From Lytechinus pictus (taxonomy: Eukaryota), in contig NC_087251.1 of NCBI RefSeq assembly GCF_037042905.1, forward strand, positions 41,170,001 to 41,234,000: a stretch of 64,000 nucleotides of DNA, written 5' to 3'. Positions 1 through 64,000 of the stretch are shown in pieces. The notes under the pieces are model-generated. The model saw only the letters and a list, made by a program, of their open reading frames with translations, was not told the origin of the DNA and did no database searches. Positions within the stretch are counted from its first letter, which is position 1. Each line of letters starts with the position of its first letter. Both the position numbers and the translations under genes were made by a program.

Positions 1-465
1 CCAACCACAACTATGGACAACCAGCAACGTCAACATCTAAAATGCAATTTCGTTCAAAATATCTTCTAGAAATTATGCATATTCATACATTCATCGTTCT
101 CTTAAAGAATCACTGTGATTATCTTGGTTTACTAAGGAGATTCTGCAAATTTCCTGCTGAAAAAATTATGTTATGGATGGATTCCATACAGTTGAGATGG
201 ATTGGATCCATCCTAAAACTTTGTAAGACAGGGCCCTGCTTCGTTTTCTTTCCGTTTGTCTCATCCTACTTCATCTACGTTTGTCAACTAGCCATTTTGT
301 CTTATTGCCATAGCTGTTTTAACATTTTGTGTAATGTCCAGTTAAGATATACCTGTTCTGTTTACTACATGTATCAACTAGGTCTCACATCACTTATAGT
401 CTTTTTGATTTGATGAACTACTTCTGAACCAATACTAAGGAGACAGAGTGGAAATTAGACCTATC

Positions 466-765
466 AGCCCGTATTCTGAAGTCAGGTTTAACTTAGACCA
501 CGGTCTAACTCTGTCCTAAAATTATGGGGAGGCAAAATCTCACAAATTCAGTTTATATTGTATATTTCCTATGTTGTTTCCTTTTGGTTTCATAATGAAG
601 AAAAATACAGTTATCATTCCCAGACAAATATGAACAATTTGAGTGTCAAATTAGTTAATAAAGTGGATTTGTACTGTTAGGGATTTGTGCCCCAATTGGC
701 TATCCATAGTTAAACCACAACTTAAAACCAGGGTTTAATCTAAACCCGAGTTCAGAATACGGGCC
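466..765. mobile_element. Harbinger-like MITE (GGCCCGTATTCTGAA family)
   Basis: TIRs; paralog at 32476-32780. Confidence 0.75.
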
Positions 766-1113
766 ATTGGGTATTAGACTAAATGAGAATGGGACTCATT
801 ATTACGAAAAGTGTAGTGTAGAAAAAACAGCAAATTAGACCATATTGATAGATGTAGTATTAGACTGTCTGAAAAGTAGACCAACTGCTTGACACCAAGT
901 GAATATAAACTTTTACCAAACAACACCCGACCTCATATTGACAGATAATGAATCTGCATAATAGGTGAAGCTTTTGAATTTGACATTGGTTAAAAAGGAA
1001 CTGAACTGTATTACTGGGTAATAATCGAGTTATGGAGGTATATCTTTCTCTTTCTAATAAATCAAAATTTGTCTGGCATTTCGGTTAAACATCACCTACT
1101 GCCATATTAGTAC

Positions 1114-2124
1114 AACAAGTGGAACGCCTCTGGCAGTCTCGCCTGCATTACGCAATTTAATATAGCAGCAGTGCTAACTTTGAAAACTACTATAAAATAA
1201 TCATTCACAAAAACATCATTCATATAATGACATAATACCACGTTCATTGACCATAAATGACATTTGAACGGAGACTTAAGACTGTCAACTACACCCATGT
1301 CCACATTTCATTCACTCTATCCATAAACTTTCAAAGTTATGATGGCACTTCAACAATTACCCCAACATGGCCTAAGTTTATTGACCTTAACTGACCTTTG
1401 ACTTGGTTTTGTGACCTGAAACTCACAGGGGATGTTCAGTGATGCTTGATTACTCTTATATCCCAATTTTTATGAACTAGATCCATAAACTTTCACAGTT
1501 AGGATGGTAATTCAACAAATACCCCCAACACGGCCAAAGTTCATTGACCTTTAATGACCTTTGACCATGGTCATGTGACCTGAAACTCGTACAGGATGTT
1601 CAGTGGTACTTGATTAACCTAATGTCCAAGTTTCATGAACTAAATCCATCAATTTTCAAAGTTATGATAGTAATTCAACGAATACCCCCAACTTGACCAA
1701 AGTTCATTGACCCTAAATGACCTTTGACCTTGGTCACGTGACCTGCAACTCAAGGATGTTCACTAATACTTGATTAACCTTATGCCCAAGTTTCATGAAC
1801 TAGGTCCATATACTTTCTAAGCTATGATGTCATTTCAAAAACTTAACCTTCGGTTAAGATTTTGAAAATAATTTTCCCAACATGGTCTAAGTTCATTGAC
1901 CCTAAATGACCTTTGACCTTGGTCATGTGACCTGAAACTCAGGCAGGAAGTTCAGTAATACTTGATTAACCTTATGTCCAAGTTTCATGAACTAGGTCCA
2001 TATACTTTTTAAGTTATGATGTCATTTCAAAAACTTAACCTTAGGTTAAGATTTGATGTTGACGCCGCCGCCGTCGGAAAAGCGGCGCCTATAGTCTCGC
2101 TCGGTTATGCAGGCGAGACAAAAA
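1114..2124 (-). mobile_element. Helentron-associated non-autonomous element (HINE/DINE-1-like), copy 1
   Basis: On minus strand: T-run, subTIR TGTCTCGCCTGCAT, partial IR, (GGC)n, ~160-190 bp central tandem repeats, 3' subTIR, hairpin, CTTGTT; no TSD. Confidence 0.8.
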
Positions 2125-2469
2125 TCAACTAAACATGAATTGATCATAAAGAGAACAAACATTATATTCTTCTCGATGTGAATTTGGGTATTCCTCTATC
2201 AAATCTTATCTGCATCACATGAAGAACCATTTTAAGCTTCTGGAAGATACCTTTTGATCTGAAATGACCACGGATAGCACATGGCTACTCATCAAAGAAT
2301 GTTCTAAATCAATAAAATAGACACGAAAAGAATATTAGGAGACTCCTGCCTGTGACAGACATACCAACTAGCTTGTCATTGAAGATCTTAGGATATTCCG
2401 GCCAGTGAAGACATACCAACTAGCCTGTCATTGAAGATCTTAGGATAGTCCTGCCTGTGAATGACTTAC

Positions 2470-2625
2470 CAACTAGCTTGTCATTGAAGATCTTCGGATA
2501 TCCTCTATTTGGATAGCGCCCTCTCAGTTGCCATACATCAAAGAATGGTTTCCAGTCAATATAAGGAACCAGAAGAGATAGGTCATAATCCTCATAAACC
2601 TTTGTTCCAATGAAAGATGGTTCAA
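2470..2625 (-). CDS. MTR: MTR exon 21 ([28 protein letters not shown], start of activation domain); gene continues beyond window start
   Basis: Conserved motif; AG/GT; no further exon recognised in 1-2469. Confidence 0.95.
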
Positions 2626-3427
2626 CTACAAAGAAAACAATAAAACCAAACGATCATAAGATTTGGTACTGGATCAGTTCTACTTGAATATCACCTAACA
2701 TTCCAATATTACAAAAGTGTAGTGTCCATTGAATGCTTTTTCAGCCATTAGAATTTAAATTTGGCATTTTTTAGCTTTTAGATTATGACTATGTCATCTG
2801 GTGCCCCCTCAGAGTAATGTGTTTTTATCTTCATATAAAAATAGTCCTTTGTGCATTTACTTTACAAATGTAATAAAAATTGGACAGCTACAGACAAAGA
2901 TTCCATCAGAAATTTTCAGCCCATTCCATGCTCAAGAAGAATTTAATATTAACAAGACAAAAATATGCAGATAATTCATTATAATTGGACACCAGATCAA
3001 AATTTAATCTTGATGTAAAATCTGTAAATTTATCCAACAAAAAAACCAACAAAACACATGTTTACAATTACATCCTTCGTATCACAGACATTTTAGGTTA
3101 TATATTTTCAGATAATCTAGTAATGAATTGGAACAGTGTCATCTACTTTTGGGATAGGCACAGATACTAAACATAGGATTTAATATTTCATAAATCCATA
3201 TACTTTAATACTTTCCCCAACAAAAAGTAAATGTTTAAACAAACGAAATTCATGATAGCACTGTAACTTCTTCCTGTGTCATTTTTAATTATCAATATAA
3301 CAATTTAAAGATCTAAATGAATCCCAACGATGAAACACACATCATTAAATCATTATTTAAAAAAAAAAACTCCAGAACATAAAAAAATTATTTGAGTGGC
3401 ATTAGAATGTGCAGATGAAAGACTTAC

Positions 3428-3500
3428 CAGGCTCAAAGACGCTCCAATCGATTTCAAACTTCCTTTCTCTGACTTCTGACAGAGAAAGATATTTTCTATC
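3428..3500 (-). CDS. MTR: MTR exon 20 (DRKYLSLSEVRERKFEIDW)
   Basis: Manual translation; AG/GT; phase 0-1. Confidence 0.92.
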
Positions 3501-4399
3501 CTGTAAGGGGAAAAGAAAATAAATGGAAAAAATAAAGAAAATAACACAACCTGACAACTAAAACACCATGACAGCCCTGTAACATAAACGTTAGCAATGA
3601 TCATAGAACAAGTTTTTATGAATGATTTGAATTGCATACACTTCACAATCAAATCGTCAAAATCAAGCCTAAGATCTATCGTTAAGCCTTGCGATACAGG
3701 GATCATAGCAGGGCAATTCCACAAAATTATCAACTTTTTTGTACGTCCGACCCCCATTTTTCTCATATCTTGCTTTACTTCATAATCTGACCAGGTCATG
3801 GTCATTTGAGAGCATTACAGACCATCAAAAGAACAATAAATCAGAGACAGAAAATTTTATGAAGGTCCCACATTTAGGGGGCCGGACGTACATATTTTAT
3901 GGAATTGCCAAGCAGCATTTATCAGATGATGATGAGCTCAGTATAAATGCAGTATGAGTTCAATAGAACGACGCATCCATCCCTCTTACTATATTCAAAG
4001 AAGAGCACGGAGTAGGTAATTGAAAATTATCTATCATTCATGTGAAATTGAATTTGAGACAAGTGCATTTGCAATTTATGTCATCAAATGATAATGAAAA
4101 TATTAAATTGAAAAGAACTGAATAGAATTCATTTACATTCGCAATGAAGAAATTGGTCTTCTAAAGGGGTAAATACATATAAAAAAAAGAGTAGACTTTG
4201 AGTACACAAACAAAATTTGATTCAGCCCTAGGTCTTAGTTCAACACATACAAAACTTGAAGAAAAACAAGTTACAAAGAAAATGTTGTTATAGCTTCAGA
4301 TACCCAACCCTTCTTCCCATCCCTTGTCCTCTACCTTATTATGGAACTACTGTACAGACTGACACTGTATATGGGACCAAAGAAAATTGATCTTCTTAC

Positions 4400-4498
4400 C
4401 TTAAGAGAATCATAGTGATCTTCTCTAACTTCTTCATATTCTTCTTTGATGTCTTCAACAAAGTCATCATACTGATCTTGGTCAATTAATGATGAACA
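4400..4498 (-). CDS. MTR: MTR exon 19 (CSSLIDQDQYDDFVEDIKEEYEEVREDHYDSLK)
   Basis: Manual translation; AG/GT. Confidence 0.94.
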
Positions 4499-5209
4499 CT
4501 AGATGTAAACAAAGTACAGGTCAAGTGTTGAAATAGTTTGATATTGAGTTCATGGATTTTTTTTTTTTTGGGGGGGGGGTGATACTGTAAGAAATGTGTC
4601 AAAGAGTATGTGCCTGATGATTTATTTTCCCCAAAATCAAGAATCATGTAAAATAAATACACATAGAAAAAGAGAGTGCAATATTTTGCATTTCAGGAAA
4701 TAAACTTCATTTAAAGCTTTCTTGATTGAACTTCAAAAGAATTTGAAAAGCCAAGGTGAATCTTAAAAGCCATTTACTAAAAATTAAATTCCCTTTGATT
4801 TCAAGCTCATGCATCACTTTTTGAAGTCAGGGACAATATGAACACTTCTCCCCATATTAACTCTTTGTCATGTGTATCATAAAATGCAGGACTGCTTGAA
4901 TATGTTTAAAGAACGTATGAAAAACCATAAAATGATGGCAATATACTTCATGAAAACAATGATTAAACAAAATATATGTGTATTCAGGAAGCACAGTAGA
5001 ATGCGATACAGTTGATCATTCACTGTAATTTCTTTTGTTTATGTAGAGTGTCGAGCAGAGGAGAGTCTGTGTTTGGTGACGGTAGTCCATCATAGAAAGG
5101 GGGAGGTAAAGTGTGAACAAATTGAAGAAAAGTTGTTGGTGGGATAGAGAAATCAAATAAAGAGTAATCAAATTCATCCACCAATCATCGGAGCAGGACA
5201 ATTCCATTA

Positions 5210-5850
5210 AGTATGGAAGTGAGACCTTAATTCGCGCATTACCTAATTTTGCGCACAGTCGAATATCTCAATATCTAATTAATATCTTGAAAAACTGATA
5301 TCACCAACAGAAAGAGCAACTTCAAATTACTGAGTATGGTAATCTTCTTGAAGGTAAGGTCTCTATTTTTGAAAATATTGGCAAAACATCTGCAAATTTT
5401 GTTACATTTTGCATCCACTCCGAGAAAATCCGATCTTCTCGACAAGCATCAAGAAATCGCTCTCCAAATAAGTAAGTAAAATGTGGTACCAACCAAATTA
5501 ATGGCATTTTAACCTCCGTCTGATATAATTATCTTACCTATGTCTACTTGGTTTCTTTTCTAAATCCTTGCAAAACGACCATGCGCAAATTAAGGTCGCA
5601 CTTTTTTATGACACTTTTCAGCCGAGCGCGCACTAGTCGATCGCCATGGAATTTTGAGATCGTGATACCGGCAAAACCCTTGACCTACTTTATAATTCCG
5701 TTAAGCAAATTTTACTTTTGGATCTTGCCTTCTGTTTGGTATTCATGGTTTTGATTAAATTTGTGTGAGCTGTGAAAAATTTTTGATTGAAAATCAACTT
5801 CATGATCATTTTTAAAATAGGCGCAAATTAGGGTACATATGTACATCCGA
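5210..5850. mobile_element. Unclassified DNA repeat (GACCTTAATTCGCG IRs); truncated paralog at 35100-35835
   Basis: Internal IR 5217/5603; alignable paralog. Confidence 0.6.
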
Positions 5851-5865
5851 CCCAAACACACACCG

Positions 5866-6130
5866 TTGGTGTATTGGCTAAGTTGGTACAGCGTCCGTCT
5901 CACAACAGAAAAGTTGAAAGTTCAAACCCCGGCCATGTCAGACTAAAAGACGTAAAAAGATGGGAATTGCTGCTACCCGGTTTGGCGTTCAACGATTCAA
6001 GGCATAGAGCTACGTCGATCTGGCGCTGCTCAGTGGCGGCCGGGCCCAAGATCAATTGGGCAATATGAATTTTCAGAATATTTCTATTCTAAGATTTCTA
6101 TTTCAGACAATAAAATGTGGATTTTCATGT
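5866..6130 (+). mobile_element. tRNA-derived SINE, second family
   Basis: A/B boxes; paralog at 18504-19310. Confidence 0.75.
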
Positions 6131-6295
6131 TTTTCTTTTATATCTACAACCTTCCTTAAACGATTTATCTTAGTTTTCTAATCATTTGAAAATTTGCAGT
6201 GCTCTCAAATGATTAGGGCTTGAGCAGTTGATGACGTAAAGCAGGAAACAAAAGGGTGATTATTTTCACGGAATTGCCCAGAAAGGAATGCTTAC

Positions 6296-6498
6296 CACTA
6301 CAACACTCTTGGAGGCATCTAGTACATGGATAGTAGGTGAGGAGTAGCACGGTGCAATCTTGACGGCTGTATGGGTTTTAGAAGTTGTAGCGCCCCCTAT
6401 GAGCAACGGAAGGGAGAAACCAAGTCTCTCCATCTCCTTGGCAACATGGATCATCTCATCAAGAGAGGGTGTTATCAGACCAGATAGTCCAACAATGT
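6296..6498 (-). CDS. MTR: MTR exon 18 ([13 protein letters not shown]...LLIGGATTS)
   Basis: SxL and GG motifs of B12-binding domain; AG/GT. Confidence 0.97.
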
Positions 6499-7132
6499 CT
6501 GTTTCACAACAAGTAAGGAAATGCATAAATATGAACATTTCTTCTGCACCATTTTATATGCATCAGTTAATTACAAAATTTTCACTGCCTTTTATCAGCT
6601 TTCTCTTCCAATAATTTTTTTTTTCAAACTAAAAAAAATTCAAAAATAAGAAGAGCAAATAATGTAAAATCACATGACATTAATACATATATATATCTAC
6701 AATCTAAAGAAAAATTCAGTTGCGGCTCCTACACTCTGTAACTCACTTCCCCTTAGCTTAAGATCTCATTCCTCTCTCAGTTCCTTTAAAGGAGTACGAC
6801 ATATCTCTTCTGCACATTGTAATCAATCTTATTTTCACAGATAATTTGTCCTTTAAGTTTGTAGTTAAGTTATTAAAGGTAGTTCAGTTAGTAATTGAGT
6901 TTAGTTAATTAAATCAAACGGTTAGATTTTGTAATGCAAACAGCTTAGAGAAATTCTTATAGGAGCTATATAAATATTGAATTATTTATATTATCATCAA
7001 AGAGACATTTTCAATATGAAATGCACCCAAATGAAGGCATAGCAAGCATGAAACATTCTAAAGCAAACTAATCATAACATTAATGAATCAATTCAGCTAA
7101 AATGTATGACTGTGGACTGTTTATTTGCTTAC

Positions 7133-7301
7133 CGGCTTTTTCTTGAATAGCTGTCTGGAGTATCTTCTCGCATGGGGTCATGACCCCAAGGTCAATTACC
7201 CTGTAATTATTACAGCCTAATACAACGCCTACAATGTTCTTGCCGATGTCGTGTACATCTCCCTTGACCGTGGCTAGGACTATGGTACCGCTATTGAAAG
7301 A
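7133..7301 (-). CDS. MTR: MTR exon 17 (B12-binding DxHxx[14 protein letters not shown])
   Basis: Cobalamin-binding His motif; AG/GT. Confidence 0.97.
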
Positions 7302-7313
7302 CTGGAAGCATGT

Positions 7314-7605
7314 ATAATAATAATAGTCAGTTCTTGTATAGCGCATGACACATAATGACTAACGTCTCTATGCGCTTCCAAAGGACTTGGATATTATTAC
7401 CCTGGCTGTAGCTCAAGCAGCTTTTACGCGCTCGGCATTTCAAGGATTAAATTCCTGCCAGGTACCCATTCACCTTACCTGGGTTGAGTGCAGCACAATG
7501 TGGATTAATTTCTTGCTGAAGGAAACTACGCCATGGCTGGGATTTGAACCCACAACCCTCTGTTTCAAAGTCTGGAGACTAATCCACTGGGCCACAACGC
7601 TCCAC
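7314..7605 (-). mobile_element. Full-length tRNA-derived SINE with L2-like tail
   Basis: A box TGGCCCAGTGG, B box GGTTCAAATCC, AATGGGTACC core, GCGCTATA..(TAT)n tail. Confidence 0.85.
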
Positions 7606-7725
7606 TATTGAATTGATTAACATTTGACATTGATTATTGAACAAATATCATTTATACTGCCATAAAGATGTTTTAACCCTTAATGAACACAAATAAGATG
7701 GTGAGAATCAATTTCAATAAACCTG

Positions 7726-8190
7726 GGGCCCGTTTCACAAAGCTGTTCGTAAGTTGCAAATGACTTTACGCATGACTGTTGACCCTTTCTTGTGCTATAT
7801 GATATATCCCTAGCTGACTTATGTAAAGAACATGTTCCAGTCGTTCGTAAAGTTGTGCGTAACTTTACGAACAGCTTTATGAAACAGCACCCTGGATTAA
7901 TTAGATAAGCTTATAATTAAATTCAGAGTAATGAAACTTTTCAGGAGTATCAAAAGTTTGATGAAATTTACATGAAATTTCTTAGGAAATTATTGATTGT
8001 CATATTCTCTTAGAATCCTGGTGGGTGTTTCATATAGCTGTTCGTAAGTTAAGAGCGACTTTAAGAACGACTGGTGATCCTTTCTTGTGGAAAATGTATA
8101 TTCATTGGCGATGGTTAAGCGCGTAAGAAAGGTTCACCAGTCGTTCTTAAAGTCGCTCTTAACTTACGAACATTTTTATGAAACGGCTCC
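7726..8190. mobile_element. Two adjacent ~170-bp Harbinger-like MITEs (7726-7891, 8021-8190) with CWG flanks
   Basis: GGG..GTTTCATAAAG TIRs; related element at 41214-41360. Confidence 0.7.
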
Positions 8191-8393
8191 CAGATAAAAT
8201 GATTTAAGTTCAAAGCAAATTCACCATGAGAATGAATAATTACTTTAAGCATCCTGCTACTGGCCCTTCCCAATTACATCATCATATCCTCCTCTATCTT
8301 AGCTGTCTTTCTCTGTCCCTTTCCTTCTTTCATTTCCTCTCTTCTCCCATCCTTTTCTCTCTTACCTTCCCACTCTCTCTCTCTTTCTCCCTA

Positions 8394-8861
<468 letters not shown>

Positions 8862-9432
8862 TTACCAGACAGCATCTGTTCACTAGTATTGTTTAAATAC
8901 AGATAACTACCAAGTTTCCATATAAAACAAATGGAACATGAAGTATCATGGTGAAATATAGCTATACTTTCCTTATCTTTTTTTTTTTATCATTTCCCAA
9001 AATAACTGCGAAGAGTGACTGCTATGGCCTCTCATTAAGTCAAATAAGATATTTTTTCTTTCACAAGTAGGCTAGAGGGTCATATCAATCAATAACAAGC
9101 ATAAATATGATTGAAACGGTATTAGTTCCATTATAACTAAAATGCTCAAGGTCACAAGTAGCATGACAAAACAACATTAAATATTTAGTACAGGGAGCAT
9201 TTTATGCAACAAATGATGATGATCTATTGTTATAAGCTACTGAAATCCTTGCATCTGATTGGCTGAGAGCTAATTATTTTTTTATTGAATTATCGAATGG
9301 TTTATTTCAAATATACAATGAAAATAGCAACCGACCAGCTGAATTACATTAAGTTACAAATGGTATATACAGACATATAAAATATATACAACTTAAAATA
9401 AAATATGCAAGTATAAAAGGCAGATTCATGTT

Positions 9433-12212
9433 AAAAAAGTGGAGCGCCTCTGGCAGTCTCTCCTGCATCACGCGATTCAATATAGCAGCAGTGCTGACTT
9501 TGAAAACTACTATAAAATAATTATTCACAAAATACACCATTTAAATAATGATACAATACTACGTTCATTGACAATAAATGACATTTGCAGAGCTGCCAAC
9601 CTTGTGCAAGCAAAAAAAGGAATCATTATGGCCAAAAAAAGGAATTTCCAACAAAAAAAAGGAATGTGTTAAAACGAACCTTAAAACGACATGCGACAAA
9701 CATCCAATGCAAAAAGTATGTATGCAGTGAACAATTAAAAAAAAGTTAATCTCTAGGCCTAGTCTGGGCTAAGTAACGGAGCGTTACAAATTGGACCCTT
9801 ATTTTAATTAAGTCAGTAGCAGGGCTTGAATTAAGAATTGAGAGGGGCAAGGCCATTTTCAAATGGGCACTTTCAGCTTGGGGCAACCGGCAAAGTGGCC
9901 TTGGATGCCCCAAAATTTCAAGGGGTATCAAGGCCATTCTAAAGGACATGAAGGCCACTTTTATTCTAGTCAAATGGGCACCTAGGCAAATTTTTCTAAA
10001 AATGACAAGTAGGCCTTTCATTTTGTAGTGCAACCTACTCCGGCACTTATCAAAGTGAAGATCTGTCGAGAAAAAATTCTTTCAGGGGCACCAAAATCAG
10101 TTCTGGTGAACATTTTTAGGGCCCCATTTTTCTGGGGCTTCCTTTCCACTTCTAAAATAATTAATTGTTTTATGTTGAGTTTCCTGACAAAACTACCAAA
10201 TTGTAGACTAAGAGAAATATAAAAAAAAAGTTGACATCAATTCAGACTTCTCTTCCCAAGTAACATTGTTTTTGCCAAACAGTACCCTTTAAAATTAAAG
10301 TGTCATAAAATGGAAGTGTACATGTAACATTCCACAAACATAGAAAAATTATTCATAAATCAATCTAATCTAAAATTCAAATAGATCTATAGATAAGAAG
10401 TTGAAATCATTCCACAAAAGTCCCATCGTAAATCACTTCACGATGTGCACAGCTCAGCCTCAATCACACTGCACGCACACTCAATCATCCCCAGCAGTGA
10501 CGGCACTATAGAGCAGACATCTAGGCCGCCAGAACCGGGGAAGAAATCTTCCCATTCCTGCTAAACTGAATGCTAAAGTGCCGACTTTTTTAATGAATTC
10601 CAAAGGCAGTAGGACATCTCTCTAGTATAAATCATGTGAAACTATCAATAAATGTTAAAATCACCCAGAATTATTACTTCAAGGGACAATGAAGAGCTTT
10701 CCAGGTCTTTTCAAAGCCGAATTCATCGTGTTTGATACGATTACGAGTTGATGAAAATTAACCAGACAGTACCGTTATCCGAAGGGAATTGATATTAATC
10801 AATTCAAGAAAATAGCCTCAAAATTTCATTTCTTTATCACAACAATTAATTTTAAAGTATATGAAAAATATCTTTTGATGATTCAATCTTTAATATATAT
10901 GATGAGTATTTTTGTAAAATTTTGCAAATGGAATAATAATTTCCCTCAAACCTCCAAATCCCCCTCCATTACAAATGGACTCTTCTCTTACTACATTTGG
11001 GAATTACCCTACCCAATTCATCGTACTCCTCGCTCTGCGCTGCAAGAACAAACGTTGGCTCGATCACCTGAAGAGTGTTGGCCCGTGCGTAAAGACAACG
11101 TATTAGCAGTAACGTTAGATCTAAATTCTGAAATCTGATTTTCGGATCGTTTTTTTGTACATAAAACATCACTTTATAGGAAAGAAATTACATGCAAATT
11201 TAAGATAAAATATATAAAATTCAGAAATATCGTACCTTAGACCGCAGTTACTGTTATTTCCTTTCAAATGATGATCAAAACATAATCATCCTCGATCCTT
11301 TCGTTTGTCATCGTAAGTTGCCATCTTGGATGACGTCATCATCCTTACAGACGTATTTACCAGTCGCTATACATCGCGATTCGTACCATGCATGCCGCTC
11401 GCATATTCAACTAACGTATATGTACGTGCACGCTATCAAATTATTAAAGTGCGTTGGAAAACCGGCCGGCGGGCGACTACGCACGCGCAAATACCAGGCT
11501 CATCTCGGGCTCAACCACTGAACTAGAAATACGTATTTCTAGTTCAGTGGGCTCAACACGCACTCCACATACATACAATTATGTTCACACATTATCAAAA
11601 TTGTCAAAAAACGTAATTTGAAAAGAAAAACCATAATGCCGTAATTTGAATGAAAAAACGTAATGATTACGGCAAAAACGTAATGGTTGGCAGCTCTGCA
11701 TTTGACCTTGATCATGCGACCTAAGACTTGTCAGTGATACTTGATTACCCCTATATCCACATTTCATAAACTATAAACTTTGAAAGTTATGACAGCAATC
11801 TAATAATTACCTCCAAAATGGCTAAAGTTCAATGACCTTAAATGACCTTTGACTTTGGTCATGTGACCTGAAACTTGCATGAGATGTTCAGTGATACTTG
11901 ATTACTCTAATGTCCAACTTTTATCAACTAGACCAATAAATTTCAAATTTATGATGGTAATTCAACAAATACCCTTAACTTGGCCAAAGTTCATTGACCT
12001 TAAATGACCTTCGACCTTGATCATGACCTTAGTCATGTGACCTGAAACTCAGGCAGGATGTTCAGTAATACTTGATTAACCATATGGCCAAGTTTCATGA
12101 ACTAGGTCCATATACTTTCTAAGTTATGCTGTCATTTAAAAGACTTAACCTTCGGTTAAGATTTGGTGTTGACCCCGCCGTCGGACAAGCGGCGCCTAAG
12201 TCTCACTCTGCA
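9433..12212 (-). mobile_element. HINE copy 2, split by insertion 9588-11698
   Basis: Halves 9433-9587 and 11699-12212 match copy 1. Confidence 0.8.
9588..11698. mobile_element. 2.1-kb non-autonomous DNA transposon, TIR CAGAGCTGCCAACC, 6-bp TSD CATTTG
   Basis: Perfect 14-bp TIR; TSD at 9582-9587 and 11699-11704. Confidence 0.85.
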
Positions 12213-12339
12213 AACTATGAAAACGGAGCTTGAAATGAGGTAAATGTCGCTGTTGAAACGCCACCAACGATGGCGCTTCAGTCAGTGAAAATCACTGACA
12301 AAACTTTTGATGAAACAAGTTGTTTGTGAGGATTCTTAC

Positions 12340-12438
12340 TTTCATGAGTGGTCCCTCAATGATATGCAATGGTCTTGGATATCTCTCACTATTCAGCCTT
12401 GCTTCTTCAGTGTCTTCTACTGCATACTTGTCAATACC
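12340..12438 (-). CDS. MTR: MTR exon 15 (GIDKYAVEDTEEAR...PLHIIEGPLMK)
   Basis: Manual translation; AG/GT. Confidence 0.95.
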
Positions 12439-12490
12439 CTGTGGAAAAGAAAAGAAAATATATTACAATCAACAAATGAACAAGTCACAC

Positions 12491-12703
12491 GGAGGCGCGA
12501 TAGCTCAGTCGGTAGAGCGGGGGATTCGTATTCCGGTGACCCGGGTTTCGATTCCCACTTGGTGCGCTAGTGCCCTTTGGTAAGGCATTAATCCTCAGTA
12601 CCAGGTCCTTCGAGGAGGACCTTAAGCCGTCGGTCCTCTGGTTGCTTACCTACAAGCATTCATGCTTTCTTAGCAATCAGGTAAAAAAATCACCACCACC
12701 ACA
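12491..12703 (+). mobile_element. tRNA-derived SINE
   Basis: A box TAGCTCAGTCGG, B box GTTTCGATTCC, then GTGCCCTTTGGTAAGGCA SINE body. Confidence 0.75.
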
Positions 12704-14033
12704 CTGATTTTCTAAATAGTCTCAAAGAAAATGCTCGTGCACTGTACCAGCAATATTCAGGATATATAATAGCATCGCTGTATCTTTCTTTTTTATTAAC
12801 ATAAATTATATAAGTGCATTAAAATTAACTTTGTGAATTGAAAGACATGACCTAGGTTCCTAAAACATAGATTAATAGTAATTGACCGACACCTTCCACA
12901 CAACAGTGACACCCTCTTCTAATTTTCTGTAAAATTTTACATTATTAATATCTGTCATTACCCATGAATATCATTGATGTATAGTGCTAGTTCGTCGCTA
13001 TCTTTATTTATATGAAGGCCCAAGATTTTAAATATTTTTTTCTAACTCTTCGGCTAAACATATTTGTTTTGCAAAATTTTGTGATATTGGACATTGTTGA
13101 CCCATGACAGCTTCATCACTTATACGAAAATTTCCATACAACTTGAACTAAAACGCATACTTCTTGATGTTGGTGAATGACGAGTCTATACTATATATGC
13201 AATATGTCTGGCTATCTCTATATAGACGCATCATGCCCTTTCCTGTTTGCTATGACAACACTCTACCTATCAACAAGCGGGTGTTTAAGACATGAAATGT
13301 GAATATTACTAAGTTCAGTCAAGCAACGTTATCAAAGATCTCATTCCCTTTATCTAAATGACAAGGTCAACGGAAGGTCACAAGAAAGTGACATCTTCAC
13401 AATGGAAGCAACAGCTGCACAACTACAAGAATACTGACTACCTGAAGATAAAACGTTTAGAAAGAGTGGATCAAACAATTTCATCACCATTCCATATTCA
13501 ATCGCAAAGGAATGTGATTCATCTCCGGGTGCTCATGTCAAAGCTACGCGTGACCAACCTATAAAGCCAGCAGATAAAGAAGCTTTTCTTCATAACAGAT
13601 ATTAGAGATACACTTTGGGTTTGCACATCATACTGCCCAAGAGTTGCCAATTCGGCTGTAACGTAAATTACCATGATATCAATCAAAAATCTAATGAATT
13701 AGAAAGAAATCAACATTCATTTGGAGTCATTCCTGTTACGATATCAGTATTGATATCTCAGCACTTCATACACCTCACGCAACATGGATACCATGCCTGT
13801 TGATTGACCTGCCTGGCCTGTATAATAAAATTGTATCATACGTTCACTACCAAAGTCTCCACCAGAGTCCTTTGTATTGGATCAATTCCCAACAGCAACA
13901 CTGAACCAGCAAATCATGCCAGTCATGACACTGTCCATCTCGACAATGTAGTTCTGAATTTCACTAAAAATCTTTATCATCCCTCTGTGAATCGTACTGA
14001 GTAGACCCATAAGACAGTCTGTGTGGTATTTAC

Positions 14034-14123
14034 CTTGACGAGTGAATACTCTAATCTATCCTCCACACTATCATTCCTCCATGACTCGTCTGCAACTGCT
14101 TTCTTAGCTCCAGCTCCGAGGTT
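14034..14123 (-). CDS. MTR: MTR exon 14 (ESWRNDSVEDRLEYSLVK, cap domain)
   Basis: Manual translation; AG/GT. Confidence 0.94.
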
Positions 14124-14239
14124 CTGTTAAAGAGTAAAGACATTATTAGTAAATTTCTCTAGCGTAATATTACATTATCTGTTCCTATTGTCATCATACC
14201 GCAAGCATGCACATAATTTCAAAGTGTTGCTGACACCGC

Positions 14240-15110
14240 CCTCATCATTAACACCATCATTTTCATCATCTTCAACAACCTCATCATTATCATCATCTTA
14301 ATAATGTAGTTCTTGTTAGGACTCTCAATGCACTTTACAGAAATTATATTGTTCAATATAAGACATTACTTAAAATTACACTTAAACATCATCATCATCA
14401 ACAGCATCATCACCATCATCATCATCATCACCTCATCACCTCATCATCCTCATCATCATCTTAATAATGTAGTTCTTATATAGCGCATTTCAGACATGTT
14501 AGGACTCTCAATGCACTTTACAGAAATTATATTGTTCAATATAAGACATTACTTAAAATTACACTTAAACATCATCATCATCATCATCATCATCACCATC
14601 ATCATCATCATCTTCATCATTATCATTATCATCATCGCCATCGCCATCATCATCATCATCATAATGAAGTTCTTATTTAGCGCAATTCAGACCTGTAAGG
14701 ACTTTACTGAAATATTATTATTCAATAGAAGACATTACTGAAAATTACACTTTAACAACATCATCATTAATCAATATCAACATCATCAACATCATCATCA
14801 TGTAGTTCTTATATAACGCAATTCAGACCTGTAAGGACTTTACTGAAATATTATTATTCAATAGAAGACATTACTGAAAATTACACTTAAACAACATCAT
14901 CATTAATCAATATCAACATCATTAACATCATCATCATCATCATCATCATGTAGTTCTTATATAACGCAATTCAGTCCTGTAAGGACTTTACTGAAATATT
15001 ATTATTCAATAGAAGACATTACTGAAAATTACACTTAAACAACATCATTAATCAATATCAACATCATCATCATCATCACCACCACCACCATCATCATCAT
15101 CATCACCATG
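14240..15110. repeat. Five-unit tandem repeat with (CAT)n spacers
   Basis: Units start near 14298, 14461, 14662, 14800, 14948. Confidence 0.9.
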
Positions 15111-15187
15111 AACCATCAATAACTAATCAATATTCACCCAAAAAGAAATCAAATCTGAAGGAAGTGGAGAGATGAAACCAGCCTTAC

Positions 15188-15328
15188 CTCGGCATACTCC
15201 AATATCTTTTCAGTAGCAAGTAGGTCTCTGTTCCACAGAAGATCTTCACATAGTTGAAGAAGTTTAGGTTCAATGTCAACATAGAGCGGAAGGTTTCCAG
15301 CATTCACGATACCCATGTCCATTCCAGC
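15188..15328 (-). CDS. MTR: MTR exon 13 ([11 protein letters not shown]...CEDLLWNR)
   Basis: Manual translation; AG/GT. Confidence 0.96.
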
Positions 15329-15920
15329 CTATTAATAGAACATAAAAACATTGAATACAATCTAAAGTATTGACCAGTTGACAACAAATTGCTCCAATTC
15401 CAGCAGGATTTAATGCACTTCCATTATCCAGGAAGTTGCTTTTTGTAGATTGATACATTCAGTTATCACGCTGGAAATTATTAATTTTGATTACCATTAA
15501 TATCTGTACATGGTCAATACATGGTCAACAAAGTAAAATCTGTTGGGGCTGAAGAACTAGCTTTGACTTAGACAAAATTTGACGTATGAAGGGTTAAAAA
15601 CATTAGAATATAAGTAGAACAAGACTTGAAAAAATGTTCGACTTAAACGATTATTTGACTTGTGCAAGCACGACTTAGGTAAGGTAAACTCTTGGATATC
15701 TGTAAGCTTCAAGTGAGTTTTTCCCAAAACCTGCAAACTGTGTATCCTACCTTTAAGGCAATTCATCAACTTACATAAAACACGTATCAAAATACCTTAC
15801 CGGTATTCTATTTCATTTCTAAATGTAAACTTACCCCTTCATATCACATGCCAATACAATGTCAAATTTATCACACAGTCACTCTTTCAGTACATTAAAT
15901 GTGATTAAAGATAGACGAAC

Positions 15921-16037
15921 CTTAATAGCATGGTATAAGAATACACTATGCATAGCTTCTCGTATGACGTCCTTCCCTCGGAATGAGAACGATAGGTTTG
16001 ATAAACCCCCACTGATTCTACATCCAGGTAAACTCCC
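15921..16037 (-). CDS. MTR: MTR exon 12 ([13 protein letters not shown]...[14 protein letters not shown])
   Basis: Conserved motif; AG/GT. Confidence 0.96.
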
Positions 16038-16439
16038 CTGAAATGAGAAAATAAGCATCAAGGCCACCATATTAAAGGTTGGAACTCATATTCTATATGC
16101 CAATGACCAATCAAGATCATTGTTGCATGAGCACTTTGTTCGAAACACTGGCCAGTAACCAATCAGAGTGGTTCTTTCATGTTTGCAAATCATCACAAGT
16201 CTTAAGGTTATCATCCAGAGCTGATAACCTGAACAAATAGGTTTCAGTATTTTAAAAGTTTATAATCATTATTTTGTTAAGAATCTGTATTTTCAAAGAA
16301 ATGCCATGGGACAACACATAAAACTGAAACGTTAGAACTCAATATTTTGTGCAATCAGTATCCTTCTCATTTATCAGTACTAAAACTGAAAATCACTACT
16401 TTTTAACTATTTGGCAGCTCTGATAATCAGTGTACACAC

Positions 16440-16855
16440 ATACATTTCCAAGTTCATTTATTCATTTACTTGTATGTGCCTATTGGGAGTGACTTGGACC
16501 TGTCACAACGGACCAGGCCCTGTTCCCCCCCCCCCATCCCTGTGTGACTGAAAGTATGGTGTGGATTTATTGTTTTTCTTTTTTTAACTTTCATTTTCTC
16601 TTTAAATTTTCTTCTGCTTTGTTAAAATACTTTCTGTCTTCTGTGTCCACATTTTACCTATTTTTCAGACTGGGGGAACGTTTTAACCCACAAGCTATGC
16701 ATTTTTAGTTCCCCCTTTTCCTCATCTACTATATAATTGTAAATGAATGAATTATGGAATGCATTTATCATCTATGCACTTAGATGGTCTTATGTGTTGT
16801 AAATATGTAATTTTTAAATAATTTGGAGAAATAAAGACATTGAATTGAATTAAAT
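16440..16855 (+). mobile_element. Probable LINE 3' UTR fragment
   Basis: GGGGGAAC..GTTCCCCC stem, AATAAA, (ATTGA)n tail. Confidence 0.45.
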
Positions 16856-17350
16856 TTAATCATGAGTTCCAATACTTAATCTTCACAAGGCTAATCATCA
16901 CCTTGAAAAGAATGGTCGATGGGTTCTTTTGAAAAAGTACTAAACCATACATACTCACAGATTACCACACATATTAGGCTTGAGTGTCAAATTTAAACAT
17001 TACAAAAAACTTTATCCACAAATCAAAGCAAGACTGATGAGTTTTTCTTGTGCTACATCAGATTCTTAATTATTTTGACATCCAATCTGTTTTGATTAAA
17101 TATCTCATTTAAATATCTCATCCTCATTGTGAAAGCATATTTGGATGCATTATCAATGTAAATGTTTGTCAAGATTTGATGAAAATGACAGAATCCACTC
17201 CCAATACATTAAAACTGGGAAAATTTGGATTATTTCATTTTGCGCAAGAAATGGTTAGCAATCGTGTGTTAGGTCATACATTAGTAATCAACGGCTGCAT
17301 GAAACTTCCCCTGATGATCGAGTAATATCTATCAACCATGGATCATATAC

Positions 17351-17530
17351 CTTGATTATTTTAGTGGCTTCAATGAAGTTGATGCCATATTCGTTATGTT
17401 CCTCCATCCCTGTTGCTATGGTGAGGATGTTGGGGTCAAAGATGATGTCATTGGGGTCAAAACCAAGTTCCTGTACCAGCAAGTTGAAAGAACGTGTGCA
17501 GATCTCGACCTTTCTGTCTATCTCAGTAGC
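17351..17530 (-). CDS. MTR: MTR exon 11 ([19 protein letters not shown])
   Basis: Conserved motif; AG/GT. Confidence 0.96.
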
Positions 17531-17570
17531 CTAGAGTCAAAGAAAACAATCAAGCATGCCAGATTAATTC

Positions 17571-17666
17571 ATTATTATTATTATTATTAGTCGTAGTAGT
17601 AGTAGTAGTAGTAGCAGCAGCAGCAGCAGCAGCAGCAGTAGCAGTAGTAGTAGTAGAAGTAGTAGA
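17571..17666. repeat. Compound (TAT)(TAG)(CAG) microsatellite
   Basis: Direct reading. Confidence 0.95.
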
Positions 17667-18150
17667 AAGAGAAAAATTAAGGAGTATAATTAGATGGACT
17701 CTCGATTGTACTACACAGTTGAATTTTATGCCTCCGCCATTGCCAGATCTTAACCACATATTATATACTTTATTTTTATATTGTGAAAACAATCAAATTA
17801 ATCACAATCTCATAGTCATTAAAGAAAATAGTTTCTAAAATATTTTCTATATTCTTATTCGTTGAAAATAAGAGGCCTTTCGTGGATTAAACAGGATCTG
17901 TGAGCTTCATCTTTAAACTTGACACCACACAATATTTTTCAACATTATTTAAACCTGCCCTGAACAAAAAATTACTTATGTAAACGACTGGTCAAGCTTC
18001 TGAACCTAAGAGCAAGTTTGGTACACTTTTGTGCATAAAATGCGATCGTTGGACTTTTCTTTTTTTTGGGGGGGAAGGGCATCTGCATCACTTGTAAAGT
18101 GTGAGCCCTGTGAAAACTGCGCTCAATAGTACTTTTCAACCATCACTAAC

Positions 18151-18336
18151 CTGTCCCGTCTCGTCAAACGCCATGACAACCACCGCAGCTCCATGTTTCT
18201 TGATGATGCGAGCCTTCTCCAGGAAGTCTTGCTCCCCTTCTTTGAGGCTGATGCTGTTGACGATGCACTTGCCCTGATTACACTTCAAGCCGGCCTCTAT
18301 CACTTGGAACTTGGAGGAGTCAATACATAGAGGTAC
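18151..18336 (-). CDS. MTR: MTR exon 10 (VPLCIDSS...[10 protein letters not shown]...VVMAFDE)
   Basis: Manual translation; AG/GT. Confidence 0.96.
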
Positions 18337-18503
18337 CTGGAAAGCATTTCATGAAGCAAATGATATTCACTGATCAGTATGCTCTTGAGCCAATCAGATG
18401 CAAGGACTTTGGGAGCTTTTTTTTGTTGTTGGGGGGAGGGGGGGGTGTCTTTTAATAAAATGAATAAATTTAAATTGAAAATCAGGTACACAAGAGATAA
18501 TAC

Positions 18504-19310
18504 ATGGTATGTTGGCTCAGTTGGTCGAGCGTCGGTCGTACAAGTATTCTTAAATGTATCACCTGCACTCACCCACTGGCACTCACTCGCACTTTTTTTA
18601 AACTTTATTTTATCTCTCCCCACTAAATATCCAAACTTTCATACTTTCTATTTCGTGACATCATTTTATCGAATAATATTTATAACCTATTGCGGTTCCC
18701 ATGTAGCCCTCCCTCATGGCTGCTATTGTTTCAAGCAGTTACCTGCTTATTATAGCTGGCCCCTGCATGTTTTTTACCCACTTTACTATTTTACATGCTT
18801 CATTTATGTAGTTTTCAGTCTTATACATTATTTATATTTTCGATTGTCACTATGAATAAAATGCAGAAACTCCTGCAAAAAAAAACAACAACCAGGAGGT
18901 AGGGAGTTCAAGCCCTGGCCGCACCAGACCAAACAGACTTTAAAAGATAGGAGTTGCTACTACCCTGTCTGGTGTTCAACAATTCAAGGGATAGAGCTAC
19001 GTCGATCTGGCGCTGCACAGCGGCTGCTGGGTTCCGTGACAATCGCTCCGCTGCAAATGCCACACATTAATGGAATTACAGACTTTAACCCTGGATTTAG
19101 CACTATACCTTATCCTAAACCTAACATACGACCCTATTGCAACCCCAACCCTATATCTTAGACGAAATAAAGCCCGGAGCAGTTGTCGCCGGAGCAAATG
19201 ACGTGTCACCGGCTGCTGGGCCCACGATCAATTGGGCAAAATGAATATTCAGAGTAATTTTTTTAATTTCAGATTTCTATTTCAAACAATCAAATACAGA
19301 TTTCCGTATG
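18504..19310 (+). mobile_element. SINE (second family) interrupted by a polyA-ended fragment (18544-~18886) and a MITE (19030-19210)
   Basis: Aligns to 5866-6130 after removing the inserts; MITE flanked by duplicated GGCTGCTG. Confidence 0.75.
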
Positions 19311-19350
19311 GATTTCACATGGAGATAATATGCCATGTTTGTGATCTCAC

Positions 19351-19491
19351 CTTGCATATATCTGGTTCTGATGCGATGAGGTTAACAAACTTTGTCATGG
19401 CCTGTACTCCATCCAACATTCCTTCATCCATGTTAATATCAAGGACCTGAGCTCCTGCAGTTACCTGTTCTTTAGCTACGTTCAGCGCTTC
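19351..19491 (-). CDS. MTR: MTR exon 9 ([16 protein letters not shown]...IASEPDICK)
   Basis: Manual translation; AG/GT. Confidence 0.96.
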
Positions 19492-20150
19492 CTACAAATA
19501 AAAGTATTAAACGGTCTATCAGCTCTCACTTAATTTTCACAGCTTTCTATAAAAAAAGGGGGAAATATGAGGTGTTATATATTTTCAAATGAACAGCACT
19601 GGTATTGGTACACAGCTGTAGATTTAATAGTTAGATATGAATCAATGTCTTTCATATTTGAATTGAATTGACAACATTTTATAACATTAACATGAAATTG
19701 TAAAAAATTAGCCAATACAGTTGGAGTGAAAATTTTCCATGCACTTGGAGGAAAATTATTCGGTTTCAATCCTAACACCTTTTTCATGACAAAGAAGAAA
19801 TAAAAGAGCTTTTTTCAAAGATCATCACAACAAAGTGATCATTCAAATATGGCTATTTCATTTACAAATTTTTATGATTCAAGAAATTCATGATATCCCA
19901 GGAGTAAAGTTAATTAATCCTGTATCAACTGGATTTTCAGACATTTTTCTATTAATGTGATTGGGAAGGTCAAAATGAGCCCCTCCCCCCCCCAGATCTC
20001 AGCTGCGAAATGTCTTAATATTTACAGATGTTCAAACAGGTGAATTTGTGTTGCTTTTTATTTTACATGAAAAATCATGTTAAATGCATATTATTTTATT
20101 TTCTGTCATCATTTCCCTCAAATACGTGCGTCAAACTGAGTTTTACTTAC

Positions 20151-20263
20151 ATCATATTTGCTTTGCTTGATTAGCTTTGCAAACCGCTTTGAACCAGCCA
20201 CATTGCAACGCTCTCCAATATTGACGAACAAGGTGTGCTTGCTGACGATCATTGGCTCCAATC
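20151..20263 (-). CDS. MTR: MTR exon 8 (FVNIGERCNVAGSKRF, pterin-binding domain)
   Basis: Manual translation; AG/GT. Confidence 0.96.
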
Positions 20264-20301
20264 CTAAAAACAACACAGAGCAACTAAATGTATCACATAC
20301 T

Positions 20302-20582
20302 CAGGGCGCGCCATTAGCAGTGGCCCGGGGCAACAAAAAATGAGTCGGGCCACAACATTTTTTGTAAAAATCCACACTTGGTGGCCCGATTGATTGGGCT
20401 TCCTATGTCTTGAATTGATTAATGTAATACATAAAGTTCACATAATGTTACATAAGGTTTAGTCCTGGAATGTTTTCTATTGTTTTAGGGCCACCAAATT
20501 TGCTTTGCGGGCCACCAAAAATATGAAATTAATGATTTTGGTGGACTAACTGGGCCACCAAGAAAAAAAAGTTAGTGTGGAG
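20302..20582. mobile_element. Degenerate hAT-like MITE with GGGCCAC repeats
   Basis: CAGGGC start; repeated GTGGCCC/GGGCCAC. Confidence 0.45.
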
Positions 20583-21315
20583 TTTTGTTGTATCTTTTCT
20601 CTTTTTCTGATTATTTGCTTCCCAGGACCCCGCTGCATAAAAACAAATATTATGGTAACTTTGCCTTCTAATGGTAATGGTATCAAATATATACGACATA
20701 TAATTCTGAACACATCTTTATAAAAAAATACATATTCATTCATCATACACAATTAGAAAAATTTATGAAGATCACATTCCATTAGAAAACATATTTCATC
20801 TCTTATGTGACACTACAGTGCAAAAACTTGCGCGCAAGTTCCGCCTTTACGGTTATGTCACTCATACACGCTTACCAGTATCTTGAGAGATTGATCAACC
20901 AAAGTGTACTGAAAACCATGTTTTATCACAGCGTTTCTCTTCCATAGTGATTACACACCTCATTTAAACACTACGGTTTCCCTTGAATCTCACACATAGT
21001 TCTGATTAATCCTTATTTTCCCCCGTGCTTGGAATTCATTGTTCAGTATCAAAACAAATATTGACTTTGTCAATTCTTACTTTACTACCTTCCAGCCTTT
21101 GGAGCCTGTCATGTCTTAGGAAAAAAGTAACTGAAACACAAGCCTCTCATGATAATGAACATCGGGTGCATCAGGGGAAAATTTACACAGAGGCTCTGGG
21201 TGATGAGAAATGAAAAGAGCCCCTTAAAATCCCCATTTACTGCAATGTAAACAATTATCCAATGTTGCAGATAAGGCAATAGGTTGTGAAAATGTGAAAA
21301 GGAGACCCAGAAAAT

Positions 21316-21506
21316 AAACAAGTGGAGCGCCTCGGGACGTCTCGCCTGAATTATGCAATTCAATATAGCAGCAGCGCTGACTTTAAAAACAACTATAAAT
21401 AATTATTTCAAAAACTTAACCTGAAGTTAAGATTTCAATGTTGACGCCGCCGCCATAGGAAAAGCAGCGCCTAGAGTCTCGCTCTGCTATGCAGGCGAGA
21501 CAAAAA
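21316..21506 (-). mobile_element. HINE copy 3, lacking central repeats
   Basis: Both termini joined directly. Confidence 0.8.
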
Positions 21507-21539
21507 TAAATGCACAAATTAGAGAAGTATTCCACTGAC

Positions 21540-21749
21540 CTGACAGCATCATTGAACTTGGATGAACATCCGTGGGTGGTATCCTTGGTTTGTAAATCCT
21601 GACGGCATCTGCTATTGCTTTGATGTGAGCGGGTGTGGTGCCGCAGCAGCCTCCTACTATATTGACCAAGCCGTCACGAGCGAAGGAACCAAGCTGGTCT
21701 GCCGTCATTTCAGGGGTCTCGTCATAACCACCAAATGTGTTGGGTAGAC
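21540..21749 (-). CDS. MTR: MTR exon 7 (GGCCGTTP zinc-binding motif)
   Basis: [11 protein letters not shown] motif; AG/GT. Confidence 0.97.
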
Positions 21750-21885
21750 CTGGGCAACATTTCATCAAGAGATGTGTCAGTGATTTTCATTTATTTATTT
21801 ACTCAGAGACAAACAGATGCAAGGATTTCAGTTATAACAAAATAACGACCCTTTTCTCTATAAAGACTATCTTCAGATATCACAC

Positions 21886-22135
21886 AATAATAATAATAAT
21901 AATGTGACTTATAAAGCGCCAAATCCACTCTGTAGAGTGCTCAAGGCGCATAAAGAGCTAAGAATTAAATAATAACAGTTTTTAGAAGATTTTTGAAAGT
22001 TTCGACAGAGGTACATTTTTTTATGTCTTCAGGAATGCTATTCCACAAAGTGGGGCATGCAAAAGCAAATGACCTTTCCCCCAGGTTTTTGAAACTTTTG
22101 GAATAACAAGGAAGCCAGAAGTGGATGAGCGCAAA
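21886..22135 (-). mobile_element. L2-like LINE 3' fragment (ORF2 C-terminus and tail)
   Basis: LGERSFAFACPTLWNSIPEDIK...FKNLLKT; GCGCTTTATAAG..(TAT)n tail. Confidence 0.85.
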
Positions 22136-22305
22136 GACAATACAAATGCGTAGTATTAGTTTTGTCTTGTAGCATTAAAAGTATTCATTTTGATGTTTGC
22201 ATTTTATTGCATAGGTTCTTCAATTTTTATTGAGAATATAAAATCCCTGTCTAAAATGTAAACAAACATTACGCAGTACACATCCAGCAAAATTACACTA
22301 AAGCA

Positions 22306-23267
22306 AAACAAGTGGAATGCCTCTGGCCGTCTCACCTGCATCACGCGATTCAATATAGCAGCAGTGCTGATTTTGAAAACTACTATAACTCGCACAAGAT
22401 GTTCAGTGATACTTGGTTACTCTTATTTCCACGTTTTATGAACTAGACCAATACACTTATAGAGATATGATGGCAATTCAACAAATACCCCCAACGTGGC
22501 CAAAGTTCTTTGACCTTACATGACCTTTGACCTTGATCATGTGACCTGAAACTCGCACAGGATGTTCAGTGATACTTGATTACTATTATGTTTAAGTTTT
22601 ATGAACTAGACCAACACACTTTCAAATTTATGGCTGTAATTCAACAAATACCCCAAATTGGCCAAAGTTCATTGACCCTAAATGACCTTTGACCTTGATC
22701 ATGTGACCTGAAACTTGCACAGGATGTTCAGTAATACTTGATTACTATTATGTCCAAGTTTCATGAATCAGATCCATAAACTTTCAAAGTTATGATGGTA
22801 ATTCAACAGATACCCCCAATTCGGCCAAAGTTCATTGACCCTAAATGACCTTTGACCTTGGTCATGTGACGTGAAACTCATGCAGGATGTTCAGTGATAC
22901 TTGATTAACCTTATGTATAAGTTTCATGAACTAGGTCCATATATTTTCTAAGTTATGATGACATTTCAAAAACTTAACCTTAGGTTAAGATTTTGATGTT
23001 GATTCCCCCAACATGGTCTAAGTTCATTGACCCTAAATGACCTTTGACCTTGGTCATGTGACATGAAACTCAGGCAGGATGTTCAGTAATACTTGATTAA
23101 CCTTATGGCCAAGTTTCATGAACTAGGTCCATATACTTTCTAAGTTATGCTGTCATTTCAAAAACTTAACCTCAGGTTAAGATTTGGTGTTGACGCCGCC
23201 GTCGCCGTCGCCGCCGTCGGAAAAGCGGCGCCTATAGTCTCACTCTGCTATGCAGGTGAGACAAAAA
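22306..23267 (-). mobile_element. HINE copy 4
   Basis: Same termini; internal repeat periods ~162, 163, 192 bp. Confidence 0.82.
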
Positions 23268-23344
23268 TCAATAAGTTCCCACTTTCAAAGTGACAAGGGG
23301 AAAGTCTTTGATGAAAAAGGACAAGAATTCATAATTCTACATAC

Positions 23345-23540
23345 CTGCATTGGGATAACATAAGACATATGAAGGTGTTGCTAAACTAATAGCTTCTATA
23401 AATGGTCTCATCTCATTGGCACCCAGAGCACAGTTTAACCCTAGGCACATAGGATTCATATGAGATACACTGATCACAAACGCTTCGCTCATCTGACCAG
23501 ACAACGTACGCCCACTCTTATCTACTATCGTTCCCGATAT
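23345..23540 (-). CDS. MTR: MTR exon 6 ([16 protein letters not shown]...GLNCALG...YPNAG)
   Basis: Manual translation; Zn-ligand Cys in GLNC; AG/GT. Confidence 0.96.
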
Positions 23541-24163
23541 CTGAAATAAACAAGAAAGTTAAAAAGTTGTATCAATAGGACTACAAACAATGTGAGATAT
23601 AAAGGAGAATACATGATTTATTAACTGAAGTCATTATTCCACATATCTTTTCAAAAATGTGTGTCGAATATTGAAAAGACGCAGAGTAGATGTATGTTAC
23701 AATCTTCATAACAAAAACAAAAACAAAAAAACTCAGATTTAGATCAAATATGTTCCTGCATCATGGATAGGACATACCAGTAGGTATGATTTTTTTTTCA
23801 CTCTTTTCAGAAAAGTCATTCATGCATAATTTTTGCAAATAAAACAATCAATATTAATAGGGAACACTGTGGTACAGTAATCTTTGACAAAAAAATCAAA
23901 ATCATATCATAAAGTTGACTATGCTTATTAATTCACTTTTTCTTTGAAGTACTAAATGCAATTTATGCTTATTAATTCACTTTTTCTTTGAAGTACTAAA
24001 TGCAATTGAATCTTGACACTATCCTAAATAGACAAAAAACAAATGATGAAAGTAGTATAAGTAGAGGAATCTTATGATATATATAAGACTATACAAAGCT
24101 TACTTTAAAGTAGCTACATGTACTACAAACAATTGTATTGTTCAATATCTTCTGTATACTCAC

Positions 24164-24330
24164 AAACACAGGAACTTGCTGATAACTTTTTTCAAAGAGA
24201 TTTTGAATAGCATAGAGAGCTGCCCTTGCATTGAGCGTATCAAAGATAGTCTCTACCAGTAGAACATCAGCTCCTCCATCTAACAGACCTCTGCCTTGCT
24301 CTTCATATGAAAAAACCATCTCGTCAAACG
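24164..24330 (-). CDS. MTR: MTR exon 5 ([21 protein letters not shown])
   Basis: Conserved motif, AG/GT. Confidence 0.96.
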
Positions 24331-24786
24331 CTAACAAGATAGAAATTAGTATCACATGTTATAGCTCTTGCTGGAATGCTCCCAAGGGAGTGGAGATAGT
24401 ACATAAGTGTGCAGGTAAACACAATGAATGGCGTAATAACATCTGTATTATGTGCTACATAAAAGCAGATATTTGTCATTATCCTATCAAAATAAAAGGT
24501 TATGCTATATTCCTTCAACTAAAATTAGGAATTGGGAAACACTGGGCACAACTACTGGGTCATCATTTTGATGTTCAACTGAATTCCAAAGATATCTAAA
24601 AACTAAATTTCTATAAATTTTTACGATAGAGAGTAATTGACATGCAAGGTGATTCTAAGCATCATTCTGCCTAGTCTTATCAAAGTACTTAACTATTAAT
24701 GGTTGGCTTGCTTGAAATTATTTGATATGGAAGAAAACAAACAATACAGAGATAACTTAACATCAGTAAAGAAAGGGACATATAAG

Positions 24787-25183
24787 GGCCGTCTGCACCA
24801 GCCCGAGTTTTCAAATTAGCGCGCTATGTCTGATCCAGCAAATTGTCCCGATCTGAACAATCTAGAGATTATTTGTAATGGAGATGCAATTATCGCGCTA
24901 GTTCGTAGGATTAATCTCGAGATTGCAATCCCAAGTCGACTTGAGATTATTTGCAAAATAGCGCGCTATTTTACGAATTATCCCGCTAATTTGCAGGTGC
25001 AGACGCACTTGGGATTATTTATTCATGGCGTCAGACCATAATGCATTGATGCCTCGCTCGAGCAGGAATCGCTCTTCTTGCGATAGTGGAGACGGGTTTC
25101 TTGAATCTCGAGATTAATCGCGAAGAGGGCCAATCGGGTTAAAATCTCGAGATTGAGCAAACTCGGGATGGTGCAGAACCGCC
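24787..25183. mobile_element. Harbinger-like MITE
   Basis: Imperfect TIR GGGCCGTCTGCACCA..CCGAGTTT; TA-containing 3-bp flanks. Confidence 0.6.
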
Positions 25184-25187
25184 TATA

Positions 25188-27103
25188 CAGTGCGTCCCAA
25201 AAAAAACTATACACTTTTGAAATGGCTGCCAAATAAAAAATGTAGCACTTTGGGGGAAAAGACTTACATATATGGAAAGCCAATAAAGTCAACTTTCAAA
25301 TAACACCAAAAAGTTGGAAAACTATTCATGCTTGAGCGAGCACTGCCCACTGAAACAAAGGGTATGAAAATTAGGGTGGGCTGGAATAAGCCTTCCAACT
25401 TATGTCAGTTTTTGAGAGGCAAATCCTTTCGAACTTGCAAAGTTAAAGGCGTTGTGATAAATTAATGATCAACCGTGACCAGTTTTGGTTGCTTAAGCAA
25501 TTTTTTAAAATTATTAAATTGAACTTTAATCCATGAGTGAACATAAATTACACTTTTTGGGCAGCATTTCAACTTTATCATTTGGATCTCTTTTGGGGCA
25601 GCATTTCAACTTTATCATGTGGATATCAGCAATGTGTTCATGGGAGTCGGAAGTATAGGGGGTGAGATAGGACTTAAGTGGGAGAAGTAGGTTGATGGAA
25701 CAAGGGTCAACAGAACATTCAGCCCCCGCCCCCTCCCTCTTTCCCGCCCTCCCCTCCTGTTGAGAGACTGATGGCTATTGTCATGTACACGTGAAGTCCA
25801 GAGCAGAATGTTTATTTAATGATTAATTCTGAATTGGGGCATCAACTTTTTCCTATCAATCATTTAATCAACAATTCATCAGTAAATCAACTCATTCAAT
25901 GTGCAATGTGACCAATCAAACATTCGTTTTTTTCAATAAATTACTTCATTAATCACCATAATCATTAAATTTCTTGGTAATCATTAAATTAAAAAAACTG
26001 ACCATCAGCCACCGGTCACTTGGCAGTTAAGTTTTGAATAGGCTACAATCCAGGAAATGAGACAGAGAAAGAGAGGGGGGGCTGGGAAATGGAGGTGGAG
26101 AGGGGAGGGTACATATGACTTTTAATTTGTAAAATGAAGAGGAATGCCCTGAGACAGAGAAAGAGAGAGAGAGAGGGGGGGGGGGCTGGGAAATGGAGGT
26201 GGAGAGGGGAGGGTACATATGACTTTTAATTTGTAAAAGGACAAAATGAAGAGGAATGCCCTTTTAACCAATTCTTAGCAAGTAAGCATATCTCGGCCTG
26301 TTGCTTGTAACATGTACCATCACATTAATCTGACTCTCACGAATACACTTCTGAGGCCCACAAGATGAATATGCTACACTAAAATTACAATTCCTTTTCA
26401 CTCATGCATAACATTTCAATTTAGTAACTCATGAAATTTGCCTAAGAAACCAAACTTTATCTCACTCATAAATAGCAGAACACCCTTAGCTTTGTAAGTT
26501 CCAAAGGACTAACCTCTCAAAAAAACTGTAAGGCTAATTCCTGCCCAGCCTAGCCAAGCTTAGTCTCTCAAGAAGTGGGGGGAGGGGGTAGAGATGGAGG
26601 GAGGGTTGCTAAATGTTCTGTTGACCTTTATACCATCAACGTACTTCACCTACCTACATGTAAGTCATATTACCCCCCCCCCCTCTTCTGACTGTCATGA
26701 ACACATTGTTGAGATTCACATGATAAAGACAAAATGCTGCACTAAAAATTGCAATTCATGATCACTCATACATTACATTTCAATTTGATAATGCATTACA
26801 CTTTCACAAACAACAATCTGATCACATCTGATTTTTTGTTCACCAAATAACCCTCAACTTTGCAAGTATCAAACAAAAAAACCTGAAAGAAATTGGAAGG
26901 CTAATTCCGGCCCACCCTAATTTTCATACCCTTTGTTTCAGTGGGCAGTACTCGCTCAAGCATGAATAGTTTTTCAACTTTTTGGTGTCATTTGAAAGTT
27001 GACTATATTGGCTTTCCATATCTATAAGTCTTTTCCCCCAAAGTGCTAAATCTTTTATTTGGCAGCCATTTCAAAAGTGTATAGTTTTTTTTGGGACGCA
27101 CTG
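25188..27103. mobile_element. Tc1/mariner-like non-autonomous fold-back element
   Basis: TA|CAGTGCG...CGCACTG|TA; ~200-bp near-perfect TIR plus degenerate inner IR; no transposase. Confidence 0.88.
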
Positions 27104-27151
27104 TACTGTACAGAAAAAAAAAGAAAAGAAAGAAGCACATTGCTTTCTCAC

Positions 27152-27314
27152 TGATATTTCTGTAGTCAGGGTTTTCTACTGATGGTGAGATTGAGAGTGT
27201 TCTGTTGGTTGGACCCATAGCACCAGCTACATAACGCTTAACTCCTGTTTCTATCATTGATGCATTGGTAGCCTTCTTAGCGAGTTCCGCAGCCTCCTTA
27301 TTCAAACGATATAC
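27152..27314 (-). CDS. MTR: MTR exon 4 ([19 protein letters not shown])
   Basis: Conserved motif, AG/GT, phases consistent. Confidence 0.96.
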
Positions 27315-27618
27315 CTAGGTACAATGTATAACAGAAAATTCTAAGTTAGAATATATTTGATGATAAGCTCATTAATGATGAAAAGAATGATACAAAGGCT
27401 ACTTTGGTAACTTTTATTCAAATCTTGCTTTTTTGTAAACTCATGAAAACCAGCAATTGACATGAATGCAAAGTGTTGTCAATATCATTATCATTATATT
27501 TCATAAATTATTTTGAAATATACCACTTTCGTATCAAGTCAGATATTTTCATTTGAATTGAAGGATTTTCATTGTGATTCTGAAGGTCATTCTCAAACCA
27601 AGAATATCATCAGAATAC

Positions 27619-30069
27619 AAAACAAGTGGAATGCCTCTGGCCGTCTCACCTGCATCACGCGATTCAATATAGCAGCAGTGCTGATTTTGAAAACTACTAT
27701 AACTCGCACAAGATGTTCAGTGATACTTGGTTACTCTTATTTCCACGTTTTATGAACTAGACCAATACACTTATAGAGATATGATGGCAATTCAACAAAT
27801 ACCCCCAACGTGGCCAAAGTTCTTTGACCTTACATGACCTTTGACCTCAACCGCGTAGCCAGGATTTCATTTTGGAGGGGGCGGTAAATGCACGCGAAGC
27901 GTGCCAACACTTACAGAGCGCGCGAAGCGCGCTCCCTAGGGGGTGGGTGCAGGGAGGGGGAGTTTTCCCCTCCCGCGCGAAGCGCGGAGCTTTCGGTGTT
28001 TCATAAATTAAAATGAAAAGGAGCCGTCTCTCTTGTCGTCAGCTCCAATTCAGTTGACTATATTCTGATTTTGAACATTGATTTCAAAAGTGATTGTGAT
28101 ATGTTCGAACGCACTAAAAGGGATAAATGGAGGAAATTAAAATAACAATTACCCCGCGCGAAGCGCGGAAGCTAAAGCGTTTTATCAATTGTTTTTTAAG
28201 AAAAGGGTCCCGGGAAAAGGGTATCAAGTTAGTTATATCATGTATATTGAATTCCCGTGGAAAGTTTGATTACAAACAATTTAGCGACAGTGCATATTTT
28301 TAACTCGCAAAACAGAGAAGAAGAAGGGTGCCGGGAGGAAGACATTCCTCCACGCGCAGAGCAATGAAACTCTGAAATTTCTAAGGGCGGACGTTACGTC
28401 AAATGCAGATATCTCCAATACCCCCATCGGCTCTATTGATTTTCTAAGATTATTGAACTTCATTACAAGGAAAATAGAGCGCAAAAAGTTGAAGCTTCTG
28501 TGATTTATTGAAATTATATTATAAAAATAATAATTTCTTTGACTCATCCTGAAGCGCTCGCATTTGAACAATTAAGAAACTTAAGTGTCTTTCAAAATTT
28601 CAAACTGAGGGCGCAAAACAAGACAGGAGATGAAATGTGCAGGGAAATGACATGAAGTTTCATCGAATTTGATAAAAATATTGTACTTTTTTATTTAATA
28701 CGACACGAATTTTATACCTTCCTCTTTTTCAATTAGGAACCTGTTTACCCCAAAATTATGAATGTTTATTAACAAGCTAAAGCGGGAGAAGTTGCCTATA
28801 TGGGGGTGACGGCAACATTTGATATAAAGATTTTACCCGCCCGGAGCCGACCCGACTAGAAGTGCGGAATGTTGCGTGATCAATTTGAAGAAAAAAAAGA
28901 CAACTTCATATAATTCGGCCTAATCTTACTCTAATTCCATGCCCTAATGTATACATTTTAACTTTAAGTAGCAAGGAACACACTAGTCCTATAACCGAGG
29001 TGGAAAGACAGGGTTAAAGAAAGGGTGAGGGAAAGGAGAACTGCAATATTGTCATTTGACCGCGCGAAGCGCGAAGCAAAATTCATATATATATAAATTT
29101 AGAGCGAGAGTGAAGGAGTTTCGTTAAGGTACTAATTCTTTTGAGAGAAAAATAAAGAATGAAAAGAAAAACCCACAAAGCTACCTTTCTTCCCCTTCCT
29201 CCCTTCGCTTTCCTTTTCTCCTCTCTTTTTCCCCTTCCTTTTTTTCTTTTTTGGGACGTTTTGGGGGGGGGGCGACCGCCCCCACTGCCCCCCCCTGGCT
29301 ACGCGCCTGTTTGACCTTGATCATGTGACCTGAAACTCGCACAGGATGTTCAGTGATACTTGATTACTATTATGTCCAAGTTTTATGAACTAGACCAACA
29401 CACTTTCAAATTTATGGCTGTAATTCAACAAATACCCCAATTTGGCCAAAGTTCATTGACCCTAAATGACCTTTGACCTTGATCATGTGACCTGAAACTT
29501 GCACAGGATGTTCAGTAATACTTGATTACTATTATGTCCAAGTTTCATGAATCAGATCTATAAACTTTCAAAGTTATGATGGTAATTCAACAGATACCCC
29601 CAATTCGGCCAAAGTTCATTGACCCTAAATGACCTTTGACCTTGGTCATGTGATGTGAAACTCATGCAGGATGTTCAGTGATACTTGATTAACCTTATGT
29701 ATAAGTTTCATGAACTAGGTCCATATATTTTCTAAGTTATGATGACATTTCAAAAACTTAACCTTAGGTTAAGATTTTGATGTTGATTCCCCCAACATGG
29801 TCTAAGTTCATTGACCCTAAATGACCTTTGACCTTGGTCATGTGACATGAAACTCAGGCAGGATGTTCAGTAATACTTGATTAACCTTATGGCCAAGTTT
29901 CATGAACTAGGTCCATATACTTTCTAAGTTATGCTGTCATTTCAAAAACTTAACCTCAGGTTAAGATTTGGTGTTGACGCCGCCGCCGCCGTCGCCGCCG
30001 CCGCCGCCGTCGCCGCCGTCGGAAAAGCGGCGCCTATAGTCTCACTCTGCTATGCAGGTGAGACAAAAA
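27619..30069 (-). mobile_element. HINE copy 5, split by hAT-like insertion
   Basis: Nearly identical to copy 4 once 27848-29309 is removed. Confidence 0.82.
27848..29309. mobile_element. hAT-like non-autonomous element, 8-bp TSD TTTGACCT
   Basis: TIR CA(AC/GG)CGCGTAGCCAGG; internal GCGCGAAGCGCG motifs. Confidence 0.85.
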
Positions 30070-30235
30070 CCTTTGATTTCATATAGATTGTTGTCGTCAT
30101 CATCAGCAGCAGCAACAGCATCATCAATGACATCATCGTCACTGACTTCGTAATCAATATCAATATCATCTTCATCATTTTCATCATCACCAGCACCATC
30201 ACTATCATCATCATCATAATCATCATCATCACCAT

Positions 30236-31302
30236 CAGTGTTGAAAATACTTTTTATTTTTAGGGAGCCATTTTGAAAAAAAAATTTGAGAGCCATTTTT
30301 AAATTTACCAGAGCCATTTTCAGTTTTCGAGAGACATCCTTTTTTTTTCAATGATTCAGCGCATGGTTTCTCATCGCATTTGCCCTGCTTGTTTACAAAT
30401 TAATTTAATGTTTATTATTGTTTATTTAATTGCTATTTATTTTTTCTTCACTGTTAATTGTTAAATGATCATTAAATTTATTGTTGTTCACTGAATGTTT
30501 CTTTTTTGTATCTCGTGTATTTACTGGACATTCTAACACTAACTTTTACAATTTTGTCCATCAAATTGAATAGGATGAAATTTATCAAATTTGAACAGAA
30601 TTTGTACTTAGAGGAATCCTTTTCATAATTTTGAATTTATTTGATAAAAACTCACTTGAAAATTATTTTATGAAATATTGAATGCATCGCAGCCCGACAG
30701 CAAACATCAACATGCCCACTAATTCACAAGCTTCATGTAAGCAACGCCTACGCCAGCGCAGCTACTAGCACAGTTCACAGTCAACCATCACCGCAACACA
30801 GGCATGTATTAAAATGCATTAGTGCCAATACATGTATATATATTTGGGGTCGCCAAAAAATATGCTAAAATGAAAATATCTGTGATTTTATTCGGAGTTC
30901 ACAAGCTAATTTCGCACCAGTTTAGGATGGTATCTTCAAAATTCAATAAAAAAAAGCAAATTTTTCACTATCGAAGAAGTTACATCGAGACCCTGGTGCC
31001 GCGCATTTTGAAAATTAGTACCAGGGGATATCGGAGTCTGAAACTCGATACGTCGTTTTCTGAAACGCAGTGCCTGTGATTTTAAAAAAGTCCAGTCAGT
31101 TACATGTCAGAAAGCAACGATGCATGTAAGTAAGTAAGACTGTCTGGCATCTCTATGTGAATGGGAGACTGGACGTGCGTGGACGGGAGCAATTTTCAAG
31201 TTGGGAGTCACTCTGTACTTGGCAGTTTTAGGCAGTTGCGAGAGCGATCCAAAAGCAAATGAGAGCGGAATAGCTCTTCGCTCCCGTCTAATTTTTACGC
31301 TG
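30236..31302. mobile_element. hAT-like element inserted in a (CAT)n tract, 8-bp TSD ATCACCAT
   Basis: Imperfect TIR CAGTGTTGAAAAT/CAGCGTAAAAAT; TSD on both sides. Confidence 0.7.
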
Positions 31303-31660
31303 ATCACCATCATCATAATCATCATCATCATTATCATAATCATCATCATCACCATTATCATCATCATCATCATCATCACCATTATCATTACCATCATCAT
31401 CATCATCACCATTATCATTACCATCATCATCATCACCATTATCATCATCATCACCATTATCATTATCATCATCATCATCACCATTATCATCATCATCCCC
31501 ATTATCATTATCATCATCATCAATAATATCACGGCTGAACCTCTTCATCTACATCAATTACACCATCATTCTCACCTCCATCATCGTGCTAAAAAATCAC
31601 TATGATCATCATCTTCATCATGATCATCATTATCATCTTCTTCTTTAAAATCATCATCAA
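31303..31660. repeat. (CAT)n-type microsatellite (continues at 30095-30235)
   Basis: Direct reading. Confidence 0.95.
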
Positions 31661-31695
31661 TATCAATCTTATGTTTAACAGAATTTTCTTCTCAC

Positions 31696-31785
31696 CAAAT
31701 GTTCTAGACCATAATCTGCTTGTGCTATTGATGTTCCACTGAATGTGTTTGTTTCAATAAAGTCAGCTCCAGCATCCAAATAAGC
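31696..31785 (-). CDS. MTR: MTR exon 3 ([30 protein letters not shown])
   Basis: MetH motif, AG/GT boundaries, 90 nt, phase 0-0. Confidence 0.95.
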
Positions 31786-32475
31786 CTTCGAAGAAAGACA
31801 ATTAAACTTAATAAAAATACTTCTAGATAAATCCTGAATCAATAGATAAACAAACACAAAACACTTCCCATTCTTAAATGCTTTAAAAGCAGCAATTGCA
31901 AACAATTCATCATCTTCATCATTCACTGTCCCAGGCTAATAAAAGAATAATTCAAATAATAACAATATAAAAAATACTAATAATGAATGTGTTTGTTTCA
32001 ATAAAATCACCTCCAGCATCCAAATAAGCCTTTGAAGAAAGACAATTAAACTTAATTAAAATACTTCTAGATAAATCCTGAATCAATAGATCAACAAACA
32101 CAAAACACTTCCCATTCTTAAATGCTTTACTGAAATGCAGCAATTGCAAACAATTTCATTATCTTTATCATTCACTGTCCCAGGCTAATAAAACAATAAT
32201 AATTCAAATAATAACAATATGAAAAATAGTAATGACAAATAAATACAAATAAAATAAATAATTTTATACATATCAATAAAGAAATAAAAAGACAGAAAGA
32301 AATCATCAAACAAATAAATGAAAAAAGTAAAGTAAGTAAGAAATAAATAATAACTTTTTTTTTTAATCATGAAAAAACATTAAAAGCTACAAGTATAATA
32401 TGATCCCTTTAAATTAATATAAATGAACTCTGTCATAGTGAAGTCTCTTTACAATCTATTTCTCCCATACTTATA

Positions 32476-32780
32476 GGCCCGTATTCTAAAGTCAGGTTTA
32501 ACTTAGACCATGGTCTAACTCTGTGCTAAAATTATGGGAAGCCAAAAGTGTCAAAATTTTCATGATGTTGTATGTTTCTTATGTTTACTGTGCTCTTTCC
32601 TGATTCATCGATGGTGAAGACAATCATCTATTTATACTTTTTAGACAATTATGAATGATTTGAGAGCCAAATGAGCTGAAATATGATATCTATATTGTTA
32701 GTGATTTATGTGACAATTGGCTATCCATACTTATCCCACAACTTTAAACCTGAGTTTAAGTTAAGTTCATAATACGGGCC
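32476..32780. mobile_element. Harbinger-like MITE, 3-bp TSD ATA
   Basis: TIR GGCCCGTATT; paralog at 466-765. Confidence 0.75.
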
Positions 32781-32796
32781 ATAGAGTATGAAGTAC

Positions 32797-32993
32797 CTTG
32801 TGTATTGCATAGATAGCATCAGGTTGAGTGAATGTCAAGAGATCGTTGTTTCCTCTCAAGTCCTTCGGATGATTACAGAACTCTTCTCCACGAAAAGCCT
32901 TCTCATCAAACTTATAGGTTTGGATCATTGACCCCATCGCACCATCGAAGATCATGATACGTTCCCGCAGTGCTGCAGATATCTCTGCAAAGA
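32797..32993 (-). CDS. MTR: MTR exon 2 (Hcy-binding domain, ERIMIFDGAMGSMIQ...GNNDLL)
   Basis: MetH motif; acceptor at 32993 (alternative 32984); donor AAG|gtactt. Confidence 0.93.
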
Positions 32994-33459
32994 CTGAACG
33001 AAAATCATTTTCAAAGGTCAAAAGGTCATCATGAAATAAAATGCAAATATTGATAAACGATAGAACAGCAATGTGTAGATCACCTTGTCAATTCTTATTA
33101 TATCAGCTTTCATTGCACTTCAAAGTTAAACATATTTAAAATACATACTTATGATATGTATGTTTGATCACATAGGTTGGAAATCTAACACTATTGAGTA
33201 TTGACTCATTTATATATTTCTTTAAATAAAACAACACCTTGTTGAATCAATGTCAACTCTTGAATTACAAATATAAAGACTTTCTAAACTTCAATTTGGC
33301 AATTAAATCATTAAAAAATAATATAAGTATGAACTTAATTTTTATGTTTTCCTTTAAAAAGCTTTATCATGAATTTTCAATTTAAAAAAATATACAGAAG
33401 ATTATTTTTTAAGTACCTGCAACTAGATGTAGGTCTCAATCAAGTAGGCCTACCCTTAA

Positions 33460-34032
33460 AGGACAAGACCACCCCAACAAAAGTTGATTTGAATAAAAAG
33501 AGAAAAATCCAATAAGCATAACACTGAAAATTTCATCAAAATCGGTTGTAAAATAAGAAAGTTATGACACTTTAAACTTTGCTCAATTTCATAAAAAACA
33601 GTTATATGCACAACCTCGTCGGTATGCAAATGAGGAGACTGATGACGTCATCCACTCACTATTTCTTTCGTATTTTATGAAATATTCTAATTTTCTCCTC
33701 ATTGTCAAGTGAAACAACAGTTAATTCCTCCCTGAACCTGTGGAATTAGCATTGTACTATATGGTTCAGTCAAGTTGGTCCTTATTGTCAAATATGTATA
33801 TTAAATAATTCAAACAATAAAAAACAAAAGAAATGAGTGAAGGACATCATCCACTGTCTCATTTGCATGTCACTGAGTTCTGCATATCACTGTTTTGTGA
33901 AAAATAAGCGAAACTTTAAAATGTCAAAACTTTCTAATTTTACATCCGATTTTGATGAAATTTTCAGCACTATGCTAGTTTGATTTTTCTCCATTTATTC
34001 AAATCAACATTTTTCTGGAGTGGACTTGACCT
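33460..34032. mobile_element. Kolobok-like MITE (TTAA TSD), family A
   Basis: TTAA|AGG...CCT|TTAA, long TIRs; paralogs at 37393, 48384, 51308. Confidence 0.8.
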
Positions 34033-35136
34033 TTAACAACTGAAAGTGGTGACATATTAAATAATTACATGTAGATATAATAGTATGACTAATATTATGG
34101 CCTGTAACAATATTGTAAAATAAATATATTTTTTAGACAATAACTCTGCCCCCAAACCGTATCATAAGAAAAGTCATAAAACCCTGGACATTATCTCTGA
34201 TACCCAAACTCACCAAAGGAATGGAAGGAAAGGGTCTAAAAAGTGTAATTCCTATCGAACTCCCCCATCCCATATCTATTATTCATTTAAATTTGGGGGC
34301 AATATTTATGAATCGCCTAAAATCAAGTCTTGAAGGAAGTTCACCCTGACAAAAAGCTTATTATAGAAATAGCAGAAAAAATGATAAAAATATATTGGTG
34401 TAGGGTTGAGGAAAATCCATAAAAGATTAAAAAGTAATTAGAACTTTTTTTTTAATTTGTGACGTCATATGCCAGCAGGCAGCATCTATATCGTTTAGCA
34501 AAAATATCAACGAAATGTCATTTTATCTAAAATTTGAAAACTTATGGATTTTTATTATAATTTCAGTACATCACAAATAATTTTGAACCATTAAAAATTG
34601 AAAATAAAGCTGCTCATATAAGGATCCCCAAGTCTACACCATGCCCCTTGTCTGTACATGTACGCAGATATACAAATAAAAGAAAACCCGCAATGACCAC
34701 AAGTTTTACACTATGCAATACATATTCCTTTAAAAATCTGACTTAATTTGATGGTAGAAAAATATTGAATTTCAGGCATTTCATGTGCTAACTCAAAATG
34801 CAGCCTTTCTCATCAAATCCCCAAATCATTTGTAAAGTGAATGAGTGCGCAGACATGGGGCACTATTTTTTTTTTCAATCTGAAAATGACTGGCCAAGGC
34901 TTTTTTCCAAGAATATCATATATTTCTCTAAAATCTTTATAAGATTCTTTACCAGGCCTCATAAAATGACACAATGAAGTCACACAAAATAGTGTCAGCA
35001 AACAGGCTGATTTGGGGGGAAAAAATGGCACAATTTCTGGATCAAGTTCAGCCTGCAAGAAAAAGTGATCTGAATTGATTTTCAACTCATATTTAGGATG
35101 TATGGTGGTGTGACCTTAATTCGCGGGTTGATTTAA

Positions 35137-35731
35137 AGGGGAATCCAACCCAAATAAAAACTTGTTTTTATAAGGAAAAGAAAAATCAAAAAAGTTGATA
35201 GGTGAAAGTTTGAACAATATTGGACAAACAACAAGAAAGTTATGAATTTTTAAAAGTTGTAAATATTGGTAATCACTATACCCATTGAGACTTCAAATTG
35301 GCCGCAAATGGGATGTCATAGTGATGTAAGGCAAGGACTACTCTTTCATGTACTCCAATACATATTATGGCTAAAATGTCATTTTCCCCTAAAGTTTTAT
35401 TTCAAATTATATTTTTCTTTCATGAGGACATAAAACAATATACTACCTTGGTTATATTTAGATTATTGCCCCAGGGGAATGGGTACTTAGGAGAAAACCA
35501 CAAATCCCTGATAATAAAGTACATGGCCTATGGGAAAGTTGTCCTTGCCCCGTGTCATAATTTACTTACCCAGTTGCCAATTTGAAATCTACATAGTATT
35601 AGTGATCTCAATTTTAAAGCAGCTATAACTTTCGTATCGCTTGTCCGATTTCTTTCAAACTTTCACCATTCTGTTTAATTTATTTTTCTCCTTCCCAACA
35701 TAACATTTTATGGCCAAGGCTGGATTCCCCT
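35137..35731. mobile_element. Kolobok-like MITE family B (AGGGGAATCC)
   Basis: TTAA TSD; degenerate paralog 46194-46676. Confidence 0.78.
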
Positions 35732-36346
35732 TTAATTTTTGCACGGTCAAATATATCAATATCTAATTCATATCTTGAAAAACTGATAATCACCAACAGA
35801 AAAAGCAACCCAAAATTACTCAGTATGGTAATGGTATCGTAGAGGTGTTGTGGCTCAGTGGATAAGTCTTCGGACTTTGAACCACAAGGTCCGGGGTTCA
35901 AATCCCACCACAGGCAGGGTTGTAATAAAAAACGTTTTTTATTAAAAAAAACAAATCAAACGTTTTTTATTGTTTTAAAACGTTTTAAATCGTTTTAAAA
36001 CGTTTTTTTTCCAACGAACGATGAAATTTTCTGTAAATAAATTAAACTATACACTTAATACAGTACAATTTAAGCTGTTGATGTTTTAAATTCATTTTTT
36101 AGAGTAAGTAAAAGATAACTACATTTTTTGTTACTGAATTTCCAATAGAAAAGTTCATATTTTCCCCCAAATTACTAAATCATTGAAATTGAATGCAAAC
36201 AAGTAAGTTGACATTTTATAAGTTTATTCCTCATACATTTACATACATGTACATAATTTTGGGTCTCGTCAATCTAGGGGGTGAGAAGAATTCGCACAAT
36301 GTAAGAAAATAACATAATCTATAGACTATGTGCTTTCAAAGCTTAA

Positions 36347-36934
36347 AGGGATGGTCCGGGCTGAAAATATCTATAACTTAATAAATAGAGTAGAATTCAC
36401 TGAGCAAAATGACAAAAAATTTCATCAAAATCGAATAACAAAAACAAAGTTATTGAATTTCAAAGTTTAGCAATATTTTGTGAAAACAGTCGTCATGAAT
36501 ATTCATTAGATTAGGTGGGGAGATGATGTCACGTCCCCACTTGTTCTTTTGTATTTCATTATATCAAATTAGGATTATTCAAATTTTTTCCTCCAAGAAC
36601 TAGAAAAATTGGATTGACAACTGATTTAGTGCATTAGATATTCATTGCTGCAACTTATTTCATTATAAGGGAGACATATTATTCACACAAGTATGAAATA
36701 ATGAAAAAAAATATGACTTTATGTAATAACATAAGAAAAAGGAAAGTGGGGATGTGACATCATCAGCCCACCTAATGAATATTCATGACGACTGTTTTCA
36801 CAAAATGTTGCTAAACTTTAAACTTCAATAACTTTCTTATTTGTTATCCGAATTTGATGAAATTTTCGGCATTTTGCTCAGTGAATTCTACTCTATGTAT
36901 TAAGATATAAATATTTTCAGCCCGGACCATCCTT
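36347..36934. mobile_element. Kolobok-like MITE family C (AGGGATGGTCCGGGCTG)
   Basis: TTAA TSD; ~200-bp TIRs. Confidence 0.8.
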
Positions 36935-37392
36935 TTAATTTGATTTTAATCAATTTACCAATTTTAGTGCATGAAATACAAGTTTGGGTTTAAATTGATA
37001 AATAAACCCCCTGAACTGCTTATTTTTTAAATTGAGGAATTAAAGAATTTAATTTTGAGGAATTAAAAAATTTAAATATTTGTACAGTTTTTTGGTTAGT
37101 TTTGGTTTTTTTCAATCGTTTTTTAATGGAAATTATTGGCGATATTTTTCCAATCGTACAAATATTGATACAGATACGGATGTTGGCAAAAAATTCGCAT
37201 TGGCTTTATACATGAAAACACGTTATTGAGCAATTCGGGGTCTGACATGCACTTGTGTAATATCATAATCGCATACCCATGCATGCATCCCAAAAATAGT
37301 CTTGAACAATATGGCATGGCCCTGTCGTGCTTATGGATTTATCATAGAAATTTTAGGGGGCCATTACGGACCCCTTGGACTGTTAGGGTTAA

Positions 37393-37907
37393 AGATCAAG
37401 TCCACCCCAGAAAAATGTTGATTTCAATCTGTAGAGAAAATTCAAACAAGCATACATGTAATGCTGAAAGTTTCGTCGAAATCAGATATAAAATAAGTTA
37501 CATGTATGACATTGTAAAGTTTCGCTTTTATTCACAAAACAGTAATAACATCTCAGTGATATGCAAATGAGAGAGTTGATGATGTCCCTCACTCACTATT
37601 TCTTTTGTTTTTATTGTTTGAACAATACAATTTCAATTTTTTCAGATGACCTACTTGACTGAACCAAAAAATGTTAAAACAATGGTAGTTCCATATGTTC
37701 AGGGAAGAATTAAACTTTATTTCACATGACAATGAGAAAATAACGAAATACAAAATAAATAGTGAGTGATGTCATCAGTCCCCTTCATTTGCATACCGAC
37801 CAAGATGGGCATATAACTGTTTTGCAAAATTAAGCAAAACTTTATTATTTTGCATCTGATTTTGACGAAATTTTCAGCATACATTTTTCTTGTGGTGGAT
37901 TTGTCTT
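37393..37907. mobile_element. Kolobok-like MITE family A
   Basis: TTAA flanks; aligns to 33460 copy. Confidence 0.78.
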
Positions 37908-38612
37908 TTAAGGTTTGCTTGCTGACTATCTTATACTGAATTTAAGTACTTTTCTTCATATTTACAAAGCGCAAAGTTTCACCTGCTTTTGTGTGTACCT
38001 CAAGAATACAATGTCAGTTTTACAGTCTATTTGTAAAATATTATGCTTGTGCAACACTTCCATTTCATTCAAGTTCCATATTTGAGCTTATTTTAAAGCA
38101 CAACACTCATGTTTGTTATAATGAGAATATTCTTAATATAGATTGATGTGCACAATTGAACAAGAGGATTTCAAGGAACATGACAAAGGGATGGAGAAAG
38201 GGGGATAAGGGGGGAAAGAGAAAAAGAGTGGTGTCGAGAAAGAGATCTAGTTAGAAGAAAATAATGTGCCACTTAAGAAATAAAAGTATAAAAAAATATT
38301 CATCTAAAATCACATCCATGACCATGCATATTTATAACACACAAGTCTATGAGGTGTTTTAAAACACGTTTTTTTTGTAAAAAAAACGGGTGTTTTAAAA
38401 CGCGTTTTAAAACATGTTTTAAAACACACCGTTTAAAACGTGCCAACCCTGACCACAGCACTAGCGTCCTTTGGCAAGGTCTTTAATTTTATCTACATTT
38501 GCCACTCTCGGCACAGGTGTAGTAAATGGGTACCCGGTAGGAAGGAATTCCTTGAATGCTCGAAGCGCCCGATCAGGGTAGCCAGTAGCCGTGCTAAAGC
38601 TGGGGTAATAGT

Positions 38613-39066
38613 TAGACCAAAAGCTTCGGTCTCTGTTATGTTGGTTGTTCCGCTGAACTCCGGTGGCTCCACTCACCAAATACAGAGACCGAAGTTCTAG
38701 CGCGATCTGTACAGGGGACTCAATGGCCATATGTTTATGTACTTAAGTTTCGGATAAAACAGGGAATTGAAGTTGCGCGACAGCCGAAGTAAGTCACTGT
38801 TTTTTTTCCCTTTTAAGTTTATTTTTCCCCGTTTTGGTGCATTTCAGGCCAAAAGGGAATAATAATCTCTATTTTGGTACGATTCTTTTTCAATATTTTT
38901 ATGAAATAAAGACAAAAATCGATGAGCCCTGTCGGGGGGATTTTGCATTGTTCACCCCCTAATGGTGGCTGCACGATAGCGAGCCGTCTGTGTACGAGGA
39001 GAAATTTTTTTTTAAATGTTTAAAAACTCCTCAAAACAGACGGCTGCCAGCTGTCTACATGGTCTA
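38613..39066. mobile_element. AcademH-like non-autonomous element (TAGACCA...TGGTCTA, 10-bp TSD GGGTAATAGT)
   Basis: TSD at 38603-38612 and 40014-40023 after removing the hAT element. Confidence 0.7.
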
Positions 39067-39069
39067 GGG

Positions 39070-40008
39070 CAGGGGTTCTCAAACTACGGCCCGCGGGCCG
39101 GATCCGGCCCGCGGAGCTTCTCTATCCGGCCCGCGAGACGCTGCTGGGTTTTTTTATCACTTATAAGTCCCAATATTAAACATAGCTCAATATGATTACA
39201 TTGTGTATCCATGAAACCGTAATAAAAGTAATGGCAGTCAAATTAATTTGACTTTTAAACAAAGTTTAATGGAGTCTTTTCTGTCTTTTCTACATTCTAA
39301 TTAGATGACCAGCGCGGCGCTTCATTGAAAAAAAATTTTCACGTCAAACGTCGGATAACACGTTGCATTTTGAAAACATGTGCGCATACATTCCAACACG
39401 CGATCAATTTGGTTAAAACGTAAACTTAATTGCCGGTTCAAGTTCTGCGGATTTTCTCAGGGGTACATTAGTCATCATTAATAATAGCCAGGTCAAGATG
39501 GCATCAAATTCTGCAAATAAAGGAAAGGTGCATGCTGAAAATCGTGCTTTCCATAAAGAATGGACAGACAAGTATGCTTTCATTTTGCCGCAATCGAGTA
39601 CAAGGCCAATGTGTTGGCCAATCTACTTTGACAAAAAAAAATATTGATAGGCCTACTACAAAACATTATCTGTCTCTTAAATTCCAGGTATGTGTTAAAA
39701 TTGACGTATAGGTACAATCTACATTCCTTTTAACAAAGTACAACAATTTTGTTGTCTATATTGACTCTTGCTGTATTTTGAAATCTTTTCTGATATTGCC
39801 TGTGTTCCATATGAAACCGTAATTATTTTTTGGATTAAATTCTCCCAAAAATAAGGGCCAGATTGCCCCAGATAGCATCTAGGACCCCGGCCGCAAGGGT
39901 CTTCGCGCTTCGCGCACATTTTTTTCCAAAAAATCCACTCACCCTGGCCCTTTCAGGTTTATTTCGAGTCTCATCTGGCCCTTCAAAGAAAAAGTTTGAG
40001 AACCCCTG
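39070..40008 (+). mobile_element. hAT Buster/SPIN-like deleted element with transposase N-terminal remnant (39498-39647)
   Basis: TIR CAGGGGTTCTCAAACT; 8-bp TSD GTCTAGGG; peptide KVHAENRAFHKEWTDKYAF..RPMC. Confidence 0.88.
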
Positions 40009-40639
40009 GTCTAGGGTAATAGTATGCAGCGCTTAGAAACATTTGTATTAAGCGCTATATAAATGTTGCATATCATTATTATTATTATCCCTTTTACATG
40101 ATTTAGGCAAGATCTTTTAGATGGAAAGTAGACTAGAAATCTCGGGGGCAAAAATTTCTGTTTCTTTCACGGTACACGCACATAAATGGGACGCAATTCC
40201 TGGCTCCGTGGAGAGTAAGCACATGTTAGTAAATGAGTTTTACACTCTAACGTTAGGAGCCTCCTGCTTGGCTAGCTACACACACCCAACACCTTCTCTA
40301 TCCACTCATTCAATGAACAAGGTTATGATATAAATAATGTCTCTATCTAACTTCTAAGACAGGTTGTGTGTACTGACGATCAATTTTAGAAAGTCATTTG
40401 GAAAAATTTACAAGCGAAGTTTCATCAATTTTTAGTACAAAATGTTAGGAAATATTATAGAGACAAAATAGAAGATGATTATAACTATTAAATTCATATT
40501 TTTAGTGTAATCCAAAGACAAACAAGAAGGCTTCAAAAATATAAAGTAGGCCTATCCGAACACCCGACCCTCGGCCCTCCATCCATGATCCTATTCCTAA
40601 AGTAAAAAAAAGAGTTAGGCCTAACTTGACTTTGTTTAC

Positions 40640-40700
40640 CTCCTTGTCCTTGAACATGTTCATGGCCTTGACCTTGTGCTTGTGACAGTGTTGGCGGCAT
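40640..40700 (-). CDS. MTR: Methionine synthase coding exon 1 (MPPTLSQAQGQGHEHVQGQG)
   Basis: ATG at 40700; donor GAG|gtaaac; phase 1 matches exon 2; N-terminus resembles vertebrate MSPALQDLSQ. Confidence 0.75.
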
Positions 40701-41898
40701 GTCTCACAAGCTGATGACAATTCAAACCAGATATTATAAGATATATTAGCAATCGAATTTTGTTCTCTGTTGGCATTGGAGACGAAACAGACAGAGCTGG
40801 TGCTGTACTTCGTATCGAAACCTTTCTTCAACCGCGCCGGGTCTGTCGGGTTGGTATTCGTAAGCGCGATGGTTCAGCGCTGCCGCGAGTTCAAGAAGAG
40901 ACTGATTGCGAAAGATGTCACGTCTATGCAATATGCCCTATGTACGTCGAGCCGGACAAATCGTCCTACATAAGAATCGCCGTAACAAAAATACTCCCAG
41001 CTCAGATCGACCCGACCCATATATACTTCAGTTGCTGCCTCATGAAAAACTTATATTTCACTTAACTATATTCAAAATACTTCTCAGATCCGTGACTTCA
41101 AATTTGGATTTATAAAGAAAGGAACAGTAAAATTAAAGAAGGCTAGCTGGCGCCGGATTTTCTGAATCAATCGAAAATCAAACAAGCATATAAAAAATTC
41201 AATCAAAATCTGGGGCCCGTTTCATAAAGAGTTACAATATTGTTTTAACTTTGCCATTATGGCAACTACCATGGCAACAGGGCTCAGCAGCCAATAAAAA
41301 TCAAGGTTACCATGGTAGTTACCATAATGGCAAAGTTGCAACTCTTTATAAAACGTGCCCCAGGTGTAAAATAAGAAAGTCATAGCTATAGGTAAATGGA
41401 TTCAGGTTTTGGCAAGGGGGAGGAGCATATAAGCAGCCAGCGGCGACGAGTATAGTCTGCAGCACATACTTTGATCAACAATCTCTCCACGCATCGACGA
41501 GCACATAAACTTGCTGTGGCAATAGGCTTCCAGTACACGTCATGAATATAGGCTGCACATTCTGACCCTTATTCTAGTGAAGCTATAGGGTTGGCACAGC
41601 AGACTAAGCCTGCATGCAGTGGTGGCGGCGCCTTTAAAAAAAAACGTAATTATCACACCCGTAAAATCATCGCGGGACTGCCGATTCCGGCGTGACAGTG
41701 TGTCGTCTAAAATGCAATATTATTTGGTTTGGTGGAGACAAAAAGGGCGGAGACTCCGGCTTACACTCCCATAGGCCTATTGTGCTCCATGAGGATAAGT
41801 ATGACTGTGTCCACCAACAACATTTGGCATTTTTGGGGCATATAGTTTATTGACCATCAGTGCAATAACTATATATTTTGCCCATTCTAAAGTAAATT

Positions 41899-43448
41899 CA
41901 TAGACGGATCCAGGGGGCGAGGGGCCCGCCCCCCCCCCCCCCCCGCTGGTGGAGCAAAAAAAAGATTTTAAAAAAGGGGGGAAAGACAAAAAAGAGTAGG
42001 GAAAAATAGCAGAAAAAAGAGAAGGAAGACGAGTGAATAAAACAAAATGAGGAGAAGACTTGGAAAATAAACAAAATCTTTCATGTTATGATTTATGAAC
42101 ATAAACAAAATTTTGAGTGGCTGTCGCAAAAGGAACTCTTCCCTCAGAGAGGAATCTTTCATTTCACTTCGCGCTTGAATTGCCTGTTTTGGTTATGGGG
42201 TGATTATATATTTTGCTCAATATACAAAACATATTTCAGTTCGAAATCGAACTTTCATTATTTTGTTTGATTTACGAATTAATTTTAAAAAGTGCTTTGT
42301 AAACATGTTAGTTTTAAGGTCAATATTAACATTTGATTTGTCAGGTAGGCCCTATTATTTTCGTGTATTCCATAAAGTTCTCAAAATATCCATATTCACG
42401 GTCGACATATCAGCTACCGATGCACGCTCTCATTTTGATTGGTGAGTTATGTATAGGCCTCAATATTCTGAACTATATTTCCTACTAGGAAGATCATGAT
42501 TTACAAAACATGGACAGAGTGTCCCGTTTCTAGGTCTAAAATCTGAATTTTCTTCAGCTCGCGCTTCGCGCTAGTATCATTGTTTAGTTACATTCCTATC
42601 CCTTTCATGATTACAAAAAGTGCCTACCGTTGGCGGATGGCACAGCCCGCCGGCCCGTGCCCCCCCCCCCCCCCATGGAAGGCACAATTGAATTTTGTAA
42701 TGTAAAGATGCCGTTAAGACAGAAGTGTGCCCCACCCCCTTTGAAATTGAAGACTTTTTTTCTGCTTGTCAAATTATTTTGTGGACGAAATACCCTTATT
42801 AATAAAACCCTTTTTTTTGCTTGTCAAAGTTTTCCTGTAAAAAATGTGCCCCCTTTCGAAAGATCCTGGATCCGCCCCTGCTTAGAATGACCATTATTTT
42901 AGGTCGGAATGACAACAATTTTCAGCTTGCGCATCGCGCATGTTACAATATTTATCGTCTTCATGGCTATAACTCGGGGGCTAACTGCAAACAGTTCTTA
43001 TCAGGCCGGAACGTTTATTCAAAATTTCTGATCGCGCTTGGCCGCGCGTTCGCAGTAATTATCTAGTTATATACATACGCATCTTGTTCGCAGGATCACA
43101 AACATTGCCCAGAATGTTAAAATTTCAGGACCAAATAGGCCTACATGAAAGTTCAAAAACAAAAATTAGATCGCGCTTCACGTCCGCTCGCACTTTTTAA
43201 ATAGGGCTTATGAGATTAGTTTTATAACAATATAGCTAAGAAGTGACAAAAATCAACTCGGCCGATCGGGAAAAATCGGGGGAAATATGGGTGAAAATGA
43301 TTTCGGGCCCCACCCCCTACTGGCGAAAGCTTGATCCGCCCCTGTGACAAATCAGTATGCACGGACACTTTCAGTGCCCCACCCCCGATTAAAAAGCAGG
43401 GACTCCCAGTGTCCCCCCAGGAAAAGAAATCCTATAACTACGCCACTG
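41899..43448. mobile_element. Nested GC-rich-ended hAT-like MITEs between the MTR and STX5 5' ends
   Basis: GATCCGCCCCTG ends near 42880 and 43344; shares GCTCGCGCTTCGCGC motifs with 59222-60522. Confidence 0.65.
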
Positions 43449-43639
43449 ACATCGAATTATTGATTAAGGGTTATATTGTCTCTTTGGAAATAGTAGGGTC
43501 AATGATTGAAGAAAATTTTGGTAGCTTTGGATAAAAAGAAATGGAGGTAGAGGCCACATAGGCCTACTTTTCGTTTAGATCGAACGATGTATATTGAGTA
43601 AAGAGAGTTTGATGAGGACGAGTTATTAGGGAGTCTCCG

Positions 43640-44219
43640 TACTATCCCATGGTACACTAGCAGCTTGCTACGTCAACTAACTCGACACTGCATACCCACT
43701 ACCTAGCTATGCATGCACTCAGCTCAGCCAGCCGGTGCGGCCACTACCACTATACCGTACACAGACAGACTGTGCGTAATTACCGGTGGCAAGTTGTGAT
43801 GATTCAACGAAGCAAGATGTTTGTAGATCTATCCTTCTAACGGTTATATTATAGTTGATAGATTGTGGCACGAGAGTCGCATCTGCATTTATTGACAAAG
43901 TTATTTTTCCTCAGATTTCGTCTGTCACAGAATTGTTCAAGAAAAGAGGAGGCTTAATCAATAGTCATCAATTCAGAGCTGGTCTTTCGTGAATGACATT
44001 TCGTCATGAATGATGTGTGAAAAAACTAACTAACATCGTCATTGAACAAGAGTCTTGAGTCAAGGAAAGAGACGTTAATTTAACAACATTGAGTAAAGGT
44101 GGTTGGTGGTTTGATGCGATTGAGTTTCTGAAGAACTTCTTGATTGTTATCTTTAAGCAGACATCTGTTTCGTTACCGAGTCTGAGCTGAAACTTTGGAG
44201 AAATTGTGTAATGTAACGT
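43640..44219 (+). promoter_or_regulatory. Probable promoter and non-coding first exon of STX5
   Basis: Unique, CpG-richer sequence upstream of the acceptor at 45316; candidate donor gtaagt at 44220; boundaries uncertain. Confidence 0.4.
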
Positions 44220-44403
44220 GTAAGTTTAAGTTAACGTTTAACTTAATAACTGTACTCTGTAGTCAGACCAAAGGCTCCACTTTGACTTATTAGTATAGTA
44301 ATATTAATGGGGATGATAGTAGAATGTCAGAAATTGGTAAAGAATCCCCAGAAACAACAGTTATTCCTGTCCAGTAAAGCACCAACTGTGCCAGCTAACA
44401 GAC

Positions 44404-44631
44404 GGAAAGAGTTCCTCAGTCTTGCGACACTCCGACTGGCGACATCGCGACAGCCACCCAAAATAACGAGATTGTCGCGACTTCCGGTCCATTCACTTCT
44501 TGTTCCTCCATCATGTTTTTTTTTAAAGAAACACTAAAAAAAAAACGATAGAGGAACAGGAAGTGAATGAACCGGATGTCTCGACAATCTGATATTTTGG
44601 GTGGCTGCCTGTTGCAAGAGGAACTCTTTCC
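44404..44631. repeat. ~230-bp fold-back/MITE upstream of the first STX5 coding exon
   Basis: ~100-bp imperfect arms GGAAAGAGTTCCTC...GAGGAACTCTTTCC. Confidence 0.7.
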
Positions 44632-45340
44632 CAGTTGGGTCCTTTCTGATGGCCCCGTTCTTCGCAAAATTTAAATATTTTGGTCACTTGAAAATGGTAT
44701 CCTATTAATTATTGCCTAACATGTTTTCTCTGGGAAAAGTTGTAAAATTTACAAAATCACTGATCATCTATTTTGTTGTTTTGAGAAAATAAGGGCCTTG
44801 AAAATATGACCCTTTTTCATCTATGTCACATGAGTTGCCTATACACATCCACACCTGAATAATTAATGATTAGATGAGTGGGCTTCATTTGTAAGGATTT
44901 GTAATGTTATTGTTTAGTTTCTCTGGGCAGTTTTCGATGTGTAGAATCTAGACATTTCATTCCTGTTTTTTTTTTTGGGGGGGGTCCACATTTTGTGCTC
45001 TTTTCAAGAATGATTACCAGTCAAAATATTTCTATTTTGGGGGGCTTTTTACATCCTGCCTAAATCTGCATTTAATAGATCAGCTTTAAAATAGTGAATG
45101 GGGATTTTCTAGGGTTTTTTTTTTATTTCCAGAGCTCTTTTGGGGCAAAATCTGAGCTCCAGTATAATTTTTCTCCCTGATTTACATTTTGATACCCCCC
45201 CCCCTTGCCAGTTATCTTGATGCAAATACTTCTTTATTCAGAATTCAATCTTTCAAGGGCAATCAATTAGAGTTATTGAGTTGCGATATCACCAGTTGCA
45301 TTGTCTGTCTTCCAGATCTTGGCAATGCCATACACCACCA

Positions 45341-45562
45341 ATGTACAATAGACGTCGACACCCTTCAACTGAAGAAAACATTAGTGAGAGCAGCAGGTTT
45401 TCCGGTAACAGTGGGTACCACCAACGCAGCGGTTGGACGGTCACTACTCACATTCCACCAGAGACTCTTTCCACGGCAGGAGGAGTAGATACTGGCGATA
45501 TGACTTGCCGAGATCGCACCCAGGAGTTCCTCTCCACCATCAAGTCCATGCAGTCAAGACAA
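45341..45562 (+). CDS. STX5: Syntaxin-5 coding exon 1 (long start MYNRRRH at 45341; short start MTCRDRTQEF at 45500)
   Basis: RDRTxEF Sly1-binding N-peptide; acceptor before 45316; donor gtaagt at 45563. Confidence 0.93.
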
Positions 45563-46103
45563 GTAAGTATCTGGAGAGGGGGGGGGGTAAACTTTTCATT
45601 ATTCATACACGTGCCACTTTCACTTTCAGAAATCTAAAATTATTAGACAATGTGTAACATTCCATTTTATTTGATGACATCACAATGTACATCACATGTT
45701 AGTCATATTTCATAATTGTTTGAATCATGTAAAGGATATGTTGGGTCAGTTCTTAATGAAATTGTGAACATACAATTTTTTTTTCTTTGGGTATCAGAAA
45801 TGGGAATATTAAAAATCTTTCATGTTATATTAACTAAATACATGTAACTGATAACTTGAATGCTTAGATCAAATACAGCTTTACTATTTTAACTGTTATG
45901 CAGTGTATATAAACCTTCGTTAAATTCTTCTTAGATCATTTGTTAAAAAATATTTGTAGTGCTTGTCCCTCTTATCTTATAAAACTTTTATTAGAGGTTT
46001 AGTCTTTTTACACATGTTAAACTTTCTTTTGAAAGTGTACCCAAGTCTTGAAATAGAAATGATAAAAGAGAAGAAACAATAATAAGACATGTTTATTTTG
46101 CAG

Positions 46104-46174
46104 GGCAATGGAGTGACAGCTAACAAACTGAATGGAAAGCCACAACAATACACAGATTTCATGAGAATTGCAAA
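46104..46174 (+). CDS. STX5: STX5 coding exon 2
   Basis: cag|GGC...GCAAA|gtaagt; YTDFMRIAK. Confidence 0.92.
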
Positions 46175-46193
46175 GTAAGTTTCTAGGCATTAA

Positions 46194-46676
46194 AGGGAAA
46201 TCCCCCCCCCCAAAAAAAAAAAAAAAAATGTTTTTAGAAGAAAAAGGAATATCAGACAAGTAGATAGGCAAAAGTTTAAACAATATTGGACAAACAGTAA
46301 GAAAGCTATGAATTTTTTAAAAGTTGTAAAAATTGGTAATCACTTATACCCTTGGAGAATTCAAATTAGCCGTATGGTGATGTCATACTGGTGTAAGGCA
46401 AGGAGTACTTTTCCATTTACTCCAATACACAAAATGGCTTTAATTTTTTTTTCGAAGGTTTTACTCTAAATTATATTTTCCTTATGAGGACATTAAAACA
46501 ATTGATTACCTTGGTTGTATTCTGATTACTGCCCTAGGGCAATTGATAAAACCACACATCCGTGATAATATTTTAAAAGTCGGAACTTTCTTATTGCTTG
46601 TCTGCTTTCACCATTCTATTTACTTATGTTTTTTTCCCTCTCGCACAACTTATTATGACCAAGGTTAGCTTCCCCA
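46194..46676. mobile_element. Kolobok-like MITE family B, degenerate
   Basis: Aligns to 35137-35731. Confidence 0.7.
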
Positions 46677-47227
46677 TAATCATTTTCATGTGCAGAGTTG
46701 ACCAAATAGTCTGTAGAATATATCTGCCCCTGCTCGCAAAGAACATGAGGGATTGCTAATTTGCTAAATTTCACCTACTCTTTCTTTATTCATATTTTAT
46801 ATTGTTATGTACATACATGTATGTCATTTTGTTATATTGCATTATGTAATGTTTATATTGATTTGTAAAATATTTTCTAATATACTTTTAAGGAGGTGTG
46901 AAATGAAAAAGAATTGAATTTAAATCTAAATTATATCAAATTCAGTTTCTCTCCACCCTTTTGCATGTATTTTCATGCCCATTTAAGATAGAAGTATGTT
47001 TTATTATTAAGAGACCACTATAAATAATTCAATTCAATAGAAAATAAACAAACAAAATTGTTTCCATGTACTAAATATCAAATTCATCTTAGTTTTGAAT
47101 GATGTTTTTTTGCATGTTTTTAATCTTATCTTCAAATTTAAAATTGACTTTACATGTTAATGTATAAATACAGATGTTTATGAACATTGCACCGATATTC
47201 TTTCATATTTTTTTACTTCCATTTTAG

Positions 47228-47283
47228 AAAAATTGGCAAGGATCTGAGCAATACATTCTCAAAACTTGAAAAATTAACACTAT
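47228..47283 (+). CDS. STX5: STX5 coding exon 3 (KIGKDLSNTFSKLEKLTL)
   Basis: Habc motif; AG/GT. Confidence 0.95.
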
Positions 47284-47779
47284 GTAAGTAGATTCTTTCA
47301 TTGTATTTAATGTGGATATTACTCTTAAGGTAGTGCAATCCCCTTATGATGTTTTTTACTATATTTATCAATCTAATTTTGCTTAAAAACATCTCAATAA
47401 GTTCTGAGAGAGTGTGTGGCTTGACACTGGTACTCTTGAATGCAACTTTTTTTCCTGAGGGTTGTAGCCCAAAGTCACATCACTGAGGGCATTACCGAAT
47501 TAAAGTTTGGCCAGTCTGTCTTGCAACCAGGTATGTTGGTTTATATCTGTCATCTTTGCTGAAAGGCACTCTCCACCTTAAATCTTACATCTTGAAATGG
47601 ATGCTATGGACTACCTCATGCAATGTCATGTGATTGTATGATTTCATTGATATAAATGCTCATATCTCCTATGCATCCATGGTTACTAGTTAGTACAAAA
47701 ACTAATATATGTTACAATACCAGGCATATTTGAATTTGATTAACCCTCTTTTTCACTTTGCTTTTCATCTTTTAATCAG

Positions 47780-47892
47780 TGGCCAAAAGGAAATCATTAT
47801 TTGATGATAAATCTGTAGAGATTCAAGAACTCACATACATCATCAAACAGGATATCAATAGTCTAAACAAACAAATTAGCAAATTACAGCAG
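47780..47892 (+). CDS. STX5: STX5 coding exon 4 (AKRKSLFDDKSVEIQELTYIIKQDI)
   Basis: Highly conserved motif; AG/GT. Confidence 0.96.
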
Positions 47893-48383
47893 GTAAGAAA
47901 ACTACATTATTCAATTTCAATTTAGTCACTGGAGCAGAGTCTAATTTTCAACTTAAAAAGTTGGCATTTGTTCCAAAAGCATTTCAATCCTCCACCCCTA
48001 ATACACAAAGTTACTGGCAACACATGTAGGTCTAGCCTTCAAATCAATTCTGACATACAAGAATTCATAATTCATGAGATTTGCAAGCACCTTAACGCAT
48101 ATTATATTTTCTTTTACAAATTTGTTTTATCATGTGCGATTGTGAACTTGATATCTCAAGAACTACATGTAGTTTATGAACATTTATGAAACATAATTAG
48201 GTCCAATATTAGTGACACTAAAGATAGGAGTCATACGGCTCTTGAATCAGTGAAATTAGCTTGTGAATACCACATGTATCTCAAGAACCAGTCATTAGAT
48301 TGTCACAAACTCCAGCTATGTCCAATATGAATGACCCACAATCTTTTTGTATTTTCGTTACATCCTTACTCCAGTAATATTAA

Positions 48384-48975
48384 AGGTCAAGTCCACCACA
48401 GAAAAATGTTGATTTGAATCAATAGAGAAAAATCAGAAAAGCATAATGCTGACAATTTCTTCAAAATTGGATGTAAAATAAGAAAGTTGTGAAATTTTAA
48501 AGTTTTGCTTATTTTTCACAAAATAGTTATATGCACAATTTTGTCACATGCAAATGAAAGAATCGATGATGTCCCTCACTCACTATTTGTTTTTTATTGT
48601 TTGAATTATACAATATTTCAATTTTTACAGATTTGACAATAAGGACCAACTTGACTTCAGGAACCATAAAATGTTAATGGCAATTCCACATGTTCAGGGC
48701 AAAATAAAACTTTGTTTCTCAGGACAGTGAGGAGAAAATTAGAATATTTCATGTAATAAAATACAAAAGAAATAGTGAGTGAGTGATGTCAGCAGTTCCC
48801 TCATTTGCATATCAACCGGGATGTGCATAAAACTATTTTGTGAAATTAAGCAAAACTTAAAAATGTCATAACTTTCTTATTTTACATCCGATTTTGATGA
48901 AATTTTCAGTGTTGTTGTGTGTTGGATTTTTCTCTTTTAATTCAAATCAACTTTTTGCCAGGGTGGACTTGACCT
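48384..48975. mobile_element. Kolobok-like MITE family A
   Basis: TTAA flanks; TIR AGGTCAAGTCCACC. Confidence 0.8.
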
Positions 48976-49274
48976 TTAAGAACTAGTTTATGAACATTTA
49001 TGAAACATAATTAGGTCCAATATTAGTGACACTCATGATTGTTTTGTGTAATAATGCTCATTAATCAGTGAAATTAGCTTGGGAATACCACATATATCTC
49101 AAGAACCAGTGATTAGATTGTCACAAACTTCAGCTATGTCCAATATGAATGACCCACAGTCATTTTGTATTTTAGTTACTTTTTTGGTTCTTACTCCAGT
49201 AAAGTAGCTAATGATCTAGATTGTATGTTCTTATGTTGTTTACCTATTTTGTATGTTTTATTTTTTTCTTTCAG

Positions 49275-49403
49275 CATGTCAAAGGAAGTTCACAAAATGG
49301 CCGTCACATGCAATCACATTCGAATACTGTGGTTCTCTCGCTTCAGTCTCGATTAGCCAACATGTCAAATTCATTCAAAAATGTTCTAGAAGTTAGAACT
49401 CAG
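49275..49403 (+). CDS. STX5: STX5 coding exon 5 (HSNTVVLSLQSRLANMSNSFKNVLEVRTQ)
   Basis: Conserved motif; AG/GT. Confidence 0.96.
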
Positions 49404-49649
49404 GTAAATAGACTTAACTATTATCTTGGTATTGCTTTATGCCAAGATTGAACATTATCTTTTTTGTTTATTGAAGATTTGAGGCTTATTTTTAAGTCTG
49501 AACGTATCTTTCATAGTTTTTGCATCATATTATTTAGATTAAGTGACAGGGATGAGGAAATAGTACATTTACTTTCATTATTTCTATGATTTTGAATGTG
49601 CTATTAAACAGTTACCGGTATATTGTTTTGAGAAAATAAAAAAATATAT

Positions 49650-50004
49650 CAGGGTGCTACATAACTTTTTAGAAGCTTTTGCCCAGTTGGGCAAGTAAAT
49701 AGTTGTAATATACTTGCCCGAAAATCTATTTCACTTGCCCAAAAAATCATGAAAAAAAGTTTTACCTCGTCAAAAGAAAGTACATGTATTTTGGTTTTAT
49801 AAACCATTGACCCTTTTCTCTCTTTTGACATGAACTGATCTACCTTGTTATTGCATTTCTTTTTCCAAAGTGATTTTATCTTGCCTGCCATGACCAAAAT
49901 TAGGGTCAATATCGTATCATATTGCCCAAATCGAGCAAGTAGTTTTGGTCTTTACTTCAAAACACTTGCCCGGGCAATCAGGCAAGTGCTTATGTAGCAC
50001 CCTG
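49650..50004. mobile_element. MITE with TIR CAGGGTGCTACATAA
   Basis: 15-bp TIR; CTTGCCC subterminal repeats; TSD not preserved. Confidence 0.7.
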
Positions 50005-50210
50005 TGCATTATGCTATGCTTGTATCACCCTTCTTTTTATCGCTTTCATATACTATAGACTAGTTTAAAAAAATGATTGTTCACTTTATGTCAAAGAGCT
50101 GTATATTCTTATTAATGACACAAAATGATACTGAGACAATGTTTCCCTTCTTTGTGATCTGGCTTTGAAATGCTTGTATTTATATTTTCGATAATCCCCT
50201 TTTTTTGCAG

Positions 50211-50280
50211 AATTTGAAGGAGCAAAAATCAAGAAGAGAGCAATTTTCATCTAGTAATACGCCATCATCAGCTCGATCAA
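50211..50280 (+). CDS. STX5: STX5 coding exon 6 (NLKEQKSRREQFS)
   Basis: Conserved motif; AG/GT. Confidence 0.94.
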
Positions 50281-50290
50281 GTAAGCTTAA

Positions 50291-50862
50291 AGGAGAATGA
50301 AACCTTTGGAACAAGATAGCTTGTGTGAAAACAGAAAAATCAAAGAAACGAAAGTTTGAGAAAAATCGGACAAAAAATGAGAAAGTTATGTGCATTTTAA
50401 TATTGCGATCACTAATGCTATAGAGATCCTCAAATTGGCAATGCGGCAGAGATGTGTGATGTCATTTATGAACAACTCTCCCCATTACTTTAGTATATAT
50501 TTCGCTTAAATTGCCTCTTTTATCACATCTATCAGTAGATCATGTGTTCTTTCTATAGGAGGGCATGTAATACAGAGTTTTAAAAAATACATCATGGATA
50601 AAGAGTTTGTATCACCATAAGAAAGGGAAAAAAGGGACATTTTAGGGGTATTTTATAGTCCCTCACAGGGAAAGTTGTTTACATATGACATCACACATCC
50701 TTGTCACATTGCCAATGGATCTCCATAGCATAGTGATTGCAATATTCGAATGCTCATAACTTTCTCATTATTTGTCCGATTTTTCTCAAACTTTCTTTGT
50801 TCTTTTTCTTTGATTTTGCTGTTTCAAAACAAGCCTACTTATTCCAAAGTTTTCATTCCCCT
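50291..50862. mobile_element. Kolobok-like MITE family D (AGGAGAATGAAAC)
   Basis: TTAA TSD; long TIRs. Confidence 0.8.
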
Positions 50863-51307
50863 TTAAAGTTTTATAATACAAGATGTGAAATCTTGGACTG
50901 TCTCTTCAAAGCAAATGATAAACTGGTTTCTCAAAAATTACAGCAATAAGTTTGTGTTTGTTTTTTCAGATTAATGGCTTTTATAGTTTTATGCTAAAAC
51001 CTGTTTGCTTTAACCCTCTTCCGAATCCTAAATAATTCTGAAGTTCATCTTAATTTTGTACTCTACAAGTATTAGTTACAGGTTTTTCTGCTAATCCATG
51101 TATTAGTTATTATTCGTTACTCTGAATCCATATTGTATGTGGGACACAGTCACAGTTACTATTAACGTAACTTTGTCATCCAATGCTAAAAAATGTCATG
51201 TTAACAATGCTCAACAGTTTCAAGTTATCATTGGATTGCAAAGTGACCATAATAAGATCTTTTTAATGCTATCGTGCCTAGGTAACATAACACTTGATCT
51301 TGTTTAA

Positions 51308-51662
51308 AGGACAAGTCAACCCCAACAAAAAGTTTATTTGAATAAAAAGAGAAAAAATTAGCATTGTTTAAGACTATATGGTTCAGTCAAGTTGGTCCAT
51401 ATTGTCAAATTTGTAAAAAATGAAATATTGTATATTTCAAACAATAAAAAACAAAAGAAATACTGAGTGAAGGACATCATCGACTGTCTCATTTGCATGT
51501 CACTGAGTTGTGCATATCACTGTTTTTTTTAAAGTAAACGAAACTGTAGAATATCATAACTTTCTTATTTTACATCCGATTTTGATGAAATTTTCAGCAT
51601 TATGCTAGTTTGATGTTTCTCTATTTATTTAAATCAACATTTTCCTGTGGTGGACTTGACCT
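51308..51662. mobile_element. Kolobok-like MITE family A, internally deleted
   Basis: TTAA flanks; aligns to 33460 copy. Confidence 0.78.
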
Positions 51663-51722
51663 TTAATACTGACTACTGAAATATTTTATAAATTGAATTG
51701 TACTATAACAATTGTTATTTAG

Positions 51723-51957
51723 GTTCAGTACTGGACGAGCAGCAGTCAAACGGTCACATGACCATCGACATGGGTGGACTGGACGGACCAAGACATAGAG
51801 GGCAGCAGCAGTCCATGCAGATGGTTGAACAGCAAGATAACTACATCAAGAACCGAGAGGAGACGATGCATAATATTGAGAGTACCATTGTAGAATTGAG
51901 TGGTATCTTCCAGCAGCTTGCCCATATGGTCAAAGAACAAGAAGAGCAAGTTCAAAG
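51723..51957 (+). CDS. STX5: STX5 coding exon 7 (Qa-SNARE motif IESTIVELSGIFQQLAHMVKEQ)
   Basis: SNARE heptads; AG/GT. Confidence 0.96.
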
Positions 51958-52110
51958 GTCAGTCAGTTCCCATTAAGTACATTCCTTGACTGTTGACCTC
52001 TCTCTACTTCCTTTATCAAGTTCAGATAAATGTTTGTTTACTGGTACGATGAAAGAGAAAGGATACATGTAAAATCAGAAAATATGTTGCTACGGCTTGA
52101 TAGTCTTGTG

Positions 52111-52210
52111 CACGGGTGTCAGCGCAGAGGATTATCCTGTGTTTATGGGGGGGGGGCATCTATTTTTGCATCCCCCCAACAAAAGATAATCCTCTGCGCT
52201 GACGCCCATG
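52111..52210. mobile_element. 100-bp MITE with 26-bp TIR
   Basis: CA(C/T)GGG(T/C)GTCAGCGCAGAGGATTATC; degenerate 8-bp flanks GTCTTGTG/GTCCGGTG. Confidence 0.65.
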
Positions 52211-52971
52211 GTCCGGTGCCCTTAGCGACGCCTGGGTACGCAGTTCCGAAATTACTAAACATTTTTTAAGCGCATGTTGGACCCAAAAATGCTCAAAAAC
52301 GTTTTTCGGTGTACAAAGTCAATGTAACTTGTGTTTTTCAACCAAATATCATAAATGTATGATTATTTTTACTTTTGTTGGTTTGAATAGATTTATTTTG
52401 TTCTATTTATGATCGCAAAAGGGTCCCTGACATAGTTCATTGGAAAAAAACAAAGGTTTGAAAAAAAAAAGAAATACATTTATAAGAATTTAAAAAACAA
52501 TAAAATTCATAGGAAATTCATGATGTTTTGGCAATTTTTTTGTGATATTTGTTAGAAATTTAAAAATTGATACTTTCACCAAAATTAAGCATTCAACTAG
52601 CTATATAAACTGAGTTAAAGGCAAAATCATACACAAAAACAAATTAAAGCAAATTTCATACACTTTTCTTTGTCTTATTTGCATAAATAATAAGAATGAA
52701 TTTTAAAAAAATTGAAAATTTTACTATATTGTCTTGTAGTTTACATCCAGCTCTATGCTGGCAATCAAAGGTTAGCAATTAATCATACGGTTGACTTTTA
52801 CGAGTGATTGTACATTGTAGCCAATGGAATCAATCGTAGAAAAATATTCTATGATCATTGCTAAGCTTTGTGTTACGGGCCCCAGGTCTGAAATAATCCA
52901 GTTAAATTAGGGTTAAACCACTTAGACCATTAAGACCCATTATTTCTTTCTATTTTCTCATTCATTTGTAG

Positions 52972-53131
52972 GATTGATGGCAATGTCGATGACACAGTAG
53001 CGAACGTAGAGGCGGCCCACAGTGAACTCTTAAAGTATTTCCAGTCAGTCACTTCCAACAGGTGGTTGATGATTAAGGTATTTCTTGTTCTCATCGTTTT
53101 CTTCATAGTCTTCGTGGTGTTTGTGGCTTGA
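52972..53131 (+). CDS. STX5: STX5 last coding exon (SNARE C-half and C-terminal transmembrane anchor, TGA)
   Basis: IDGNVDDTVANVEAAHSELLKYFQSVTSNRWLMIKVFLVLIVFFIVFVVFVA*; joined CDS 1056 nt. Confidence 0.96.
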
Positions 53132-55903
53132 TGTTTGACAGCTCGTCCCCTTCCGGGATTGCTTTACGTCGCTGTTCTTACTCAGCCAGTGCCTTGGATT
53201 TCTATTGAAGCAATTTAATTTCAATTTCAAAAATAACCTTTGATATGAGACACTGGATAACTCTCTTACACATTGTTCATGTGCAACAGTGCCGATGAAT
53301 GTGAAATTGAAGGGGTATCAGGATGTCATTCACTTGTTTAACTCGTTGCCTATCAGAACTGGTTGGTTGCTGCATGAGATCCCTAGGAAGGATTCAGTTG
53401 GACTGAAAGCCATACAGCGTTGAAGGATGAAATACAGGAGCGACTGATTACTAATCCTATATATAGTCAAGTACACAGACATTCATTACATCAAGCAAGT
53501 TCCTTAGAAATGTAGTTTGCATGTATACTAGCTAAAACAAACCTTGTCATTCCATGCACTTAAATGTGCATGAACTTAAGATTGTTTAAGTATATTATAA
53601 CGTGAAATTAATTTCCAACCACAAATCTTTGCTGGCTATTGTTCTATGCCTGATCTATCTCTAGTGTAGGAGATGTAAATGGGCAGTATTACTTTTACCA
53701 TCATACACAGTGAGGGTATTGAAGTAGTATAGTTTGTCCATGATAATCGTTGATATTTGATACTGTAGTCCTCATGCATGTATGACATAATCTCATAGCG
53801 CCCTCCCTCAGAGGATATCTGAATATGCGTAAACAGAGTTGTCAGAGATGCGCCAGCTGCAGATCACCAATGCACGCAAGGCAATGGCTTCAGCCTCTAA
53901 GATGGCGGAGTGATGACATCAATGCAAGGTCTATTATTTAAGAAACTGTCAGAGCATGGGTTTGCTTGTTCTGCTATAATAACATGGTAATTTGATAATA
54001 TGATTTACTGATAATATACATTCAAGTCTCATTTAGGTCCAGTATGATATATTTTTTCCTTGCCTACTATTAATGCTGTAATTATACACTGTTATACTAT
54101 GATAGTATGAGTTTTCACCTGTTCTAAATTATTTTACCACCTTATTGTGCTGTTTCAAGTCTCATTGAGGTCTAGTATAACTTTTTATATAAAATAATAT
54201 AGTTTAAATAGTAAAATAGTTTTCCCTTGAAAACTTATCAATACTGTAATAAGAAACAGTCATAGCATAAGTTCCCAGGTTTTGTTAGAAATGTTTTTGC
54301 CATAATATGCTGAATGAGGTCAATAGGACAAAACATGAGTTTTCATGTTTTGCAATGAAGGACAATATTTGTCTTTATTCTAAATTAACTACAAAACTGT
54401 GGTGATAAATAAATAACATATTTCAAGATTTAGAATTAGCACCAAATCATCTCCAGTGATATCTGAAGGTTTGTCTGGGTTTTTCTTGGTTTCTCAGTTT
54501 TGATATATTACTTTTTATTCCAATCTCTAATTATGCTCTCAAGTAGTCCTTACCAATGAAAATTGATGTCAGTGATACCTTTACTCAGTGTAACAAATAA
54601 TAATATAAACCTTTAATTTGTTCAATATTGTTTGAACTCAAAATTTATTCATCATATTTACTTGCTGGTTTGCTGCTTGTTTTAAGACTTTCTAAGTAAT
54701 AATACGAGGTGATCTTAATATATACTTCTTGATCTTAATTTGGAGTAGAATACATCATTGTCATTTGTATGTGATTCAGCCGGAGATGTCAATAGTTATT
54801 GTTTGATGATTATGTTTACATGTTTTGAAATTGTTTCATCTCATTACCTCCCCCTCCCCCCCCCCCTCATTCCTTTCAGGAAAGTGATCTTAAGTTGCCG
54901 CCTTATGACCCAGACTTGGATGTGTGTATGAAAGAACCCTTTTTCTAAATAGTTGTATTTTTGTTTGACAGAATTGTTTCAATCAGGGTCTGTGCATATA
55001 GACTACTCCCCCCCCCCCCCCCCATTCACATGATAAGCATACATTAATGTATGGAAGAGTATTGAATGTCACTGTAGTCTGTTTAGAACAATAAAATTAC
55101 TAGGAACTCATTTCATTGTAAAAATATTGTAACTTTTTAAAATTTTGACAATTCTATGCTCCTACTTTTCCTTTTTTTTCTTAAAGCTTAAAAGCACAGA
55201 TGATTGACATATTGTGTCATTTAACTTACAGTTATGTATGGATTGATATGTTATACACATATTAACAGAGGCAGATCCAGTAGTTTAAAAATGAGTGGCA
55301 CACATTGAATTTATCAAAGGACAAAAGAGGGAGTGGGACATATCTACATCCATTTTCTCTAATGTATTAAGATAGTATTTTCACTTAATTTATTATATTC
55401 AGAAAAAGGAGAGGATGGATGCATTCTTAGCCCTTGCATAAATCTGCCGCTGTTATAATCAAAGAGATAGTTGATTTATATTGTAGTTTATGGTTTGAAA
55501 TGTATTACTAGTGCTTAGAAGTGTGCATTATTGTTTGTGTGTTTGCCTTAAATTCAAGAACTGAATTACTTGCAATACAAGTAGTTACTTGTATCAATAA
55601 TGTATAGATAAATATTGCTGAAGATATGGGAGGAGGTCATAGTTCTGAAAGCTTCCATGTTTGTGTAGTTGTGTCGTGTGTGAAATTATTGATGTTCTTA
55701 ACTAAAAAATAATTCAAATAATATTAAAAATCTTATACACATACATGTACATAGGAAAGTGCAAACAAATGATAAGAGCATTATTTTGTTTATAGTTTAA
55801 ATCCGGTTTTGCTCCCTTGGAACGAGGGCATCCAGATTCACCTCACACTTGTGCCAATCACCCTTGTGTTTTTATCCATTACTAGTTTATATGAGGTGCT
55901 TAA

Positions 55904-56454
55904 CCCTTTGAACCTGATAGGCCGGAAGACCCGCCTGAAGTGAATTTGCAAGTTCCCGGTAGGATGGAATACTGGCCTGAAGCCATGTGACTTTAAAAAC
56001 ATGGGTTCTAAATGTCAGGTGATCTTTAAAAAATGATGTCATCTTTCTAGTACGTGTAGGGAAATATTGACTATGGGGAAGCTATTGATAGATCCGACTT
56101 TAGTCAATAGCAGTGATTTTGAGCCTGAAACGGATACTAAAGTTAATATTTCTGTCGGTAGGCCAGTTGCATAAAAGTTCGACCATAGTAACAATGATAA
56201 ACAACCAATCAGAATCAAGGATTCTATGCAAGTTACCATTGGATGGCAAGTTACCATAATGGTTCCTTTCATGCAACAGGGCCCTGGTCTACAAGAAGTT
56301 AAACAACTTCAGCCGGGCCAATCCGGGTACAGCTGGGGGGAGGAGGGAGATGCCGTTGTTGCTCGAATCATGGGAGATTTTTAATGTGGTCAATATCTGC
56401 AAATAATTCAGGGTATGGGTTCTGGCTGCCCCAAATAATTTAGGGTTCAAAGAG
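55904..56454. mobile_element. piggyBac-like MITE with a nested small MITE (~56160-56285)
   Basis: TTAA|CCCTTTGAACC...GGTTCAAAGAG|TTAA. Confidence 0.7.
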
Positions 56455-59221
56455 TTAAGACATTCTCTCTATTACTTCCTACCAAATGCTCACTTTATTC
56501 AAAAATAAATCCCTTGCTAATGCTTATCAATTTAAAAACTGAGTGGAAAGTGGTAATGCAAGCTTCATCCTAGAATTGGGTTTTAAACCTTGGCCGGCTC
56601 ATTTCAACTGTACGTGCTGCATGTTTTTTGTTTTTATCTATCTTAGCTCAAGTTTGATCATCTTTTTTTATGCCTTTATTATTCACTATTTACACACACA
56701 AAAAAGATGCAGTTGGGTCTATTGTTAAGTCTATTTATGTGTTCCCATGATAATAGGGTGAACTATCTGCACAAATACCTAAGGGTATTAATGAAGGCCT
56801 TCAGTTGGTGAAAACTCCCTTCATTCGGGATTCAAGCAAGCAAAGTAATTGTTTCAGCACTTTAATGGCTGTCTATTAAACCAGAATATGCATCAGATCT
56901 CCCAACAAAATTTTGATGTAATTTGTTATGTTGAATGCTGTTCATTATATTGCATGTTTTATTTGAAATTTCAGTGGTCATGCATCTATTCATTTTGTGA
57001 ACATCTTACTTCAAGGAATTATGGAATCATGAAAAGAAGAATATTATGTTTGTATTTAATTAGTAAATTTATTCTGTTGTAAATAAGAGTTTCATTATTT
57101 TTCAAATATCTTAATATTTGTTTATGAATTAATTATTTCATAGCATTCATTATTGAATTGTAGTCAAATTGTATTTAAAGGATTATTTGTATTTTATAAT
57201 CATTGATGATATGCTGTGACATAAGCATAGCAGTAACATTCCACTGAAAAATCCAGGTTAATAGGGAAGCCTCAAAGTCGAGAAGCAACACCCCCCCCCC
57301 CCCCATCACCAACACCAACACTGGAGAGCCCTTTGCTTTGATTAAGTGCCATGCAGTTTGTCTTTATTCTCTCATATTGCATATTCAGATCTCTCTCTCT
57401 CTCTATATATATATATGCTTACATTTTTCATGAGAAGAGAAGCCCCCATTAAAAAGGGGAGACTGTACACATGTATGTTTGTATGCACATTCTTTAGTTC
57501 AAGGGCCTGAAAGGTCCTTTTTGCAGCATAATCTAAGATGTGCATCATTTTCAGCTTTTGCTGTCATTCTTTGAAAGCTCATGATTACCATTCTCTTTTA
57601 TTATGATGAAACGATTTCAAAAAATCATTCTTAAAGTTATTGTAATGTTCATGTAGCATAAAAAAAAAATCAAATAGAAATACATAATATGGTGTATTTT
57701 TGAAAGAGCTGTTTAAGGTAACTCCAATAATTTTATCTTGCTTTGATCATATTGACATTGTTTGCATTCTTGCCTGTGTAGATTATATTTCATTACAATG
57801 TACATGATTTATATGTTTGTTTACAGTATATCTGCATCAGTGATATTTCTGTAAGCTCATCCTTTGTTTAAGTGTACTAATCAACATTTCTTCTTGTGCT
57901 TTGTTTCAATTTGATCATGAATGTTATTATGTTTTGTTTTTTCATCCGGTATAAAATGCACATGCAAAATGTACATGGGGCGTGATTGAAATGGGTTAGA
58001 AATAATGAAATTCTGTAACCCTTTGGAAACAGGATCGCCCGAATCATTACATGTAACATGAGATAGCTGCATGGCATTCCTTAATACTCTTAATCATAAT
58101 CTTCATTTTTGTATTAACCATTAGGCTATTTTTAATAGGTAGTTTATAATTGTTTGCTTTTTGCACTTGTATAAATTAATCCTTTAAATCTATATAAAAA
58201 GTAGTAAGTATTTCACATTAGCAGCAAATTTAGGGTTTAATATTCATGTTCTCCCTAATTGGGGATAACTGGAAAATCTTAATCTATAATCTTATAATAT
58301 TTAAGTCATGTTTTCTTGGTTCCTTGGGATGTATTAACTTTTTTTTTTTAAAGTTCTGTTTTTCAGCTAAATCTCCTTGAACCCAACACAATTTCAGACT
58401 GCGGTTGTTGCTTGATTTGCAAGCTTGATCTTTGCAAAAGCTTATTAATTCATAGAAGATGTTCACCTTGTTGAAGAAGTAAGAATGGTTGATATTTTGA
58501 GCTATAAAGTGGATCACATATTTTGTAATGAATATTTTCTGTTGTCTTGGATACCATGCTAACGATTTTAAATACTACCATATAGTATAGAATCATAGTT
58601 ACATGTATTCAAATCTGTAAGGCTCCTCCTTAGAGATGTTACATGTATTGAAACAAGAAGAGCTATTAAGCCTGAATGGGAACTATTTCTAATGCGCTGT
58701 TAGTCATTTTCAAATCTACATAATGACAAAAAGAAGGTGATTAATTGAATTTATGAAATACATGCCTTACGAGTGAATCTGTGATAGGATCGATATTTAA
58801 ATCCCTCCCCAGCTTATTATGTTCTTTCATTTTCCTCATTTGTTAATTATTGACTTATTTTTGTTATTATTTTATATTCTTTACCAGTATAATGATGCCA
58901 TAACGAGTATAATTCACCTCAAAATATTTTTTTATTAATACCGAACAGTTGTCCGATTGTGATGTATTTCGATAATGGATGTGTTCTCCGCTACATTTCT
59001 TGAAATGCATCTTGCATGTTATATTCTTTGTGAGATGTATTACTTATGTAAAAAAAAATAATGGTAAATTGTAAATTGATGGCTTCTATGATGTATTTAC
59101 ACCTTATGTTAATATTTTAGTGTAATATATGTGAAACTCAAATTATAAAATATCTTGACCACTATCATAAAAAACGTTCTGAATGCCTTATTTCATTTGC
59201 AATGCTGAATGTTGTTGGAAT

Positions 59222-60522
59222 CAGTGGCGTAACTACGGGGGGGGGGCACGTGCCCCCCCAATCGGCTGACAAAAAAAAAAAAAAAAAAACAGGGAAAAGG
59301 AGAAAAAGAGGGAGAAAGGAAGAAAAACGTAGTAGGAAAGATGAAATTATTATTCATTTTAATGTTATATTATATTATATTATATTATATTATATTATAT
59401 TATATTATATTATATTATATTATATTATATTATATTATATTATATTATATTATATTATATTATATTATATTATATTATATTATATTATATTATATTATAT
59501 TATATTATAATTGTGTTATGTTACATTACATAAGGAACATTTTCATCATAACTTTATGAAACATACTTTGCTCAGGGCCTATGTCTTCATTGTTCCTAAT
59601 GCTCGCATTGTCTGCTTAACGAGATATATAATCCTGTTGTACTAAAACCTCCCGTTTTCAAGTCAATATACACCAAATATATATCCTTGCACTTCGAGTT
59701 ATTGTTTTATGTAGTGACATATGCTTCTTTTTCATGACTACTTAAAGTGATTGTCCCATGTTAAGGTCTTAATATAAAACATTTCATGTCCGTGATTACG
59801 TTCGCATTTGTGGATTGGTGAGAAATGTCTGCTCTGCATGAATTCCTAGAATCAGTCCTTAAAATGTCCCTTTTTCTGATCTGAATACCAAAAATTTTCG
59901 GCTCGCGCTTCGCGCTCGCATCATTTGGTTAGTGAAATACGTATGGTCTTAGTGAATTCCTACAGGCAAGCCTTAGAAATCCCCACTACAGGTTTGAATT
60001 GTCTAAATTTTAGGCTCGCGCTTGCAATATTTGATTAGTGTGATGCGTATGATAATCATCGTTAAAATGACTACAAAAAGTGCTTCATGTGTTTAGATGT
60101 AATTCTAACAAAATCAGCAAGCGCTTGGCAATCGCTTTAGATGATTATGGTAAAACATGTATACTCTTAATGGATTCCTAAAATATAGTCCTTAAAATCT
60201 CCCTGTTTGGGGTCAATATACCCAAAAATTTCAGCTCGCGCTTCGCGCTCGCATTGTTTAGCGAGACAGATATACGTATCATGATTACAAAAATTTGATT
60301 ATAATATCTAATTTTAGGTCTGAATATCAAAAATTTTCAGCTCGCGCTTCGCGCTCGCATTATTTGACCAGTGAGATACATATATCCGATCAATGGCATT
60401 GTCCTTAAAATATCTCTATTAGGACAGTATACCTGGCAACTGAGCGCGCTTCGCGCGCTCACTAAATGACTCAAAATTTTTGCTGGTGCCCCCCCAATGC
60501 CGTGACCCACGGTACGCCACTG
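59222..60522. mobile_element. hAT-like non-autonomous element, 8-bp TSD GTTGGAAT, containing (TATAT)n at 59365-59508
   Basis: TIR CAGTGGCGTA; GCTCGCGCTTCGCGCTCGCA repeats. Confidence 0.88.
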
Positions 60523-61504
60523 GTTGGAATGTTATTCTTTGGAATAATGGCATATTAATACAAGTTAGAAATGTCTATACTATGGAAGCTATAAAGTCTC
60601 CTTGATGTGGTTATAAAATATTTTACCTTCCAAGTTGACTAAATAGCTATATCATATTGACTTCATCACTTTTGATATGGTGACTACAGTATGATCCCTG
60701 TTGAATTTGGTATGTTGCCAAGTTTATTTTTTTCATTTGTAAATTGATATTGCAAAATAAATTCTCTTTATCAAATCGACTTAACAAGAAATGCTGTTGC
60801 CATGACAGCATGGGCACTTGGTGTGATACCTCATGGCATTATAATAGCAATATATTGCTCCTTATTTACATTTAGATGTATTTACAAATTATTTAGAAAT
60901 TGCATGCAGGCATAAGTACAGAGAAAATGACCTTATTAGCCTGTAAAACGTAAAATAATGATAGTCCGTATATGTCAGAATACAAAAATTGTATGGGTGC
61001 AGTCCCCAAAAAAAAATGTATAACAGGAATTGATGGGGGAAGAAGTGGAAAGTAATAAGGAGAGAAGAAAAAGGAGGAGGAGAAAAAGAAGATGATTATG
61101 ATGAAGTAGAAGAAAATATATATATATTATATAGGCCTATGTATGTGTGGTGTATATACATTCCATGATGTGCCTTTTGGTTTTAAAACCATGCTTAGGC
61201 CTTCTTTAAGCCTACTTTTTAATTGTTTTATTGCTCATATTTTTCATTTTCTTTTCCTCAACTGAGATGATGCTATGCCAACTACCTTACATAACACTAG
61301 CTCGTAGATTTAATAGCGCATGATTATTCAAAAATGCGGAAGAGCAATCTGGTTTCTTGAAACTCCGTTGCAATTAACGCTATGCATCAAGATCTTATGA
61401 TTACAGTATATGGATTATCTCATCACGCGCGCGCACGAACCGTACGATAATAATGAGGATCTTGCGATAAACAAATTGGCGGTGACGAAAAACGATCCTT
61501 AAAA

Positions 61505-61645
61505 ATGGCTCTTCATAGAAGGAACGGAACATCATTTGTGAAAGGAAGTCATAATGGAACCGTGGCGTATACCAATGGACATCATAAATCGAATGGAAGT
61601 CATTTGACAGATGAAACAGGACATCACAACTCGAGCTCCAGCAAG
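61505..61645 (+). CDS. Probable first coding exon of an unidentified gene (MALHRRNG...NG-rich N-terminus)
   Basis: Good ATG context aaaaATGG after a CpG-rich stretch; 47 codons to AAG|gtttgt; identity not determinable. Confidence 0.55.
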
Positions 61646-62099
61646 GTTTGTATTGACTGGCTATTGCCTGCTGCTGCTGCCGCCGGTTATGGGCGGGGGC
61701 ACGCCCTGCATCGCGTGCATCGACACCCCACAATAGCGACGGAACTCGGGGATGGTATTCAGAAAATTCTCTTTAAGTTTTCTTGTAAATTTTCTGATAA
61801 TAGCAGCGCTTTTAATTTGTTTTATTCAGTCACACACATGCACTGTGGTTCCCTATTTCTACCTCCATTCACTCTGTATACCCAGTGCCAGTATTGTTAA
61901 TGTCCTACGGAATTTTAAACGGCCATTTTTGTATTTTGAAAAAATAACTTAAAAAGTTAACGTTAAGTTTAACGTTATTCGTTAATGTTAAGTTTAATGT
62001 TACATTTCTAACGTTAGTCGTTACTTAGTCTACAAAAATGCAAGCAAAGTTTCATCAATTTCTACAAAGTGTTGATGTGTAGTAAATTTGCCATGTACC

Positions 62100-64000
62100 T
62101 GTAGTACCCTATATGTATTAGTTTGTGTATTAGTCTATGTATTGATCTATGTTCATGTATATTAAGTCTGTGTGTGTGCTGTGTGCATGCGAGGAGCGCT
62201 CCTGATTGGAGGAGCCTTTATATGCTCCTACGCCTGCTACGTGTGTGCGTTGCACAGCACGTACACAAGCTGGTGCAAAGGAGATTGGATCCAGACACCA
62301 CAGAAAGAAGACCCCGAGACGCCATCGAGTGTGGACATGCATCCCAGCTGTTCCCCACAAGGCGCCATGGTCTGTTAGTGTTTATAGAAGCAACATAGAA
62401 TTAGTATACCTGTTTATCTACCGTGTGGCATCGTCTGTACAAGTGTCAGGTAAGTATTAGTTGTTGTCACTGTTTTGTACCGTCGGTAACCCATTTGTGT
62501 ATTAGTGAGTCCTAACCCTTGTCAGTGTTGTACTTGTAAGTTTAACCACTCGCCATCGTTTATCGCATCGTGTCTGTGCCATCATTAACACACCCTAACA
62601 CCACAACTCTCATTTTTACAACATTGGCGATTGCGAGTTTTCGGATCGTCCTGTGCGCCTTTCATTTTCATCATTTCATGTCCGTTCATACTTCATGTTT
62701 GCTCATGAAAGTCACTTGTGAGTGATTTTGAAGTGTATAACGAACGGAGAGTGAGTGGGAAGTTTTCCGCTCTCTACCGTTAATTGTAAATTTGCGTGCC
62801 GTGATTGCGTGGGTTTACATGCATCTCGCACACATCTTGTTTAAGTTTTATCATTTTTCCGTACATGATATCATTTCTTGTTTGATACAAGTGGATTTTG
62901 ATATATATTTGCCATATCTAGGAAATTATTTCATGTCCACTACGTTGCATTTTCATTGCAAAGCACGTGGTATTCTCTGTGCACACCAAAGGTGCACACG
63001 CCCTTCATTGTTTGTTGCACTTGCATTTCTCATCGCATTCTTCGCGAGTCTCTTCTATTGTTTGGCTCGCGATCAAGAATTTTGTTCCTTGCATATTTTT
63101 GCGTCGCTTACCATCTCGTTGCTTTTGTTTGTAAATTCTTTGAAGTCTGCATCTAGGCGAGGATATTTTTAGTCCCCCATTGTCTTTATAAGCTTTCTTT
63201 CAAATTCGGAACATTCACACCACACCACTTCCAAAAAAAAAAGTCGGGTATGATCGAGTATTTGGTGGATTTATTGGATTGGAAAAGTTAATTTGAACTT
63301 GAAATTTTCTCTCGATCCTCAGTAATTATTCCAGATGGTATAAGTTTCCTACAATTTCATATTCTTGCATATCGGGCAGTGCACCAATATTTTGAGGGCG
63401 TAGAGTTGTTCATACATTTCTATAAAATTTCCAGTATATATTTTCTATCGACATTTGGCAAGTGTTTTTTGCAGCCAGTTCTGTACACATTGAGTGGCAG
63501 AAAGAGTGTTAGAAGTTCTAATACTCCTGGTTGCCGAGTTGAGTAATAGTCTGAATTTACTTCAAATATTTACCCAATGCAGATCGAAATTACACTTGTG
63601 TCGGTGGTACGTTAGAGGTGGGTTTTTCTGAATTTCAGATCTTACCTGTTACTAGAAAATAGGTGGGTTTTCTGAGCTTCGGATCTTACCTGTAACTTGA
63701 AAATATACTCTTGAATTTTGTTCTTAATCAATACACATCTTGTGAATTTTCTTTAAAGCATTTCATTCATCACATCTGATATTGTGATTGTTTCTCTTTA
63801 ATAACTGTGATTAATTGTCATTGTCTTAAATTCAATCTAAAAGTTATTGTTACTCATTGTTGCTAATTGTTCACCCACTCGGTAGAATTGTGTGTGAATA
63901 TATAGACATCTATAAATAATTCCAGTGTCAGACCCGTTGGGACTGGAAAAAATAGACGTCTGAAATATTTATGTAATTAGACTTCTGTCAATACCAGTGT
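62100..64000 (+). mobile_element. Gypsy-like LTR retrotransposon 5' end: LTR 62100-62623, PBS ~62625-62637, leader runs off the window
   Basis: TGTAGTA...TACAACA termini followed by TGGCGA; CCAAT-like and TATA-like boxes inside; no gag ORF seen. Confidence 0.6.

Follow-up and report, generated by a model that had tools for sequence, protein, structure and literature searches.

The 5-bp footprints of Sleeping Beauty and mariner elements and the 6-bp footprint of Minos consist of the duplicated TA plus terminal bases of the element, of which three or four from one end are retained. Excision of Tc1 from its TA target in C. elegans leaves 3' CA overhangs (van Schendel et al. 2015, PMC4490562). 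Among germ-line Tc1 revertants, obtained from a screen selective for in-frame events (PMC4490562), the TACATGTA junction (class L) accounted for 24 of 103 cases in the wild type (PMC4490562 Supplementary Data 3), 10 of 36 in lig-4 and 3 of 39 in polq-1 (PMC4490562). In the Chinese lancelet, a passage in a supplement describes 6-bp polymorphic indels as 'excessively more common than expected' (Huang et al. 2014, PMC4284660). The titles and abstract openings returned by a literature search, mostly from non-subscription sources, contained no account of TACATGTA as a genome-wide scar; the retrieved parts of PMC13148408 gave repair-pathway context with no footprint sequence, and those of PMC5111886 held nothing relevant to the scar.

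Here we report that the L. pictus genome keeps gaining the six letters that turn TA into TACATGTA, even within a working reading frame, and that these gains are most likely the exit scars of transposons.

Abundance of the word

An exact word search found 19 copies of TACATGTA in the 64,000-nt stretch of L. pictus DNA analysed here (the window). The sequence-only reading had counted at least 18 by eye, all at exact coordinates, and had overlooked a 19th at 30829. Its statement that the word far exceeds the 2-3 copies predicted from composition also held: Markov models of orders 0-4 gave expectations of 1.5-3.5, and 100 dinucleotide shuffles of the window gave a mean of 1.38 and a maximum of 4, with 0/100 reaching 19. 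In the window, TACATGTA was also more frequent than any other of the 256 TANNNNTA words. Genome-wide, the word occurred 224,046 times, an excess over expectation of ~195,000; the control, the reversed word (85,448), overlaps TACATGTA and is hence not independent. Twenty spaced 10-kb stretches contained 43 copies, with at least one in 15 of the 20.

Related words were compared in indel and word spectra based on 296 kb of the genome, of which 264 kb was unselected. The 4-bp words TACATA/TATGTA showed no excess (246 vs 276 expected), and the 5-bp TACAGTA was barely enriched (49 vs 40 expected). TACACTA (206 vs 35) was rejected as a 3-base scar, its excess being one microsatellite locus with 179 copies (L019). 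The count of TACANTGTA was 58,741 vs 47,576 for its control.

Fourteen of the 19 window sites had no paralog in the 296 kb compared. They are listed below; no strand is assigned to any feature in this text.

366..373: TACATGTA, exact word, no paralog in 296 kb
10319..10326: TACATGTA, exact word, no paralog in 296 kb
24115..24122: TACATGTA, exact word, no paralog in 296 kb
30829..30836: TACATGTA, overlooked by eye, exact word, no paralog in 296 kb
34066..34073: TACATGTA, exact word, no paralog in 296 kb
34655..34662: TACATGTA, exact word, no paralog in 296 kb
45839..45846: TACATGTA, contigs of runs X10 and X13 cross without a 6-bp gap
46814..46821: TACATGTA, exact word, no paralog in 296 kb
49781..49788: TACATGTA, exact word, no paralog in 296 kb
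52064..52071: TACATGTA, exact word, no paralog in 296 kb
55742..55749: TACATGTA, contigs of runs X10 and X13 cross without a 6-bp gap
58048..58055: TACATGTA, 15 letters of the window missing, at a position within 57464-58098, from a contig of related organism A
58600..58607: TACATGTA, crossed without a 6-bp gap by X10, X13 and organism A (X3)
58640..58647: TACATGTA, crossed without a 6-bp gap by X10, X13 and organism A (X3)

The words at 58600 and 58640 appear to be old or chance occurrences. In four sequencing runs compared over 39200-59100, no element-filled site was seen among the 12 indel rows listed; the tables, swamped by repeats, ran to a further 387 rows.

Derived gains in repeats and in a transposase frame

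The remaining five sites lie in repeated DNA, together with the features that serve for comparison.

35915..38451: non-autonomous element of 2,537 bp, which we take to be hAT-like, CAGGG..CCCTG ends, 8-bp target duplication, three scars
36244..36251: TACATGTA in the hAT-like element, 10/10 paralogs cover the site, no empty copy among them
37453..37460: TACATGTA, derived 6-bp gain at TA, from paralog and subfamily comparison
48444..48445: empty TA paralog of 37453
37499..37506: TACATGTA, derived gain adjoining an earlier 4-bp deletion, from comparison with older copies
33563..33564: empty TA paralog of 37499
48384..48975: TTAA-flanked palindromic MITE, source of empty paralogs, also at 33456-34036, 37389-37880 and 51356-51666
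48164..48171: TACATGTA with an empty paralog, a gain or a loss, two copies compared
48984..48985: empty TA paralog of 48164
25188..27103: non-autonomous inverted-repeat element, Tc1/mariner-type MITE, TA|CAGTG..CACTG|TA ends
26655..26662: TACATGTA within this CA..TG MITE, opposite arm empty, aligned at 76% identity with 25740-25610
25675..25676: empty TA paralog of 26655

All three empty paralogs named from the sequence, for 37453, 37499 and 48164, were present at their coordinates. The claim built on them, that the word is a derived insertion at TA, stood for 37453 and 37499, which lie in copies of repeat families. The pair 48164/48981 is a two-copy duplication with a left anchor of ~6 bp and, like the additional case found at 26655, an empty paralog without an outgroup. 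At 37453, the word was missing from 5/5 other arms in the window and from 17/17 older-subfamily copies, and was present, intact or modified further, in 11/11 young copies. At 37499, the 17 older copies comprised four with the ancestral state, one with the deletion only, ten with the exact word and two with a decayed word. The possibility raised earlier that the word is ancestral in the repeat consensus thus fails at both sites, as judged from the older copies.

The hAT-like element was found in 11 copies of 96-100% identity; since 36244, 37453 and 37499 lie in one element with near-identical copies, they were inherited from the master copy. Seven six-bp clusters were absent from at least 30% of covering copies: four were exact TACATGTA, one was TACCAGTA, one, read by eye, was a decayed TGCATGTA, and one was unrelated. 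Also present were by-products such as would be expected, namely TACATTGTA, TACGGTA and four bases added to an existing scar. Two exact events occurred in the young copies, namely a perfect tandem duplication in L006, where the word at 36244 is doubled, and a gain adjoining a 5-of-6 match in L004; both could have originated by slippage. They correspond to 2 events per 185 distinct substitutions (95% range 1 in 26 to 1 in 764), which is compatible with the ~1 in 520 required for a steady state. No clean CATGTA deletion was observed among the 11 young copies.

A Tc1 copy (L059) carries a private TACATGTA gain that is derived relative to the empty site, lies at a TA that becomes duplicated, and adds His-Val in frame to the transposase. 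The stereotyped, frame-preserving insertion at TA that had been proposed is thereby shown in a coding sequence. Because L059 is 99.8% like its sister copies (2 mismatches in 1,198 bp), the process that makes the scars is recent. Its flanks contain no template for the insert. Two of three long-frame Tc1 copies were scar-free (L060 has none in its aligned part, and L061 has a 9-bp duplication). The change from TA to TACATGTA produced a stop or frameshift in 0/640 codon contexts in any frame; proteins can thus acquire two extra residues through it, which is what L059 shows.

Possible sources of the scar

In our view, TACATGTA is most probably a footprint left when cut-and-paste elements that target TA, akin to Tc1, mariner and pogo, are excised. 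The attribution to TA-targeting transposons made from the sequence finds a direct parallel in the documented C. elegans Tc1 product, which is identical (PMC4490562). A CA..TG-ended element would enter TA and duplicate it, as observed for the resident families; the transposase would cut two bases inside each 5' end, leaving the flanks with 3' CA overhangs as in C. elegans Tc1; and the host would join the untrimmed overhangs and fill them in to give TA-CA-TG-TA. Germ-line excision would be frequent enough to keep ~195,000 scars against decay, probably with several CA-ended families as the source over time. Joined in this 2+2 fashion, GG-ended elements would yield TAGGCCTA and CC-ended ones TACCGGTA. 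The word TAGGCCTA (66,473 genome-wide) looks like a sister scar; 0/3 covered sites had a clean empty paralog, and one shifted 6-bp gap was seen at 40546.

The bases added in TACATGTA equal the CA..TG termini of two resident families, a match of two bases only and weakly specific. The resident Tc1 (DD34E; L029-L032) is young and intact, with a paired HTH (PF01498, E 7e-19) and a DDE domain (PF13358, E 8e-20) of 34-residue spacing by hand count, inverted repeats of ~200 bp and a TA duplication. The MITE at 25188..27103 matches at 18/18 terminal bases and has relatives in L009 and L021; it is a filled site of a family that could leave TACATGTA, and CAGTG-type MITE ends number 3,288 genome-wide vs 17 for the control. 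Scars are more than fifty-fold commoner than the resident ends found. Pogo yielded no CA..TG donor among three pairs compared: PF03184 gave 76 matches, and none of these pairs shows CA..TG ends (one is TA|TGG..CCA|TA, one has ambiguous ends, and one shares the ORF only, with a CCG-type end in L056). The CCG-type end pattern showed no excess (231 vs 279 control), and the mariner profile PF01359 gave no match, its controls being equally silent.

Mirror symmetry of the scar flanks was weak. A at -3 (87/156 half-sites vs 33%, p 6e-9) is a signal of target choice. A at -1 was found in 58/156 scar half-sites (background 35%) vs 85/100 Tc1 ends and 75/100 MITE ends, both counted by hand (Fisher p 2e-14 and 3e-9, respectively), and TA at -2,-1 in 63,135/448,092 scar half-sites (14.1%; background 9.7%) vs 48/100 and 65/100. 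Scar flanks therefore match the target preference of neither the young Tc1 nor the CAGTG-ended MITE. Since both prefer TATA-type targets and scars do not, the two families explain at most 8-11% of scars, provided that repair ignores flanks. The earlier interpretation is partly supported: CA..TG residents exist, but no single highly active element could be linked to the scars. The CA..TG families found were this Tc1 and this MITE, and neither has the scar-like flanks expected of the main donor. No locus with filled, empty and scarred states was seen over 39200-59100, where the comparison was swamped by repeats.

There is a modest chance that an undescribed source accounts for the majority of the scars and has a target signature of its own (A at -3, C at -2, no A at -1); it could be a hit-and-run element or insertion driven by a transposase. 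Such a source would have left almost no resident copies. It would be a permanent mutagen that inserts two stop-free codons about once in every 100-500 substitutions, and it would explain why lancelets and comparable marine invertebrates show a peak of 6-bp indels.

Local templated copying (slippage, polymerase-theta joining or hairpin correction), which would make the palindrome from its neighbours with no transposon visit, seems improbable. CA stands directly 5' of the word in 29/156 half-sites vs 10.4 expected and TACA precedes it in 9/124 vs 0.7, L006 and L004 are a duplication and a near-duplication, and the legend of PMC4490562 Supplementary Figure 3 models the 24/103 outcome as a templated insert. 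However, 53/78 distinct contexts have neither a left CA nor a right TG, no adjacent template exists at L059, 26655 or 48164, one fixed insert in unrelated flanks requires an outside source, and the worm CA is still element-derived.

We give an equally small probability to a different, Minos-like element that has self-complementary CATG termini and is cut with a stagger of four bases, and whose sticky ends would re-ligate exactly into a single product. A single product does dominate, with no excess of 4-bp forms and little of 5-bp or 7-bp forms, and both CA-ended families found misfit the scar flanks. Against it, the DNA scanned (264 kb of it unselected) contained no repeat end starting TA|CATG, any 2+2 join gives a palindrome anyway, and TA-flanked GG-ended (L017) and CCG-ended (L056) elements exist alongside GGCC and CCGG words. 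That TACATGTA is a selected binding site or ancestral motif lost from paralogs is very improbable: the literature entries seen for the whole word come from work on oomycetes and a fungus and deal with promoter motifs or transcription factors, and two window sites are common to organism A, but gains lie inside junk repeats on terminal branches and in a transposase frame, clean CATGTA deletions are lacking among 11 copies, and the polarised sites already contradict it.

Comparison with known footprints

It is generally difficult to count how often DNA transposons excise. Under the excision-footprint reading, fixed scars spaced at roughly one in 4 kb would form a record that can be dated site by site, in which each end type has its own word, and would show germ-line transposition far exceeding what resident copies suggest.

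The footprint is of a known kind; its scale and uniformity are unusual. TACAGTA, a footprint of the Sleeping Beauty/mariner type, is barely enriched here (49 vs 40). The Chinese lancelet is alike in its 6-bp indel peak, for which the passages seen of PMC4284660 give neither sequence nor cause, and the scar process is a checkable candidate cause for that excess. C. elegans Tc1 is alike in its TA target, in the CA overhangs that we infer here and in the identical TACATGTA junction. However, in the worm this junction is attributed to polymerase theta and stands among 26 products from a single selected locus (PMC4490562), whereas in L. pictus a single product dominates at ~195,000 sites with no flank template needed. 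The worm spectrum is varied, and 4-bp and 5-bp forms show little or no excess in L. pictus, which hints that ends are joined more uniformly in its germ line than in that of the worm.

Abundance of the proposed scar word and related words

Domain matches placed two sets of exons in the window, and the genome containing it is 811.7 Mb. The B12-binding-domain exons presumably belong to methionine synthase.
8391-8861, minus strand: B12-binding domain exons
45221-45637, strand not given: syntaxin-5 N-terminus exons

The sequence-only reading had reported TACATGTA, the word produced when six bases are gained at TA, at 18 places and in excess over background. All 18 were confirmed and one more was found at 30829, so that the window holds 19 copies compared with 1.38 ± 1.14 (maximum 4) in 100 shuffles. 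In a 264-kb sample, made up of the window and 20 stretches of 10 kb spaced apart, 62 copies were found against 9.6 expected under a Markov model of order 2; scaled to the genome, which contains 224,046 copies, this gives ~29,500 expected and an excess of ~195,000. In its load of this word, the window resembles the genome at large.

Two sister words were also enriched: TAGGCCTA, with 9 copies in the window against 0.48 by shuffle (66,473 genome-wide against 3,425 for the control), and TACCGGTA, with 8 against 1.1 expected.
9754, 33445, 39648, 40547, 40616, 41772, 43136, 43559, 61132, no strand given: TAGGCCTA

TA-flanked elements with GG ends (locus L017) and CCG ends (locus L056) are present in the genome, and TAGGCCTA is a candidate scar of GG-ended elements. 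The inverted-repeat element at L017:3638-5902 has TA-GGC..GCC-TA ends and is a possible donor type for TAGGCCTA. The L056 element (minus strand, ~800-2640) is pogo-like: it combines BrkDBD, HTH_Tnp_Tc5, and DDE_1 domains, its right end before TA is of the CCG type, and it fits both TACCGGTA and a TACGGTA gain in locus L033. A pogo-like family (L053/L054 and L062-L065, 98% identical) has TA-TGG..CCA-TA ends and a Cys-rich C-terminal tail.

Among other features, a dispersed repeat, which contains tandem units of 163/192 bp, occupies 1114-2128, 11701-12211, 22304-23272, 27618-27847, and 29310-30069, with 22304-22533 being 100% identical to 27618-27847. An open frame at 61457-61900 encodes a protein-like His/Ser/Asn-rich stretch with no Pfam match, and locus L019 contains a tandem array with 179 TACACTA copies.

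Direction and age of the gains

Sites 37453 and 37499 share one TTAA-flanked MITE, which in turn sits within a hAT-like element of 2,537 bp whose 11 copies are 96-100% identical. This non-autonomous element (35915-38451) is a composite of nested MITEs with 8-bp target duplications in the 11 copies; one copy (L035) has an extra 398-bp TTAA insertion. Among older copies (the first 17 of 29 matches at ~86%), the six bases at 37453 were absent from all 17, while at 37499 four were ancestral, one had only an adjacent 4-bp deletion, ten carried the exact word, and two a decayed form. Based on these states, both sites are gains, at two different time depths. Empty paralogs had been proposed as the mark of insertion, which the older copies polarise at these two sites. 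The remaining pair, 48164/48981, belongs to a direct duplication of 210 bp (87%; 48170-48377 and 48984-49202) flanking a TTAA MITE at the junction; since no third copy was found in the 296 kb examined, its two copies do not give direction. A fourth case is 26655, whose counterpart in the other arm of the element that carries it is empty; the word at 36244 is carried by 10/10 paralogs, and no paralog was found in the 296 kb for 14 of the 19 sites.

We counted 185 distinct substitutions among the 11 young hAT-like copies. Five gains at TA were also seen: two of TACATG, one each of TACATTG and TACGG, and one of 4 bp, shared by two copies, on the 37453 scar; there was no clean CATGTA deletion. Both exact TACATG events could be slippage. 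A tally, over all repeats in the sequence examined, of 3-12 bp indel clusters covered by at least four alignments yielded 151, of which 39 were missing from at least 30% of covering alignments. Seven of these were six-bp clusters (four exact TACATGTA, one TACCAGTA, one decayed form, and one unrelated), as were four at a 50% threshold (three exact TACATGTA), a small sample weighted to the family chosen for analysis.

Of 729 candidates, 150 scored in a search with Pfam DDE_3; nearly all came from one young Tc1 family whose commonest open frame was 364 residues. The predicted frame-preserving gain was checked on three copies with longer frames (365-367) and was borne out in L059 (366), which carries TACATG inserted at TA with unrelated flanks; the other two of the three fetched had no scar. 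Relative to copy L029, L059 has 2 mismatches over 1,198 bp plus one insertion, across which its protein reads MPRHHLHVSETD (344 residues vs 342). The process is therefore very recent, independent of local template, and able to enter a reading frame harmlessly. Scar insertion adds a stop in 0/640 codon contexts; in contrast, TAGGCCTA insertion gives one in one frame of three.

Contigs from two sequencing runs (X10 and X13) cross 45839, 55742, 58600, and 58640 and show no 6-bp gap there, and thus these copies of the word are not assembly errors; no filled or empty allele could be discerned in the contig alignments. A contig of a related organism that covers 58462-59100 has 31 gap letters (net +25), and at most 3 of the window's letters are missing from it; 58600 and 58640 therefore either predate the split from that organism or are chance words.

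Candidate donors and flanks of the proposed scars

Tc1 is intact, with 99.3-99.8% identity among three of four fetched copies and their inverted halves, the fourth being set apart by an internal repeat. The family is very young and numbers well over 100 copies that are nearly identical, many of them forming inverted pairs separated by 1-3 kb; locus L032 is a head-to-head dimer with a right end on either side. Its TA-CAC..GTG-TA ends numbered 323 (the pattern excluded T at -8). A MITE family with TA-CAG..CTG-TA ends (3,288 counted) has a window copy at 25188-27103, whose right end is adjoined by TACTGTA, a 5-bp-type footprint word, at 27104-27110. With 2-base overhangs, either family could leave TA-CA-TG-TA on excision.

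By hand count of the first 100 ends listed, A at -1 occurred in 85/100 Tc1 and 75/100 MITE ends, and TA at -2,-1 in 48/100 and 65/100. Scars had A at -1 in 58/156 half-sites, a background level, and TA at -2,-1 in 14.1% genome-wide vs 9.7% background, preferring instead A at -3 (87/156) and C at -2 (48/156); some of these 78 contexts are chance words, and a few are homologous. If repair ignores flanks, the two families supply at most 8-11% of scars. Either other families dominate or the repair outcome depends on the flank. Resident donors have the end type that the proposal of a highly active CA..TG element calls for; scar flanks resemble neither family, and the scar is not assigned to either.

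TACA directly preceded the scar in 9/124 half-sites vs 0.7 (36244, 46814, and 55742 in the window; L034:1023 elsewhere), which suggests that scarred sites are hit again or repaired in two steps.

Comparison with the Tc1 footprint

The excess of TACATGTA, its gain at TA, recency, and frame preservation are established here, as is the presence of donors with the right end type. We infer an origin by excision, in which a TA element would exit with a 2-base stagger and its flanks would be joined untrimmed. Family-X polymerases can bridge non-matching 3' overhangs. No literature on TACATGTA as a genome-wide scar was found in a search that covered few subscription papers. Lancelet 6-bp indels have been termed excessively common, in passages that give no cause (PMC4284660). 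Worm somatic empty sites are described as nearly all made by end joining (PMC13148408), and C. elegans Tc1 excision as leaving 3' CA overhangs (PMC4490562). Among worm germ-line Tc1 revertants, the TACATGTA junction made up 24/103 in wild type, 10/36 in lig-4, and 3/39 in polq-1, with 26 different products in wild type (PMC4490562). The scar probably works like this Tc1 footprint, the junction being identical, although in C. elegans it is one of 26 wild-type products.
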